Source: Oscillospiraceae bacterium
Lineage (GTDB): Bacteria > Bacillota > Clostridia > Oscillospirales > SIG530
Reading direction: 5' to 3'
NCBI GenBank assembly: GCA_015067075.1
Contig: SVND01000004.1
Location: forward strand, 2 to 64,001
DNA: 64,000 nucleotides
Below are positions 1-64,000 of the stretch, piece by piece. Made by a program: the position numbers and the translations under genes. The stretch's first letter is position 1. Each line of letters opens with the position of its first letter. Under the pieces are notes generated by a model. The model was not told the DNA's origin. It saw only the letters and a list, made by a program, of their open reading frames with translations, and did not search any database.

Positions 1-115
1 CAATTCTTCAAGATTGAAAAACAGGAAGAGGTAATTTCCTCTCCCTGCTTTTCTTGCGCCTTTTTTCTTTTTTGTGAACTAAACGGGGTTCACTTCAATT
101 TATGCTTGTCCTTTT

Positions 116-192
116 TGGTCGGAGTAACGAGACTTGAACTCATGGCCTCTTGGTCCCGAACCAAGCGCTCTACCAAACTGAGCTATACCCCG
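116..192 (-). tRNA. tRNA-Pro (anticodon CGG)
   Basis: The reverse complement folds as a cloverleaf: acceptor CGGGGTA/TACTCCG, D-arm GCTC..GAGC, anticodon stem CTTGG/CCAAG with loop TTCGGGA, T-loop TTCAAGT, encoded CCA. Length 77 nt. Confidence 0.9.
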
Positions 193-288
193 ATGCAACA
201 GCGGATATTATTATACTACATTATTTTAAAAAAGTCAACATATAATTTCACTTTTTCTTGATTTTTTTACCGCCGTGATGCTCTTTTG

Positions 289-1044
289 TCAATATACGAC
301 CTTTATGCCTGCTTGCTTCGCCGCTTCGGCAAGCTCATCAGGTAACGGTTTGTCGGTTATAATAACGTCAACGTTTTCAGGCATACAGAAAGTATACGGC
401 AAGGTCTTGCCGAATTTCGTGCTATCAATAAGCATTACAACGTGCTTCGCCCACGAAACAGCTTTCCTTTTCAGCTCGCATTCGTTGACAAGTGCATTTG
501 TAAAGCCATGCTCCGCTGAAAATCCCGCCGCGCCCATAAACGCCGTATCAATATTTATCTGCTCCAACGCATTGAGCGCAATGGGTCCTGACATGGAAGC
601 AACGGCTTTATTAAGCGTACCGCCTGTCAGAACGACTTCGACCTTTTCCTTTTGCTTGAGCAGATTTACAGTTTCAACGCCGTTCGTCGTAACAAAAAGC
701 GGCTTATCGGGAAGCATTTTGGCAAGTTCCTGCACAGTTGTGCCTGAGTCAAAATAAACAGACGACGCTTCCTCTACGTATTCAAGTGCCAAAAGCGCTA
801 TTTTGCTTTTTTGCGCCTGCGCAGAGCTCGAGCGTGAGCTATGCTCAAAATCGCTGGGAAGCACATCCTCACAAAGCACCGCTCCGCCTCTTGTACGGCG
901 AATATATCCGTTTTTCGCAAGCAAATTAAGGTCACGTCGGATAGTCATTTCATTATAATCCGGAAAGAGGGCACAAAGCTCCCTCAACGTGACCGTTTTA
1001 TTTTGCTTTATATAACCGTATATTATATTTGCTCGCTTTTCCAT
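289..1044 (-). CDS. DeoR/GlpR-family transcriptional regulator
   Basis: 251 aa. N-terminal HTH TLRELCALFPDYNEMTIRRDLNLLAKNGYIRRTRGGAV, followed by a DeoR-type C-terminal sensor domain. Confidence 0.85.
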   Translation of the reverse strand: MEKRANIIYGYIKQNKTVTLRELCALFPDYNEMTIRRDLNLLAKNGYIRRTRGGAVLCEDVLPSDFEHSSRSSSAQAQKSKIALLALEYVEEASSVYFDSGTTVQELAKMLPDKPLFVTTNGVETVNLLKQKEKVEVVLTGGTLNKAVASMSGPIALNALEQINIDTAFMGAAGFSAEHGFTNALVNECELKRKAVSWAKHVVMLIDSTKFGKTLPYTFCMPENVDVIITDKPLPDELAEAAKQAGIKVVY

Positions 1045-1047
1045 CTG

Positions 1048-1707
1048 TTATATCTGCTTTGCAATTTCGTCAAACGCCTTGACAGACTCCGTCGCCTTGC
1101 CGTTGAATATTGACGATCCCGCAACGATAACGTTTGCGCCTGCCTTAAGTACGTCTGCAAGATTTCCCGTGCCGATACCGCCGTCAACCTCAATATCCGT
1201 GCTGAGTCCTCGTGCTGTAACCATTTGCTTTACCTCAGCTATCTTTTCACAGCTTCCCTCGATGAAGGACTGACCGCCAAAGCCCGGCTCAACGGACATT
1301 ATAAGCACCATATCAACGTCGTTGATATACGGCTCCAGCGCCGAAACAGGTGTTTTCGGCTTAATTGAAAGACCTGCCTTAAGTCCTGCCTCTTTTATCA
1401 TTGCGATAGTTTCTGCGACCTTTTCCGTGCTTTCAAGGTGGATAGTGATTATATCAGCGCCTGCCTTTACAAAGTCAGCGATATATCTTTCGGGCTCTCT
1501 TATCATAAGATGTACGTCGAAAATTATATCACAGCATTTTCTCAGCGACTTTATAACAGGCTGACCGAAGGATATATTCGGCACAAAAAGTCCGTCCATA
1601 ACGTCAAGATGGATGTATTTTGCTCCTGCCTGCCAAACTTCGATTATATCATTTCCTGCTGATGCAAAATTGCACGACAGCAAGGACGGTGAAAGTATAT
1701 ATTCCAT
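1048..1707 (-). CDS. rpe: ribulose-phosphate 3-epimerase
   Basis: 219 aa. Motifs HLDVMDGLFVPNISFG, DVHLM, MSVEPGFGGQSF, EVDGG. Confidence 0.93.
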   Translation of the reverse strand: MEYILSPSLLSCNFASAGNDIIEVWQAGAKYIHLDVMDGLFVPNISFGQPVIKSLRKCCDIIFDVHLMIREPERYIADFVKAGADIITIHLESTEKVAETIAMIKEAGLKAGLSIKPKTPVSALEPYINDVDMVLIMSVEPGFGGQSFIEGSCEKIAEVKQMVTARGLSTDIEVDGGIGTGNLADVLKAGANVIVAGSSIFNGKATESVKAFDEIAKQI

Positions 1708-1709
1708 TA

Positions 1710-4496
1710 TTATTCGTTCCCTTCATTTTGTTCATAATTATCAGATACATCAGATGCTTCCGACGTACGCATGACCATTTCCTGCCACTGCTGACGGGTT
1801 ATAAGCACCTGTCGCGGCTTTGAGCCTTCATACGGACCAACTATTCCGCGCGCTTCCATTTCATCAACGATACGCGCCGCCCGTGCATAGCCAAGTTTCA
1901 GCTTACGCTGCAGCAGCGAAGTAGATGCAAGTCCTGCTTCAACCACACATTCAATAGCCTTCGGAAGCATTTCATCGTCGCCGTTTCCGCCTTCCTCACT
2001 ATCCTTACCGCCGCTCTTTTTCTGCTGCTCCTGCGCCGCCGCTTTGTCGATATGTGCCATGACGTCGGAATTATACTGTGCAGATTCATCCTTCAAAAAT
2101 TCAACTATAGACTCGACCTCGCCGTCGCTTACGAAGCAGCCCTGTACTCTCTTGGGCTTAGATGCACCCAAGGGATAAAACAGCATATCGCCTCTACCGA
2201 GAAGCTTCTCCGCGCCGCCTGTATCCAAAATGGTGCGAGAGTCTATCTGCGACGACGTTGCAAACGCAATTCGCGACGGTACGTTTGCCTTAATAAGGCC
2301 TGTTACAACGTCAACGGACGGACGCTGCGTGGCAATGATAAGGTGCATACCTGCCGCGCGTGCCATCTGCGCCAAACGGCAGATATAATCCTCGACCTCC
2401 TTCGCGGCGACCATCATAAGGTCGGCAAGCTCGTCGATAACGATAACCATTTGCGGCATCGGTTCAAGCCCATGCTCCGCGGCAACGGCGTTAAAGCCCT
2501 TGAGATCGCGCACGTTGTTATCTGCAAAAAGCTTATATCTGCGCACCATTTCATTAACTGCCCAGTTAAGGGCACCTGCCGCCTTGCGCGGGTCTGTAAC
2601 AACGGGCACGATAAGGTGCGGAATTCCGTTGTAAACGCCAAGCTCAACCATTTTCGGGTCGATAAGTAAAAGCTTCACCTCATCAGGTGATGCCTTGTAC
2701 AAAAGGCTTACGATTATGGAATTTATGCAAACAGACTTACCTGAGCCCGTAGCACCCGCTATGAGCATATGTGGCATACGGTAAATATCGCCGACTGCAA
2801 AGCCGCCGTCAAGGGCAAGACCGAGGGCAAAGGTAAGCTTGCTCTTTGCATCCTTGAATTCGTCAGACTCGATTATATCGCGGATATAAACCGTATTGAC
2901 GCTCTTGTTGGGAATTTCAATTCCTATGGCGCTCTTTCCCGGAATATGGCCTTCGATACGGACCGATTCAGCCGCAAGGCTGAGAGCAAGGTCATCGGCA
3001 AGAGCCGTTATCTTGTTAAGACGCACGCCTGCGCTGGGCTGTACCTCATATCTGGTTATGGCAGGACCGCGGCTTACGTTGAGCACCTTTGCCTCAACGC
3101 CGAAGCTTTTAAGTGCTTCAACAAGCCGCACGGAATTCATGCGAAGCTCGTCGGAGACGTCCACGCCGCCTGCTGACGTATCCTTTTTAAGAAGGGTTAC
3201 GGGCGGGAACGTATAAAGCTTTTGCTGCTGTGCGGCAGATGCTTCCTGCGTCGTTTCTATCTCAGCCAAAAACTCCTCTGCGCCCTCGCTGATATCTTCT
3301 TTCGTCATCTTTTTCGGCGGTTCTTTATCTAAAGGTACGTCATGACTTAAACGCGATACGCTCTCAGCCTTCTCAACCTTTTCAGCGGGTATCGCCGCTT
3401 CCGCTTCGCTTTCAAGCTCAAGCTGACGCTGAACCTCCGCCTTTTGCTTAAGTATCTTTGCAAGGTCAAACGTACCTATTTCAGGAAGCTCTTCTGCTTG
3501 TCCGTCGCCGTATTTTTCGCCGTCACCGTCAAAACTTACGGTAAGCGTTTCAGGATTTTCAAACGCCGTCTCCCCTGCCTGCTCCTCTATCGGCACCTCA
3601 TAACCGTCAAGAGGCACGTCGGGATTGAATTTACGCTTTGCGCGCGCTTCCGTCGGCACATCATCGAAAAGGCGCTTGCGCTCCTTTTTCTTTTCCTGTT
3701 CACTTTGTGCTTCAAGCTCCGTACGCTTTTCAGCCACCAACTGTTTTTCCTTTATTCTTTTGCGTGCCGCTTCGATCTGCTCCTGCTCACGCTTTTCAGC
3801 ACGCACCTGTTCAAGCTCCATGCGTTTTTCACGCTTTTCAGCTCTGTTTTTGTCCATCTCATCAATGCCGTAGCGCAGATCGCCCCAAAGATTGCGTATA
3901 GTCTCAAATGAGATGCCTGCCGCAATGCAGAAGGTAACGAGCGCGATACAGCCGAAAATGATGTAACAGCCAATATCTCCGCAAAGTCCCGACATGGGCA
4001 AAGCAATAAAGCCGCCTATTGCGCCGCCCGTAGTAAAGGCTTGTCCGCCGTTAAAAAGCCCCGACGGAGAAAAAGCAATATCGGTACCCGTAACGACCTG
4101 TAATATGGATGAAAACGATACGGTAAAAATTATTATGGATATAAGCTTCGCTTTTACAGCACTTCTCATGCTTCCCCGCGCTATCTGTATACCGAGGTAT
4201 ATCATGGCTATAGGGATCACGAACGCCGCATAGGAAAGCAGGCCCGTAAAGATTATTTTTATCCATTTGCCCAGAAATCCCATGAGGTCCGTTGCAAGGC
4301 TGAGGGCAGTAAGAACGCCTGCAATAACAAGTATCGCGGCGAAAAGCTCTCCTCTTATACCCTCGTATCTTTCCGATTTTTCACGGATCTGCTTCTGCTT
4401 TACATCGCTTTTTTTCGTTAATTTTTTAGTCGGCGCTTTTTTCACCGCTTTGCTTTTCGACGAAGCTCCTTTTTTTCCGTTTCCGGTATTCGCCAT
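1710..4496 (-). CDS. ftsK: DNA translocase FtsK/SpoIIIE
   Basis: 928 aa. Polytopic N-terminal region, long K/E-rich linker, motor domain with Walker A AGATGSGKSV and Walker B VIVIDELADLM, and a gamma winged helix SLLQRKLKLGYARAARIVDEME. Confidence 0.93.
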   Translation of the reverse strand: MANTGNGKKGASSKSKAVKKAPTKKLTKKSDVKQKQIREKSERYEGIRGELFAAILVIAGVLTALSLATDLMGFLGKWIKIIFTGLLSYAAFVIPIAMIYLGIQIARGSMRSAVKAKLISIIIFTVSFSSILQVVTGTDIAFSPSGLFNGGQAFTTGGAIGGFIALPMSGLCGDIGCYIIFGCIALVTFCIAAGISFETIRNLWGDLRYGIDEMDKNRAEKREKRMELEQVRAEKREQEQIEAARKRIKEKQLVAEKRTELEAQSEQEKKKERKRLFDDVPTEARAKRKFNPDVPLDGYEVPIEEQAGETAFENPETLTVSFDGDGEKYGDGQAEELPEIGTFDLAKILKQKAEVQRQLELESEAEAAIPAEKVEKAESVSRLSHDVPLDKEPPKKMTKEDISEGAEEFLAEIETTQEASAAQQQKLYTFPPVTLLKKDTSAGGVDVSDELRMNSVRLVEALKSFGVEAKVLNVSRGPAITRYEVQPSAGVRLNKITALADDLALSLAAESVRIEGHIPGKSAIGIEIPNKSVNTVYIRDIIESDEFKDAKSKLTFALGLALDGGFAVGDIYRMPHMLIAGATGSGKSVCINSIIVSLLYKASPDEVKLLLIDPKMVELGVYNGIPHLIVPVVTDPRKAAGALNWAVNEMVRRYKLFADNNVRDLKGFNAVAAEHGLEPMPQMVIVIDELADLMMVAAKEVEDYICRLAQMARAAGMHLIIATQRPSVDVVTGLIKANVPSRIAFATSSQIDSRTILDTGGAEKLLGRGDMLFYPLGASKPKRVQGCFVSDGEVESIVEFLKDESAQYNSDVMAHIDKAAAQEQQKKSGGKDSEEGGNGDDEMLPKAIECVVEAGLASTSLLQRKLKLGYARAARIVDEMEARGIVGPYEGSKPRQVLITRQQWQEMVMRTSEASDVSDNYEQNEGNE

Positions 4497-4509
4497 TTTT
4501 TCTCCCTTC

Positions 4510-5343
4510 TTATCCTATAAAAAATGATGCCACAGCCGTTGCCGCGCCTGCGATAACGCTGTATATCGCAAAGATCTTAAACAAGTTACGCTTCATAAGC
4601 ATATTCAAAAGCTTTATTGCAAAAAATCCGCTTACAGCCGCAACTAACATACCAACTGCGTACATTGCCGCCTGCTCGCCAGTTATACTCATTTTGGCAA
4701 TATCAAAAATATTGAGAAGATTTGCCGCAACTATTGTCGGTATGGACAAAATGAACGAGTATTTCACTGCAAGCTCCCTGTCAAAGCCGCAATAAAGCGC
4801 GCCGCTGATGGTCGAGCCTGACCTTGATATACCGGGAAGCACACCTAAAAGCTGAATAAAGCCAATGGTAAGAGCGTTTTTAGGCGTTGCTTTGCTTATG
4901 TCCTTATCGGTGTCCTCAAATTTCGTGGATATATACAAAATTATACCGTTCAATATCAAAAGAACGCCTATTGCCCAAGGAATTGCCGTTATCCATTCGA
5001 CAAAATCCTTAAAGAGCAAAACAAGCACAAGCGGTATCAGCGTTACCATCATCAGTACCGCCATGCGCTGATATTGATTTGCGTCCTTCCATGTAAAACG
5101 CTTTTTGAAAATATCGCCGAGCATGAGAAAGAAATTTTTAATTATCATCCATATATCCTTATAATACACGGCGATGACCGCAATAAGCGTGCCGAGATGC
5201 AGTAATATGGATAAAATAAGGTTTTCTTCGCCCTCCATGCCGAAAAAGCTCTGGAAAACAGCTAAATGTCCCGAGCTTGATATAGGTAAAAATTCGCAAA
5301 GTCCCTGCACCAAGCCTAAAATTATCGCTTCAAGCCAATTCAT
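4510..5343 (-). CDS. uppP: undecaprenyl-diphosphate phosphatase (BacA/UppP)
   Basis: Motifs CEFLPISSSGHL and PGISRSGSTI in a polytopic protein. Start placed at MNWLEAI (ATG 5343, GGAG upstream) rather than the longer ORF start at 5364. Confidence 0.9.
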   Translation of the reverse strand: MNWLEAIILGLVQGLCEFLPISSSGHLAVFQSFFGMEGEENLILSILLHLGTLIAVIAVYYKDIWMIIKNFFLMLGDIFKKRFTWKDANQYQRMAVLMMVTLIPLVLVLLFKDFVEWITAIPWAIGVLLILNGIILYISTKFEDTDKDISKATPKNALTIGFIQLLGVLPGISRSGSTISGALYCGFDRELAVKYSFILSIPTIVAANLLNIFDIAKMSITGEQAAMYAVGMLVAAVSGFFAIKLLNMLMKRNLFKIFAIYSVIAGAATAVASFFIG

Positions 5344-5373
5344 AAAAATCTCCAATCCATGCACTATAACTGT

Positions 5374-6399
5374 TTAGTTGAAATTATTTCGCATCATACT
5401 TTTCTGCTGTCTTATATCTTTTCCGAAAAATTGAAGCAGCTCAAAATCACCTATAAGACGGGAAACTATTCTCGCCCCGTATATGGTTTCAAGTGATGAT
5501 ATATCCTGATTTGTACTTATAACCATTTTTTTCGACGCGCGCATTCTGTTCGTAAGAAGATTATAAAAGCAGGCAACTGTAAACTGCGTTGAAAATTCAG
5601 CGCCCAGATCGTCGATCACCAAAAGATCGCAGTCAAGATACGCCGCCGCCTTTTCCGCACTTTCGCTGTCCTTTGAAAATTTAGCATCCTCAAATGCGGC
5701 AAAAATATTTTGCGCCGTATCGTAAATTACAACGTAGCCGTCCTCTGCCACGACTCTTGCCACAGCGGCAGATAAAAACGTCTTACCCAGTCCCGTATTG
5801 CCGACGAAAAGAAGGCTTTGATGCTCGTTTGCAAAATTATGAGCATATTCCACACAGCGGCTAAATATGTTTTTCATATTTTTCTGCGCCGAAATTCCAT
5901 ACTGCGGGTCAATAGCCACAGGATAATACGAAAGGTCAAAGCTTTCAAAGGTCTGCTTGCCGAAATCGTTGCCAAAGCCAAGGGATTCAACAGCCTTCTT
6001 GCGCAGTGCATCCTTAAAGCAGCTGCACATCTCGCCGTTTTCGTAAAAGCCCTCGTCGTTGCATTTACTGCACGTAAACTTCGGCGTCAGCGCATCGGGC
6101 GGATAACCGTTCGACATGAGTATTTCGCGGCGGCGGCGCTGAAGCTGAATGTTCGAAGCTTTTATACGCTCAAACGTAGCTTTATATTGCTCGTAATCGT
6201 CCTCGCTGTAATTTTTTGAGGCAAAAGCCGCTCTAACGAGAGAAAGTCCCGTTTCTGCAAGCTGGTCCTCTATCTCATAAAGCTCGGGGAGCTTTTTATA
6301 TATCGCTTCCTTTTTAATTTTAGCATCTTCAAGCGCTTTTTCACGTCTTTGCTTAAACAGCGCATCCACATATGAATATACGTCCTTGTTGTAAGCCAT
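5374..6399 (-). CDS. DnaC/IstB-like AAA+ ATPase (putative helicase loader)
   Basis: 341 aa. Walker A GNTGLGKTFL, Walker B LLVIDDLG, preceded by a Cys4 knuckle CSKCNDEGFYENGEMCSC. Confidence 0.75.
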   Translation of the reverse strand: MAYNKDVYSYVDALFKQRREKALEDAKIKKEAIYKKLPELYEIEDQLAETGLSLVRAAFASKNYSEDDYEQYKATFERIKASNIQLQRRRREILMSNGYPPDALTPKFTCSKCNDEGFYENGEMCSCFKDALRKKAVESLGFGNDFGKQTFESFDLSYYPVAIDPQYGISAQKNMKNIFSRCVEYAHNFANEHQSLLFVGNTGLGKTFLSAAVARVVAEDGYVVIYDTAQNIFAAFEDAKFSKDSESAEKAAAYLDCDLLVIDDLGAEFSTQFTVACFYNLLTNRMRASKKMVISTNQDISSLETIYGARIVSRLIGDFELLQFFGKDIRQQKSMMRNNFN

Positions 6400-6506
6400 A
6401 TACCTTCTTCTCCCATTTTTACATCATAAATTTTAGCGCATACCTTCCGCCATTATATTGTAACACATCAACACCACATTTTTCAATACTTATTTTTATT
6501 TTTTTG

Positions 6507-6536
6507 TTGCAAATAGTACCCAAGTTGATGTATAAT
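6507..6536 (+). promoter_or_regulatory. putative sigma-A promoter of pyrB
   Basis: TTGCAA (6507-6512), 18-nt spacer, TATAAT (6531-6536), about 55 nt upstream of the pyrB start. Confidence 0.5.
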
Positions 6537-6589
6537 ATATAAAACTGACAGTTTAAGTTTTGAAAAAACAGCAAAAAGGATGTACCAAC

Positions 6590-7657
6590 ATGAAAAGTCT
6601 TTTGGATTTTAACGATTTATCCGATATCGAATGGAACCACCTGCTTTCACTTGCACGCCAAATAAAGCAGTCTCCTGCCGACTTTGCAACGCTTTGCCGC
6701 GGCAAGGTCATGGCAACGCTTTTTTACGAGCCGTCAACAAGAACTCAATTTTCCTTCCAGACCGCTATGCAAAGATTGGGCGGTACGATAATCGGATTTT
6801 CCGACCCCAATTCCACCTCCGTTTCAAAGGGTGAAACTCTTATTGATACAACTAAAATAGTTTCCGCATACGCAGATATAATTGCCATGCGCCATCCCGT
6901 AGAGGGTGCGCCCTATGCGGCAAGCCTGTTTGCACCTATCCCCGTTATCAACGCGGGTGACGGCGGACATCTCCACCCCACGCAGACGCTAACCGACCTT
7001 TACACTATCTCCGATTTAAAAGGCACTCTTACAGGGCTTAACATCGGTATTTGCGGCGACCTTAAAAACGGCAGAACAGTCCATTCCCTTCTCAAGGCGT
7101 TTATGCGCTTCCCCGGCAATGAATTTTATCTTATTTCGCATCCCGACCTTGCCGTACCTCAGTACGTGCTCAAGCTTCTCGACCGAGCAGGCGTTCACTA
7201 CAGACAGATAACGTCTCTTGATGAGTGCATTGCAAAGCTTGACGTGCTTTACATGACGCGCGTTCAGCGTGAGCGCTTTGCGTCCCTTGCCGAATACGAG
7301 CGTCTTGCAGGCTGTTATACCCTTGACATGGCAAAGATGAACGTGGCAAAAAAGGACCTTGCAGTTTTGCATCCCCTTCCGAAGATCGACGAAATAGCTT
7401 ACGAGGTAGACAGCGACCCGCGTGCGCTTTATTTCACACAGGCAAAAAACGGTATGTATATCCGCATGGCACTTATCGCAACGCTTCTTGACAGCTATGA
7501 GCCGTCCGTTATGCCGCAAAATGAATTTCCCGACAGAGTATGTCACAATCCTCGCTGCATAACACGTCACGAAACATACCTGCCCCAGCTTATCCGTCAA
7601 GGTAAAACAGCCGCATACTGCCGCTACTGCGAGCATGAAACGGACGACAAGCAATGA
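6590..7657 (+). CDS. pyrB: aspartate carbamoyltransferase catalytic chain with a C-terminal PyrI-like zinc-domain tail
   Basis: Motifs EPSTRTQFSF, MRHP, HPTQ, GDLKNGRTVHS, TRVQRERF, HPLPK. The extra ~45-aa tail is VCHNPRCITRHE...AAYCRYCEHE. Start placed at MKSLLDF (6590); the ORF opens at a TTG at 6560. Confidence 0.9.
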   Translation: MKSLLDFNDLSDIEWNHLLSLARQIKQSPADFATLCRGKVMATLFYEPSTRTQFSFQTAMQRLGGTIIGFSDPNSTSVSKGETLIDTTKIVSAYADIIAMRHPVEGAPYAASLFAPIPVINAGDGGHLHPTQTLTDLYTISDLKGTLTGLNIGICGDLKNGRTVHSLLKAFMRFPGNEFYLISHPDLAVPQYVLKLLDRAGVHYRQITSLDECIAKLDVLYMTRVQRERFASLAEYERLAGCYTLDMAKMNVAKKDLAVLHPLPKIDEIAYEVDSDPRALYFTQAKNGMYIRMALIATLLDSYEPSVMPQNEFPDRVCHNPRCITRHETYLPQLIRQGKTAAYCRYCEHETDDKQ

Positions 7658-8181
7658 AGCCGTTAGTTCTTACATCGTCTCCGCGGGAAAACGGATATAC
7701 AGCCGCTTTGGTAAGAGAAGTCTTTCCCGATGCTGAAATAATCCCCCTTTACGGTGCAGATATCGCCGATTGCTCCGCCTGCCGTATTTGCGGTGCAAAC
7801 GGCAAGTGCATACACGACGATCAGATGACGGCGCTTTACCGCAAGCTTGCACTGGCGAGCCTTATCGTTATTGCAACGCCTGTTTGGTTTGGCAGCTTTC
7901 CCGCGCCGCTCAAGCGTTTTACGGACAGGCTCAACTTTTTCTATCACAATAAAATAGAGTCTGCCGACCGCAAGCTTATTTGTCTTTGCACAATGGGCAG
8001 CCGCGACGAGCGCGATATTGAGGGCGTGCGCCGTCTTGCAAAAATATGCGCCAATATGCTTTCGGCGCAGTTTGCAGGCATCTTCACCGTAAGCGGTACT
8101 GACGGTATCGACGAAAATACACCGCAGTACGCATTTTCCGAAACTGTTGAAAAAATAAAAAAGGCTCTTTACGAGAGCTGA
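7654..8181 (+). CDS. flavodoxin-like / NADPH-dependent FMN reductase family protein (iron-sulfur flavoprotein-like)
   Basis: 175 aa. N-terminus LVLTSSPRENGYT, Cys cluster CSACRICGANGKC. ATGA overlap with the pyrB stop. Confidence 0.65.
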   Translation: MKPLVLTSSPRENGYTAALVREVFPDAEIIPLYGADIADCSACRICGANGKCIHDDQMTALYRKLALASLIVIATPVWFGSFPAPLKRFTDRLNFFYHNKIESADRKLICLCTMGSRDERDIEGVRRLAKICANMLSAQFAGIFTVSGTDGIDENTPQYAFSETVEKIKKALYES

Positions 8182-8198
8182 TAAAGATTGGAGTTCAC

Positions 8199-8729
8199 AT
8201 GGAAAACGAAACTGTATTTGTAGAAAAACTTGTAAAAAAGCGTAAAAACGCTATGGCATGGGCAACGCAGATCCTTTCTGTCATTCTCGGTGTTTTCATC
8301 ATTTTCACCGCATGGGGCTTTCTTTCAGGCAGTAACTTAAGCTTCATTCTGCCCCTGCTCGTCGTCGGTATAGGCTACGGCGTTTGGTGGTTTTGCTGCA
8401 CCTTTGAGATAGAGTACGAGTATGCTATCACGGAAGGCGAGCTTGACATTGACAAGATCATTGCAAAGCGCAAGCGTACCCGTATTTTGTCAGTCAAATG
8501 CGAAAGCTTCAAGGCTTTCGGCAAGGTCAGCGACCAAAGCAAGCCCTTTTACAGCGACCCTGCGCTCAAAACTAAAATAGATGCCTCTGAAGACGATGCC
8601 TCGCCCGAGAGATATTACGCTGTTTTTGACCATTCAAAGCTGGGTATGACACGCATAATTTTTGACCCCAGCGATGAAATGATTGCTATCATAGAAAAAT
8701 CTATGGCACGGCACGGATTTAGGAGATAA
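8199..8729 (+). CDS. hypothetical membrane protein (two predicted TM helices)
   Basis: 176 aa. Hydrophobic segments ILSVILGVFIIFTAWGFL and ILPLLVVGIGYGVWWFCC. GGAG RBS. No catalytic motif recognised. Confidence 0.6.
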   Translation: MENETVFVEKLVKKRKNAMAWATQILSVILGVFIIFTAWGFLSGSNLSFILPLLVVGIGYGVWWFCCTFEIEYEYAITEGELDIDKIIAKRKRTRILSVKCESFKAFGKVSDQSKPFYSDPALKTKIDASEDDASPERYYAVFDHSKLGMTRIIFDPSDEMIAIIEKSMARHGFRR

Positions 8730-8731
8730 TT

Positions 8732-9967
8732 ATGGATAAAAAAATCAGGTTTGGCGTTATCGGACTTGGTTGCCGAGGTCTCGGCACCATGGTAACCGTA
8801 CTTTTCCCCTTCGATGAGATAATTGTAACTGCCGTTTGCGACACATATGAGGACAGAGCTGACGAGGGTGCAAAGGCTGTTTTTGAAAAATACGGGACAC
8901 AGCCCTTTTCTACCACCGATTTTAATCAGCTTCTGGCTCGTGACGACGTGGACGCCGTCTACATTGCTTGCTCATGGGAGGATCACATCAAGGTCGCCAT
9001 TGCCGCTTTAAACGCAAAAAAAGCCGTTGCTCTTGAAGTTGGCGGCGCATATAACACAGATGAGCTTTGGGAGCTTGTGGACGCATACGAAAAGACAAAA
9101 ACACCGTTTATGTTTATGGAAAATTGCTGTTTCGGCAAAACGGAGCTGCTTGTCACAAGTATGGCTCGCCGCGGTCTTTTCGGCGAGATAGTCCACTGTA
9201 GCGGTGCGTACGCCCACGACCTGAGAGGCGAGATATGCGGCGGCAACATAAACCGTCACTACAGGCTTCGCAATTACGCCGACAGAAACACGGAAAACTA
9301 TCCGACTCACGAGCTCGGCCCTATTGCAAAGCTGCTTAATATCAACAGAGGCAATAGATTCGTGTCCCTCGTTTCCGTTTCCTCGAAAGCACGGGGGCTT
9401 GCACAGTATATCTCCGATCACGAGGAGCTTACGGAAAAGGACCCTTCCTTGAAAAGCATCAATTTTATGCAGGGCGACATAGTTAATACTGTTATCACCT
9501 GCGAAAACGGCGAAACGGTCGCATTAAAGCTTGATACGACTTTGCCGCGTTCATACAGCCGTGAATTTACCGTCCGCGGAACGAAGGGCGCATATTTTGA
9601 GGACTCCAATTCCTTCTATTTCGACGGCATGGATGAATTTTGGACTACTCAGGAATATATGGCGAAGTACGCCAACAACGCCGCTGAATATGCGAAAAAG
9701 TATCTGCCCGAGGTTTGGAAAAACATAACCGAGGAGCAACTCAAAAGCGGTCACGGTGGCATGGATACTGTCGAGTTTCAAGCTTTCATTGACGCATATT
9801 TAAAAGGCGAGGAAATGCCCGTTGACGTATACGATGCGGCGGCGTGGATGGCTGTATCGGCTTTGGCTGAGCGCTCCATTGCCGAGGGCGGTGCACCTCA
9901 AGCGTTTCCCGATTTCACAAAGGGTGCTTGGCGCGAAAGACCGTGCGCTGACGTTATGAAGCTTTGA
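8732..9967 (+). CDS. Gfo/Idh/MocA-family oxidoreductase
   Basis: 411 aa. N-terminal Rossmann motif IRFGVIGLGCRG, with length and layout typical of the family. Confidence 0.8.
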   Translation: MDKKIRFGVIGLGCRGLGTMVTVLFPFDEIIVTAVCDTYEDRADEGAKAVFEKYGTQPFSTTDFNQLLARDDVDAVYIACSWEDHIKVAIAALNAKKAVALEVGGAYNTDELWELVDAYEKTKTPFMFMENCCFGKTELLVTSMARRGLFGEIVHCSGAYAHDLRGEICGGNINRHYRLRNYADRNTENYPTHELGPIAKLLNINRGNRFVSLVSVSSKARGLAQYISDHEELTEKDPSLKSINFMQGDIVNTVITCENGETVALKLDTTLPRSYSREFTVRGTKGAYFEDSNSFYFDGMDEFWTTQEYMAKYANNAAEYAKKYLPEVWKNITEEQLKSGHGGMDTVEFQAFIDAYLKGEEMPVDVYDAAAWMAVSALAERSIAEGGAPQAFPDFTKGAWRERPCADVMKL

Positions 9968-10051
9968 TTTTAAATTGTGAATAACAACACAAGCAGACGC
10001 CTTTTCTGTTTTGAGTACGTATTGTAACAAAATATGCACAGCGATGATAAA

Positions 10052-10079
10052 TCGGCAGAGGAAACAACGCCTCTGCCGA
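10052..10079. terminator. 10-bp hairpin between the convergent oxidoreductase and pyrE genes
   Basis: TCGGCAGAGG, 8-nt loop, CCTCTGCCGA. Only weak U-tracts on either side. Confidence 0.4.
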
Positions 10080-10143
10080 AATTATTGTGCTTGCAAATTC
10101 TCAATTAGAGCAATCACTTCATTTCAAAGTGGTTGCTTTTCTT

Positions 10144-10806
10144 TTATTTTACGCAATACTGCTCAATATAAGCTTCCATTGCCGCAACGTGACTGCTGTA
10201 TTCGGGAATTTCCTTAAGGTATTCCAAAATATCATAAACAGTTATAAGCGCATGAACGGTGATACCGAACTCGTCATATATCTCCTGAACGGCTGTACGC
10301 TTGCCGTCCTGACCGACCTCCGAGCGGTTTACGGAGATGAAAAGGTCCTTGACCTGAACGTCTGCCGCCGCCTTGAGCACGGGAATAGTTTCTCTTACAG
10401 CTGTGCCTGCCGTAATAACGTCCTCGATTATGATTATCTTATCGCCGTCCTTAGGCTTGTAGCCTACAAGAGAGCCGCCTTCACCGTGGTCCTTGCTTTC
10501 CTTTCTGTTGAAAAAGTAGGGCTTATCTATGCCGTACATATCGAAAAGAGAGCCTGCCGCCGCCGTAGCAAGAGGAATACCCTTATAGGCAGGACCGAAC
10601 ATAGCGTCAAAATCATCGCCAAGTGTAGCTTTTACGCAAGCGGCATAATATTTACCAAGCTGGGATATCTGCGCGCCCGTTTTGTAATTGCCCGTATTGA
10701 CAAAATAGGGAGAAAGACGTCCGCTTTTTGTCTTAAATTCACCGAATCTGAGCACGTCCGCGCTCTGCATAAATTCAATAAATTCACGTTTTTCCTTTGT
10801 AAGCAT
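10144..10806 (-). CDS. pyrE: orotate phosphoribosyltransferase
   Basis: 220 aa. Motif FGEFKTKSGRLSPYF and PRPP-binding loop KIIIIEDVITAGTA. Confidence 0.92.
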   Translation of the reverse strand: MLTKEKREFIEFMQSADVLRFGEFKTKSGRLSPYFVNTGNYKTGAQISQLGKYYAACVKATLGDDFDAMFGPAYKGIPLATAAAGSLFDMYGIDKPYFFNRKESKDHGEGGSLVGYKPKDGDKIIIIEDVITAGTAVRETIPVLKAAADVQVKDLFISVNRSEVGQDGKRTAVQEIYDEFGITVHALITVYDILEYLKEIPEYSSHVAAMEAYIEQYCVK

Positions 10807-10821
10807 AAATTTAAGCTCCTT

Positions 10822-13203
10822 TTATTGTAAATTTACTATTGTCACTCCGTTTTCGCCCTCGCCGTATTTACCGAGGCGATAGCCTTTTACAGCTTTATTG
10901 CTTCTCAGCGCCTGATGTACAGCCGAGCGAAGCACACCCGTGCCCTTTCCGTGGACAATGGTTACCGTCGGGATAGATGCCATCATCGCATCGTCAATGT
11001 ATTGCTCAAGCTCCAATATAGCCTCCTCCGCATTCATTCCGCGAAGGTCAAGCTGCATCTTTACGCTTCTTGTAATATCGCCCGATCGGATATAGCTGGA
11101 CGCAGATTTCGGTCCCGCTTTTTCCTTAACTAAGCGCAGTGCTGACGAATGAAGCTTCAGCTTCATTGCGCCGACCTTTACCGTTACGTTGCCTTGATTG
11201 TCGGGCTTCGTTTCAACAACGCCCGTTTTACCGAGGGATACTATTTCCACCGATACGCCGGGAAGCAGTGCTGACGGCTTTGCCGCATCAAAGGCAGGAC
11301 GGCTTTCCGTCTGCTCAGGCTTTGCTTCAAGCTTTTTAACTCTCGCTCCAACGCTTGCTCGTACCTGCTCAAGCTTCTCCGCAAAGTCGCTTGCATCCTT
11401 TTCAAGCTTCAGCTTATCAAGCTCCGTCATCATTTCACGGATAGCTTTTTTGCCCTCTTCAAAGGTGCGTACCGTGTCAGCCTTAAGTCTGTCCATCTCG
11501 CGGGCAAGCTTTTTATCTGCCTCGCGCTTTTCAAATTCCATCTGGTTTTTATAACGCTCCGCCGCTTTTCGCGCTTGCTCCGCCTCAAGTCGGTCGCGCT
11601 CCGCCTGCTGTCTTGACTTTTCAAGGTCAGTAAGAATATCCTCAAAGCGAATACTTTCCTCGCTGGTAAGCTCCTTTGCGCGTCCGATGACCTCGTCGGA
11701 CATACCAAGCCTCTTTGCAATAGCAAAAGCGTTTGATCTTCCCGGAACGCCTGTTAAAAGCCTGTATGTGGGGCGCAGCGTTTCAACGTCAAACTCACAG
11801 CAAGCATTTTCAACACCGTCCGTTTCAAGTGCATACAGCTTTATCTCCGCATAGTGAGTCGTCGCCGCAACACGAGCCCCTGCCTTGCGCACCGCCTCGA
11901 TTATAGCTATGGCAAGGGATGCACCCTCAACGGGGTCCGTGCCTGCCCCAAGCTCGTCAAAGAGCACCAGCGCACGGTAATCAAGCCTTTGCATTATGGC
12001 AACGATGTTCGTCATATGCGCCGAGAACGTGGAAAGCGATTGCTCAATGCTCTGCTCATCGCCAATATCAGCGTAAACGCTTGAAAAAACTGCGGCACGG
12101 CTGCCCTCTGCGGCAGGAATATGCAAGCCGCATTGGAGCATAACGCTGAAAAGTCCTAAAGTTTTAAGCGAAACCGTCTTACCGCCCGTGTTCGGACCCG
12201 TTATAACGAGCGTATCAAACTGCTCGCCCAAGCGAACGTCAATAGGCACTACCTTGTCGTAAGGAATGAGCGGATGGCGGCACTGCTTCATATCAATTAT
12301 GCCGTCGTCGTTAAGCTGCGGCTGAACGCCTTTATATTGCATGGAAAGGCGCGCCTTGGCAAAGATAAAATCAAGCTTTACGATTATTTTATAATCGGCG
12401 GCAATGCTTTCGGCAAAATTTGCCGTTTCAGCGGAAAGCTCCGCAAGTATACGCTCAATCTCTTCCTTTTCCTTGTCAAAAAGAACGGAAAGCTCGTTAT
12501 TTGCCTCAACTACGGGCATCGGCTCGATAAACAGCGTAGCTCCGCTTGATGACGAGCCGTGTACGATACCGGGAAGCTCTCCTCTGCTCTCCGCTTTTAC
12601 GGGAACGACAAATCTTCCCGAACGGATGGTGAAAAGCGAGTCCTGTAACACCTTCTGGTACTGCTGTGAATGTACTATTTTATGAAGTGTGTCGCGTATT
12701 TTTTGGTTCGTTGCCGCAATCTTACGGCGTATGGATGCAAGCTCCGCGCTTGCATTGTCTGCTATTTCATCCTCGCCAACGATAGCGTCGAATATTCTGT
12801 TTTCAAGATAGGAATTTGCGGAAAGCGATGCAAAAAGTCCGTCGATGCACGTTTCCATCTCTATCCCGTTTTCCTGATACGCAATAAGTCCGCGCGCCGT
12901 GGCAAGCACGTTGCCCACGTTTATAAGCTCTCTGGCGGAAAGCGTTGAGCCTGCCGCCGCACGTCCGACGGATGAGATTATATTGACAACGCCGCGAAAA
13001 GACGGGGCGCTTCTGCGCAAAAGCATGAGCTTTGCCGCCGTCGTTTCCGATATTTGCGCCTCTACTTCTCCAAGCTCTGTTTTCGGCTCAATATCCCTTG
13101 CCATCTGCTTTGCATCGTCGCATACGCATTGCTCCGCAAGCATTGCAAGCACCTTGTCAAGCTCCAATGTTCTGCACGCTTTTTTGAAAAGATTATTTTC
13201 CAT
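10822..13203 (-). CDS. mutS2: endonuclease MutS2
   Basis: 793 aa. Walker A GPNTGGKTV, DELGAGTDP, coiled-coil linker, C-terminal Smr domain IVHGKGTGVLR. Confidence 0.93.
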   Translation of the reverse strand: MENNLFKKACRTLELDKVLAMLAEQCVCDDAKQMARDIEPKTELGEVEAQISETTAAKLMLLRRSAPSFRGVVNIISSVGRAAAGSTLSARELINVGNVLATARGLIAYQENGIEMETCIDGLFASLSANSYLENRIFDAIVGEDEIADNASAELASIRRKIAATNQKIRDTLHKIVHSQQYQKVLQDSLFTIRSGRFVVPVKAESRGELPGIVHGSSSSGATLFIEPMPVVEANNELSVLFDKEKEEIERILAELSAETANFAESIAADYKIIVKLDFIFAKARLSMQYKGVQPQLNDDGIIDMKQCRHPLIPYDKVVPIDVRLGEQFDTLVITGPNTGGKTVSLKTLGLFSVMLQCGLHIPAAEGSRAAVFSSVYADIGDEQSIEQSLSTFSAHMTNIVAIMQRLDYRALVLFDELGAGTDPVEGASLAIAIIEAVRKAGARVAATTHYAEIKLYALETDGVENACCEFDVETLRPTYRLLTGVPGRSNAFAIAKRLGMSDEVIGRAKELTSEESIRFEDILTDLEKSRQQAERDRLEAEQARKAAERYKNQMEFEKREADKKLAREMDRLKADTVRTFEEGKKAIREMMTELDKLKLEKDASDFAEKLEQVRASVGARVKKLEAKPEQTESRPAFDAAKPSALLPGVSVEIVSLGKTGVVETKPDNQGNVTVKVGAMKLKLHSSALRLVKEKAGPKSASSYIRSGDITRSVKMQLDLRGMNAEEAILELEQYIDDAMMASIPTVTIVHGKGTGVLRSAVHQALRSNKAVKGYRLGKYGEGENGVTIVNLQ

Positions 13204-13220
13204 TGCATTTCTTCCGTATA

Positions 13221-14561
<1,341 letters not shown>

Positions 14562-14580
14562 TCAGTTTATGTTTTGTTTT

Positions 14581-14654
14581 TAGTGATGTATTTGCGTAGG
14601 CAAACATTATTTAAAAAAGTCCAATTTGCCTGGAAGACAAATGTTCTGTTTTTG
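14581..14654. repeat. left (decayed) copy of a ~74-bp direct repeat flanking the HNH islet
   Basis: TAGTGATGTATTTGCGTAGGCAAACATTATTTAAAAAAGTCCAATTTG... matches 16425-16472 at about 43 of 48 positions. The hairpin arms of the right copy are degenerate here. Confidence 0.75.
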
Positions 14655-14707
14655 TTATGGTTGCTTGCTTAACGAAATTTAAGCTTATATACTATTTCTA
14701 TTAAATT

Positions 14708-16345
14708 CTAATTCGCCATTTTATTACTCTTTGCTCTATTGCATTTCCAACATAATGTTTGAAGGTTATCTTCTATTGTACAGCCACCTTTTGATACAGG
14801 CACAATATGGTCTATCTCCAATAGTAAGTTTGGTTCTGCATGAATAGAATTTCCACAAATACGACATGTGAAATCGTCGCGTTTTTTGACAAATTCACGA
14901 AGTTTATTTGTCATTAACGCTCTTTGTTCTTTTGTAAAATCACTTGCGGTAAATTTCTCCTCTAACGCTTTAATTAACTCTACTATAGATTCCTCGGTCA
15001 TTGGTACAGTAAATTTTCTCTTTGCCTTTCCGCCACTAGAAGTATAGGAAAATGTATATTCTACCACAAGTACACTTTCATCAATATTCGCAAACCCTAA
15101 TCTTGAATAGAAACCTGCTTCATCTTCCTCCATAACATAATCCGGAACATCATTAATATACTGTTGATACTCTTTTTTGTAGTTTTCAATAATTTCCTTT
15201 GCTTCTTTTAATGTAGCAAGTTCTTCTATAAGTAAATGCAGTTTTTGTATTTGTTCAGGATATATGTTTTTGTTAGGGTAAAAGTTTTTTATTACATAAT
15301 CAAGCGGATTATTTTCCGCGCTTGCGAATACGGTAGCTGACACTTCTGCCATAAAAGGATTAATTGTCTTTTTGTACGGACGAATATACTGGTATTCATC
15401 TTCATTAATTGTTTCGTTTCGAACAACTCTTGTTCCAAAAAGTTGTGAAATGGATTCCACTTTCTCTGTTATGTATTCATTAAATTCTCTTTGCGTACTC
15501 ATTAACACTTCGCAGGTTTCTTTTATTTTAAAAAATGCAGGAGAATCATAGTAATCAAGAATTCTTTGATTACTATCAACAATCTTCGTTATTTCTTGCT
15601 CAATATGCGCTACAAATTTATTAATAATCTCCCATTCTTCGCTATTTATATCCTTTATTTTTTTGATGCTATTAACCGTTCTATCAAACAACTGCATAAT
15701 TAAATTATCCAATTGTTCTACGCTACCTTTTATAAACAAAAGTTTTCTGTTCTCATTTGCATAATCTATAATCTTGTTTACATTCTCATAATATTTATGT
15801 TGTTTTTGATTCAATGCTTCTTTTTCTTGTTCTTTCAGGTACTTATTTAATTCTCCTTTCCCCATAAGTAATGCTGGGTCTTCATCAAACTTATCTATGT
15901 CATATTGGCTTAATCTGATTATTCTTGTACCCAAGTTATTTCCAGCAGAGGATATATACGTAACACAAATTCTGTAAGCCTTTGCATTTCTAATAGTTGT
16001 ATTAATATTTTCTGCAAGTTTATTATATTGCGAATGCCCCTTATATTCATTATTGCTGAGAAAATGGCTTAAAATATTTGCAACTTCATTTTTTCTTTGT
16101 ATAATTTTCTTCGCCTGAACAAGCTTTTCTTTGTTTTCTTTAAAAAATTTTATGTCGTCGTATTTCTCCAACGCTTGACGACTTTTTACAATTACATTCG
16201 CATCAATATCAGAAACAATATTCCAACTTGAAAAACCTAATTTTCTTAACACTTCAGCGTCTAATTCTTTGTACTTCTTTTCGTTAATGGATTTAGTTAC
16301 TACAATTATCACAACAACTACAGCTATAATCACTAATAACGGCAT
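14708..16345 (-). CDS. membrane-anchored protein with a C-terminal HNH endonuclease domain (middle region unassigned)
   Basis: 545 aa from ATG 16345, which lies 7 nt after AGGAGG. N-terminal TM helix PLLVIIAVVVVIIVV, then about 440 aa of K/E/N-rich, helical-looking sequence. C-terminus CRICG..EIDHIVPVSKGGCTIEDNLQTLCWKCNRAKSNK has the CxxC..CxxC pairs and HNH residues. The gene is very AT-rich. Confidence 0.8.
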   Translation of the reverse strand: MPLLVIIAVVVVIIVVTKSINEKKYKELDAEVLRKLGFSSWNIVSDIDANVIVKSRQALEKYDDIKFFKENKEKLVQAKKIIQRKNEVANILSHFLSNNEYKGHSQYNKLAENINTTIRNAKAYRICVTYISSAGNNLGTRIIRLSQYDIDKFDEDPALLMGKGELNKYLKEQEKEALNQKQHKYYENVNKIIDYANENRKLLFIKGSVEQLDNLIMQLFDRTVNSIKKIKDINSEEWEIINKFVAHIEQEITKIVDSNQRILDYYDSPAFFKIKETCEVLMSTQREFNEYITEKVESISQLFGTRVVRNETINEDEYQYIRPYKKTINPFMAEVSATVFASAENNPLDYVIKNFYPNKNIYPEQIQKLHLLIEELATLKEAKEIIENYKKEYQQYINDVPDYVMEEDEAGFYSRLGFANIDESVLVVEYTFSYTSSGGKAKRKFTVPMTEESIVELIKALEEKFTASDFTKEQRALMTNKLREFVKKRDDFTCRICGNSIHAEPNLLLEIDHIVPVSKGGCTIEDNLQTLCWKCNRAKSNKMAN

Positions 16346-16424
16346 AGTTATCCTCCTTTTTAAACGCATTTTCATAAAAAACATTACGCTATTAATCTAC
16401 ACAATTTTCAAAAATCGCTCTTTT

Positions 16425-16498
16425 CAGTGATGCATTTGCGAATGCAAACATTATTCAAAAAAGTCCAATTTGTCTTCCCGACAAATTGGACTTTTTTG
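16425..16498. repeat. right copy of the direct repeat flanking the HNH islet (contains the tRNA-Ala terminator)
   Basis: CAGTGATGCATTTGCGAATGCAAACATTATTCAAAAAAGTCCAATTTG... See the left copy at 14581-14654. Confidence 0.75.
16457..16497 (-). terminator. intrinsic terminator just downstream of tRNA-Ala
   Basis: Perfect 18-bp arms AAAAAAGTCCAATTTGTC / GACAAATTGGACTTTTTT with a 5-nt loop, and A/T runs on both sides. It begins 2 nt after the tRNA 3' end. Confidence 0.75.
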
Positions 16499-16499
16499 C

Positions 16500-16575
16500 T
16501 GGTGGAGCATAGCGGACTCGAACCGCTGACATCCACACTGCCAGTGTGGCACTCTACCAACTGAGCTAATACCCC
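16500..16575 (-). tRNA. tRNA-Ala (anticodon GGC)
   Basis: Reverse complement GGGGTATTAGCTCAGTTGGTAGAGTGCCACACTGGCAGTGTGG...TTCGAGTCCGCTATGCTCCACCA. G3:U70 identity pair, anticodon loop CTGGCAG. Length 76 nt with CCA. Confidence 0.9.
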
Positions 16576-16697
16576 AAACACGGCTTATATAATAACATAT
16601 ATTTTGCGTTTTGTAAAGAGTTATTTTTAAATTTTTTAATTTTTTTTATTTTTGGTTGATTTTTTTCCGTTATTTTGCCGTTTTTTTTGAAAATCTC

Positions 16698-16726
16698 TTG
16701 CCTTTATCCTTTATATTGTGTATAAT
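16698..16726 (+). promoter_or_regulatory. putative sigma-A promoter (extended -10) of the surface-protein gene
   Basis: TTGCCT, 17-nt spacer, TGtgTATAAT. Lies about 30 nt upstream of the AAGGAGG RBS and TTG start at 16759. Confidence 0.6.
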
Positions 16727-16758
16727 ATAAGGTACAGAATTTAAAGGAGGACATTCAG

Positions 16759-19700
16759 TTGAATAAAATTTTGCGCGCAGGTGCTCTTTTATTATGCACC
16801 CTTTTTATTGCTTTTTTACTTCCCATGCCTGTTTTTGCCACAGCATCGCAGACGCTTTCAAAGCTCACTCTGCAAAGCAGTACGCAGCCTAACTCCGCTT
16901 CCAATCCGTATCTTATAAAAACGGTTGCGGAGCTTAAGACCATAGGCTCTGCTCTTTCAAGCGGTGAAAGCTTCGCAGGCGTTTATTTCAAGCTCAGCAA
17001 CGACATAGCTCTCGCCGAGCGCGCATGGACTCCCATCGGCGCTGAAAAGCCCTTTGACGGCTTTTTCGACGGCGGCGGAAACACCGTTACAGGTCTCAAC
17101 GTCAAAAACCATGCCTTTGGCGGTCTTTTTGGCATGCTTGCAAGCGGTGCATCCGTTTCAAACCTCAACGTTGAAGGCACCGTCACCGCTGACTCCTCCC
17201 TTGAAAAAGTCGCTTTAGGAGGTATCGCAGGCGCTTCCACAGGCGCTTCCGTTTACAACTGCTCCTTTAGCGGTACTGTTACGGGCGAAGCATCCGACAT
17301 AAGCTACTGCGCAGGCATCGTCGGCAACGCCGTTACAAGTTCGGTTACAAATTGCTCCGCAAAGGGTACTATCACAGCGCGCGGCGGCTACAGCGCAAAC
17401 GTTGCCGCAGGTATAGCTGCAATGTCTTCCTCCTCCATATCCTCCTGTGAAAACAACGCCTCCATCGTCGCTGACGGAAACGGAAACGTAGCAGGCGGCG
17501 GTATTGCCGCTCTCTGCTCCGCAGGCTCTGTACGCGCTTGCTATAACGGCGGCAGCGTCACAGCTACAGTTTCAAGCTCGTCCAACCCCTCTCGCAGCTC
17601 TTATGCAGGCGGTATCGTCGGCTTTTCCGACAACTGCACGGTTTCAGAAAGCAAAAACTCCGCGCCCATCAAGGCAACGCTTTCCGATTCCTCCTCTGCC
17701 ACAACGCCCAGCACAGCGGCTTGCGGCGGCATTGTCGGTCTCGGCAGACGCACAAGTGTTCTCACCTGCTCAAACAGCGCTGATATAACAGCTTCCAATC
17801 CCAACAGCAATGCTGCTCTTTCTTCCGCTTCCTGCGCCGGCGGTATCGTCGGCACATCACAGGGCGGCGGCGCCATAAAAAACTGCTCCAACACGGGTAA
17901 CGTCGGCGCTTACGGCAGTCTTTCCACCGTTTCAGGCACTAACCACGCAGGAGGTATCGTAGGCGACCTCGACGCTTCCCTTTACAACTCCTACAGCACA
18001 GGAAACGTCACATCACGCGGCGGCAAGGAAAGCTATGCAGGCGGCATCGCTTCCCATGTAACAGGCACCGTCGAAAACTGCTACAGCGCAGGCACTGTCA
18101 CTGCATCAGAATCTAACGATTACCTTTCCGATGCCCTTGTTGCAAAATCCACGGGCACTGTAAGATACTGCTATTGGAGAAAAACAGATAACAGCACAAG
18201 CTTTTATCAGAATTGCGGCTTCTATTCCGCAGACCTTTCTTTGTCAACTGTCAGCAACACACCCGTTATCGTATCGGGGACAGCCTGTTCTACTGTAGTA
18301 CAAGCCCTCAATACCTGGGTAAACAATAATTCAGACAATACATATTTCGGCTGGGGCGTTTCTTCCTCGCAAAACGGCGGAAATCCCGTCATGTCCCATT
18401 ACAAGATCACCTGCGCTGATATAGAAAACGGTACGCTCTCCTTTAATCGCACAGTTGCAAACGAGGGCGACGTTATCGAGATCACCGTGACGCCCAACAG
18501 CGGTTACTCTCTCGCACCTAACTCCCTTACCTTCAACGGTACGGCTGTGGCTATTAAAAACGGAGTTTACACCTTCATCATGCCCGACAAGGATGTTACG
18601 GTTTTCGCGTCCTTTATCCGTACGGCATCACCCATCTATACAATATCCTCAAACGCTGTTCACGGCTCGCTCATTCCCAACGTAGCTTCCGCTGAACAAG
18701 GCGCTAAAATTACAGTTTCCGTAAACCCCGAAAGCAATTTCAAGCTCGTAGAGGGCTCACTTAAATATAACGACAAGGAAATTCTTAACGTCAACGGTCA
18801 GTACACCTTCACAATGCCCGCAGAGCACGTTGTTCTTACGGCAGATTTCGCTGAGGTAACGCCTGTTGCCCGTCCCATTACCATTGCTTCCATGACGAAC
18901 GGAACTATTATCCCCTCTTCTGCTTCCGCTACAAACGGCTCCGTCGTCACGCTTACGGCAAAGCCTGACAGCGGATACAGATTGAAGGAGGGCTCGTTCA
19001 AAGTGGATGGCAAAGTCCTTACCGCTGTAAACGGTGTTTACTCATTCACCATGGGCTACAACGCCGTAACAGTAACAGCAGAATTTGAGCTTGCTCCCGT
19101 TACGTCCCGTCCCATCACCATCGCCAAAACGGAAAACGGTTCAATTGAGGTCGTTTTCGACGCCGCCGCTAAAGGTACGGTCGTTACAGGCGACATACTC
19201 CCTGCAGACGGCTATCAGCTTGTGGAAGGCTCTCTTGCATATAACGGAATACCTGCAGAGGTATCAGGCACGACCTTCCGTTTTACGATGCCTGACGAGG
19301 CTGTAACTATTACAGCGCAGTTTGAGCTTATTCCGCCTGCAGTCTACGCCATAACCGTTTCTCCGACTATCGCCAACGGCAAGGTTACAGTTGATTTTGA
19401 ATCTGCTCAGGCAGGCGAGATAGTTACGATAACCGTCATTTGCGCCGAGGGCTACAGACTTCAGAACGGTTCACTCAGATGCAACGGCACACAGTACATC
19501 GTTGCAGAGGACGGAACGTGCAAATTTGCAATGCCTGAAGAAGATGTTTTCATCAGCGCCACCTTTGAAGCTTTCGTGGAACAGGAAACCTATTACAACA
19601 TTCATATCGTTGATGATATTCCCAACGGCTTGATAACAGCAAGCGCATCATCTGCAGTCGAAGGCGCGACCATCACAGTTTTCGTCTTCCCTGACGACGG

Positions 19701-20184
19701 ATTTTCCCTTAAAAACGGCACGCTTAAATACAATTCTACTGCTATCTCCCGTATAAACGGTCAGTTTGAATTCGTCATGCCTGCATCTGACGTTACGCTT
19801 TCCGCTATTTTCGAGCGCGCAGGCACGGCTACTGAAATATTTACTATCACTGCATCTGCGCAGGAAGGCGGTAATATTCTTCCCCACGGTGCAGTTGATG
19901 CCGTACAAGGCTATGACAAAGGCTTTGCCATAACTCCCAACATGGGATACTCCATAAGAGACGTTCTCGTTGACGGTGTCAGCATCGGTGCTGTCAGCGT
20001 TTACACCTTCGAAGACGTTATGGGCGATCACACCATAGAAGCTTTCTTTGTTCCCGTTACAAATGAACGTGCGGACAATGCCCCGAATATGGTGCTTCTC
20101 ATAATCATTGCCATTGCAATAGCGTTCGTCGGAGCGCTTATCGTAAGCATTTCCATCTTCCTTATCCGCAGACGGCAGAAATAA
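16759..20184 (+). CDS. large cell-surface protein: signal peptide, GLUG-like repeat region, seven tandem InlB-B-repeat-like domains, C-terminal TM anchor
   Basis: 1141 aa. Signal peptide ALLLCTLFIAFLLPMPVFA. At least 9 G-G-I-(V/A)-G motifs spaced 25-45 aa apart. Seven ~80-aa repeats follow the pattern NG.(I/L)....A..G..V.(I/L)T..P..GY.L..GSL..NG......NG.Y.F.MP...V...A.F. The tail is MVLLIIIAIAIAFVGALIVSISIFLIRRRQK. Confidence 0.85.
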   Translation: MNKILRAGALLLCTLFIAFLLPMPVFATASQTLSKLTLQSSTQPNSASNPYLIKTVAELKTIGSALSSGESFAGVYFKLSNDIALAERAWTPIGAEKPFDGFFDGGGNTVTGLNVKNHAFGGLFGMLASGASVSNLNVEGTVTADSSLEKVALGGIAGASTGASVYNCSFSGTVTGEASDISYCAGIVGNAVTSSVTNCSAKGTITARGGYSANVAAGIAAMSSSSISSCENNASIVADGNGNVAGGGIAALCSAGSVRACYNGGSVTATVSSSSNPSRSSYAGGIVGFSDNCTVSESKNSAPIKATLSDSSSATTPSTAACGGIVGLGRRTSVLTCSNSADITASNPNSNAALSSASCAGGIVGTSQGGGAIKNCSNTGNVGAYGSLSTVSGTNHAGGIVGDLDASLYNSYSTGNVTSRGGKESYAGGIASHVTGTVENCYSAGTVTASESNDYLSDALVAKSTGTVRYCYWRKTDNSTSFYQNCGFYSADLSLSTVSNTPVIVSGTACSTVVQALNTWVNNNSDNTYFGWGVSSSQNGGNPVMSHYKITCADIENGTLSFNRTVANEGDVIEITVTPNSGYSLAPNSLTFNGTAVAIKNGVYTFIMPDKDVTVFASFIRTASPIYTISSNAVHGSLIPNVASAEQGAKITVSVNPESNFKLVEGSLKYNDKEILNVNGQYTFTMPAEHVVLTADFAEVTPVARPITIASMTNGTIIPSSASATNGSVVTLTAKPDSGYRLKEGSFKVDGKVLTAVNGVYSFTMGYNAVTVTAEFELAPVTSRPITIAKTENGSIEVVFDAAAKGTVVTGDILPADGYQLVEGSLAYNGIPAEVSGTTFRFTMPDEAVTITAQFELIPPAVYAITVSPTIANGKVTVDFESAQAGEIVTITVICAEGYRLQNGSLRCNGTQYIVAEDGTCKFAMPEEDVFISATFEAFVEQETYYNIHIVDDIPNGLITASASSAVEGATITVFVFPDDGFSLKNGTLKYNSTAISRINGQFEFVMPASDVTLSAIFERAGTATEIFTITASAQEGGNILPHGAVDAVQGYDKGFAITPNMGYSIRDVLVDGVSIGAVSVYTFEDVMGDHTIEAFFVPVTNERADNAPNMVLLIIIAIAIAFVGALIVSISIFLIRRRQK
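18400..20060 (+). repeat. seven tandem, divergent ~240-nt coding repeats inside the surface-protein gene
   Basis: The protein-level periodicity is listed in the CDS entry. Nucleotide identity between units is low, so these are old duplications. Confidence 0.7.
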
Positions 20185-20195
20185 AAATTAAAGTA

Positions 20196-20224
20196 ACAGT
20201 CCGGCAAAAAATTTGCCGGACTGT
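20196..20224 (+). terminator. hairpin after the surface-protein gene
   Basis: ACAGTCCGGCAAA / TTTGCCGGACTGT, a 13-bp inverted repeat around AAA. There is no clear U-tract. Confidence 0.45.
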
Positions 20225-20244
20225 GTTATCATAAAGGAGATCTT

Positions 20245-21006
20245 ATGAATATAGCTATTATTACAGGTGCTTCCGCAGGACTCGGAATTGAATTTTTAAA
20301 CCAAGTATACACGCGCTACAGCGAGCTTGACTGCATATGGATAATTGCGCGCCGCGCAGACAGGCTTAATTCACTGGCGCAGAATTTTCCCGAAGGCAAG
20401 GTTTTACCAATAGCTCTTGACCTTACGAAAGACGAAAGCATTCACACTCTCAAGCATATGCTTTGTGAAAGCAAGGCTGCCGTACGTCTGCTCATAAATA
20501 ACGCAGGCTTTGGCAAGCTGGGCAACGTAGATGAGCTTGACTGCATTGAACAGGCTGATATAGTCGCCCTGAACTGCAGAGCTCTCACGGCTGTAACGGC
20601 GCTGGTGCTTAACCATATGGAAAGCGGAAGCACCGTTATCAACGTTTGCTCCATTTCAGCTTTCGCGCCAAATCCGCGAATGACAGTTTACAGCGCCACA
20701 AAAGCTTACGTTATGAGCTTTTCACGCAGTCTTCGTTTTGAGCTGAAAAAGAAAAATATAAACGTACTTGCCGTTTGTCCCGGTCCCATGAGCACGGAGT
20801 TTCTCGGCATTGCGGGCATCGGCAAGGGTGACTCGCCTACATATGACACGCTTCCCTTTTGTATTCCCTCAAAGGTCGTGCGCGGTGCGCTCAACGCCTG
20901 TGACAAACGCCGCGGTGTTTACACTCCAACGCTGTTTTATAAGCTCTACCGCGTTTTTGCAAAGCTTTTGCCGCACTCACTCGTTATGTATTTTTCTAAG
21001 ACGTGA
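20245..21006 (+). CDS. short-chain dehydrogenase/reductase (SDR)
   Basis: 253 aa. Motifs TGASAGLG, NNAG and YSATKAY. Confidence 0.88.
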   Translation: MNIAIITGASAGLGIEFLNQVYTRYSELDCIWIIARRADRLNSLAQNFPEGKVLPIALDLTKDESIHTLKHMLCESKAAVRLLINNAGFGKLGNVDELDCIEQADIVALNCRALTAVTALVLNHMESGSTVINVCSISAFAPNPRMTVYSATKAYVMSFSRSLRFELKKKNINVLAVCPGPMSTEFLGIAGIGKGDSPTYDTLPFCIPSKVVRGALNACDKRRGVYTPTLFYKLYRVFAKLLPHSLVMYFSKT

Positions 21007-21658
21007 CAACAAGACTTTTCAGCATATTTCTGCCGTATATATCATTTTTTTCCGGAATATAAAGCGTGCATATACTGCCGCGTTTTAAAGCCGTGTACGC
21101 TATAAGCTGTCCATTTTCACCGTAGAAGCGGCTGGATGGCGTTATGTAAAGCGTCATAAACTGCGGCTGCTCCAGAGTTTTACTCAGCAGTACGGTCACC
21201 GTGTTATTGCTGACACGCTCGATTACTGCGTTATTTACGGCGACACAGCCCTGCGTCTGCGGTGTTTGCGCGCTTACTTGATCAGCCAGCACCACAACTC
21301 GCATTGCTTGCGCTTTTTTCGGCACACCCTCAGCGAAATCAGCTTCGCTGAAATACAGCGCCGCGAAGGTGCCCGGTGTGATATCGGCAACTGTAAGCGC
21401 TCTACCCGTAGCTTGCTCCACGATGGTGCTCGTTGGCTTTATAAGCGCAAGGATTGACGTGTTTTTTCCTGTTTCAGCATTTTTGAACGTAAAATACAGC
21501 TCACGGGTATATCCGTTATTCGATGTAAACATGGCACGCTGAACGAGCCTGTATCCTTCGATAGGGTATATCTGCACGAAAATCTCTTCGTGAATTTCCG
21601 CACAGCCTGTAAAAATAAATATGAATATAAAAAACGGACAAAGCATTTTTTTGAGCAT
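20996..21658 (-). CDS. hypothetical lipoprotein
   Basis: Start placed at MLKKMLCPFFIFIFIFTGC (lipobox FTGC) behind AAGGAG. No other motif recognised. Confidence 0.6.
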   Translation of the reverse strand: MLKKMLCPFFIFIFIFTGCAEIHEEIFVQIYPIEGYRLVQRAMFTSNNGYTRELYFTFKNAETGKNTSILALIKPTSTIVEQATGRALTVADITPGTFAALYFSEADFAEGVPKKAQAMRVVVLADQVSAQTPQTQGCVAVNNAVIERVSNNTVTVLLSKTLEQPQFMTLYITPSSRFYGENGQLIAYTALKRGSICTLYIPEKNDIYGRNMLKSLVVTS

Positions 21659-21718
21659 ACGACGTTCTCCTTTCACCCATGTCAAATTCTATGCGTTGTC
21701 CGTTTAAATATTACTGTT

Positions 21719-22171
21719 TTACTGCTCTATTCCAAGCTGTTTATCCAATATGCGCGCCGCACAAGCCACATATTCCGCGCAGGGACGGCGTTTATAATAG
21801 CTTTCCGTTCTCTTTTCAGGCGTCGGCTCATCCGCTCCGCTCGGAAGCTCCAAAAGCTCACGGCAGATATAACTTCCGTTTTCCTCGGCAAACTGCTTTG
21901 CAAGGGACTGAATAAGAGCATAATGCGATGCCTTCGCCTCGTTGTCGTTGACATCGTACGCCCCGTACTTTACGCCGGCAACCATCAGCATTCCCGATAC
22001 AGCGCCGCATACCTCGCGCAGTCTTCCCATACCGCCGCCAAAAGAGGAGCTTATGGCAAGAGCCGTTTTTTCATCAAATCCCGTCACGTCTGAAAATGCG
22101 CAAAATACAGCCTGCGCACAATTCATTCCGCCGTGGAAAAGCTCCCTTGCTTTTTCCTCATGCTTCTTCAT
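21719..22171 (-). CDS. C_GCAxxG_C_C-family protein
   Basis: 150 aa. Motifs GMNCAQAVFCAF and ICRELL...C..Y. ATGA overlap with the upstream Mrp gene. Confidence 0.8.
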   Translation of the reverse strand: MKKHEEKARELFHGGMNCAQAVFCAFSDVTGFDEKTALAISSSFGGGMGRLREVCGAVSGMLMVAGVKYGAYDVNDNEAKASHYALIQSLAKQFAEENGSYICRELLELPSGADEPTPEKRTESYYKRRPCAEYVACAARILDKQLGIEQ

Positions 22172-23016
22172 TTTACACCCTCTGTTTTAACACTTTCAAT
22201 TTTAGCGAGCGTATTGTCAAGCAATGTGTCACTTTCAAACAGCTCTATTGTTCCGCTGTCCACGTTAGCCGCGATCTCAGGCATAATGGGCAGTCTGTCA
22301 AGAACCTCAAGTCCAAATTCCTCGGCAACCTTTTCAATGTGGCTGTCTCCGAATATCTTATGCTCCTTGCCGCAATCGGGGCATTTTACGTAGCTCATGT
22401 TTTCAACGATACCTAAAACGGGAATGTCCATCATTTTCGCCATTTTTACAGCCTTTTCAACTATCATTGATACAAGCTCCTGAGGCGATGTGACGATTAT
22501 TATTCCGTCAACGGGAATAGATTGGAAAACCGTAAGGGGAACGTCGCCCGTTCCGGGAGGCATATCGATATACATACAGTCAATATCGCCCCAAATAACA
22601 TTCGTCCAAAACTGCTTTACCGTTCCGCCAATAACGGGACCTCTCCAAATTACGGGATCGGTATCGTTTGCCAAAAGCAAATTCAATGACATTACGTCGA
22701 TACCGAATTTTGATTTTACGGGATATATTCCCGATTCGTCGCCTTTTGCGCGCTCGTGGATACCAAACGCCTTCGGAACGGACGGACCCGTTATATCAGC
22801 GTCAAGGATAGCCGTTTTATTACCTGCTCTGTTTGATTTTACAGCAAGCATTGACGTTACAAGAGATTTACCTACTCCGCCCTTACCGCTGACTACAGCG
22901 ATAACCTTTTTGATCTGTGAAAGCTCATGGGGCTTTTCTATAAAGCTCTGCTTCTCCTTGCGGCTCGAGCAATTTTGTGAGCAGCTTGAGCAGTTGTGTG
23001 TGCAATTTTCAGCCAT
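22168..23016 (-). CDS. Mrp/NBP35/ApbC-family Fe-S cluster carrier ATPase
   Basis: 282 aa. Deviant Walker A SGKGGVGKS, CPDCG motif, Cys-rich N-terminus CTHNCSSCSQNC. Confidence 0.88.
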   Translation of the reverse strand: MAENCTHNCSSCSQNCSSRKEKQSFIEKPHELSQIKKVIAVVSGKGGVGKSLVTSMLAVKSNRAGNKTAILDADITGPSVPKAFGIHERAKGDESGIYPVKSKFGIDVMSLNLLLANDTDPVIWRGPVIGGTVKQFWTNVIWGDIDCMYIDMPPGTGDVPLTVFQSIPVDGIIIVTSPQELVSMIVEKAVKMAKMMDIPVLGIVENMSYVKCPDCGKEHKIFGDSHIEKVAEEFGLEVLDRLPIMPEIAANVDSGTIELFESDTLLDNTLAKIESVKTEGVK

Positions 23017-23160
23017 TGCAAATTACCATACCTTTCTTTTTACACAATTTCGCCGAATTTTCATCTCTTTCAGCATAATTATATTTATTATACCCCACTT
23101 GCCCGTAAAAATCAAGAATAAAATATTATATTATGTCAACAATTATATGCAGCTTTTTCT

Positions 23161-23189
23161 TGACATACCTAATATTATCTGTTACAATA
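23161..23189 (+). promoter_or_regulatory. putative sigma-A promoter of the GH130/phosphomutase pair
   Basis: TTGACA, 17-nt spacer, TACAAT. Confidence 0.6.
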
Positions 23190-23225
23190 TTATATATACT
23201 ATTAAATAAAGGAAGGTAAACCAAA

Positions 23226-24170
23226 ATGGAATTTGCAACGAAAAAATATATGGTCAAGTATGAGAACAATCCCGTTATGTCTCCCTCTATGATGCCTATT
23301 CAGTGTCTTTATACTTTCAACCCCGGCGCTATCAAATATAAAGACGAATACATCCTTATGATGGACGTTACAACGCTTGACGATATTCACCGTATCTGGA
23401 TCGCTCGCAGCAAGGACGGCTACAACTTCAAAGCTGATCCCCAGCCTCCGAAGTGGCCTGCTCCCGACCCGACACATCCCGAAACCTGCACATACGACCC
23501 GCGTATCACTCAGATAGGCGACGAATTCATCATCCTTTACGCCAGCGACCTTAGCCAGAATAACGTCCGTGTCGGCATCATCAAGACAAAGGATTTCGAA
23601 ACATTTGAGCGTGTAGCTATCGCCAGCGAGCTCGGCAACCGTAACGGTGCTCTCTTCCCGGAAAAGATAAACGGACTTTACTGCCGTCTTGACCGTCCCT
23701 TCGGCAACGAGCAGGATCCCTGCTCCATGTGGGTAAGCTACTCTCCCGACCTTGTTTTCTGGGGCAAGAGCGAGCCTGTTAAGTTCAACGGCGTTCCCTT
23801 CATGGACGGCTTTAAGATGGGTGCAGGCGCTGTTCCCATCCGCGTAAAAGAAGGCTGGCTTGAATTCTATCACACTGTTTCCACGACCTGCAACGGCTTT
23901 ATTTACAGAATCAAAGCTTGCATCCTTGACGCTGAAAATCCCGCAAAGATCCTCGGCTATACAAAGGATTTCCTTCTCTATCCCGAACCGCAGAACGATT
24001 ATGAAAACGAAGGCAGAGTCGGCAACGTTACGTTCATTTGCAACGCTATCCCCGAACCTGACGGCTCCATCAAGATCTACTACGGTGCTGCTGACACGAA
24101 TATCGGTCTTGCAACTTGCAATATGCAGGAGATCATCGACCTTTGCATGGCAAATCCCTGCAACGAATAA
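23226..24170 (+). CDS. glycoside hydrolase family 130-like (beta-mannoside phosphorylase/hydrolase type)
   Basis: 314 aa. N-terminal NPVMSP....FNPGAI, RIWIARSKDG and DPRIT blades, typical five-bladed propeller GH130 size. Confidence 0.7.
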   Translation: MEFATKKYMVKYENNPVMSPSMMPIQCLYTFNPGAIKYKDEYILMMDVTTLDDIHRIWIARSKDGYNFKADPQPPKWPAPDPTHPETCTYDPRITQIGDEFIILYASDLSQNNVRVGIIKTKDFETFERVAIASELGNRNGALFPEKINGLYCRLDRPFGNEQDPCSMWVSYSPDLVFWGKSEPVKFNGVPFMDGFKMGAGAVPIRVKEGWLEFYHTVSTTCNGFIYRIKACILDAENPAKILGYTKDFLLYPEPQNDYENEGRVGNVTFICNAIPEPDGSIKIYYGAADTNIGLATCNMQEIIDLCMANPCNE

Positions 24171-24191
24171 TCTGAAAGAGGAATACTTTTT

Positions 24192-25898
24192 ATGGGTGAA
24201 TACGACAGAGATTTTTCTGTATGGCTTGAAAAAGCCATTGAAGATCCCGATCTAACTGAAGAACTGCTCTCGATCCAAGGCAACGAGGACGAGATCATGG
24301 ACAGATTTTACCGTGAGCTCGCCTTTGGTACAGGCGGCTTGCGCGGCGTTATCGGCGCAGGCGAAAACCGTATGAACATTTATACGGTTCGCCGTGCCAC
24401 TCAAGGTCTCGCCGATTACCTCAACGCAAAGTGCTCTGCACCCAGCGTTGCCATCTCCTTCGACTCCAGAATCAAATCCGACCTTTTCGCCAAAGAAGCG
24501 GCAAGAGTTTTGGCAGGTAACGGCATTCGTGTCCACATTTTTGACACATTACAGCCCACGCCCGTGCTTTCCTTCGCCGTTCGCTATTTCAAATGCGATG
24601 GCGGTCTTATGCTCACAGCCAGCCACAACCCAGCTAAGTACAACGGCTACAAATGCTACGGTGCCGACGGCTGCCAGATGACTGACTTTGATGCAGGCGA
24701 GGTTACTAAATTTATAAGCAAGGTGCGTATTTTCGACGACGTTAAGCTTGCTGACTTTTCAAGCGAGCTTATCTCCCACATGGGTAGCGACGTGCTCGAA
24801 GCGTTTTACGACGCTATTATGGCACGCAGAGTTTATCCCGGTATTTGTGCCGAGTCGGGACTCAAGCTTGTTTATACGCCCCTCAACGGCACGGGTAACG
24901 TCCCCGTTCGTGAGATTCTTTCCCGTTTGGGTCTTAACGACGTGACTGTCGTTAAGGAGCAGGAAATGCCCGACGGCAACTTCCCCACTGTGCCTTACCC
25001 CAATCCCGAGATCCCCGATGTTTTCGTTATCGGTAAGGAGCTTGCCGCAAGCGTTGACGCTGATATGATATTGGCGACAGACCCCGACTGCGACAGACTC
25101 GGTATTGCCGTTCGTGACAGCGACGGCAGCTACAAGCTGATGACAGGTAACGAGGTCGGCTGCTTGCTTCTCAACTACGTTCTTGAAGGACGCACGGAAA
25201 TGGGTACGCTTCCGAAAGATCCCGTTGCCGTTACGACTATCGTTTCCTCGGAAATGTCAGGTCCCATCGCTGACAAGTACGGCTGTGAGGTACGCCGCGT
25301 TCTGACAGGCTTTAAGTATATCGGCGAGCAAATAGGATTTTTAGAAGCTGAAGGTCATGAGGAGCGCTTTGTATTCGGCTTTGAGGAAAGCTACGGATAT
25401 ATGGCAGGTGGGTACGTCCGCGATAAGGACGGCGTCGTTGCCTCAATGCTCATTTGCGAAGCCGCCGCATATTATAAGAGCAAGGGACTTACCTTGCTTG
25501 AGCAGATGCAAAAGCTTTACGATGAGTTTGGTGCATACCGCGACAAGCTGATAAATACTGTTTTTGAAGGCGCGGCAGGTATGACGGCTATGGCTGAGCT
25601 TATGGCAAGCATTCGCCGTGAGCCGCCCACATCATTCGGCCCGCTCAATATCGTTTCCTTTGCCGACTACAAAAACAAGGTCAAAACAAACCTTATCGAC
25701 GGCTCGAAGCAAGAGCTTACTCTCCCCTCCTCCAACGTTCTCGCGTTCGTTTTAGAGGACGGAAGCGATATTATCATTCGTCCTTCAGGCACAGAGCCGA
25801 AGATCAAGGTATATATCCTTGCTCGTGCTGAAACTGTTGCCGAAGCCGATGAAAAGGTCGTTAAGCTGACGGAAGCTGCAAAAATATTGCTTAAATAA
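24192..25898 (+). CDS. phosphoglucomutase/phosphomannomutase-family phospho-sugar mutase
   Basis: 568 aa. Active-site loop TASHNPAKYNGYK, Mg loop ATDPDCDR, GFEESYGY. Confidence 0.9.
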   Translation: MGEYDRDFSVWLEKAIEDPDLTEELLSIQGNEDEIMDRFYRELAFGTGGLRGVIGAGENRMNIYTVRRATQGLADYLNAKCSAPSVAISFDSRIKSDLFAKEAARVLAGNGIRVHIFDTLQPTPVLSFAVRYFKCDGGLMLTASHNPAKYNGYKCYGADGCQMTDFDAGEVTKFISKVRIFDDVKLADFSSELISHMGSDVLEAFYDAIMARRVYPGICAESGLKLVYTPLNGTGNVPVREILSRLGLNDVTVVKEQEMPDGNFPTVPYPNPEIPDVFVIGKELAASVDADMILATDPDCDRLGIAVRDSDGSYKLMTGNEVGCLLLNYVLEGRTEMGTLPKDPVAVTTIVSSEMSGPIADKYGCEVRRVLTGFKYIGEQIGFLEAEGHEERFVFGFEESYGYMAGGYVRDKDGVVASMLICEAAAYYKSKGLTLLEQMQKLYDEFGAYRDKLINTVFEGAAGMTAMAELMASIRREPPTSFGPLNIVSFADYKNKVKTNLIDGSKQELTLPSSNVLAFVLEDGSDIIIRPSGTEPKIKVYILARAETVAEADEKVVKLTEAAKILLK

Positions 25899-25910
25899 AG
25901 AGATAAAGAT

Positions 25911-26135
25911 ATGAAAATGTTTCTTTCTCTACTGTTGGCAATGCTCGTGCTCTTTTCCTGCACCGTAGTATTTGCTGACAGCGAACAGACATCAGATATA
26001 CCTGTTCCCACACCGAACGAGCCGCTTGAAAACCAAGCGCCTGTAAAAATTACTATTGCGGCTATCGCCGCCGTGGTGATCGGCTCTGTTATTTCAGGCT
26101 CGGTCATTATTTCCAAAAGAAAAAGAGGTAACTGA
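25911..26135 (+). CDS. small secreted/anchored protein (signal peptide plus C-terminal TM and KRKRG stop-transfer)
   Basis: 74 aa. MKMFLSLLLAMLVLFSCTVVFA...ITIAAIAAVVIGSVISGSVIISKRKRGN. Weak RBS. Confidence 0.45.
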   Translation: MKMFLSLLLAMLVLFSCTVVFADSEQTSDIPVPTPNEPLENQAPVKITIAAIAAVVIGSVISGSVIISKRKRGN

Positions 26136-26136
26136 A

Positions 26137-26514
26137 ATGATTCATGATGAACACAACATTCCGTTTCCCGGCGAGCATGAATGCGGTTGCGGTTGCGGTC
26201 ACGATCACAGCCATGACGCTCATGATGAAGGCGAATTCACTCCCACAGTTACGTTGGTCGACGACAACGGTAACGAGGTAGAGTTTATTTTCTTGGATAT
26301 GGTAGAGCACGAAGGTGCAACGTACGCCGCTCTTATCCCCGCGGAAGAAACTGACGATGACGATATGATCATTATGCGAATAGATACGGACGAAGATGGA
26401 AATGAATTTCTTTCCACTATCGAGGATGACGATGAATTCAACGCTGTCGCAGCTGAATTCGTTGAGCTTCTTTCCGATGAATTCGATTTTGACGTAAACG
26501 CAGATCAGCAGTAA
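26137..26514 (+). CDS. DUF1292-family protein with a His/Cys-rich N-terminal extension
   Basis: 125 aa. Core VTLVDDNGNEVEFIFLDMVEHEGATYAALIP, acidic tail, N-terminus HECGCGCGHDHSHDAHDE. Confidence 0.75.
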   Translation: MIHDEHNIPFPGEHECGCGCGHDHSHDAHDEGEFTPTVTLVDDNGNEVEFIFLDMVEHEGATYAALIPAEETDDDDMIIMRIDTDEDGNEFLSTIEDDDEFNAVAAEFVELLSDEFDFDVNADQQ

Positions 26515-26521
26515 AAGCTTT

Positions 26522-26551
26522 AAAGCCCGACTTTTAAAGTCGGGCTTTTTA
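26522..26551 (+). terminator. intrinsic terminator
   Basis: AGCCCGAC, 7-nt loop, GTCGGGCT, then TTTT. Confidence 0.75.
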
Positions 26552-26569
26552 ACGGTATGAGGAGGAACG

Positions 26570-27085
26570 ATGATAGTTTTAATTACAGGTGCATCCCACG
26601 TCGGCAAAACGACGCTCGCGCAAAAGCTGCTCGAAAAGTATAAATTCCCTTATTTATCCATGGACCATTTAAAAATGGGGCTTATCCGAAGTGGCAACAC
26701 TGCGCTTACACCCATGTCTGACGACGAAGAATTGACCGGTTATTTATGGCCTATCGTTCGCGAGATGATAAAAACCGCCGTCGAAAACAAACAAAACCTT
26801 ATTGTGGAGGGCTGTTATATTCCCTTTGATTGGGAAAAGGACTTTTCTTCGGAATATCTTGGCGATATAAAGTATTATTGTCTGATAATGAGCGAGGGCT
26901 ATATAAAGAAGCATTTTTCCGACGTCAAAAAGTACGCAAGCGTTATTGAACAGCGCTTAGACGATGAATGGTGTACGCTTGAAAGTGTTTTGGCGGATAA
27001 TGCACATTTTTTAAATCAGGCGCAAGCGCATGGCGCGGAATATATTCTCATTGAAGATGAATATAAGGTCGATATTGAACTGTGA
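26570..27085 (+). CDS. P-loop kinase-like protein (2-phosphoglycerate-kinase/adenylate-kinase-like)
   Basis: 171 aa. Walker A ITGASHVGKTT at the N-terminus. GGAGG RBS. Confidence 0.6.
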   Translation: MIVLITGASHVGKTTLAQKLLEKYKFPYLSMDHLKMGLIRSGNTALTPMSDDEELTGYLWPIVREMIKTAVENKQNLIVEGCYIPFDWEKDFSSEYLGDIKYYCLIMSEGYIKKHFSDVKKYASVIEQRLDDEWCTLESVLADNAHFLNQAQAHGAEYILIEDEYKVDIEL

Positions 27086-27092
27086 CACGAGG

Positions 27093-27127
27093 AACCACCT
27101 GCCATTTAAAACGGCAGGTGGTTTTTT
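27093..27127 (+). terminator. intrinsic terminator
   Basis: AACCACCTGCC, 9-nt loop, GGCAGGTGGTT, then TTTT. Confidence 0.8.
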
Positions 27128-27129
27128 GT

Positions 27130-27900
27130 ACGCGCTTCACAACCGTGCCTTTGCTCTCCTTGCCTAAAGGAGGGGGATCGCTTGCGGTGGGTGGATTCTT
27201 TCAAAAAACGCAATATGCTATATCAGCATCGTTGTCGTAGGGGCGTTCTGTGAACGCCCGCCCACGAATCGACCGCAGGCGAAGGCGGAGCAAACTATGA
27301 AAACATCGTTACCTACGATGGGACGGAGAGGGTGTTTTTATACGTCCATTTCTTCTACGCAGAAGAAATGGACAAAAGAGAGCCTCAAAACGAATAATGC
27401 GCAAAAGCTCATTATTCGTTCGGGAGGGAAGTTTCGATTCTTCCCTCCCTTTAGAATCCCTCCCATCAAAACGACTTTTTCGTCATTTTACTTGCTTCAA
27501 ATTTTTTGCCTTGGCTTTACGAAAAAGTGCTTTTTGCTCGTCGGTAAGATATGCTCGGTATGTTTTGTCGTGATTTTAAAACATAAATTGTTGGTTTTTA
27601 ATTGAATTTTCATCTCAAAAATAGGTGCTCCTATTATCCGCTCCGCAAATTTTCTTCCATTTCACATTGTTTATTGAGCGTCGGGGATAAATGCTCCGCA
27701 CGGAAACTTTTTTACTGACAAAACAACCGTAAACCTTGCCGTAGTTTTTCCCTATTACCCGTAGGGACAGGCATCCTTGACTGTCCAAACGATTGTTTTG
27801 GTCAAAAAACAAGCTTTTCTCTTGGTGTGAGGATGCCTGCTGAGCTTTTGCATATTTTGCTCTTGCGTTCGATTTTCCTTCCTTATTATCTTCACTTATT
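27130..27900. other. hairpin-dense non-coding region (possible REP-like relics or structured RNA)
   Basis: Perfect stems at 27241-27259 (7 bp), 27344-27373 (13 bp), 27389-27420 (11 bp), 27422-27449 (10 bp) and 27765-27786 (6 bp). A long-range pairing of 27717-27729 with 27790-27803 encloses the last stem. The ORFs in this region have no protein-like character. Confidence 0.5.
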
Positions 27901-27920
27901 AAAATTTTTCCAAAAAAGCC

Positions 27921-27966
27921 TTGACAAACAGTGAAATCTGTATTACAATAATAGTACACTAATACA
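27921..27966 (+). promoter_or_regulatory. putative sigma-A promoter with an overlapping palindromic operator for the GntR/ABC operon
   Basis: TTGACA (27921-27926), 17-nt spacer, TACAAT (27944-27949). Inverted repeat TGTATTA (27939-27945) ... TAATACA (27960-27966), 14 nt apart. Confidence 0.55.
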
Positions 27967-27972
27967 AAAGAG

Positions 27973-28350
27973 GTGATGAAATTGAATTGGACACTTGACA
28001 AATCCCGTCCCATATGTCCGCAAATTTGCGAGCTTGTCTGCGTTGCAATTGCAAACGGTGAATTTTCGGCGGGAGAAAAGCTTTTTTCGGTCAGAGAGAT
28101 TGCGCTTTTGGCGGGTGTCAATCCGAACACAGTTCAAAAATCCTTTGAGGAGCTTGAACGACGCGGTGTTATCCATTCCGTGCGCTGTTCGGGATGGTAT
28201 GTAAACGAAAACATTGAAGCCGCATCATCCGAGGTGAGCGCCTTGCGCATGAAAAAAACGCAGGAATACCTTGCTGTAATGTCACAGCTCGGATGCCAAA
28301 CGGATGAGATCATCCGATATATCAATGAATGTCAAGGAGGTAAACAATGA
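27973..28350 (+). CDS. GntR-family (YtrA-like) transcriptional regulator
   Basis: 125 aa. Winged HTH GEKLFSVREIALLAGVNPNTVQKSFEELERRGVI, short C-terminal helix pair. The true start may be TTG at 27982, which is better spaced from GAGGTG. Confidence 0.85.
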   Translation: MMKLNWTLDKSRPICPQICELVCVAIANGEFSAGEKLFSVREIALLAGVNPNTVQKSFEELERRGVIHSVRCSGWYVNENIEAASSEVSALRMKKTQEYLAVMSQLGCQTDEIIRYINECQGGKQ

Positions 28351-29045
28351 ACGAGCTTCTTAAATGTACGGAGCTGACAAAAAGCTACGGCAACGTACTT
28401 GCGCTTAATAAAATCGATCTTACCATTGAACCGGGTAAGGTCATCGGAATTTTAGGTCCTAACGGTTCGGGAAAAACAACGCTTATAAAGCTTATCAACG
28501 GCCTGCTTACTCCCACTTCAGGAAGCATACTCGTTAACGGAATGACGCCCGGCATCGAAACGAAAAAGATAGTTTCCTATCTGCCCGACAACAATTTTTT
28601 GATGCCGTGGATGACGGCAGAGCAGATAGTTGAGCTCTTTTGCGATTTTTATGAGGATTTCCGCCCCGAGCTTGCTTACGAAATGCTTGATCGTCTCGGT
28701 GTTCCCAAAAATATGCGGCTTAAAAACCTTTCCAAAGGTAACAAGGAAAAGGTGTGCCTGATACTCATTATGAGCAGAAATGCACTTCTTTACGTCCTTG
28801 ACGAGCCCATTGCGGCTGTTGACCCTGCGACGAGAGATTACGTCATCTCTACCATCATCAACAATTATAACCCCGACGCTTCCGTGCTCATTTCCACGCA
28901 TCTTATTTCGGATATTGAGTCCGTGCTGGATGAGGCAATATTTATAAACCGCGGACACATCATGCTTCACAAGACGGTAGATGAGATACGCGAAGAAAAA
29001 GGCATGAGCGTTGACGCTCTTTTCAGGGAGGTATTCAAATGGTAA
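28347..29045 (+). CDS. ABC transporter ATP-binding protein
   Basis: 232 aa. Walker A GPNGSGKTT, signature LSKGNKEKV, Walker B LYVLDEP. ATGA overlap with the GntR gene. Confidence 0.9.
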   Translation: MNELLKCTELTKSYGNVLALNKIDLTIEPGKVIGILGPNGSGKTTLIKLINGLLTPTSGSILVNGMTPGIETKKIVSYLPDNNFLMPWMTAEQIVELFCDFYEDFRPELAYEMLDRLGVPKNMRLKNLSKGNKEKVCLILIMSRNALLYVLDEPIAAVDPATRDYVISTIINNYNPDASVLISTHLISDIESVLDEAIFINRGHIMLHKTVDEIREEKGMSVDALFREVFKW

Positions 29046-29845
29046 AGAAGCTAATGAAATATGAACTTACATACTATTTCCGCACCCTCGGTCTGTTTTT
29101 GCCCGTTGTTTTTCTTGGCGGAATAATGACAAAAATAAGCCGTTTTTTCAGCAGTAGCGATGAGATGAGCGGTTTTGTCAGCATATCAGTTAAAGATGCT
29201 ATCGGTGCAATGATTGAAGGCGTTTTTCTCATGTTATCTATAGCGCTTTATGTTTTTTCCATCTCGCTTATCATCATTCGCTTTTATAAAAATATGTACT
29301 CTTCGGAAGGTTATCTAACCTTTACGCTGCCCGTCAGCAACAGAACGCATATTTTTGTAAAGCTTTTTGCGGCTATAATAATCCTTTTGCTAAGCCACCT
29401 AATAGTTATCGCTAGCGTATTTATTGCACTTTGGGGCCTAGACCTTTATTACTTACTTACAGAAATGGCTATATCTTTATTCGCGGACGGTATAGGAAAC
29501 GCAATTGCACTTATCGCAGAGTTAATAGTTATGGTCTTATCCCTTGATATATCGATCGTACTTTTTTGCTACTTCTGCATCACCATCGGTCAGACAGCCA
29601 AAAAGAACAGAATACTTAAAGCCTTCGGTGTGTTTTTCATCTGTTTCATTATAGTGCAGATAGCGCTGAGCACTTTATACTTGACAGTTTTCGTGACAGA
29701 TGAGTTTAAACGTTGGTCTATCGCACATATGTTACTCTTTAACCATATATCAGTCTGCTCTATTATAGTAATCAACTCAATCGCATCCGTTATTTTTTGG
29801 TTTGTAACACAAGCTATAATGACAAAAAAACTCAACCTTGAATAA
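29039..29845 (+). CDS. polytopic membrane protein (putative ABC-2-type permease partner)
   Basis: 268 aa, about 6 hydrophobic segments. Overlaps the ATPase gene by 7 nt. Confidence 0.65.
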   Translation: MVKKLMKYELTYYFRTLGLFLPVVFLGGIMTKISRFFSSSDEMSGFVSISVKDAIGAMIEGVFLMLSIALYVFSISLIIIRFYKNMYSSEGYLTFTLPVSNRTHIFVKLFAAIIILLLSHLIVIASVFIALWGLDLYYLLTEMAISLFADGIGNAIALIAELIVMVLSLDISIVLFCYFCITIGQTAKKNRILKAFGVFFICFIIVQIALSTLYLTVFVTDEFKRWSIAHMLLFNHISVCSIIVINSIASVIFWFVTQAIMTKKLNLE

Positions 29846-29879
29846 GGTGTTCAAGCAAAAAAATGAAAGGTGGATGTAA

Positions 29880-30422
29880 ATGAAAAAGATATTCTTAATT
29901 TACGCTTCGGCATTCGTCGCCGTTATTCTGATAATTGCTATCGCTATAACAAGCTCATTCATGCATGTAAATATGACGAGAAAAGCTCATGTCGAGAAAG
30001 CATATGCCACGGTTACAGAGCTTGCTTCAAGGGAAAATATAGACGATCTTGTTTTGACCATATATCATAACCCCGATTGGTATTTTTATGAATACCGCAA
30101 AAACCACTCTGATGATTATTGGACAACTTTTGCTAGCAATATTCCCACCAAAGAAATATTAAAAGGTGAGGAAATAAGACCTATATTAGAAAGCTATAAG
30201 CAGTTCACACCCGAACAGATAAAATCTGTTTATCCGTACCCCAGTATGTTTTGGATAGATTTTTTCTATGTTTTCGAAACGGAAAGCGAGGGCGAAATAC
30301 TTGAAATTATGGGTGGTTCGTCAACTGAAATGGATTACGAAACAGATACTGTTCCGTCTCAAAGTTACGTAATAATCAACGGTATGGATTTTGAGGATCA
30401 TTTCAATCAATTTGCACAGTAA
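29880..30422 (+). CDS. hypothetical membrane-anchored protein
   Basis: 180 aa. N-terminal TM IFLIYASAFVAVILIIAIAI. No other motif recognised. Confidence 0.5.
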   Translation: MKKIFLIYASAFVAVILIIAIAITSSFMHVNMTRKAHVEKAYATVTELASRENIDDLVLTIYHNPDWYFYEYRKNHSDDYWTTFASNIPTKEILKGEEIRPILESYKQFTPEQIKSVYPYPSMFWIDFFYVFETESEGEILEIMGGSSTEMDYETDTVPSQSYVIINGMDFEDHFNQFAQ

Positions 30423-30439
30423 AAAGCTTTTTAAAGCAG

Positions 30440-30486
30440 AAAGAGAGAACAAAACGGTTATTCCGTAATGTTCTCTCTTTTTTAAT
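30440..30486. terminator. bidirectional terminator between convergent genes
   Basis: AAAGAGAGAAC, 19-nt loop, GTTCTCTCTTT, then TTTTT. An A-run lies upstream. Confidence 0.6.
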
Positions 30487-30498
30487 TTGCCTTTTGTT

Positions 30499-33400
30499 TT
30501 ATACCTCTACGCTTCCTTCGTATACCTTCTTTGCGTCGCCTGTCATATAGACAGTTTCATCGGTATATCTTACTGTCAGCGTACCGCCGAGAAGCGTTAC
30601 CTTTATATCGGAATCCTTTTGGCAAATTCCGTTCAGGACAGCCGCAACTGCCGCCGCACAAGCACCAGTGCCGCAGGCAAGCGTTTCACCGTTGCCGCGC
30701 TCCCATACGCGCATCTTTATGGAATTCTCCCCTGTTTTCTTTACAAATTCCGTATTCACTCTTTCGGGGAACAGCGGATTTGTCTCAAACTTAGGTCCGA
30801 GCGTTTCTATGTCAAGATTGTCAACGTCGTCGCAGAAAACTACGCAATGGGGATTGCCCATGGAAACACAGGTTATGTTATAGATATTGCCGTCGATCTC
30901 AATGGGCTTATCTATTACATTTTCAAAGGGAAGCAAAATGGGAATCTGCTCAGAAGCAAGCTCCGCCTTGCCCATATCGACCTTTACACGGGAAACCTTT
31001 CCGTCCTTCGTATAAAGATGAAGCTTTTTCGGGCCGCTCATGGTGTCGATGACCATATCTGTCTTCTTAACGATATCGTTATCGTACAGATACTTCGCCA
31101 CACAGCGGATGGCATTTCCGCACATCTTGCCTTCGCTTCCATCAAGATTGAACATCTTCATTTTTGCATCAGCCGTTTCAGAGGGGCAGATAAGCACGAC
31201 ACCGTCGCCGCCGATGCTGTAATGTCTGTCGGAAAGGAGAATGCACAGCGATTCGGGCATTTTCGTTTCCTTCTGAAGATTGTCAATATAGATATTATCG
31301 TTTCCGCAGCCCTGCATCTTGATAAAATCTATCTTGAGCTTTTCCTTGCGCATATCGTTTATATCCACAAGCTCTGTGTTGATCTCGCTGTAGCGGCTCA
31401 TAAGACTTTCCGCAACGGCATTCGCCGTATCTATAGCCGTAAGGCACGGGATGCCGAGCATATTAGCCTTGCGGCGGATCTTAACGCTGTCACGGCGTGG
31501 GTCACGTCCCTTTGCAGAGGTGGAAATGATATAGTCGACCTTTCGGCTTTCCAAAAGTGTCATTGTATTATTTTGCGGATTTTCATGGATCTTGCCTACC
31601 TCGCGAGTCTTATATCCCGCTCTGCGAAGCACTTCTGCTGTACCCTTTGTTGCGTAAAGCTTAAAGCCCATATCGGCAAATTTCTTAACGATATCTGTAA
31701 TTTCAGCTTTATCGCTGTTTCTTACCGATACGAAAACGCCGCCCTTTTTGCCCATAAGGCACTTTGATGCGATAAGTCCCTTATACATGGCTTCCTGAAG
31801 GTTCTTACCGATACCGAGCACTTCGCCTGTAGACTTCATTTCGGGGCCCAGCTGTGTATCAACGTCGGTAAGCTTTTCAAAGGAGAATACGGGCACCTTG
31901 ACAGCCGTATACGGGGATGTCTTATATATACCCGAGCCAAATCCGAGGTCACGCAAACGCTCACCAAGACTTACTCTTACGGCAAGGTCACACATAGGTA
32001 CACCCGTTACCTTGGAAAGATAGGGCACCGTACGCGATGCACGGGGATTTACCTCGATAACGTAGATCTCATTATCTTTTACGATATACTGAATATTTAC
32101 AAGTCCGATCGCCTTAAGACCTGAACAAAGAGATTTCGTTATAACCTCAATCCTTGCCGCAAGCTCATCGTCCACATTCGGTGCGGGATATACTGCAATA
32201 CTGTCGCCGGAATGGATGCCTGTTCTTTCGATATGCTCCATAACGCCGGGAATAAGTATATCTGTTCCGTCGCAGATAGCGTCAACCTCTATTTCAACAC
32301 CGCTGATGTATTTGTCAATGAGAACGGGGTTTTCCTGCTTCTGACGAAGGATTATCTCCATATATTCGCGGATATCGTCTTCATTGTAGGCGATTATCAT
32401 GTTCTGACCGCCGAGAACGTATGAAGGACGCATAAGCACGGGATAGCCAAGACGCTGTGCCGCTTCAAGAGCTTCGTCGCACGTCATAACTGTGGAACCG
32501 CGAGGTCTGTTGATGGATAGAAGCTCCAAAAGCTTGTCAAAGCGCTCTCTGTCTTCAGCCATATCTATGCTGTCTGCGCTCGTTCCGATAATGGGAATGC
32601 TGTTTTTATGAAGCTGCTTCGTAAGCTTGATGGCAGTCTGTCCGCCGAAGGCAACCACAACGCCGATGGGCTTTTCAAGCTTGATTATCTCTAAAACATC
32701 TTCGGGGCAAAGGGGCTCAAAATAGAGCTTGTCCGCCGTGTCAAAGTCGGTGGAAACCGTTTCGGGGTTGTTATTTATTATAATAACCTCATAGCCCATT
32801 TTCTTAAGCGTCCATACGCAATGAACGCTGGCGTAGTCAAATTCGATACCCTGACCGATTCTGATAGGTCCTGAGCCCAAAACAACTACGCGGGGCTTTT
32901 TGACTTCGCCTGTAAGATGATGGGCTTCGTTTTCGCCGCCGTGCTCCGCTTCGCAGTAGGAAGCATAGAAATAAGGAGTTACTGCAGGGAATTCACCTGC
33001 GCAGGTGTCAACCATTTTATATATGGGAGACAAATGGTAAGGTATTTTTTCGCCGCTTATGCGCTCGATAGCCGCGTCGGAATAACCCAGCTTTTTGCAT
33101 TCGCTGTAAAGCTCGTAGGATATATTACCCTGCGCCATAAGGCGTTCATGATATGCAAGGTTTTCGAGCTTATGTAAAAACCAAGGTGTTATTTTTGTTA
33201 CATCGTATATTTCATCAATGGAAAAGCCTCTGACGATGGCTTCATATACAACGAAAAGGCGCTCGTCAGTTTTGTCGTGAAGCTTTTCACGAATTTCTTC
33301 GTCCGAAAGCTTTTTAAGCTTCGGCATATTGAGCGTGTCCAAGGATATTTCAGCGCCGCGAACTGCCTTCATAAGTGCCTGTTCAAAGCTGTCCGCAATG

Positions 33401-34551
33401 GACATGACCTCGCCCGTCGCCTTCATCTGTGTGCCAAGGTCGCGCTTAGCGTATACGAATTTATCAAAGGGCCACTTGGGGAATTTGCAAGCGATATAGT
33501 CGATAGCAGGCTCAAACGCCGCATACGTTACGCCTGTAACGGCGTTTTTGATCTCATCAAGAGTATATCCGAGAGCGATCTTCGTTGCAACCTTTGCAAT
33601 GGGATAGCCCGTTGCCTTTGATGCAAGGGCGGAAGAACGGGATACACGGGGGTTAACCTCGATTACAGCGTATTCAAGGCTGTTAGGCTTAAGAGCAAAC
33701 TGGCAGTTGCAACCGCCTTCAACGCCAAGCTCGTGGATAATATCCAAAGCCGCTGTACGAAGCATCTGATATTCTGTATCAGTAAGGGAAACTGTGGGCG
33801 CGACAACGATACTATCGCCCGTATGCACGCCGACGGGGTCTAAGTTTTCCATGGAGCAAATGGTGATAGCGTTGTCCTTGCTGTCACGCATTACTTCAAA
33901 CTCGATTTCCTTCCAGCCTGCGATGCAAAGCTCAATAAGTATCTGATTTATGGGAGATGCCGCAATACCGCCGCGGGCGATCTCTTTAAGCTCCTGTTCA
34001 TTTTCGGCAATACCGCCGCCTGTGCCGCCGAGTGTAAATGCGGGACGAACGATTACGGGATAGCCGATCTCAGCGGCAAATTCAAGAGCCGACTGAACGT
34101 CGCTTACGACCTCAGAGGGTACGCAGGGCTGATTTATCTTCTCCATCGTCTGCTTGAAGATAAGTCTGTCCTCAGCTTTATCAATAGTCTCAGGCGAAGC
34201 GCCGAGAAGCTGTATACCGTGCTTTTCCAAAAAGCCTTCCTTGGCAAGCTGCATGCAAAGAGTAAGACCTGTCTGACCGCCGAGGCCCGAAAGGATGCTG
34301 TCGGGCTTTTCCTTTTCGATAATGCGCTTTACCGTTGTAAGTGTAAGGGGTTCAATATAGATATGATCTGCCATGGCGTTGTCCGTCATGATAGTTGCAG
34401 GGTTGGAGTTTATGAGTACGACCTCAATATCGTCCTCCTTGAGGGCACGCAAAGCCTGTGTGCCGGCGTAGTCAAACTCAGCCGCCTGACCGATAACGAT
34501 AGGGCCTGAGCCGATGAGCAAAACTTTTTTGATATTACTTTTAAGCGGCAT
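30499..34551 (-). CDS. carB: carbamoyl-phosphate synthase large subunit fused in frame to diaminopimelate epimerase (CarB-DapF)
   Basis: 1350-aa ORF. Residues 1 to ~1065 are CarB: two ATP-grasp halves (GPIVIGQAAEFDYAGTQA and GPIRIGQGIEFDYASVH) and an MGS-like tail. Residues ~1070-1350 are DapF: KIDFIKMQGCGNDN, NLDGSEGKMCGNAIRC, GNPHCVVF, ERGNGETLACGTGACA. No stop codon lies between them (junction near 31345). Confidence 0.88.
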   Translation of the reverse strand: MPLKSNIKKVLLIGSGPIVIGQAAEFDYAGTQALRALKEDDIEVVLINSNPATIMTDNAMADHIYIEPLTLTTVKRIIEKEKPDSILSGLGGQTGLTLCMQLAKEGFLEKHGIQLLGASPETIDKAEDRLIFKQTMEKINQPCVPSEVVSDVQSALEFAAEIGYPVIVRPAFTLGGTGGGIAENEQELKEIARGGIAASPINQILIELCIAGWKEIEFEVMRDSKDNAITICSMENLDPVGVHTGDSIVVAPTVSLTDTEYQMLRTAALDIIHELGVEGGCNCQFALKPNSLEYAVIEVNPRVSRSSALASKATGYPIAKVATKIALGYTLDEIKNAVTGVTYAAFEPAIDYIACKFPKWPFDKFVYAKRDLGTQMKATGEVMSIADSFEQALMKAVRGAEISLDTLNMPKLKKLSDEEIREKLHDKTDERLFVVYEAIVRGFSIDEIYDVTKITPWFLHKLENLAYHERLMAQGNISYELYSECKKLGYSDAAIERISGEKIPYHLSPIYKMVDTCAGEFPAVTPYFYASYCEAEHGGENEAHHLTGEVKKPRVVVLGSGPIRIGQGIEFDYASVHCVWTLKKMGYEVIIINNNPETVSTDFDTADKLYFEPLCPEDVLEIIKLEKPIGVVVAFGGQTAIKLTKQLHKNSIPIIGTSADSIDMAEDRERFDKLLELLSINRPRGSTVMTCDEALEAAQRLGYPVLMRPSYVLGGQNMIIAYNEDDIREYMEIILRQKQENPVLIDKYISGVEIEVDAICDGTDILIPGVMEHIERTGIHSGDSIAVYPAPNVDDELAARIEVITKSLCSGLKAIGLVNIQYIVKDNEIYVIEVNPRASRTVPYLSKVTGVPMCDLAVRVSLGERLRDLGFGSGIYKTSPYTAVKVPVFSFEKLTDVDTQLGPEMKSTGEVLGIGKNLQEAMYKGLIASKCLMGKKGGVFVSVRNSDKAEITDIVKKFADMGFKLYATKGTAEVLRRAGYKTREVGKIHENPQNNTMTLLESRKVDYIISTSAKGRDPRRDSVKIRRKANMLGIPCLTAIDTANAVAESLMSRYSEINTELVDINDMRKEKLKIDFIKMQGCGNDNIYIDNLQKETKMPESLCILLSDRHYSIGGDGVVLICPSETADAKMKMFNLDGSEGKMCGNAIRCVAKYLYDNDIVKKTDMVIDTMSGPKKLHLYTKDGKVSRVKVDMGKAELASEQIPILLPFENVIDKPIEIDGNIYNITCVSMGNPHCVVFCDDVDNLDIETLGPKFETNPLFPERVNTEFVKKTGENSIKMRVWERGNGETLACGTGACAAAVAAVLNGICQKDSDIKVTLLGGTLTVRYTDETVYMTGDAKKVYEGSVEV

Positions 34552-34565
34552 TTTCGCGTACCTCC

Positions 34566-35642
34566 TTATTTATTCATCATGCTTACAAAGTCATCGAATA
34601 CGAACGACGTTTCCTTCGGACCGCTTGCCGTTGCAGGGTCAAACTGCACGGAAAAAGCAGGGATATTCTTATATTCAATGCCTTCGCACGTCAAATCGTT
34701 TACGTTGTTAAACAGCTGCTTTGCGATAAGCGGATCAATGGATGCGCCGTCAACCGCATAGCCGTGATTTTGGAGCGTTATGTATATCTTTCCGCTCTCC
34801 GTATGGCGAACCGGCTGGTTTGCACTGCGATGGCCGTACTTCATTTTAAACGTAGCAAAGCCGTGAGCCAAAGCCATGATCTGGTGACCTAAAGAGATGC
34901 CGAGCATGGGTACTCCCGCTTTTACAAGCTCCTTTACGGTAGCAATAGCTTCCTCGCTCTCGCCGGGATCGCCCGCGCCTGCCGACAGCACGATACCGTC
35001 AGGCTTTTTCGCAAGTATCTCCGCGGCAGATGTATTATATGGCATTACCCAAACGTCACATCCGCGTTCATTGAGCTTGTTTACGGCGTTTTCCGTTTCT
35101 CCAAGGTCGAGCATAACTACCGTTTTCTCCGCATTCTCCGCTTTTTTCAAAACGGGCTCTTTTACGGAAACGCTCTTTACGGCGTTTTCAATTTTATACG
35201 ATCTTATTTTATCAAAATCAAAATTCTCGCTGTACTCCGTGGTTATCATTGCGTTCATAACGCCTTCCTCGCGAATAATGCGAACAAGTGCTCTCGTGTC
35301 GATGTCGCAAATTCCGACGACGCCTTTTGCCTTCAAAAATGCATCAAGGCTTCTCGGCGCGCTTTCCTTTGACGGATCGTGGCACCATCTTCTTACGATA
35401 TATGCGCTCATGGAAACAGACTTATTCCAGACATCCTCAGCTATATCGTCATAGCTTCCGATAAGCGGAAACGCTTGAACTACCGCTTGACCGAAATAGC
35501 TGTCATCGGTAAGCGTTTCAAGATAGCCTGCCATTGTCGTTGTGAAAACGACCTCAGCTACAGCCGTACCCTCAGCGCCGAAGGATGTACCTTTAAGCAC
35601 CTTGCCGTTGGCAAGCACTAAATATGCGGGCTTTACTAACAT
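34566..35642 (-). CDS. carA: carbamoyl-phosphate synthase small subunit homologue with a substituted glutaminase triad
   Basis: 358 aa, full-length CarA layout (N-terminal LVLANG...FGAEG, QNHGYAVD). The nucleophile elbow reads GISLGHQ (Ser, codon TCT, where Cys is expected). The C-terminal motif reads FSVQFDPATASGP where F(Q)xHPEASPGP is expected. Confidence 0.85.
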   Translation of the reverse strand: MLVKPAYLVLANGKVLKGTSFGAEGTAVAEVVFTTTMAGYLETLTDDSYFGQAVVQAFPLIGSYDDIAEDVWNKSVSMSAYIVRRWCHDPSKESAPRSLDAFLKAKGVVGICDIDTRALVRIIREEGVMNAMITTEYSENFDFDKIRSYKIENAVKSVSVKEPVLKKAENAEKTVVMLDLGETENAVNKLNERGCDVWVMPYNTSAAEILAKKPDGIVLSAGAGDPGESEEAIATVKELVKAGVPMLGISLGHQIMALAHGFATFKMKYGHRSANQPVRHTESGKIYITLQNHGYAVDGASIDPLIAKQLFNNVNDLTCEGIEYKNIPAFSVQFDPATASGPKETSFVFDDFVSMMNK

Positions 35643-36023
35643 ATCCCATCTTCCTTTCGTTTCTCATCTATATATAAAAGATTATTTTAAACAAATATAT
35701 TTAATTATGAATGAAAACAAAAGCTTTGTCAAGGGTTTTTCTTAAAAAAAAGAACATATCGTAAAATAACGATACATTCTCAAATTAAATCACAAAAACA
35801 CATAGACAATATTTCATTTTTCATCATTGTAAAATCGGAAAACGAAAGAGAAAAATGCTCCGACGAAACACTTGCCGCAGAAAAAGAATTGCTTCCGCTT
35901 TTGCAAACCGACATCATATGAGCACCTCCGTTTTTGTATCCAATCTTGTGCAAATCCGCACTTTCTAATCCGATATTATACTACACTTTTTTTCTTTTGT
36001 CAACAATTTTTTTCAGCTTTTAA

Positions 36024-36060
36024 GAAAAAAACGGCAGAGAACCTTACATTCTCCGCCGTT
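36024..36060 (-). terminator. intrinsic terminator after the VanY-like gene
   Basis: Minus strand: AACGGCGGAGA, 9-nt loop, TCTCTGCCGTT, then TTTTTTT. Confidence 0.75.
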
Positions 36061-36065
36061 TTACA

Positions 36066-36819
36066 TTATTGTGCAGTTACAATCTGATACAGATACTCTT
36101 CAAGGCAAAGTCCGCTTTCGTAGATAGCCTTTGCGTTTTCAACTCCAACATAGCGGAAATGCCACGGCTCATATATTATTTTCGTTAACACCGTTTTGTT
36201 ATCGGGATAACGAAGTATAAAGCCGTATTTCCAGCTGTTTTCCGCAAGCCATTTACCCTCCGCTGTTTTCTCAAAACCGCTTGTCGTTCCCGACGGTCCG
36301 ACTATATCAATGGCAAGTCCCATCTGATGCTCGCTTGTGTTTGGTATGGCAACGGACATTGCGGCAATGGCTTTTATCTCTTCCTCCGTCTTACTCGAGC
36401 CGTATTTTGAACTCAGCTGCGAGACCTTATTTTCAAACAGCTGTACTTGCTTTTCATAGGTACGGAAGGTGCTTGTTATTTGCGGTTTAAGCCCCTTCGC
36501 CTTCATCGCGTCAAGCATTTCCCTCGCAGCTTTCGCCGCGTTTGGCTCCATTTTATAGGAGGTGTTTTTTCTTGACCACTTCAGGCGCTACGTAATCGTC
36601 AGGCAAGGGATTATCCACATTTACAAGGCGCAGATACGTATCGTCAAAATATCTGTAATTGCGCTTGTAGTAGATCTCCTGCTCCTGCACCGTTTCAGGC
36701 TGGGCGGCGCTCTCCGTTTGTGCTTTTACTTCAAAAGTGTATGTGTTCTTGGACTGTAGTGGAAGCATTGCAAGTGCAAGCACAAACACTACAGCCGTTA
36801 CAGATAATATACGTTTCAT
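36066..36819 (-). pseudogene. VanY/M15B-type D-alanyl-D-alanine carboxypeptidase, split by a frameshift in an A-run
   Basis: The upstream ORF (36553-36819) has a signal peptide and LVNVDNPLPDDYVAP. The downstream ORF (36066-36551) has SEHQMGLAIDI and EPWHFRYVG. The break is at AAGAAAAAAC (about 36564-36573); removing one A joins the frames as VVKKNTSYKMEPNAAKA. Confidence 0.8.
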
Positions 36820-36855
36820 TTGTTTTTCACTTCTGTTATTTTTTCTCGATATGTT

Positions 36856-38742
36856 TTATTCTTTTTTTGTAATTTTTATTTTTCCGTCTTCCATTGAATA
36901 CGAACATAAGTAAAGTTCTGTTTCCCATGTTACGCTATCACACACCGCATAAAAGATCACATTATCACTCGCCATCACATATACTCCGTATCCATTAACA
37001 GTAAATTCAACATGTACAGGTTTATTGCGTGCAATTATCTCGCCGTTTTTATCCATAAATACAGCTTGATGTTTAAAATAGCCTTTGTCTTCCACATAAA
37101 TGCCATCATTAAGAATAAAGCAATCCAAGTTCCTTACGTAATGGAAGCTGAAAGGAAACTCAAAAAAGACATCGCTTTTCTCATTAAAAATTTTCTCATC
37201 CAAAAGCACCGCTGTCTTTTTCTGCTCAGTAAGGTCATACAAATAAAAGGAGCTATTTTTAGCATCAAAGCATGCAATCTCTGTTTCAGAAATAAACTCT
37301 ATCTTACAGTTTTTGGAGAAAGACGCTTCAAAAATGCACTTTCCATTTCCCTTTATATCCAAAATCTGATAAGTAGTCTCATTTTGTATACTCTTCTTTT
37401 GAAGCAAGTATGAACCGCCGGGACTTAATTGTGTCACATTATTTACCGGGAAAGCATGGGGCAAATATTCCTCCCGCAATGTGTCATCATCAATATCCAG
37501 AACCTCACTTTTTTTAACGTCAAGCAATTTGATCTTTGTTTTTCCGTCAACAACGGCAGTTACAAACGCCAAATCATTCTTGTTCTCGTCGGGAGCATCA
37601 CCATTCGGTAAGTAATCCGCAACTATTGTAACAAGACCGTATTTTTCAAGAGATCTATATTGATAGGTGACAGTCGATCCATCGTCCGTATGAGTGACTG
37701 ATACATGAATTGAACGAAGAAGCTTTTTTCCGTCGGTATCACTTGTAACGATGGAAAAATCGGTCCCCTTTTCCGTTCCCAGTAAAATATTTTTTTCGTA
37801 CAGATAACCCCAAGCTATAATTTCATTTTCTAGCAGTTCTACCGCATCATATATGAATGTACCGTTTTCTCTGTTATAGATATCAAGTGTATTCCTACCA
37901 CCGTTAACGAAGAAAAAGCAGTCAGCAGTCAACGAACCGTAAAACTGAACTTGTGTCAGATTATCACATAAATACTCAATACTACTTGCTACATTCGTGT
38001 TATCCGACAGCTTGCAGATATCCAACGTATAGTCTTCATTTTGAATAACAACTAACTTGCCATCTGAGGTAATACCGTTTGTCTCACTAAACGGATACAC
38101 ATCGGTATAGCGGACGAAAGAAAACAATTCTTCTTGCTTATTCAGCAACTGCTCATTGGACATTTCAGAAAAGATAGAACTAACAATAAGCCCTATGGTT
38201 GACAATCCTACTATTGCACCAATCACGACAGCGAGTACAACGCAAAGAATCAACCGTTTTGAAGATTTTTTTGCAGATGTTTTGCTTTCAATCGGCTTAA
38301 TCTCCGGTTTTGGATTTGGCTTTGACGCTGAAGCCGAAGTCGTTATTCCGAGCAAGCTTACCATATGCTCAGACAACTGAAACAGCGCTTTGTCCATCGA
38401 CTGTGTCGCGGCATCATGCCAATGATAAGGCATCAGATAAAAACTCATTTGATTATTCATCTGTGTATCGTCAATACGAAACGGTACTATATTGCATCGG
38501 CAGTCTACAGCATTTGTTATCTCTGAAAGAACATGGGGAGAACTGTTGGAATCCTTTGAAAAAATAATGATAAACGCCTTAGCCTTATGTATGGCATCAA
38601 TGATAGAGTCCGCCCAAACTTCACCGCTTTTAATATTTCGTTTGGCATACCAGCATCTGATCCCTTTGCTTTCCAAATGCTCACAAATCTTTTTTGCCAC
38701 ATCAATATCAGCGTGAGAATAGCTTATAAATACATCATGCAT
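36856..38742 (-). CDS. TIR domain, single TM helix and a large beta-rich C-terminal domain of unknown family
   Basis: 628 aa from ATG 38742, with GAGGGA 5-6 nt upstream. TIR signature DVFISYSHADIDVAKKICEHLESKGIRCWYAKRNIKSGEVWADSIIDAIHKAKAFIIIFSKDSNSSPHVLSEITNAV..IVPFRID. K/P/S linker, TM LILCVVLAVVIGAIVGLSTIGLIVSSIF, then about 420 aa unassigned. AT-rich gene. Confidence 0.8.
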   Translation of the reverse strand: MHDVFISYSHADIDVAKKICEHLESKGIRCWYAKRNIKSGEVWADSIIDAIHKAKAFIIIFSKDSNSSPHVLSEITNAVDCRCNIVPFRIDDTQMNNQMSFYLMPYHWHDAATQSMDKALFQLSEHMVSLLGITTSASASKPNPKPEIKPIESKTSAKKSSKRLILCVVLAVVIGAIVGLSTIGLIVSSIFSEMSNEQLLNKQEELFSFVRYTDVYPFSETNGITSDGKLVVIQNEDYTLDICKLSDNTNVASSIEYLCDNLTQVQFYGSLTADCFFFVNGGRNTLDIYNRENGTFIYDAVELLENEIIAWGYLYEKNILLGTEKGTDFSIVTSDTDGKKLLRSIHVSVTHTDDGSTVTYQYRSLEKYGLVTIVADYLPNGDAPDENKNDLAFVTAVVDGKTKIKLLDVKKSEVLDIDDDTLREEYLPHAFPVNNVTQLSPGGSYLLQKKSIQNETTYQILDIKGNGKCIFEASFSKNCKIEFISETEIACFDAKNSSFYLYDLTEQKKTAVLLDEKIFNEKSDVFFEFPFSFHYVRNLDCFILNDGIYVEDKGYFKHQAVFMDKNGEIIARNKPVHVEFTVNGYGVYVMASDNVIFYAVCDSVTWETELYLCSYSMEDGKIKITKKE

Positions 38743-38834
38743 TTTACGTCCCTCTCTTTTAAGACAATCATTTTTTCGCTTAAATCGGTGGTTTCGCATA
38801 GTTCTTACTAAGTTCAGCACTAAGTAAATATCAT

Positions 38835-40931
38835 TTACCTTACGCCAAACAGCAAATCTCCGTAAGACGGATAAGGCCAATATTTTTCCGCAGTTATGGT
38901 TTCCGCTTTATCTGCCGCGGTGCGCAGACTGTTCATGCACAATATGACCTCGTCGCGGTATGCGCAGGAAAGCTGTGCAACGTCGACGATGCTTTTCACC
39001 CTCTGCATCGCTTCCTCAAGCTCCTTGACACTGCTGTGCATCTTCGCCGTAAGCTCCGAAAGCTCGCTTATGCGCTCCTGCTCGTATGTGCAGTCTATCT
39101 GCGGCATAGCGGCTTTTTTCTCCGTAACAGCTCTTGCTACGTCCGCCGTATAAGCCGATACGGCAGGTAATATCTGGCGCTTTGCCATTTCAAGCATCGT
39201 TCGCGCTTCGATATTGAGTATCTTACAGTAATTATCGAGAAGTATCTCATAGCGAGCCTTCGCTTCCGTTGCGGAATATATACGGTGTCTTTCAAAAAGC
39301 TCGATATTTTTCTGCTTTATAAGGTAAGGCAGGCAGTCGGGCGTTGTGGGCAGATTGAGAAGTCCGCGTTTTTCAGTTGCTTCCTCTATCCATGCGTCGT
39401 CGTATCCGTTGCCGTTGAAGATAATACGCTTATGCTCGCGGATAACGCTTCTTATAAGCTCGTGAAGCGCCGTATTAAAATCCTCTGCCGCTTCAAGCTT
39501 ATCAGCATACTGTCTTAAGGACTCCGCAACAGTTGTATTGAGCATAATATTTGCGCAGGAAATTCCGTTTGACGAGCCGAGCATACGGAATTCAAACTTA
39601 TTTCCTGTAAAAGCAAAGGGCGATGTGCGGTTGCGGTCCGTCGTATCCTTCGGAAAGCGCGGAAGCACATGGACACCAAGCTTCATCTGCGTTTTTTCAA
39701 GGGCGTTATAAGGCTCGTCCTTTTCGATAGCATCTAAAATAGCCGTAAGCTCGTCGCCTAAAAATACGGAAACTACTGCAGGCGGAGCTTCATTTGCACC
39801 AAGTCTGTGGTCGTTGCCTGCCGTAGCAACGGAAAGGCGAAGCAAGTCCTGATAATCGTCAACTGCCTGAATAACGGCGCAAAGTATGAGTAAAAACTGA
39901 GCGTTTTCATAGGGCGTCTCGCCCGGTGAAAGAAGATTTACTCCCGTATTTGTGGACATCGACCAGTTATTATGCTTGCCTGAACCGTTGACACCCTTAA
40001 AGGGCTTTTCATGAAGCAAGCAGACAAGACCGTGCTTTGCGGCAAGCTGCTGCATTATTTCCATTGTAAGCTGATTATGGTCAGCGGCAATATTTGTGGT
40101 AGAATAAATCGGCGCAAGCTCATGCTGGGCAGGTGCCGCCTCATTATGCTCCGTTTTCGCAAGTATGCCAAGCTTCCAAAGCTCCTCGTCAAGCTCCGTC
40201 ATAAACGCCGCAACACGAGGCTTTATCGTACCGAAATAATGGTCCTCAAGCTGCTGTCCCTTCGGCGGATTTGAGCCGAAAAGCGTTCTGCCCGTATAAA
40301 TAAGGTCCTTGCGCTTATTGTACATTTCACGGTCAACAAGAAAATATTCCTGCTCAGCGCCCACGGATGTGTTTACACATTTTACGTCGTCATGACCGAA
40401 AAGCTTCAAAATTCGCATCGCCTGACGATTTATGGCTTCCATGGAGCGAAGAAGAGGGGTTTTTCTGTCAAGCGCTTCGCCGCCGTAGGAGCAAAACGCC
40501 GTGGGAATGCAAAGAGTTTTCCCCTTGATAAACGCATAGGAGGTTGGGTCCCACGCCGTGTATCCGCGCGCTTCAAAGGTTGCGCGAAGTCCGCCTGAGG
40601 GAAAGCTCGACGCATCGGATTCGCCGCGTACAAGCTCCTTGCCTGAAAACTCCATTATTATTTTGCCGTCGCCGACGGGAGAGATAAAGCTGTCGTGCTT
40701 TTCCGCGGAAATGCCTGTCAGCGGCTGAAACCAATGGGTATAATGCGTTGCACCCTTTTCAACAGCCCAATCCTTCATGGCGTTTGCAACGATATTGGCA
40801 ACTGTCAGGTCAAGGCGCTTGCCCTCATCTATGGTTTCACGAAGTGATCTATACGTTTCGGCAGGCAAACGTGATCTCATTGCGCTATCGCCGAAAACCA
40901 TACAACCGAAATATTCCGATAATTGTTTCAT
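38835..40931 (-). CDS. glnN: glutamine synthetase type III
   Basis: 698 aa. The size and N-terminus ([21 protein letters not shown]) are typical of GSIII. Core motifs [14 protein letters not shown] and [10 protein letters not shown]. Confidence 0.88.
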
Positions 40932-40981
40932 ATTTTTGCTTCCTTTCGCAAAAGCTTATGCGTTTTTTGTAATGTCAGCTT

Positions 40982-42166
<1,185 letters not shown>

Positions 42167-42173
42167 TTATTAT

Positions 42174-42202
42174 ATTATATTACATTATAAAAAATTTGTC
42201 AA
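42174..42202 (-). promoter_or_regulatory. putative sigma-A promoter of tgt
   Basis: Minus strand: TTGACA (42202-42197), 17-nt spacer, TATAAT (42179-42174). Confidence 0.5.
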
Positions 42203-42381
42203 GCATCTTGACATTATCAATGATAGGTGACAGATATTGCAGAAAAACTTATCAAGGTGAAGGAAGTCGAGACTACTCTCAAGAATGTTGGCAGAACAAG
42301 CATTAATACTTCAAGATGCTTCCTACCATTTTCGTTCCGTTATTAACATTCGGTAGCTATTCCTCTTTTTATTTAACATTT

Positions 42382-42432
42382 TTCCAACAACGGCGACTCA
42401 ATTTAATACAAATTGAACCGCCGTTGTTGGAA
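42382..42432 (-). terminator. 14-bp perfect inverted repeat downstream of the MBOAT gene (terminator-like, no U-tract)
   Basis: TTCCAACAACGGCG, 23-nt loop, CGCCGTTGTTGGAA. Confidence 0.35.
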
Positions 42433-42452
42433 TTCCGATACACGGTTATACG

Positions 42453-43748
42453 TCAAAACTGGAAATAAACGAAAGGCTGTTCCCCTGTAAACGCTAAACC
42501 CAATATTAAACCACAGATAAGAAAAAGAACAGTTAAGCCTAATACCGTATTGAGATTCAACAAAGGATAAAAGCCGTCAACTTCATATTCATTACGCTTT
42601 TTTGCACGAATTATTGCACCTGCTGTTCCTACACAAACAACCGCTACTGCAATAAATGTCCAAAAGAAAGGCTGAACTATTCCGTCTTGCAATGTGAAAA
42701 TTCCCTTTATGATCAACCATGAATTTGAAAAACTGTCCGCGCGGAAAAATATCCACGTAAATGAAACAAACAAGAAAGTACCAAAAGCACTCAATGCTCT
42801 GAATATTGTTTTTTGTTTTTTCTTTTTCAATATAAGCTTATCTAAGCACAAGGCTCCCCCGTGTAATGCACCCCAAAACACAAAAGTCCAATTCGCGCCA
42901 TGCCATAATCCTCCAAGAAGCATTGTTATAGAAAGATTGAGATACTGTCTCGCTTTTCCTTTTCGGTTACCTCCGAGAGGAATGTAAAGATACTCTTTTA
43001 ACCACGTGGACAGGCTAACATGCCATCTTCTCCAGAAAACAGTAACGTTTTCGGATATATAAGGTATATTGAAATTGCGGCAAAAATCGTAACCAAAGCA
43101 TTTTGCACAACCAATCGCAATATCCGAATATCCCGAAAAATCAAAATATATTTGTATCGAATATGATATTACGGCAAGAACAATCGAAATCCAACTATAT
43201 GCTACCGGAGTATTGAAAACATCGTCAACAAAAACCGACAAATGATCAGCAATGACTATCTTTTTAAACAAGCCAAAAAGTATAATCTGAATGCCCGCTT
43301 CTATATTCTTTAAGGTAATACGTCTATCTTCCCTTAATTGCGGCAAAAATTCCGAGGCCTTTACTATAGGACCGGCAACAAGCTGTGGGAAGAAGCTGAT
43401 GTAAAGGGCAAGCCTAATAAAGTTCTTTTCAGCAGGTATCTTACCTCTTTTAACGTCAATTACATAACTCAGCGCCTGAAATGTGTAGAACGATATTCCG
43501 ACAGGAAGTATTATTGTGAGTGTCTCAATATCTTTATTTACAATTGATGCAAAGCTATCAAGGAAAAAATTGAAATATTTAAAAAAGCCAAGGACCACGA
43601 GCGGCACAGCAACGCCTACCGCAAAAGCAAGTTTTTTTTGTGCAAACAATGCTGTTATGTATGAAGCCACGGTTGCAAACAACAAAAGAAAGCAAAAACG
43701 CCAATCCCAATATCCATAGAAAAAATAACTTGCAGCAAGCAAAAACAA
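42453..43748 (-). CDS. MBOAT-family membrane O-acyltransferase (AlgI/DltB-like), 5' end uncertain
   Basis: 431 aa from a TTG start. Polytopic, with motifs FWRRWHVSLSTWLKEYLYIPLGGN and GGLWHGANW (conserved His). The usual ~35 N-terminal residues are missing from this frame. AT-rich gene. Confidence 0.75.
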   Translation of the reverse strand: MFLLAASYFFYGYWDWRFCFLLLFATVASYITALFAQKKLAFAVGVAVPLVVLGFFKYFNFFLDSFASIVNKDIETLTIILPVGISFYTFQALSYVIDVKRGKIPAEKNFIRLALYISFFPQLVAGPIVKASEFLPQLREDRRITLKNIEAGIQIILFGLFKKIVIADHLSVFVDDVFNTPVAYSWISIVLAVISYSIQIYFDFSGYSDIAIGCAKCFGYDFCRNFNIPYISENVTVFWRRWHVSLSTWLKEYLYIPLGGNRKGKARQYLNLSITMLLGGLWHGANWTFVFWGALHGGALCLDKLILKKKKQKTIFRALSAFGTFLFVSFTWIFFRADSFSNSWLIIKGIFTLQDGIVQPFFWTFIAVAVVCVGTAGAIIRAKKRNEYEVDGFYPLLNLNTVLGLTVLFLICGLILGLAFTGEQPFVYFQF

Positions 43749-44047
43749 TTCTTTATAAAGTGTATTTTTTAATCGCTGAAGAAACTGTCACCCCATCAAC
43801 GGTATCGTAATGAACGGGCACATTATAATACAGCATACAAAAACCAGTCAATATTACAAACGCGATAATACCACCAAAAATAGCCTTGCCTATATACGTT
43901 TACTCATTTTGCACCTCTTTATATCTATATTATAAATTCCAAAAAACTTTCTTTTTTATGTGCATATATTTAAGTATATCTAATAGTGTATTATATCATA
44001 AAAAGCTAAAAAAGTAAATAGAAGCTTAATCTTTTTGCTTAAGTGTC

Positions 44048-44076
44048 TTGACTTTTTGTTTGGAAAGTTGCATAAT
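44048..44076 (+). promoter_or_regulatory. putative sigma-A promoter of the serine-hydrolase gene
   Basis: TTGACT, 17-nt spacer, CATAAT, with TG immediately upstream. Confidence 0.45.
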
Positions 44077-44105
44077 ATATTTATCAATTTGAAAGGGTGT
44101 TTACC

Positions 44106-45521
44106 ATGTTTAAGCCTGAAATCTATATAAACGAGAAAATATCCTACGCCGCCGTGGCGCACCTTATAGAAAGCGCCGCCGCTGTCGGCACGCAGTTTCA
44201 CTCCGTTCAGCTTTTCAAGGACGGCGAGCTTCTTTTAAGAATAGCTTTGCCGCCTTACAGCAACAGCGATAAAATGCAGATGTATTCCCTGAGCAAAAGC
44301 TTCACCTCAACGGCTATCGGTATGCTTTGCGACGATGGCAAGCTTTCCGTCGAGGATAAGATAATCGACATTTTCCCCGACAAGCTTCCTGAGACTGTCA
44401 GCGAAAATCTCTCTGAAATGCGCGTAAAGCACCTGCTTTCCATGAACAGCGGTCATCATAACTGTACCATGAACGCCATTAAAGACAGCGACGACGCAGT
44501 TAAGACGTTCCTTTCTCTCGACGTCGAGCATAAGCCCGGTACGTTTTTCTGCTACAACACAGGCGCATCCTTCATTCTTTCAGCCATCGTCACAAAAGTA
44601 ACAGGCGTTACGTTGCTCGATTTTCTGAATACAAGGCTCTTCCCCTTTCTTGGAATTGACAGTGCTCTTTGGCCTGTTTGCGGCGGCGGTTACAATGAAG
44701 GCGGCTTCGGTCTTCACATTTCCAACGATGACCTTTTGAAATTCGGCAAGCTTTATCTTAACGGCGGCGTTTATAACGGCAAGCGCCTTCTATCTGAAAA
44801 TTGGGTAAAGCAGGCAACGAGCTTCCAATCCGATAACAGCTCCAACGGTACTGCCGACTGGACGCAAGGCTACGGCTATCAATTCTGGCTCAACAGCCGC
44901 GGCGGCTATCGCGGCGACGGAGCTTTCGGTCAGGCTTGCTTTGTCTTTCCCGAAAAGAACATGATCTTCACCGATTTTATGGAAGGCACCGATATGCAGG
45001 TCTCCTTTAACCTTATCTACGATTTTCTTGACACCTGCTTCAGCGGCGGCGACGGCGATGCAGTCAAGGCAATAACCGACGCATACGCACCTATTTGCAG
45101 CTGCGCGGAGGGCGCAGAGCGTTTTTACGGTATGTATAAGCTTTCGCCCAACTGTGCAGGACTCACCCTTGCCAAAATTTACGGCGAGGACGGCGGTATC
45201 GGCATCTCCTTCTCCGACGGTAAGCAGCTTCAAAAGATATATGCTAAATTCGGCGCATGGCAGGAAAACTGCGTCACGCTTTACTCCGCAAAGCCGACAC
45301 TGACAGGTCTTTCCCATATGCCGCGCAGTGAGCAGGTCCGCTTCGCCGCTTACTGCTTCGTCAAGGACGACGCACTTTTGATAGACGTGCGCAACCTTAA
45401 CACGCCTCACCACGACCCCATTACTCTCAGCATTACAGACAGCGGACTCAAGCTCGTTCACGGCGCAAAGCCCGGTCTTTTGCTTAATGATATTGCGGAA
45501 ATGGAGCTTACGAAAATATAA
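44106..45521 (+). CDS. serine hydrolase, beta-lactamase/transpeptidase-like family
   Basis: SxxK motif YSLSKSF, YNT(G) motif, and a C-terminal beta-rich extension. Start placed at ATG 44106. Confidence 0.8.
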   Translation: MFKPEIYINEKISYAAVAHLIESAAAVGTQFHSVQLFKDGELLLRIALPPYSNSDKMQMYSLSKSFTSTAIGMLCDDGKLSVEDKIIDIFPDKLPETVSENLSEMRVKHLLSMNSGHHNCTMNAIKDSDDAVKTFLSLDVEHKPGTFFCYNTGASFILSAIVTKVTGVTLLDFLNTRLFPFLGIDSALWPVCGGGYNEGGFGLHISNDDLLKFGKLYLNGGVYNGKRLLSENWVKQATSFQSDNSSNGTADWTQGYGYQFWLNSRGGYRGDGAFGQACFVFPEKNMIFTDFMEGTDMQVSFNLIYDFLDTCFSGGDGDAVKAITDAYAPICSCAEGAERFYGMYKLSPNCAGLTLAKIYGEDGGIGISFSDGKQLQKIYAKFGAWQENCVTLYSAKPTLTGLSHMPRSEQVRFAAYCFVKDDALLIDVRNLNTPHHDPITLSITDSGLKLVHGAKPGLLLNDIAEMELTKI

Positions 45522-45529
45522 TATTTATT

Positions 45530-45910
45530 CCGCAATATAACGAAATCCTGCCAAAGCAATCTGACAGCTTTCCGATACAGTGGTAACACAGCGCCACTCT
45601 CTTTACAGTCCCAAAAAGGGGCACCGAATCCTATTATAGCATCACACGCACATTACCCGTAAACGGGTAATGTGCCCAGCTTTTCTCGGCTTCCTCTGAC
45701 GAGGGAGCTGGCGAGCATATGAGAGCCTGAGGGAAAGATAGCGACAACTACCCCTCCGTCTGCGGCTTCGCCACAGACACCTTCCCTGACAAGGTGAGGC
45801 AAGAGATTGCTCTGCCCTTTTATCTTTTCCCCCGATAGAACTGAGTGGTTATTTCGACCGCCAAGTAAAAAAGCTCTGAATGTTTTCTCATTCAGGGCTT
45901 TTTATATGCT
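45530..45910. other. non-coding region with strong hairpins (possible repeat relics)
   Basis: A 12-bp perfect stem GCACATTACCCG-TAAA-CGGGTAATGTGC at 45648-45675, and an imperfect stem at 45758-45778. No credible ORF. Confidence 0.45.
45866..45904. terminator. bidirectional intrinsic terminator
   Basis: AAAAA-AGCTCTGAATG, 6-nt loop, CATTCAGGGCT-TTTT. Confidence 0.65.
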
Positions 45911-45952
45911 ATTCTGCTGTAGTATAGCTTGTTTTTTACTTTTAAAGTACCA

Positions 45953-46765
45953 TTATTTTTCAAGCATCGCAGCTATATAACTGTTCTGTATACGCTTTAC
46001 ATCATCATCTTCAGCTTTTTCCAAAAGCGGTAGGTCAATATGCACATGTGCTTGATAAGCATGTGCAAAATCCCCGTACTGCATCTGTACAGAATCAATC
46101 GGTACTATGCAAGCATCCAATAAAAGTGCTCCCTCTGCGTCAAGGCAAATTCCAAACTGCTCTCTACCGTAAAAATCACGGTACTTGACAGCATCGCCTT
46201 TTTGCAAAAAATTCGGAAAAACAAGCTCTTGTGTTTCCTCGTCATTCATTTCGGAAAAGGACGGCTCCATATCGTATACATTCAATATTGATTTTCCTTT
46301 TCCCATCACGCAAGATGATATTTCATCCTCTGCAAACTCTCCGCTTCCAAAATATATTTTGCGCTTTGTTATGGTATACCTCGTAAGATCACTTTCCTGT
46401 ACACCGTATCGTTCGCAAAACATATCAATGTATTTCACGGCATTTTTATATGTATCACAAAGATATTTTTCCTTATATGCATCAGGATCCATCTCTATGC
46501 AAAGCTCATAAACCGTGCCTTTTTCCGCAGACATAAGCCTTTTAAGCTTGTTTTCCTGACACTGCGCATATTGGACAGCGCATTTTGCCATATCTGCAGA
46601 TGCTTTTTCCGCAAAGGCTCTCAGCATTTCCATTCTCTGCTCAAATGCTTCGGCATAGCTTATGATAATCATTAAAAGCTGATATTCAGAAAAAGTATAC
46701 TTCGTCTCTTTTATACGCGATTTGAGAGAGTCAGACCAAATCAGATCAATTATTTTACTATACAT
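45953..46765 (-). CDS. hypothetical protein (no motif recognised)
   Basis: 270 aa, soluble-looking. Sits 10 nt downstream of the MurF-like gene on the same strand. About 37% G+C in one spot count. Confidence 0.55.
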   Translation of the reverse strand: MYSKIIDLIWSDSLKSRIKETKYTFSEYQLLMIIISYAEAFEQRMEMLRAFAEKASADMAKCAVQYAQCQENKLKRLMSAEKGTVYELCIEMDPDAYKEKYLCDTYKNAVKYIDMFCERYGVQESDLTRYTITKRKIYFGSGEFAEDEISSCVMGKGKSILNVYDMEPSFSEMNDEETQELVFPNFLQKGDAVKYRDFYGREQFGICLDAEGALLLDACIVPIDSVQMQYGDFAHAYQAHVHIDLPLLEKAEDDDVKRIQNSYIAAMLEK

Positions 46766-46775
46766 TTATAGCTCC

Positions 46776-48323
46776 TTAATTGAAATTATCGGGCAGATCG
46801 TTTTCCAACAGCACAGCCTTATAGCTGTCTGTGGGCAACGCTTGCACACGAGCCATCGCGTCGTTGAGGCTTTGGGCAACTATAATCTTTTTTACGTCAA
46901 ATCCGCCGTCGCAAAGTCCTTTGTAAATTGCCTTCGTCTGCTTTTCACCAACCAAAACGGCGTAGTCACACTTTTGCGACGCATATTTTCCGAATTCGCG
47001 GTTAAGCTCATCCTGCATATCGCCAAGCTCCACCATGCCCGGTGTAACCAGCACTCTCGTGCCGTCGAACATGGAAAGAGCGTCAAGCGCCGCCCTCGCT
47101 CCTGCGGGGTTGGAATTATACGCATCGTCGATTATGATGTTTTTTCCCGATCTGACAAGCTGTAACCGATGGGGCACAGCTTCCAGACGGCGCACGGCAC
47201 CTGTCAGCGACTCAAGAGGTACGCCCAAGGAATTTGCCACGGCGATAGCGCCAACAAGGTTTACGATGTTATGTCTTCCGATAAGCTTTGTGGAAAATCT
47301 CTGGGATTCACCGTTCGGAGTTCTTACAAAAAACTCCGTTCCGTTTTGTGAAACGCTTTCGCCAAAGGCGGAAAAGTCACAATCTGCACTTATACCGTAG
47401 GAGATATGCTTTACGGGGCTATTCTTCAAAAACTCATTTTCATTGTTGAAAAACAGCATTCCCCTGTCAGCCACGCTGTCGGCAAGCTCCATTTTAGTGC
47501 GGATGATATTATCCTGCGTTTTAAAGCTTTCCATATGCTGCTGTCCGATCGCCGTTATCACTCCGTGCTTCGGCTTTACAAGCTCGCATATTTCCTTTAT
47601 ATCGCCCACGTTTCGTGCGCCCATTTCACAAACGAACATCTCCGTTGTTGCCCGTATGCTTTGTCTTATGGTACGGACAACACCCAAGGTCGTATTGTAA
47701 TTTTCGGGAGTCATTACCGTTTCATACTTTGCGGCAAGCAGTCTTGCAAGGAAATACTTCACGCTGGTTTTCCCGTAGCTTCCCGTTATTCCGATAACGG
47801 TCAAATTTGGGCTTTCATTTATTATCCGCTTCGCATCGTTTATGTAATAGCGGTTTATGGCAAGCTCCAAGGGGCGATTTATCATGTTCACCGCAAGGAT
47901 GAACAGTGGACAAAAGGCATAGAGGAAGCTTACCGCCGCCGCAAGCACAAGCTTTGACGCAAAGATGAAGCCAACTGCCACGCCAAGGGCAAGTATAGCC
48001 TCGCAAGCAAGCATTCGCTTGATTCGCGGCGTGTAAACAAAGGCAACCTTCGCTTTGCGCGGTCTTGTAAACAAGATACCTATCAATAGCGGTATAGCCG
48101 CAATGGCAAGGGCAAAATCCGCCGTTACAAATATGGCAATTACCATCGAAATTATCGCCATCACCGCCGACGGCAACAGCTTGAGCGCATTCTTACCGTA
48201 CCACGAAAGCTGAACGTGTGGTTTATACGAGTTTTGCTGAAACATATGATAAAAATATATGCTCGACGATGCCAACGATGCTAAAAAGCATACAATATAC
48301 AGTATTGTCCACAAGATTTCCAT
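46776..48323 (-). CDS. MurF-type Mur ligase with an N-terminal polytopic membrane domain replacing the usual domain 1
   Basis: 515 aa. Residues 1 to ~140 contain 4-5 hydrophobic helices. These are followed by GITGSYGKTS, TPENYNTTLGV, EMGARNVGDI, ITAIGQQHMESF, DDAYNSNPAGARAALDAL and PGMVELG. Confidence 0.8.
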   Translation of the reverse strand: MEILWTILYIVCFLASLASSSIYFYHMFQQNSYKPHVQLSWYGKNALKLLPSAVMAIISMVIAIFVTADFALAIAAIPLLIGILFTRPRKAKVAFVYTPRIKRMLACEAILALGVAVGFIFASKLVLAAAVSFLYAFCPLFILAVNMINRPLELAINRYYINDAKRIINESPNLTVIGITGSYGKTSVKYFLARLLAAKYETVMTPENYNTTLGVVRTIRQSIRATTEMFVCEMGARNVGDIKEICELVKPKHGVITAIGQQHMESFKTQDNIIRTKMELADSVADRGMLFFNNENEFLKNSPVKHISYGISADCDFSAFGESVSQNGTEFFVRTPNGESQRFSTKLIGRHNIVNLVGAIAVANSLGVPLESLTGAVRRLEAVPHRLQLVRSGKNIIIDDAYNSNPAGARAALDALSMFDGTRVLVTPGMVELGDMQDELNREFGKYASQKCDYAVLVGEKQTKAIYKGLCDGGFDVKKIIVAQSLNDAMARVQALPTDSYKAVLLENDLPDNFN

Positions 48324-48393
48324 AGCTATCCCCCTGTCCTATAGTTGATTTTTTCTTGGTTACTATTAATATATTCCCGTTTTTGATGCTGTA

Positions 48394-49263
48394 TTACAGC
48401 TCAAGGCTCTTGAGATATTCACGGAAGCCTTCAGCTACCTCGGGATGAACGAGAGCAACGTCAACGATAGCCTTGAGCATACCGAGCTTGTTACCCATAT
48501 CGTAGCGGATGCCTTCAAAGTCAACGCCTGTTACGCCCTTTGTGCGAGAAAGCTCCTTCATTGCATCGGTAAGCTGTATCTCGCCGCCTGCACCGGGCTG
48601 TGTTACTTCAAGGATGTCAAATATTTCAGGCGGCATAACGACTCTGCCCAAAATGGAGAAAAGGGAAAATTCCTCGCCCGGCTTCGGCTTTTCTATCATA
48701 TCGGAAATGCTATAGCATCTGCCTTCAATATGCTCAGTTTTCATGGAAGAATATTTCTGAACGTCCGCAAGGGAGCATTCCTTCATACCGACAGCACCCT
48801 TACCGTACTTTTCATAAGCATCAATAAGCTGCTTCGTTACGGGAGTTCCGCCGTGATTGAAGATAACGTCGTCGCCGTAAAGGATCGCAAAAGGCTCATT
48901 TCCGACGAAATTTTTCGCGCAAAGTACGGCATGGCCAAGTCCCTTCGTTTCCTTCTGGCGCACAAACTGAATATTGGCAAGCTTCGTCGGCTCGATAACG
49001 GAATTGTAAAGAGCAGTTTTATTACCCTTGAGAAGTCGTTCCTCAAGCTCGGGGGCGCGGTCAAAATGGTCCTCAATAGCGCCCTTGCCGCGATTTGAAA
49101 TGATAAGTATATCAGTAATACCGGAAGCTACAGCTTCTTCCACAATATACTGAATGGACGGCTTATCAACGATAGGAAGCATTTCCTTCGGAATAGCCTT
49201 CGTGATGGGTAAAACTCGTGTGCCAAGTCCTGCGGCAGGTATTACAGCTTTTCTTACTTTCAT
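48394..49263 (-). CDS. galU: UTP--glucose-1-phosphate uridylyltransferase
   Basis: 289 aa from ATG 49263 (AAGGAGA RBS). Motif KAVIPAAGLGTRVLPITKAIPKEMLPIVDKP. Confidence 0.92.
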   Translation of the reverse strand: MKVRKAVIPAAGLGTRVLPITKAIPKEMLPIVDKPSIQYIVEEAVASGITDILIISNRGKGAIEDHFDRAPELEERLLKGNKTALYNSVIEPTKLANIQFVRQKETKGLGHAVLCAKNFVGNEPFAILYGDDVIFNHGGTPVTKQLIDAYEKYGKGAVGMKECSLADVQKYSSMKTEHIEGRCYSISDMIEKPKPGEEFSLFSILGRVVMPPEIFDILEVTQPGAGGEIQLTDAMKELSRTKGVTGVDFEGIRYDMGNKLGMLKAIVDVALVHPEVAEGFREYLKSLEL

Positions 49264-49282
49264 AATTTTTTCTCCTTTTCTA

Positions 49283-49311
49283 TTGACAAATATTTTTCCA
49301 TAATATATAAT
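49283..49311 (+). promoter_or_regulatory. putative sigma-A promoter of the DUF975 gene
   Basis: TTGACA, 17-nt spacer, TATAAT. Confidence 0.5.
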
Positions 49312-49342
49312 AAAATTACAATTTAAAGTGAGGTGTAATTTT

Positions 49343-50089
49343 ATGGCCAAACCCGTTTTTTCAAGAGCCGATCTAAAATCCTTCGCCCGCCAAGATTTAG
49401 TAAATACATATTGGTTTTGCCTTGGCACAGGTTTACTCGCTTCTTTTATACCAGGTTTAATTAAATTGCCTATCAATCTTATAACCAACCGGCTTGATGA
49501 ACAATTCAGTACGGCAATTGAAAGCTTTGTCGAAAACGCAAATTTTTATATTTCACCAACGACCATCATAACAGCCATTTCTGTTTATATCTTATTCACT
49601 TTTCTTGCGTTAGTACTCGGTATACTCACCACGTATCCGCTTAAAATCGGTTTTACCAAATACTGTTTGAACATTGCAAACGAAGAGCATTTTGAGCTCT
49701 CTCAGCTTTTCAGCCCCTATAAGGAAAAAACATTTATTGAACAAAGCCTCGCCATGTTTACGACAGAGCTTATAATAAACCTGTGGTCCTTACTTTTCAT
49801 CATTCCGGGAATTATCAAATCATATCAGTACGCTTTCGTTCCTATGCTCCTTGCTGAAAATCCCAATATGACAGGAAAGCAGGCGCGTGAGCTGAGCAAA
49901 AAGATTACAGACGGCTACAAAATGGAGCTTTTTGTTTTAGGGCTTTCGTTTATTGGCTGGTGTTTACTCGGTATTCTTGCGTGCGGTATAGGTGTTATAT
50001 TTGTAGTTCCTTATCTTCAAATGACATATATTGAAGCGTACAATTTCTTAACACACATCTACGAGGAATACACATTGAAAAATACATAA
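49343..50089 (+). CDS. DUF975-family integral membrane protein
   Basis: Start placed at MAKPVFSRADLK. About 5 TM segments with the layout typical of DUF975. Confidence 0.7.
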   Translation: MAKPVFSRADLKSFARQDLVNTYWFCLGTGLLASFIPGLIKLPINLITNRLDEQFSTAIESFVENANFYISPTTIITAISVYILFTFLALVLGILTTYPLKIGFTKYCLNIANEEHFELSQLFSPYKEKTFIEQSLAMFTTELIINLWSLLFIIPGIIKSYQYAFVPMLLAENPNMTGKQARELSKKITDGYKMELFVLGLSFIGWCLLGILACGIGVIFVVPYLQMTYIEAYNFLTHIYEEYTLKNT

Positions 50090-50101
50090 TTCAATCAGGC
50101 T

Positions 50102-50131
50102 GCTCCGTGCTTTTCAGCGCGGAGCTTTTTT
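50102..50131 (+). terminator. intrinsic terminator
   Basis: GCTCCGTGC, 6-nt loop, GCGCGGAGC, then TTTTTT. Confidence 0.75.
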
Positions 50132-50132
50132 A

Positions 50133-50567
50133 TTACTCGTGATCGTGAGCGTGGCAGCATTCGCAGTTGCCTGTGCAGCCGATGATCGGTTCAGGATCTA
50201 TGCCCTGACGGCGATAATAGTCAGCCAAAGCAGATTTAATAGCTTCTTCAGCCAAAACGGAGCAATGGATCTTTGCCGGCGGAAGTCCTTCAAGAGCTTC
50301 AACAACAGCCGTATTGGTAAGCTTAAGCGCTTCCTCAATGCTCTTACCCTTTACAAGCTCCGTCGCCATAGACGATGTAGCTATCGCCGCACCGCAACCA
50401 AAGGTCTTGAACTTAACGTCAACGATAATATCGTTTTCTATTTTAAGGTACATTTTCATTATATCTCCGCACTTTGCGTTGCCGACTTCGCCGACACCGT
50501 TGGCATCAGGCATTTCACCCACGTTGCGGGGATTGGAAAAATGGTCAAAAACTTTATCCGTATACAT
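50133..50567 (-). CDS. nifU: NifU/IscU-type Fe-S cluster scaffold
   Basis: Start placed at MYTDKVFDHFSNPRN. Motifs GNAKCGD, FGCGAAIA and HCSVLAEEA. C-terminal CTGNCECCHAHDHE. Confidence 0.9.
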   Translation of the reverse strand: MYTDKVFDHFSNPRNVGEMPDANGVGEVGNAKCGDIMKMYLKIENDIIVDVKFKTFGCGAAIATSSMATELVKGKSIEEALKLTNTAVVEALEGLPPAKIHCSVLAEEAIKSALADYYRRQGIDPEPIIGCTGNCECCHAHDHE

Positions 50568-50581
50568 ATTTTTATTCTCCT

Positions 50582-51757
50582 TTATTCTTGCCATACAGGT
50601 GACATTGCTCGCAAAGCTGTGACGACCTGCGGTAATTTTTCAAGTATATAATCTACGTCCTGCTCCGTATTGAAGTGTCCCAAGGAAAGTCGGAGCGAGC
50701 CGTGAGCTACCTCGTGGGGCAAGCCAAGCGCCAAAAGCACGTGGGACGGGTCAAGAGATCCCGATGAACAGGCGCTTCCCGTAGAGGCGCAAATTCCCAT
50801 GAAATCAAGGCGCAGTATAAGCGCTTCGCCTTCAATGGCGTTTATGCAAAAGCTTGCTGTGCCGGGAAGGCGCTTTGACATATCGGTCGCGCCCGTCAAG
50901 ATGACCTTCGGCATTTTCATAACGCCTTCGATAAGCTTATCCCGCAAAGCTGCAAGGCGCACGCTTTCCGCGGGCAAACGCTCAACCGCGTCGGTCAATG
51001 CCGTTGCAAGTCCGACGATATTAGCCACACTTTCCGTGCCGCTGCGGCGTTTTTTCTCCTGACCACCGCCGTGGATCATGGGCTGTATGCGAACGCCGCG
51101 CTTTACGTAAAGTGCGCCAACGCCTTTGGGACCGTTGAATTTATGGGCAGACATGGACAGCATGTCAATACCCATTTCCACGACGTTTATGGGAATATGA
51201 CCGACAGCCTGAACTGCGTCAGTGTGGAACACAGCGCCGCCTGCATGGGCTATCGCCGCAAGCTCGGCAATAGGCTCAACCGTGCCTATTTCGTTATTCG
51301 CCGCCATGATAGTGACAAGTATGGTATCCTCGCGCATTGCGTTTTTCAGCGCTTCGGGCGAAACGAAGCCTTCGCTGTCAACGTCCAGCATCGTTACCTC
51401 AAAGCCCTCTTTTTTCAGCGCATCAAGAGTTTCAAAAACTGCATGGTGCTCTATCTTCGAGGAGATAATGTGCTTGCCTTTTTTTACGTTCGCTCTCGCA
51501 TAGCCTTTTATGGCAAGGTTGTCGCTTTCGCTTCCGCCCGACGTAAATATGATCTCATCGGCAAGAGCCGCGCCGATAGCGTCCGCCGTCATTTTGCGCG
51601 CGTTTTCAAGCACTTTTTTATTTTCACGTCCGAAAGAATAAAGGCTGGACGGATTGCCGTACTGCTCCGTAAAATAAGGGAGCATTCTTTCCAGACAATG
51701 CTGTGAAACAGCCGTCGTCGCCGCATTGTCTGCGTATACTTTTCGTATGTTTTCCAT
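50582..51757 (-). CDS. nifS: cysteine desulfurase NifS
   Basis: 391 aa. PLP lysine in SAHKFNGPKG, active-site Cys in STGSACSSG. Confidence 0.92.
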   Translation of the reverse strand: MENIRKVYADNAATTAVSQHCLERMLPYFTEQYGNPSSLYSFGRENKKVLENARKMTADAIGAALADEIIFTSGGSESDNLAIKGYARANVKKGKHIISSKIEHHAVFETLDALKKEGFEVTMLDVDSEGFVSPEALKNAMREDTILVTIMAANNEIGTVEPIAELAAIAHAGGAVFHTDAVQAVGHIPINVVEMGIDMLSMSAHKFNGPKGVGALYVKRGVRIQPMIHGGGQEKKRRSGTESVANIVGLATALTDAVERLPAESVRLAALRDKLIEGVMKMPKVILTGATDMSKRLPGTASFCINAIEGEALILRLDFMGICASTGSACSSGSLDPSHVLLALGLPHEVAHGSLRLSLGHFNTEQDVDYILEKLPQVVTALRAMSPVWQE

Positions 51758-51777
51758 GGTATAACTTCCTTATATGT

Positions 51778-52875
51778 TTAATCGATTTTTGTTATATAAT
51801 AATCTCCCGTGCCGAGTCCTTCGTCTTCGAGATGCTTTATCTGAACGAAGGGGTCTTTTCCGTGAAGCTGTTCAAAAAGGTGTCCCTTGCCCGAAAGCTG
51901 AGTACCTGCAGGTAAGCCCTGAGGAATAAGGTCCTCTATCTTTATGGCGTCAAGCGTTGCCTTTTCGATAGCCGCAATGTCACGGCTCGCCATGATACCG
52001 ATATCAGGTACAAGGGCAGGTGTGGTCATGCCCCAGCAGTCGCACACGGCAGTTATTTGCGTTAAAAGGTTGATAAAGAATATATTTTGCGGTTCAAAGG
52101 TGTCAAGCACAGTTTTCGTGCAGATAGCCATGCCCTTTTGGAAATCGGAAAATCTTCCGTCCGTCATTTTTATGGCATTTGTCGGGCATACCTTGACACA
52201 ATGCTGACAAACGGTACAGTTATGGTAATTTATCTGATACACACCGTTTTCATCAAAGCTGTTGGCACCGTGATTGCAGTTAGTTATGCACTCGCCGCAA
52301 TGCAAGCACGCATCGGCGTTCCATTCAAGACCGCCTTCAAGGGAATGTATTTGATGGCGTGTTCTGTCAGTTACACAACCCATAGCTATGTTCTTGCACG
52401 CGCCGCCCATACCGCAGGAGCCGTGTCCCTTTACGTGGGAAAAGTCGATAAGAAAATCGGCGTCATGGATAAGACCTGCTATGTCTACGTGGTGGAAGCT
52501 TTTGTAGTCAACTTCCTTCGTGTAAAAATACTTTCCGAAATAGCCGCAATCGTCAAGCACGGGCGCGCCCAGATTTTCCGCAGTATATCCGCGATGCTCG
52601 GGATGGCGCGATGCAACGTAATGGTCGGTGAAAAAGCATTCGCCGCCGCTTTCATGGACAAATCTCGCCAATATTCTTAAAAATACGGGCGGTATCGTGC
52701 TGAATGTCAGCCCTGCACCAACGTGTATTTTTATTGCGACTTTTTTACCCTTTAAGTTTTCCGCAATACCGCTTGCCTTCAGCATTCGCTCGAATTTTGC
52801 GGGCAAGGTCTCGTCGGGATTATATTTCGAAAACGCCATTGATGAAAAAAACACTTCGGAGCTCATAATAAGCAT
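51778..52875 (-). CDS. DUF362-domain protein with an inserted 2x[4Fe-4S] ferredoxin module
   Basis: 365 aa. Motifs CLHCGECITNC and CTVCQHCVKVCP. Confidence 0.75.
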   Translation of the reverse strand: MLIMSSEVFFSSMAFSKYNPDETLPAKFERMLKASGIAENLKGKKVAIKIHVGAGLTFSTIPPVFLRILARFVHESGGECFFTDHYVASRHPEHRGYTAENLGAPVLDDCGYFGKYFYTKEVDYKSFHHVDIAGLIHDADFLIDFSHVKGHGSCGMGGACKNIAMGCVTDRTRHQIHSLEGGLEWNADACLHCGECITNCNHGANSFDENGVYQINYHNCTVCQHCVKVCPTNAIKMTDGRFSDFQKGMAICTKTVLDTFEPQNIFFINLLTQITAVCDCWGMTTPALVPDIGIMASRDIAAIEKATLDAIKIEDLIPQGLPAGTQLSGKGHLFEQLHGKDPFVQIKHLEDEGLGTGDYYITKID

Positions 52876-52890
52876 TTCCTTTCTCTTTCG

Positions 52891-54246
52891 TTATATATTA
52901 CAAAGATTGATTATTGCCTGCGCATATATTTTTGCGGACATCATAAGCTCGTCCACGCCGATGGACTCATCAGTCGTATGAATGCACGCATCAGGTGAAT
53001 CAGGGAACGTGGGTCCGAATGCCACTCCGAAGGGAAGCGTTCTTGCAAAGGTTGCGCCGCCCATTGAGAAGCATTTGCCTTCCTTGCCGCTGACGCTCGT
53101 ATACGCATCGAGCAAGCACTTTATAAAAGGCTCATCCTCGCTTATATAAAGGGGCTTTTGGTGGTTTTTGATAGTCACCTCGTAATCCCCTGCCGCTTGC
53201 ATTATGCTATCAATAAGCTTCTCGCCGTCCATAGTGACCGGATAACGGATATCAACAGCCGCTTTAATTCCGTTTTCATCCATAGTCAGCATGTCCATCG
53301 ACGCTGTAAGAGCACCCGACTGCTTATCCTCGCACTTAATGCCAAGACCAATTCCGTCACTCGTGCCCAAAACCTGCAAAAGCTTTTTGCTTTCCTCGGT
53401 AATTTCGCCGCAGTCAAGGCTTTTACACAGCTTGAGCGCGTCGACGATAGCGTTTTTGCCAAGATGAGGTAAGCTTCCGTGTGCCGCTTTGCCTAAAACG
53501 CAAAAAGCACCGTTTTCATATCTTCCCTCAACTCCAGCTTCCTTCGCAGTCGCTGAAAGGTCGCCCGCTCCGCTTATTTTGCAAAGCTCGGGAATTATAT
53601 TAACTCGCTCGCCGCCATTTACCGTGACACCGCCGAAGCTTACGTTTTTCTTTTCAAGCACTAAATGGATAAGTCCCTTTTCCGCGTTACATACGGGGAA
53701 ATCGGCATCGGGAGAAAAGCCCATCTTCGGCATCTTAGCATGCTTTACGTAATAAGCCATATCGCCCCAGCCTGACTCCTCGTCACAACCAAGTATAAGC
53801 CTAATACTCTTATTTGTCAAGTGAAAATCTTGTTCTTGTTTAGCAAAACTCTGCACTGCCGCTATGGCATACAGCGCCGCAACGGCAGGTCCTTTATCGT
53901 CGGTCGTTCCTCTGCCGTATATTCTGCCCCCGCGTATATCTGCCTTATACGGCGGTGTCGTCCAGCCGTCGCCTGCAGGAACTACGTCAAGATGGCACAA
54001 AAGTCCGATGTCAGGCTCGTCAGTTTTCTTCGTTTCAACGTAGCCTGCGTAATTTTCAAGATTTTCCGTAAAAAGTCCAAGCTTTTTTGCATGGTCAAGG
54101 AAAAGTTCCAGTACCTTCTTGTTTTCTTCTCCAAAGGGGGCACTATCGCTCGCCGCTCCCTTTTCAGACGGTATTTCAACAAGGCGGGACAGAAATTCTA
54201 TCATTTCTTCCTTTTTACCGTCGATATATTCATTTATTATGTTCAT
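52891..54246 (-). CDS. M20-family dipeptidase (PepV/Sapep-like)
   Basis: 451 aa. Motifs HLDVVPAG, GRGTTDDKGP, GCDEESG. Confidence 0.85.
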   Translation of the reverse strand: MNIINEYIDGKKEEMIEFLSRLVEIPSEKGAASDSAPFGEENKKVLELFLDHAKKLGLFTENLENYAGYVETKKTDEPDIGLLCHLDVVPAGDGWTTPPYKADIRGGRIYGRGTTDDKGPAVAALYAIAAVQSFAKQEQDFHLTNKSIRLILGCDEESGWGDMAYYVKHAKMPKMGFSPDADFPVCNAEKGLIHLVLEKKNVSFGGVTVNGGERVNIIPELCKISGAGDLSATAKEAGVEGRYENGAFCVLGKAAHGSLPHLGKNAIVDALKLCKSLDCGEITEESKKLLQVLGTSDGIGLGIKCEDKQSGALTASMDMLTMDENGIKAAVDIRYPVTMDGEKLIDSIMQAAGDYEVTIKNHQKPLYISEDEPFIKCLLDAYTSVSGKEGKCFSMGGATFARTLPFGVAFGPTFPDSPDACIHTTDESIGVDELMMSAKIYAQAIINLCNI

Positions 54247-54406
54247 TTTGACGCGTTTCCTTTCATTTTATCTAACTTTTTTCAAAAAAGCTCTTGTATA
54301 TTTTCCAAAAATGTTGTATCATATATATAATGCACTTGCTTGGATGTTATTCAGCAAGTAATCTACATCATAAAACTTGTGCTTTGCACAGAATGGAGTT
54401 ATTTTT

Positions 54407-54778
54407 ATGTTTTCCAAAATTCTCGACCTTTTTAAAGGAAACAAAACTGCTTCCGGCGACATCATGGAGAAAATCAAGAAGCTCGCTGAAAACAGAGACG
54501 AGGCTAAGCTTCTCAAGCTTTCCAAGAATGAAGATCCTGACATCCGCGCCGCTGTTGTAAAGGCTCTTCGCCACGTTCGTACCGATGCTTGCTACAACCG
54601 CGTTATCGAAGCTCTCAAGGATGAGATCCCTGCAGTCCGCATTGCCGCTTCTGAAGTTCTCGGTGAGATGGGTATCCCCAAGTCCAACGACGCTCTTCGC
54701 TATGCTCTTGCTAAGGAAAAGGATCCCGAAGCATTGGCAGCAATCAAGAAGGCTCTTCTTGACATAAAAGAGTTTTAA
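54407..54778 (+). CDS. HEAT-repeat protein
   Basis: Repeats D.RAAVVKALRHV and IPAVRIAASEVLGEMG. Start placed at MFSKILDLF. Confidence 0.65.
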   Translation: MFSKILDLFKGNKTASGDIMEKIKKLAENRDEAKLLKLSKNEDPDIRAAVVKALRHVRTDACYNRVIEALKDEIPAVRIAASEVLGEMGIPKSNDALRYALAKEKDPEALAAIKKALLDIKEF

Positions 54779-54794
54779 TTTTCCCTTACATCTT

Positions 54795-54824
54795 ACAGCG
54801 CCTTTTCAAGGGCGCTGTTTTTCT
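54795..54824 (+). terminator. intrinsic terminator
   Basis: ACAGCGCC, 8-nt loop, GGCGCTGT, then TTTTT. Confidence 0.7.
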
Positions 54825-55664
54825 TTACGCTTTTTCCGTAAAGCCCTCGCCAAGCACCTGAGACGCGTCAGTAAATATCACAAACGCATCCCCGTCTATT
54901 TCACTGACGATGGAGCGAAGCTTGTATATCTGATGCGGTCTTACAGCGCAAAGCAAAACCGTTTTTTCCTCGCCTGAATATCCGCCGATGCTTTTCAGCA
55001 TAGTAACGCCGCGCTCAAGCTCCGTCATAACAGCTTTCGCTATGCTATTAGCCCTACGGGAAAACACGAAGGCTACCTTTCCCGTATTCATTCCCGTAAG
55101 CGCTGTGTCCACAGCTTTGGTCGATACGAAAACGGCTATAGCGGCGTAAAAAACGGTTGTTATATTTTGAAATATCAACGCCGCTGTCAATATTATTGCA
55201 ACGTCAATGGCGAAAAGAAGCGTTCCGTAGGATATATGGGGCGCTCTTTTTTGTATGAGCTTTGCGATTATATCAATACCACCTGTGCTTGCGCCGCGCA
55301 TATAGGTAAGAGACAGTCCTACGCCCATAAGTACGCCGCCGAACAGCGCCGCAATGAGCGGATCGCCCGTTATACACGGTAAAAAGCTCATAGCATCTAT
55401 TGACAGCGAAAGTGATGCAGTTGCTATCAGCGTTTTTACCACAAAATCGCCGCCTATATACCGCATTGCGAAAAAAAGCAAGGGCAAGTTCAGGCAAAGT
55501 GATATAATACCCGTCGGTATTTTCAATATATAATTCAGCGCCAAGGACAATCCCGATATACCGCCCGGTGCGATCTGATTGTCGCTCAAAAACAAATTGA
55601 ACGCAATTCCGTAGAGCATCCCACCTAAGATCATTATGAGTATATCCGTCGTCCTTTTTTTCAT
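54825..55664 (-). CDS. YitT-family membrane protein (with C-terminal DUF2179)
   Basis: Start placed at MKKRTTDILIMILGG. Motif APGGISGLS, soluble C-terminal domain. Confidence 0.8.
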   Translation of the reverse strand: MKKRTTDILIMILGGMLYGIAFNLFLSDNQIAPGGISGLSLALNYILKIPTGIISLCLNLPLLFFAMRYIGGDFVVKTLIATASLSLSIDAMSFLPCITGDPLIAALFGGVLMGVGLSLTYMRGASTGGIDIIAKLIQKRAPHISYGTLLFAIDVAIILTAALIFQNITTVFYAAIAVFVSTKAVDTALTGMNTGKVAFVFSRRANSIAKAVMTELERGVTMLKSIGGYSGEEKTVLLCAVRPHQIYKLRSIVSEIDGDAFVIFTDASQVLGEGFTEKA

Positions 55665-55668
55665 ATGG

Positions 55669-56070
55669 CTATTCTCCGTCTTTCTTTTCTTCGATATGTG
55701 ACAGTATCTGTTCAAAGAGAGTATGTATACGCTGATGCTGACCTGTCAAATGGAGATAGCCGAAAACAGCCTCAAGCCCTGTAGCCGTTTTGTATACGCC
55801 GATCTCCGTGCTTTTCGGCACAGATTGCGGCTTTGAGTTTTTTGCCCTGCGGAATATATCAGCCTCTTCCTTTGTAAGCTCCACATATTCCACGGCCTTC
55901 GCCTGAGCATTCGCCGTAACAAAACGGCGTGCCTGCGCGTTGAGCTTATTCGGTCGGAAATTTTTATCCGCCATCAGATGCTCGCGCACCAAAAGCTCAT
56001 ATACCGCATCACCGAGGTATGCCAAGGAAAGCATACCTCGCTGTGACGCGTCCAATTTACTGATTTCCAT
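55669..56070 (-). CDS. mrnC: mini-ribonuclease 3
   Basis: 133 aa. Motif LAYLGDAVYELLVREHL. Confidence 0.88.
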   Translation of the reverse strand: MEISKLDASQRGMLSLAYLGDAVYELLVREHLMADKNFRPNKLNAQARRFVTANAQAKAVEYVELTKEEADIFRRAKNSKPQSVPKSTEIGVYKTATGLEAVFGYLHLTGQHQRIHTLFEQILSHIEEKKDGE

Positions 56071-56114
56071 TGTTTTATCCTTTATTGTACCCTATTATAT
56101 AGAGATAATTCCTG

Positions 56115-57803
56115 TTATCTGAGCTCCGTCAGCATTACAAAGGAATAAGCAGGGATCTCGATATATACAGAGCCGTCCTTTTCATATGCACGAGCCGATG
56201 CCTCGATCACCTTATCGCTTTCCGTTACCGTAGAACGCGAATAAAGGTGTACGTTCATTTTAAGCTCGTCGGCGTTTACATTGTCGATGCGAATGGATCT
56301 TGCATTAGCTCTGTCGGAATTGACCACAACGTATGACCATTCGCCGTTTTCCGTGCGATATGCCGTTGCGCATACGTCGTCGCTGTCGCTGACCATGGGA
56401 AATACGTCGGAGCCCGGGCGTGTATACTTCATAATAAGTCCCCAAGAATGGTAAAACGGTCTTACAGCCCAGCCCTTGTCTACATATTGGAAAAGTCCCA
56501 AGGACATTACAGCTTCATCTCTGTCGCCGCTATAATAATACATATCGAAATATTCCCAATGGAGCATTCCGTTTGAGCCTGCGTTCATAAATGCATTGCT
56601 GAGTCTTGCATAGTATACGCCGCGCTCATATTGGTCGATATCGCCCTGATGATATGCGCCGAGAAGCTTATTTCCGCCGAACTCGTTATGGGTATACGGC
56701 ACTTTCGATGCAAAGGCATCCACGATCTCGTTGTTTGCAGCAGCCCAATTATACATTTCCTTATAGGAGTTTTCATCGCCGAAAACATAGCAATGGGAGT
56801 TAAAGCCGTCTGCGATTTCATAAAGCTCGATTACGCTCTTGGTAAGCCAATCTTTATTGAACGTGTCGTCGGAAAGAACAAGCTTTACCTTATCGCGCAA
56901 GCCTTCATTTATAAGGCGCTCATTAAGATTTTTGCAGACCTTAACGTAATATGAAAAATCGACTTTATTTCCCGTCGATTTGAACGCCCAATCAGGCTCG
57001 TTATGCACCGTTATCTCCTTAATGCAGGTCAAGCCCTTTTCGTCAAACAGATACTTCAAAAGCGCACACACGTTTTCCGCATACTCGTCGGGATCGTTAG
57101 GTGCAGTTATCCAATCGTTTACTCCGTTAAACGCCATCCACGAAGTCGTTTCGTAATCAGCGCCCCAGAAGGTAAGGTTTACGTCAATACCAAGCTGCTC
57201 TGCAACGAGAAGCTCGCGGTAAATGCTGTTGAAATGCTCGCTCTCAAACGCAAACGCGTCAAAATCAGTTACAAACGGGTCGTCATTATCGTTTTTCGGC
57301 TCGTACCAGCCTGGCAAAGTCATAATGCGTATCTTTTGGATACCGAGCTCACGGGCTCTTTCGGCAATAAGCGCCCAATCCTTTTCTCCGACTGTCGATA
57401 CGTTAAAATCGTCGTCCATGCTCAAAAGATTGTAGCTTCGCCAAAAATGCGGATCCCATTCAACGCCAAAGGCATCAAGTCCAAGCTCGTTTTTCGTTTC
57501 GGAAACTGTAAGCACCGTATCAGCCTTAAAGCCGTTTATATAATCATTTTTCTCCTGCTCCGTATACTCGGGAAATTCCGTCGGCATGGGTGTGGGCGTG
57601 CCTATTGTCCAATAAGGCACTTCCGTCGGTGTCGGCTTTTCCGTAGGTGTGGGTTTTTCCGTAGGCGTAGGCGACGAAGGCTCTTGCGTTTCCGCTACGG
57701 TCGGTGTCGGTATCACATCGTCAGCTTGTTCGTTTCCGCAAGCGGCAAACGCTAACATCGCTATGGCTATAACGGCAATCAAAATCGAAATCTTTCTTTT
57801 CAT
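56115..57803 (-). CDS. lipoprotein, putative clan GH-A glycoside hydrolase with a C-terminal beta-sandwich
   Basis: 562 aa. Lipobox LAFAAC, P/T linker, TIM-barrel-like core with VHNEPDW (the NEP acid/base motif). Confidence 0.55.
   Translation of the reverse strand: MKRKISILIAVIAIAMLAFAACGNEQADDVIPTPTVAETQEPSSPTPTEKPTPTEKPTPTEVPYWTIGTPTPMPTEFPEYTEQEKNDYINGFKADTVLTVSETKNELGLDAFGVEWDPHFWRSYNLLSMDDDFNVSTVGEKDWALIAERARELGIQKIRIMTLPGWYEPKNDNDDPFVTDFDAFAFESEHFNSIYRELLVAEQLGIDVNLTFWGADYETTSWMAFNGVNDWITAPNDPDEYAENVCALLKYLFDEKGLTCIKEITVHNEPDWAFKSTGNKVDFSYYVKVCKNLNERLINEGLRDKVKLVLSDDTFNKDWLTKSVIELYEIADGFNSHCYVFGDENSYKEMYNWAAANNEIVDAFASKVPYTHNEFGGNKLLGAYHQGDIDQYERGVYYARLSNAFMNAGSNGMLHWEYFDMYYYSGDRDEAVMSLGLFQYVDKGWAVRPFYHSWGLIMKYTRPGSDVFPMVSDSDDVCATAYRTENGEWSYVVVNSDRANARSIRIDNVNADELKMNVHLYSRSTVTESDKVIEASARAYEKDGSVYIEIPAYSFVMLTELR
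57628..57674 (-). repeat. 18-bp tandem repeat (about 2.6 units) encoding the PTPTEK linker
   Basis: GGTGTCGGCTTTTCCGTA / GGTGTGGGTTTTTCCGTA / GGCGTAGGCGA, which encodes PTPTEKPTPTEKPTPTE. Confidence 0.8.
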
Positions 57804-57816
57804 TTTTTATCTTCCT

Positions 57817-58425
57817 TTATTTATTCTTGTTTTCCCATGTAAGGATATATCGGTAATATAGTCCGTATTTAAGCCTCGCCTTCGGAATAACTGCCGAAAC
57901 AATTTTTCTTATTTTTGACATTTTTAAAACCGTATAAGATGTTGGAATATTAAGTTTTTCAGAACTTTGCATTCTATGAAATGCCGAGCCTATCTTGCAC
58001 GGTATTATGCGAAGCGCTTCAACCATCCAGTCGACAAGGCTTGAAGGTGCGGCAATTCCTACTATCACGAGCTTGCCATTTTCACGCAAAAGTGCTTTTG
58101 CTTTTACAATAGCCTTTTCCATATCCATATGGTGAATGGATGCGACAAAAACAACTGCATCAAAGAGCCTTCCTTTTGCATCAAACTTTTCAAAAGAACA
58201 GTTAACGTATTTGATCTTTTCCGTTTCGCCGGTAAGTTCCTGCGCTTTAGTTATACATTCATCGGATATGTCCAATCCAATAACATATCTTTCCTTATCA
58301 GATAAAAACCTCGCAAGCTCGCCGTCTCCACAGCCAATATCAAGTACATCCGCCTTATCCCCAATACTTTTTTCTACATAGGGATAGTACACGGAGTTAT
58401 GATTCCAAAATCTTATACGATCCAT
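57817..58425 (-). CDS. class I SAM-dependent methyltransferase
   Basis: 202 aa. Motif I is VLDIGCGDGELA. Confidence 0.85.
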   Translation of the reverse strand: MDRIRFWNHNSVYYPYVEKSIGDKADVLDIGCGDGELARFLSDKERYVIGLDISDECITKAQELTGETEKIKYVNCSFEKFDAKGRLFDAVVFVASIHHMDMEKAIVKAKALLRENGKLVIVGIAAPSSLVDWMVEALRIIPCKIGSAFHRMQSSEKLNIPTSYTVLKMSKIRKIVSAVIPKARLKYGLYYRYILTWENKNK

Positions 58426-58430
58426 CTATT

Positions 58431-59171
58431 TTATTTATTCTTTGGTGCGATAGGTGCAACGGGAGGGGGGCAGTTAAGGGGCTGTTGAGGCTTAGTACCT
58501 GCGTTTGCCCATCTTACGGCGTTCGTTATAACCTTGCGAACGTCGGGGTTATTATAGGAGGGATATGTTTCATGGCCCGGCTGGAAGTAGAATATTCTGC
58601 CGTTGCCGCGGAAATACGTAAGACCGCTTCGCATTACCTCGCCGCCCTCAAACCAGCTGATGAATACGATTTCATCGGGACGCGGAAACTGCAACGGCTC
58701 GCCGTACATTTCTTCCTTTTCAAGCTCGATATATCTGCCGAGACCTGCGGCGATGGGATGGTTAGGCTCAACGACCCAGACAAGTGAACGGTCGTCAGAC
58801 TCACGCCATGTAATTCCCCATGCGCGCGTGCCGAGAAGCTTTGCAAATATCTTTGAGCCGTGAGCAGAGTGAAGGGCGATAAGTCCCATACCGTCCTGTA
58901 CGCGGTCGTAGACCTTCTGCACTCTGTCGTCATTTACAAGAGCATGGCCCATATGTCCCCACCAAATAAGAACGTCTGTGTTATCAAGGATCTCATCGGA
59001 AAGTCCCTGATCGGGATCGTCCAGCGTGCAGGCACGAACCTCCATATCCTCATTTTCATCTAAAAATCCCTTTATCGTTCCGTGAATTCCGTTGGGATAC
59101 AGCGCCAAAACTCTGGGGTCTGTTTTTTCATGCATATTTTCATGCCAAACTGTTACTCTTATCTTGCTCAT
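58431..59171 (-). CDS. ThuA-domain protein
   Basis: 246 aa. Motifs IRVTVWHEN, VLIWWGHMGH, LHSAH. Confidence 0.75.
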   Translation of the reverse strand: MSKIRVTVWHENMHEKTDPRVLALYPNGIHGTIKGFLDENEDMEVRACTLDDPDQGLSDEILDNTDVLIWWGHMGHALVNDDRVQKVYDRVQDGMGLIALHSAHGSKIFAKLLGTRAWGITWRESDDRSLVWVVEPNHPIAAGLGRYIELEKEEMYGEPLQFPRPDEIVFISWFEGGEVMRSGLTYFRGNGRIFYFQPGHETYPSYNNPDVRKVITNAVRWANAGTKPQQPLNCPPPVAPIAPKNK

Positions 59172-59184
59172 AATTTTATCTCCT

Positions 59185-60294
59185 TTATTTTATAAGATCT
59201 ATTGTAAAATCGCAAAGCTTCTGCGTAGCGTTGGGCTTTTTTATCGCCGCGATGCTCTGCTTCATCTGCGCCGCACGCTCCTTGCTGTGAAGCAAAAAGT
59301 ACGCCGCTTCCTCCAAGGGGAACGTCTTCGTTACGCGCATTGCACATCCCGTATTGAGCAGAAACTCTGCGTTTCGCTCCTCTTGCCCGGGAATGGGATT
59401 TATTATCAGCATCGGAAGCTCCTTTGCAAGCGCCTCCGACGTTGTAAGTCCGCCCGGCTTTGACACGATCGCATAGCACGCGCTCATTATCACGTCCATA
59501 TTAGTGCAAAAACCGTAATTATACAGCTTGTGTGTCGTTTCAAGCTCATCTATCTGCGCCTTGACTCTTTCATTTTTACCGCAAACGGTCATCATTTCAA
59601 AATCACCCTGCGCGCTGTCAAGTGCTTTTACCATTTTGTCAAGCCTTCCTATGCCGTATCCGCCGTTCATAAGCAGTATGATCGGTTTTTCCGTTTTTAT
59701 TCCCAGCTTTTCAAGGGCTGTTTCTCTGTCCATCGGCTCCGTAAATTGCGAGCGGATAGGAATTCCAAAGGATAACAGCACTTTTTCATCAAGCCCTTTT
59801 CTTCTTGCCCTGTCCTTCAAAAGCTCGTTTGCCAAAACGATATAGTCAAAGGAATGAAGGCAATCGAAAAACGGATGGATAGTATAATCCGTTATGACAC
59901 CGATACACGGCACGCTAAGCTCCTTTCGGCGCTTTAGCGCTTCAAGCATAAGTCCCACGAAAACATGAGTAGTTATTATTGCATCAGGCTTGTATTCATT
60001 TATGTATTGCAAAAGCTTTGTCGCAAAGGGTGAATTTGTTATAACAGCTATTGCGGCTTCGCCGTCCGTCTTCGGCTTTTCCTGAAGTCCGTAAACAAAG
60101 CCAAAGCCTTTACTCAGATGCTCCGACGTAATACGGTAGCCCTTTGTGACCGTTTTATCCAAAAGCGGACTGATGTACTTATACGCATCTAAAAAATCAC
60201 ATTGCACATTCTTTTTTCTGAAGCAATCCACTATGGCGTTGGCACAGGAGTTATGTCCCGCACCTGTCGACAGTGAAAGAACGAGCACCTTCAT
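59185..60294 (-). CDS. MGDG-synthase-family glycosyltransferase (diacylglycerol glycosyltransferase, UgtP-like)
   Basis: 369 aa. N-terminus VLVLSLSTGAGHNSCANAI, C-terminal GT-B motif SKPGGLTTSEALA. Confidence 0.85.
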   Translation of the reverse strand: MKVLVLSLSTGAGHNSCANAIVDCFRKKNVQCDFLDAYKYISPLLDKTVTKGYRITSEHLSKGFGFVYGLQEKPKTDGEAAIAVITNSPFATKLLQYINEYKPDAIITTHVFVGLMLEALKRRKELSVPCIGVITDYTIHPFFDCLHSFDYIVLANELLKDRARRKGLDEKVLLSFGIPIRSQFTEPMDRETALEKLGIKTEKPIILLMNGGYGIGRLDKMVKALDSAQGDFEMMTVCGKNERVKAQIDELETTHKLYNYGFCTNMDVIMSACYAIVSKPGGLTTSEALAKELPMLIINPIPGQEERNAEFLLNTGCAMRVTKTFPLEEAAYFLLHSKERAAQMKQSIAAIKKPNATQKLCDFTIDLIK

Positions 60295-60309
60295 TTTTTA
60301 CACCTACCT

Positions 60310-61026
60310 TTATTTTTCCTTATGAATAAGGATCAGCGGAGTTTGCTGATTTGCCTGACCTGCAGGGTTATCCTTAATAAGCGCACAGTAAAAATCCTTA
60401 CTCTCTGCAAGGTCATCGCTTTTACCCAATATATCGACCGTAAGGTCGTTTGCATCAACTATCATGCAGGAAATGCCAAGCGCCGAGTGTATCTCGCGGC
60501 ATACTCTGTCAGGCTCATTCGGTATAAGAATGCCCATTTCGAGATAATCATCGAAAGCATCGTCGCAAAATCCGTCAAGCCCGATGACCTCCTCGCCAAC
60601 TATTTTATAAAATATACCTTTTTTCTTAAACACCTTGCCGATACCTGCGGCGATAGCGGCGTAAAGCACCTTGAATCTGCCGCAAAGGTCAATGGCTATC
60701 TGCATTTTATAAGGGTTGCCAACGGCCTCCCCCGCGGGAGTGACGTTGACAAATCTGCAAAGGAATTTCGCCATTGCAGACAGCTTTATATCCTTTTTAT
60801 AAATAACTCTGCCCTGACACAAAGCGATTATCTTTTCGCTTATAGAAAGAATATCACCTTCTCTGTAAATATCCTTCACATATTTTTCAACGATATCAAG
60901 ATAATTTTCGCCCACCGTAACGTAATGAGTCTTTATGGCGTGACGCAGATATTTTTCTCCGTTCACTACTATCTCCAATGCTTTTTTTTCGTTTGCCGAA
61001 TATTCCATAGCAATTGCCTTTCTCAT
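60310..61026 (-). CDS. CofE-like (F420-0:gamma-glutamyl ligase fold) protein
   Basis: Start placed at ATG 61026, in an ATGA overlap with the upstream gene. Motifs GDILSISEKIIALCQGR and MIVDANDL. Confidence 0.6.
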   Translation of the reverse strand: MRKAIAMEYSANEKKALEIVVNGEKYLRHAIKTHYVTVGENYLDIVEKYVKDIYREGDILSISEKIIALCQGRVIYKKDIKLSAMAKFLCRFVNVTPAGEAVGNPYKMQIAIDLCGRFKVLYAAIAAGIGKVFKKKGIFYKIVGEEVIGLDGFCDDAFDDYLEMGILIPNEPDRVCREIHSALGISCMIVDANDLTVDILGKSDDLAESKDFYCALIKDNPAGQANQQTPLILIHKEK

Positions 61027-62069
61027 GTATATATATGTATACAATCATGCTCTATATTATATGTATTAAAATAATTATTTTCAAGCGGTATCCATTCGTC
61101 GCGAAATCTTTTCCAAAGCTTTTCTCCGCTCCTCTTTTTTATGCGCCTTTCCTGCGTCATGGGCGAGGTTTCCATAAAAAGCTTTACGTCGTAGACATCC
61201 CCAAAGACAGGGTGCATACTGTATACGCCCTCCAAAAGCGTAAGCCGTTTTTTCTCCTGTGCTTCATATTCTCCAAGCTTTTGTGTTTGGCAATCAAATT
61301 TCGCCGTTTCGTATTCAAAGGGCGCATTCAGCTTATCAATTATTTCCGTCTTTATGCGCTCGTAGTCAACGTTGCCGCCCGCCTGCGCCAAGCGCGCCTT
61401 CGTTTTTCTCTCCGACGGCAAAAAGTAATCGTCGGTATGAAAAATATTGCAATCGTATATTTGACAAAGCACTTGCGCAAAGCTACTTTTACCGCTGGCG
61501 CTCATTCCGTCTATAGCCATGGCGAAAAACATTTTCCGCGTTCTGTACATAGCTTCAACGGCGCAAAACACCTCAAAAAACTCCGCAAAGACCTCACTTA
61601 CCACTCTATAATGGGGTTCGTAGCTTTTTCTATAGCCCTCGCTATGCGCCACCGGCAAGCTCTGCGTCAGCTTTGCAAGCTCATTTTCATCAATTTCAGC
61701 ATCTATATCGCCGTTTTTGCACATACTCAAAAGCACATTGAGCTTTATTTTAAAACCGAGCTCTGTGCCCCGTGCTTTTTCCGCCGTATACATCATCATT
61801 TTAACTATAGTCGGTGCAGAAATACATCTTACTGCGGCGCTTTTTAAATTCATTCTGCAATGACCGCCGCCGATATACTCAAAGGGCTTTTCCTTTTCGT
61901 TCGCTTCGCACGAGGCAAGCTCATTTTCAAGCTGACGGAGCATTTTTTCCTCGTCATTTACCATGTGCTTACAGCCAAACTCGCTTTGGTACAAAAGCTT
62001 TACAAAATCAGCCGTTTCCATTTTCGGATACGCCGTATATGCAGTTTTTATTGCGCTTTTCACCGTCAT
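61023..62069 (-). CDS. two-domain protein: unknown N-terminal domain plus a uridine-kinase-like P-loop domain
   Basis: Start placed at ATG 62069, in an ATGA overlap with the WG-repeat gene. Walker A IDGMSASGKSS followed by HTDDYF. Confidence 0.6.
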   Translation of the reverse strand: MTVKSAIKTAYTAYPKMETADFVKLLYQSEFGCKHMVNDEEKMLRQLENELASCEANEKEKPFEYIGGGHCRMNLKSAAVRCISAPTIVKMMMYTAEKARGTELGFKIKLNVLLSMCKNGDIDAEIDENELAKLTQSLPVAHSEGYRKSYEPHYRVVSEVFAEFFEVFCAVEAMYRTRKMFFAMAIDGMSASGKSSFAQVLCQIYDCNIFHTDDYFLPSERKTKARLAQAGGNVDYERIKTEIIDKLNAPFEYETAKFDCQTQKLGEYEAQEKKRLTLLEGVYSMHPVFGDVYDVKLFMETSPMTQERRIKKRSGEKLWKRFRDEWIPLENNYFNTYNIEHDCIHIYT

Positions 62070-63481
62070 GGTCTTATTATCTCCAAAAAATCCTCGCTGA
62101 GCTGTTTGCCCTTTTTGTTTATCACGTAATAATCGCCGTTTTCGCACACCACAGCCTTGCCGTCCACGAAGGGCTCGGCGTGGGTGTATCTTGCCGTAAT
62201 AACAGGCTCACCTTTGTCATTGCAATAGCCGTAAAGTCCGTTTTGCTTGTAAATATATTTTATTTCGCCGCCGTCGCAAAGCAGCTCAAACTGCGGCGGA
62301 ATAATATATGCGCCCGCGTTATCCATAACGCCGTACTTTCCGTCGGCGCACACAGTCGCGCGCTTATTTTCAAAGGGTGTTGCATCGCCGTACATTGCAT
62401 CTATAACGGCGTTACCGTTTATATCGGTATAGCCTAAGCGTCCGCCATCCTCAAAAAGAGCAAGTCCGTCGTGGAAAATAAGCTCACGCTCAGATGCGAC
62501 GTTGCCTATCTGCGCGCCGATACCGTCAACCAAAAGCCACATTTCGCCGTCATATACGCAGTAAACGCCTTCTGCTACAGCGCGCGCACTGTAAAACACG
62601 GTGGCAGGTAAAAGCAGCTTGCCGCTTTTGTCGCAAAGCCCTGCCTTGTCGGAATTGTAGATGCAAAGCACGGACGGGTCATAATTTCCCTCGCCGTCAC
62701 TGTACGGCTCAATACCCGTATATTGCGGTGTTATCACCGTTTCGCCTTTGTCGTTTATAACGCCGACACTTCCGCCCAGCGTTACTGCTGCAAGCTCATT
62801 TTCCCAAAAATCAGATACGTCATCGTATTTGCACTCAATGACCGTCTTCCCTTTTTTATCAATAAAGCCCCATTTTCCGCCCAGCTTCACTGCCGCAAGC
62901 CCGTTTTTTGCAAAGGCACGGGCATTTTCAAAGCTGTGATCTGTCAGGGACTTGCCGTCAGTCTTGATAAATCTGTATTTACCGTCAGCCGACGTGACGG
63001 CAAAGCCGTCGGAAAAATCGGATGCCGTATCAAACTGAGGCGATATGGCATATGCGCCCCTCTTATTTATATAGCCCCATTTACTGCCCAAGCGCACAGG
63101 CGCAAGTCCCTCCGAAAAGTATCCCGTCTCGTGATACTGCGCGGCAATCAGCACCTCACCCTTGGTGGTTATCCATCCGTATCTGCCGTCAGCGCAAACC
63201 GAAACAGCGCCCTCCGACTCCTCTCCTATCTGCGAATATCGGGCATCGCACAGCTTTTTACCGTCGTCGGCAAGCAAGCCGTAAAGTCCGTTTTCCTTGT
63301 AGATAAGATAGGGCTTCGGTTTTGCCGCATTTATGGCAACGGCAAGCATTATCACAACCGCGATGAAAAGCAGCGCGGAAACAACTATTATCTGTTTGCG
63401 GCGCTTTTTCTGCTGAGCTTTACGGCGATTGAGCTTTATCTTAAGTTCTATTTCCTTCGGGGACCTTTCATATGCATCCAT
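62066..63481 (-). CDS. WG-repeat (KWG) protein with an N-terminal TM anchor
   Basis: 471 aa. TM IIVVSALLFIAVVIMLAVAI. At least 8 repeats of the type GKWGFIDKKGKTVI or SKWGYINKRGAYAI. Confidence 0.85.
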   Translation of the reverse strand: MDAYERSPKEIELKIKLNRRKAQQKKRRKQIIVVSALLFIAVVIMLAVAINAAKPKPYLIYKENGLYGLLADDGKKLCDARYSQIGEESEGAVSVCADGRYGWITTKGEVLIAAQYHETGYFSEGLAPVRLGSKWGYINKRGAYAISPQFDTASDFSDGFAVTSADGKYRFIKTDGKSLTDHSFENARAFAKNGLAAVKLGGKWGFIDKKGKTVIECKYDDVSDFWENELAAVTLGGSVGVINDKGETVITPQYTGIEPYSDGEGNYDPSVLCIYNSDKAGLCDKSGKLLLPATVFYSARAVAEGVYCVYDGEMWLLVDGIGAQIGNVASERELIFHDGLALFEDGGRLGYTDINGNAVIDAMYGDATPFENKRATVCADGKYGVMDNAGAYIIPPQFELLCDGGEIKYIYKQNGLYGYCNDKGEPVITARYTHAEPFVDGKAVVCENGDYYVINKKGKQLSEDFLEIIRP

Positions 63482-63502
63482 TTTAATGTCCTCTCGGGAC
63501 GC

Positions 63503-63994
63503 CTATTTATGTCTGCGTCCCAGCACCGTTGAGCCCTCATACTTGAACTTCTTTTCAGGCTCTATCTGTATATTGAATCCGTTATTCTTCGCAATATACC
63601 ATGCCGCCACAGCAAAAACTGCGGTTGCAACGGTAACTGCGATATCTATCCACCAATTGAACATCTGTGTCGTCGTCGTGCTTTTGAACACAAGAGGTAT
63701 CTTGCAAGCCGCTTCAAGCACCAGCGCAACAGCCGCAAAATATATCTTTTTGTTAAAAACTGCGACGAATATGATTATCGCCATGGAAACTGCGCCGACA
63801 GTCAAAAGCACCGCATTTAAAAGCGGATACAAAAACTGAACGGGCTCTGCGCTCGAAAAAGCATCTATTATTGCTTTTGCATTTTCCCGCGCCGCCGCAA
63901 TACTCTGCTCCGTAGCACCTGCCGCCTGCGCCGCTGTCTGTCCCGAAAGCTCAACGTAAGCGTCTGCGCCGATAGTATTTATATTATGGCACAC
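63503..63994 (-). CDS. hypothetical membrane protein (the 5' end may lie beyond the window)
   Basis: 163 aa in the window. Three hydrophobic segments. No motif recognised. Confidence 0.45.
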   Translation of the reverse strand: MCHNINTIGADAYVELSGQTAAQAAGATEQSIAAARENAKAIIDAFSSAEPVQFLYPLLNAVLLTVGAVSMAIIIFVAVFNKKIYFAAVALVLEAACKIPLVFKSTTTTQMFNWWIDIAVTVATAVFAVAAWYIAKNNGFNIQIEPEKKFKYEGSTVLGRRHK

Positions 63995-64000
63995 GGCAAA

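Follow-up and report, generated by a model that had tools for sequence, protein, structure and literature searches.

Gene content and composition of the locus

The window, i.e., the whole stretch of 64,000 nucleotides that was analysed, carries on its minus strand a gene for a protein consisting of an N-terminal TIR domain, a predicted membrane helix and a large C-terminal domain modelled as a beta-propeller (Table 1). The gene is located next to glnN, a VanY-type peptidase gene and carAB. Its reading frame, starting with ATG at 38742-38740, is AT-rich and is intact over all 628 codons in several strains, and a 98%-identical orthologue is present in the same gene context in the sister assembly L001.

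Table 1. Features of the TIR gene and its downstream region (positions within the window)
Feature	Position	Strand	Basis
TIR / membrane helix / propeller CDS	36856..38742	minus	ORF listing and translation; 628 aa plus stop
Shine-Dalgarno-like GAGAGGG	38750..38756	minus	Read from sequence; 7-nt spacer to ATG at 38742
TIR domain, residues 1-135, predicted cytoplasmic	38338..38742	minus	Pfam TIR_2, AF2, Foldseek
Glu74 codon, catalytic position of NADase TIRs	38521..38523	minus	Alignment to RUN1/RPV1 and TIR-STING
Lys/Pro/Ser-rich flexible linker, residues 136-163	38254..38337	minus	Composition; low pLDDT at TIR model end
Predicted membrane helix with GAIVG, the single hydrophobic segment, residues 164-192	38167..38253	minus	Kyte-Doolittle
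Predicted extracytoplasmic domain, 436 aa, ~8-bladed beta-propeller model	36859..38166	minus	AF2, Foldseek, no Pfam match
VanY-type (M15) peptidase gene, frameshifted near 36571	36066..36819	minus	Pfam VanY, E 4e-37
Terminator-like hairpin after VanY, 15-bp stem and T-run	36028..36062	minus	Consensus scan

The low G+C content that the original prediction had assigned to the gene (35-37%) was borne out by a value of 37.7% (GC3 37.0%). However, the contrast to glnN was overstated, as glnN has a G+C content of 49.0% and not of about 55%. With flanking genes at 46-49%, the TIR gene lies 8-11 points below its neighbours. A deficit of 8-11 points relative to the neighbouring genes was also observed for the family gene in L087; the G+C content of other members of the family follows their own host genome, and the window has further low-G+C stretches besides the TIR gene. 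For these reasons, a strong claim of horizontal transfer based on G+C content was softened.

The VanY-type peptidase gene begins 36 nt downstream of the TIR gene, as had been described. A terminator-like site was not found within this 36-nt gap, the hairpin following VanY is likely the 3' end of the transcript, and VanY is probably located on the same transcript as the TIR gene. The functional link that had been proposed between the two genes did not hold, however. In the window, VanY lacks 2 bp that are present in its intact 251-aa counterpart in L001, a deletion which splits it into ORFs of 88 and 161 aa, and it adjoins the TIR gene only in this lineage (the window and L001). VanY is not a neighbour of the more distant members of the family in L002, L085, L086, L087-89, L091, L092 and L094, and the downstream genes at these loci show no similarity to each other.

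Comparison of two 98%-identical strains revealed 0 synonymous and 6 non-synonymous SNPs within the TIR gene, all of them in the region encoding the C-terminal domain, and a 24-nt juxtamembrane indel, while the TIR domain was 100% identical between the strains compared. The genes flanking the TIR gene had 76 synonymous and 12 non-synonymous differences (Fisher p 2.3e-5 versus the TIR gene). Diversifying selection on the C-terminal domain is a lead only, since the numbers are small and compatible with neutrality: six of six non-synonymous changes have a p of ~0.18 under neutrality, relaxed constraint fits as well as positive selection, and the excess was not repeated in the cluster of the related protein P0002.

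Domains and predicted topology of the protein

Profile match, structural model and structural neighbours all agree that the N-terminal ~135 residues form a TIR domain, as originally predicted. Pfam TIR_2 (PF13676) matches residues 4-114 with an E-value of 2.4e-23 and 83.4 bits versus a curated gathering cut-off of 28, which is the kind of profile search that had been named as a check on the fold. The AF2 model (pLDDT 90.5, pTM 0.85) has the flavodoxin-like alpha/beta fold of TIR domains, and low pLDDT at residues 31-50 suggests that the BB-loop region may be flexible. A Foldseek search with the model yielded 171 PDB matches at E <= 1e-3. The best 50 of these 171 are all TIR domains, and the top matches are to SARM1, RPP1/RPS4, SPARTA TIR-APAZ and AbTir, all of which are catalytic TIRs. 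Judged by its model, the domain is of the enzymatic, NAD+-cleaving structural type.

The glutamate that had been noticed at the catalytic position is Glu74. Located in the motif 'LSEI', it corresponds in the alignment to the Glu in 'LDEL' of RUN1/RPV1 and in 'FEM' of oyster TIR-STING, a position which we take to be equivalent to SARM1 E642 and RUN1 E100, and it is invariant across 29 TIRs of the subfamily. NADase TIRs commonly, but not universally, have a Trp at the fourth position ahead of this Glu (WxxxE); the Trp is not kept here, being replaced by His70 in the window protein and by Q, H or D in its relatives. As the TIRs of Toll-like receptors (TLRs) keep the same Glu without being NADases, the residue alone is no proof of catalysis. 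In the BB loop, the consensus of the subfamily reads 'PRDIxPG' and is thereby similar to RDxxPG, the Box 2 motif that prokaryotic TIRs are reported to lack typically (PMC7075850). The window protein has KRNIKSG at this site.

The TIR domain is followed by a linker with 8 K/R versus 2 D/E and by a stretch of 29 uncharged residues with a Kyte-Doolittle 19-residue maximum of 2.85, which is the only segment of the protein above 1.6. The protein starts directly with the first TIR strand and thus has no signal peptide. Because the helix is basic on its N-terminal and acidic on its C-terminal flank, the TIR domain is predicted to be located inside and the propeller outside the cell, i.e., in a type II single-pass membrane protein with N-in/C-out orientation. 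Linker, single helix, lack of a signal peptide and the placement of the domains as a prediction are all in agreement with what had been read from the gene before.

Also the description of the C-terminal region as large, beta-rich and propeller-like, with no family recognised, proved to be appropriate. The last 436 residues gave no Pfam, NCBIfam or PADLOC family match, the best Pfam scores being below the cut-offs at E >= 0.05 and none at E <= 1 being to WD40 or another propeller family, and in Pfam scans of single other members of the family only marginal WD40-type matches occurred (E 2e-3 to 9e-3). The AlphaFold and Foldseek analysis that had been suggested for this region returned a confident all-beta model with 32 strands (pLDDT 84.3, pTM 0.82), in which the domain is predicted to be a ring of roughly eight four-stranded antiparallel blades; all top Foldseek matches of this model are propellers, with low TM-scores of 0.3-0.47. 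Over profile positions 233-309, a profile of the family weakly matches WD40 blades, among them those of WDR5 (E ~1e-4) and of the designed eight-bladed Tako8 (E 1e-10). The conserved positions comprise a YP near the start, the motif 'EYxP' and a number of Phe, Tyr and Gly residues, a pattern that points to binding and not to enzymatic activity. The possibility that the propeller derives from DUF5050 (PF16472, LRP1-like), the ectodomain of the nearest relatives, was considered and rejected (hhalign probability 0.9%, E 0.065). By sequence comparison, the domain is a new small family that lacks a Pfam model.

Distribution of the family and of related TIR-helix proteins

The family of TIR / membrane helix / propeller proteins of gut Clostridia comprises P0001, P0002 and P0016-P0033. 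It is rare, with about 20 clusters among 1.84 billion representatives, and was seen only in uncultured gut and rumen Clostridia. BLASTP with the ectodomain matched P0002 at E 2e-14 and an ectodomain profile search recovered only P0001 and P0002; phmmer added 18 further family proteins with E-values of 1e-17 to 1e-4 and the match in the C-terminal part. The survey of homologues for domain order showed the same TIR-helix-propeller layout in nearly all of the clusters, and this architecture is kept across members with just 20-28% identity. Full-length members have 580-681 aa, and in all of them except P0027, which lacks it, the hydrophobic helix is located at residues 137-211. The charge bias across the helix is strong within the family, where it is seen in most members. 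A variant without the TIR domain (P0037) belongs to the same 90% cluster.

A search of 185,579 GTDB species representatives did not yield any relative of the whole protein at E <= 1e-3, and none of 80 glnN loci of related genomes harbours a TIR gene; the most similar glnN has an identity of only 74% and lies in a non-syntenic locus. An origin from a phage or plasmid was also considered and dropped, as tblastn against phage and plasmid collections gave matches at the level of the TIR domain only.

The TIR subfamily itself is common, as a single motif had more than 600 matches in JGI metagenomes. Among the best 80 of these, about 45 of 62 complete ORFs start with a TIR domain, continue with a single hydrophobic helix and end in a C-terminal domain exceeding 130 aa, with Sel1, TPR, FGE-sulfatase, ankyrin, DUF5050 and WD40 domains in the C-terminal position; in this broad set, charges are only weakly biased across the helix. 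Unrelated ectodomains, namely BspA-type LRR, DUF5050 or rhodanese, follow TIR-and-helix regions with 38-48% identity, and in L003 TIR-helix-LRR paralogues occur in tandem. As far as sequences allow such a grouping, a conserved TIR-helix chassis with interchangeable repeat-type domains across the membrane is a large bacterial class. In the literature searched, no description of a bacterial class with TIR, membrane helix and ectodomain was found, which is not proof of absence.

The survey for conserved neighbours did not return any partner gene at the family loci examined. Mostly, the family members are single genes among housekeeping genes, such as glnN/carAB in the window, a his operon or groEL/fusA. 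Peptidase_M23 lies near the family gene in L087. Of the examined loci, only one adjoins a known defence gene, a UG26 defence reverse transcriptase, and the family member at this locus also has another TIR-helix protein beside it. With PADLOC, the window protein itself gave domain-level TIR matches only. The UG26 neighbour, the L003 paralogues, the SNP pattern and the low G+C content lend weak support to a role in conflict; that most family loci are situated outside defence islands counts against a role in defence.

Possible functions and comparison with known systems

The explanation that we favour, tentatively and with slightly less than even confidence, is that the protein may act as an outside-in sensor in which clustering activates NAD+ cleavage by the TIR domain, probably in defence. 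Outside the cell, the propeller would recognise a ligand that is multivalent or polymeric, with phage particles, fragments of the cell wall and other surface structures as candidates. Ligand binding would cluster the receptors and bring their TIR domains together beneath the membrane. TIR NADases are activated by oligomerisation, and self-association of the TIR domains may build a composite active site around Glu74 as in SARM1, AbTir, SPARTA and TIR-SAVED, upon which NAD+ would be cleaved. Since a conserved effector gene was not found in the vicinity, NAD+ depletion with growth arrest of the affected cell would be the simplest output. Alternatively, a diffusible signal derived from ADP-ribose could act on an unlinked effector. 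A function as a receptor gains support from the finding that the same TIR-helix chassis bears many unrelated repeat-type C-terminal domains.

Rather unlikely, but the strongest competitor, is a non-immune receptor or adhesin of the envelope or surface, whose propeller would bind another cell or glycans from the host, the diet or the cell wall, and whose TIR domain would be a scaffold for protein interactions or produce a regulatory nucleotide, e.g., in cell-wall homeostasis, aggregation or sporulation. The housekeeping surroundings of the family genes are consistent with such a role, and so are the cell-wall enzymes near some of the loci (VanY in the window, Peptidase_M23 in L087). In addition, the BspA-type LRR, DUF5050 and Sel1 ectodomains of the sister proteins are of kinds that typically serve gut Firmicutes as surface or binding modules, and the predicted layout resembles that of the receptor Ser/Thr kinases PknD and PrkC. 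However, the structural neighbours of the TIR domain are all enzymatic or immune and its Glu is invariant, and no conserved partner was found that could take the signal of a scaffold. The patchy occurrence of the gene, which is missing from the 185,579 GTDB representatives and the 80 glnN loci, would also be unusual for a housekeeping function.

It appears improbable that the protein is a Thoeris-like signal generator, in which the membrane-bound TIR domain would make a cyclic ADP-ribose isomer for an effector encoded elsewhere. TIR domains can make signalling nucleotides, and ThsB of Thoeris is likewise a bacterial TIR protein and presumed sensor with weak profile similarity to the window TIR (several PADLOC ThsB models at E >= 8e-4). 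The Pfam ThsB_TIR score of 18.8 bits is below the curated cut-off of 21.2, however, and no ThsA-like gene (SIR2, Macro or SLOG) was found near the window gene or any family locus examined. ThsB proteins are also soluble, whereas the window TIR is predicted to be anchored to the membrane.

Similarly improbable is that the topology has been misjudged, so that the helix would be an oligomerisation element or peripheral anchor with both domains in the cytosol, as in STAND-like TIR-WD40 or TIR-TPR sensors, or that the TIR domain would be exported. P0027 without its helix, the WD40, TPR and ankyrin domains of sister proteins, which in bacteria are usually cytosolic, and the weak charge bias in the broad metagenomic set would fit such an arrangement. 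In contrast, the uncharged 29-residue segment is a typical spanning helix in length and hydrophobicity and its position is kept in nearly all relatives, the charge bias is strong in the propeller family, and export of a folded, charged N-terminal domain of 135 aa without a signal peptide is unlikely. Least probable of all is that the gene is an accessory one that was acquired recently, is drifting to loss under relaxed constraint and has no present function in the strain, a scenario suggested by the exclusively non-synonymous SNPs and the indel relative to the sister strain, the frameshift in the adjoining VanY, the low G+C content and the TIR-less variant P0037, but at odds with an intact frame of 628 codons in an AT-rich gene of several strains, a TIR domain identical between strains and an architecture that is kept among members of only 20-28% identity.

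Should the favoured explanation, an outside-in sensor with TIR output, apply beyond the propeller family, bacteria might own a large and overlooked class of Toll-like, single-pass surface receptors whose exchangeable ectodomains (propeller, LRR, Sel1, TPR, FGE-sulfatase and others) detect phage or envelope attack before genome entry and whose clustering switches on a TIR NADase. We regard this extension as unlikely at present. If true, a single polypeptide would perform innate immune signalling in the outside-in direction. To our knowledge, the characterised bacterial TIR systems (Thoeris, SPARTA, TIR-SAVED and TIR-STING CBASS, retron-TIR and Pycsar TIR) sense intracellular cues, and a TIR domain on a variable extracytoplasmic binding domain would add the sensing geometry used by animal Toll-like receptors. 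This raises the questions whether bacterial immunity, or TIR signalling in general, can be triggered from outside the membrane and whether the receptor logic of TLRs arose independently in bacteria. Even in the role of an ordinary surface receptor or adhesin, the protein would be an example of TIR output in transmembrane signalling by bacteria.

With the enzymatic TIRs of SARM1, RPP1/RPS4/RUN1, AbTir, SPARTA TIR-APAZ and TIR-STING, the window TIR shares the glutamate at the catalytic position, a BB-loop region that is probably flexible and the same fold (Foldseek probability 1.0), with TM-scores of up to 0.81 to the SPARTA TIR and ~0.7 to SARM1 and with an identity of only 15-22%. The activators of these TIRs are cytosolic, i.e., the NMN/NAD ratio, an effector-bound NLR, a guide-target duplex or cyclic nucleotides. 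Unlike SARM1, plant TNLs, AbTir, SPARTA and TIR-STING, the window protein is predicted to have its TIR tethered by a membrane helix to an extracytoplasmic domain. With respect to SPARTA and short pAgo systems, the similarity is confined to the TIR part, as PADLOC Aga_TIR matches reach only profile positions 6-132 of 430, and neither a fused APAZ domain nor a neighbouring Argonaute gene is present at the window locus. On the side of the ectodomain, the modelled all-beta propeller fold is shared with WDR5, COP1, the WD40 domain of SCAP, TolB, BamB and Lp49.

The predicted membrane layout has a counterpart in receptor Ser/Thr kinases such as PknD of M. tuberculosis and PrkC/StkP with PASTA domains, in which a cytoplasmic N-terminal catalytic domain is connected by one helix to an extracytoplasmic sensor. 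The sensor of PknD is also a beta-propeller, and its layout would be identical to that proposed for the window protein; these receptors differ in having a kinase instead of a TIR as output and show no sequence relationship. Toll-like and IL-1 receptors follow the same logic, in that a single membrane helix connects a repeat-type ectodomain to a TIR domain in the cytoplasm. Toll-like receptors are type I proteins with a signal peptide and a C-terminal TIR, whereas the window protein is predicted to be type II, with the TIR first and no signal peptide, and its propeller has no LRR match, while the ectodomains of Toll-like and IL-1 receptors are LRR or Ig domains. Furthermore, the TIRs of TLRs signal via adaptor TIRs and are not NADases, and a MyD88-like partner is not evident for the window protein. 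Toll-like and IL-1 receptors and the TIR-helix class nevertheless have in common that a constant TIR is combined with variable ectodomains.

Gene model, TIR domain and predicted topology

The longest form of the open reading frame encoding the window protein begins with a TTG codon within the preceding glnN. The credible start is an ATG with a ribosome-binding-like GAGAGGG upstream, which gives the gene the same limits as the original prediction (coordinates of this and other features are compiled in the table). The G+C content of the gene is 37.7% (GC3 37.0%), as opposed to 49.0% for glnN, 47.8-47.9% for carA and carB and 47.7% for tgt (GC3 52-55% in these four genes); the suspected contrast to glnN is thus real, but smaller than first estimated.

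Pfam TIR_2 covers residues 4-114 (E 2.4e-23, 83 bits against a 28-bit cut-off), followed by weaker matches to TIR, CAP12-PCTIR_TIR and ThsB_TIR, and PADLOC and NCBIfam gave matches at the level of the TIR domain only (SAVED-TIR, pAgo-associated TIR, ThsB, retron-TIR). An AlphaFold2 model of residues 1-140, produced with 29 subfamily sequences as input, reached a pLDDT of 90.5. Its best matches in the PDB were the SARM1 TIR, plant RPP1, RPS4, RPV1 and RUN1, SPARTA TIR-APAZ (TM-score up to 0.81) and AbTir, i.e., TIR domains known to cleave NAD+. The protein belongs to the TIR superfamily, with a modeled structure of the enzymatic type. In a sequence search of the PDB, the stretch HVLSEI was aligned to CLDEL of RUN1/RPV1 and to SKFEM of the oyster TIR-STING, and therefore Glu74 occupies the catalytic position, as had been proposed. 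The residue is invariant in the alignment of 29 TIR sequences, together with F5, S7, S9, E24, C30, W31, R35, S68, P87 and D110. The Trp of the WxxxE motif, usually located four residues before the Glu, is a His in the window protein and variable in its relatives. As the TIR domains of TLRs retain the Glu and yet are not enzymes, we regard catalysis, predicted from sequence and model, only as likely.

The BB-loop consensus of the TIR subfamily alignment (residues 29-40, RCWYAPRDIxPG) resembles the metazoan Box 2 motif RDxxPG, which is typically missing from prokaryotic TIRs (PMC7075850). The window protein has diverged from this consensus (KRNIKSG). A stand-alone TIR of 180 aa from the same subfamily (41% identical) is encoded on 13 related phage contigs from IMG/VR (L176-L188); it retains WxxxE and ends with a SEC-C-type zinc motif (CPCGSGRKYKDCHG). 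A further contig labeled viral, L175, encodes a protein of 491 aa with a TIR and one helix.

Hydropathy analysis identified one segment above threshold, residues 164-192 (19-residue mean 2.85), flanked by 8 K/R and 2 D/E in the 25 residues before and 2 K/R and 5 D/E in the 25 residues after. Because of the single helix, the asymmetric flanking charges and the lack of a signal peptide, the protein is predicted to be of type II (N-in, C-out), with the TIR domain in the cytoplasm, in agreement with the earlier proposal. This charge bias is weak in the broad metagenomic set of TIR-helix proteins. P0027 (582 aa) is the sole full-length member of the propeller family without a hydrophobic helix between the two domains and, if real, represents a cytosolic version. 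In P0037 (496 aa, same 90% cluster as the window protein), a short N-terminus resembling a signal peptide (MRKFLIYVLVVFFVISAISLDVS...) takes the place of the TIR ahead of the same helix and propeller; this is either a natural TIR-less form or a chimeric short contig.

The C-terminal propeller and related proteins

Beyond residue 135, Pfam yielded nothing credible for the window protein (only E >= 0.05, below cut-offs), and marginal single matches for the C-terminal domains of other family members. A search of the C-terminal 436 residues against 1.84 billion representative proteins returned only 20 matches at E <= 1e-3. Three are fragments (104-278 aa), and the weakest is an unrelated TIR-NB-ARC-WD40 protein aligned through its WD40 repeats only. 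The remaining family matches (580-681 aa) align in their C-terminal part, and the family shares the order of an N-terminal TIR (DVFISYS), a Pro/Lys-rich linker, one hydrophobic helix and the homologous domain. A model built from the 17-sequence alignment of this domain (pLDDT 84.3, pTM 0.82) contains 32 beta-strands, and its top Foldseek matches are all beta-propellers (Dos1, COP1, WDR5, SCAP WD40, TolB, BamB, Lp49; E 1e-9 to 1e-7, TM-score 0.3-0.47). The alignment profile matched WD40 blades in the PDB (WDR5 at about 1e-4, the designed eight-bladed Tako8 at 1e-10). The domain, previously described as propeller-like and of no recognized family, is thus modeled as a propeller with about eight blades that forms a new family. 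Only a few positions in it are invariant (Y24, P25, Y234, F291, F327, Y343, G375). All of them hold an aromatic residue, Pro or Gly, which suggests that the domain serves in binding and not as an enzyme.

In the full-length proteins closest to the window protein in TIR and linker (38-48% identity), the equivalent helix is followed by ectodomains of unrelated types, namely BspA-type LRR_5, DUF5050 and rhodanese; profile comparison showed no relationship between the propeller and the DUF5050 domains. One locus (L003) encodes two TIR-helix-LRR paralogues in tandem. JGI metagenomes contained at least 600 matches to the subfamily motif [IV][RK]CW[YI]A[PK]R[DN]. Among the best 80 of these loci, about 45 of 62 complete ORFs begin with a TIR, have one hydrophobic segment and extend for more than 130 residues beyond it, and the helix is present in most incomplete ORFs. 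Pfam assigned 51 such C-terminal regions to Sel1 (7), TPR (5), FGE-sulfatase (4), ankyrin (4), DUF5050 (3) and canonical WD40 (2), while many had no match. Judged by sequence, the class looks like a receptor family in which a constant output module is combined with exchangeable repeat-type binding modules. The domain architecture is well supported, and the class seems to be large and uncharacterized: the NCBI label of one propeller-family member is merely 'TIR domain-containing protein', and no description of the class was found in the literature searched.

Genomic context and strain variation

The window represents core chromosome from an uncultured lineage of Clostridia, with genes for FtsK, MutS2, Obg, a carB-dapF fusion, carA, a type III glutamine synthetase (glnN), tgt, an MBOAT and a Mur ligase. 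The nearest glnN among GTDB representatives, from Candidatus Merdivicinus faecavium (an Oscillospirales-like gut MAG), is only 74% identical. Gene order (tgt, glnN, TIR gene, VanY, carA, carB) is shared with the sister assembly GCA_054267735.1 (L001), which is 98% identical. VanY begins 36 nt past the TIR gene. As there is no terminator in this gap, a strong terminator-like hairpin 3' of VanY, and neither a promoter-like nor a convincing terminator-like site between glnN and the TIR gene, the latter is plausibly transcribed together with VanY, and possibly also with glnN. A perfect sigma-70 consensus (TTGACA, 17 nt, TATAAT) downstream of the VanY terminator and a second hairpin upstream of carA could serve the pyrimidine genes as promoter and attenuator, respectively. 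The fusion of carbamoyl-phosphate synthase large chain to a C-terminal DapF (DAP-epimerase) domain is unusual and was also called in the sister assembly. Elsewhere in the window, an ORF with a C-terminal HNH nuclease domain, located in the stretch of lowest G+C (about 31%), scored weakly in PADLOC against PtuB and a type II restriction enzyme and may be a defence or mobile gene; two large repeat proteins are also encoded.

Features of the locus and the window
Feature	Position	Strand	Remarks
TIR gene	36856-38742	-	628 aa; ATG at 38742, GAGAGGG with 7-nt spacer
VanY-type peptidase gene	36066-36819	-	broken near 36571
Sigma-70 consensus	35975-36003	-	
Second terminator-like hairpin	35750-35781	-	
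carB-dapF	30499-34551	-	1350 aa
HNH ORF	14708-16384	-	558 aa
Repeat protein	16759-20184	+	1141 aa; GLUG motifs, six InlB-type B-repeats
Repeat protein	62066-63481	-	471 aa; WG-containing beta repeats
Segment without synonymous changes	36023-38873		VanY to TIR gene start
24-nt indel	38163		immediately past membrane helix
Difference cluster in 3' part of glnN	39000-39250		27 nt differences

A functional link to VanY, as originally suggested, did not hold. In the window the gene is broken into two ORFs, one of 88 aa with the signal anchor and one of 161 aa with the catalytic part. Compared with the sister assembly, where the gene is intact and encodes 251 aa, 2 bp (AT beside an A-run) are deleted; either the window copy is a pseudogene or the assembly is wrong at this point. 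Neither VanY nor any other common neighbor occurs at the other propeller-family loci (L002, L085, L086, L087-89, L091, L092, L094).

The window and the sister assembly do not differ by any synonymous change from VanY up to the start of the TIR gene. The TIR gene differs by the 24-nt indel immediately past the membrane helix and by six SNPs, all non-synonymous and all in the propeller ectodomain (residues 356-609), compared to 76 synonymous and 12 non-synonymous codon differences in the flanking genes (Fisher p 2.3e-5). This pattern suggests that the two strains shared the segment recently and that amino acids of the outer domain changed afterwards; neutral drift would also be compatible with six non-synonymous changes out of six, and no such concentration in the ectodomain occurred in the cluster of P0002, another family member. 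The differences in glnN, compared to 0-5 per 250 nt elsewhere, look like a short recombination tract.

Possible function and relation to known systems

No whole-protein relative was present in 185,579 GTDB species representatives, and phage and plasmid collections held no relative beyond the TIR domain. At one locus (L085:2306-4430), the genes that follow propeller-family member P0016 encode another TIR-helix protein (314 aa), whose small C-terminal domain is unrelated, and a defence reverse transcriptase of class UG26 (PADLOC E 9e-125). We tentatively favor a sensor-effector in which binding outside the cell would cluster the protein and thereby turn on NAD+ cleavage by the TIR. The propeller would bind a repetitive or multivalent ligand and the protein would cluster, so that an inter-subunit active site may form as in SARM1, AbTir, SPARTA and TIR-SAVED, where the TIR active site arises between clustered subunits. 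Since there is no conserved effector gene, the simplest output of NAD+ cleavage would be depletion and growth arrest. The propeller-family loci other than L085 have plainly housekeeping surroundings; a less likely alternative is a receptor or adhesin of the surface or envelope that has no immune role and whose TIR would act as scaffold or give a regulatory output. The rest of the probability goes to three further readings, namely Thoeris-like signaling to an effector encoded elsewhere, an incorrectly predicted topology and decay of an accessory gene.

The window protein differs from three known systems with similar parts. It is not a TLR, as the domain order is inverted, LRRs are absent and the window protein itself has no Box 2 motif; nor is it Thoeris, given a ThsB score below threshold and the absence of ThsA, or SPARTA, given the lack of both an APAZ domain and an Argonaute. 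Closest in layout, by analogy, may be bacterial receptor kinases such as PknD, which consists of a kinase, a helix and an extracellular propeller, the window protein having a TIR where PknD has its kinase.
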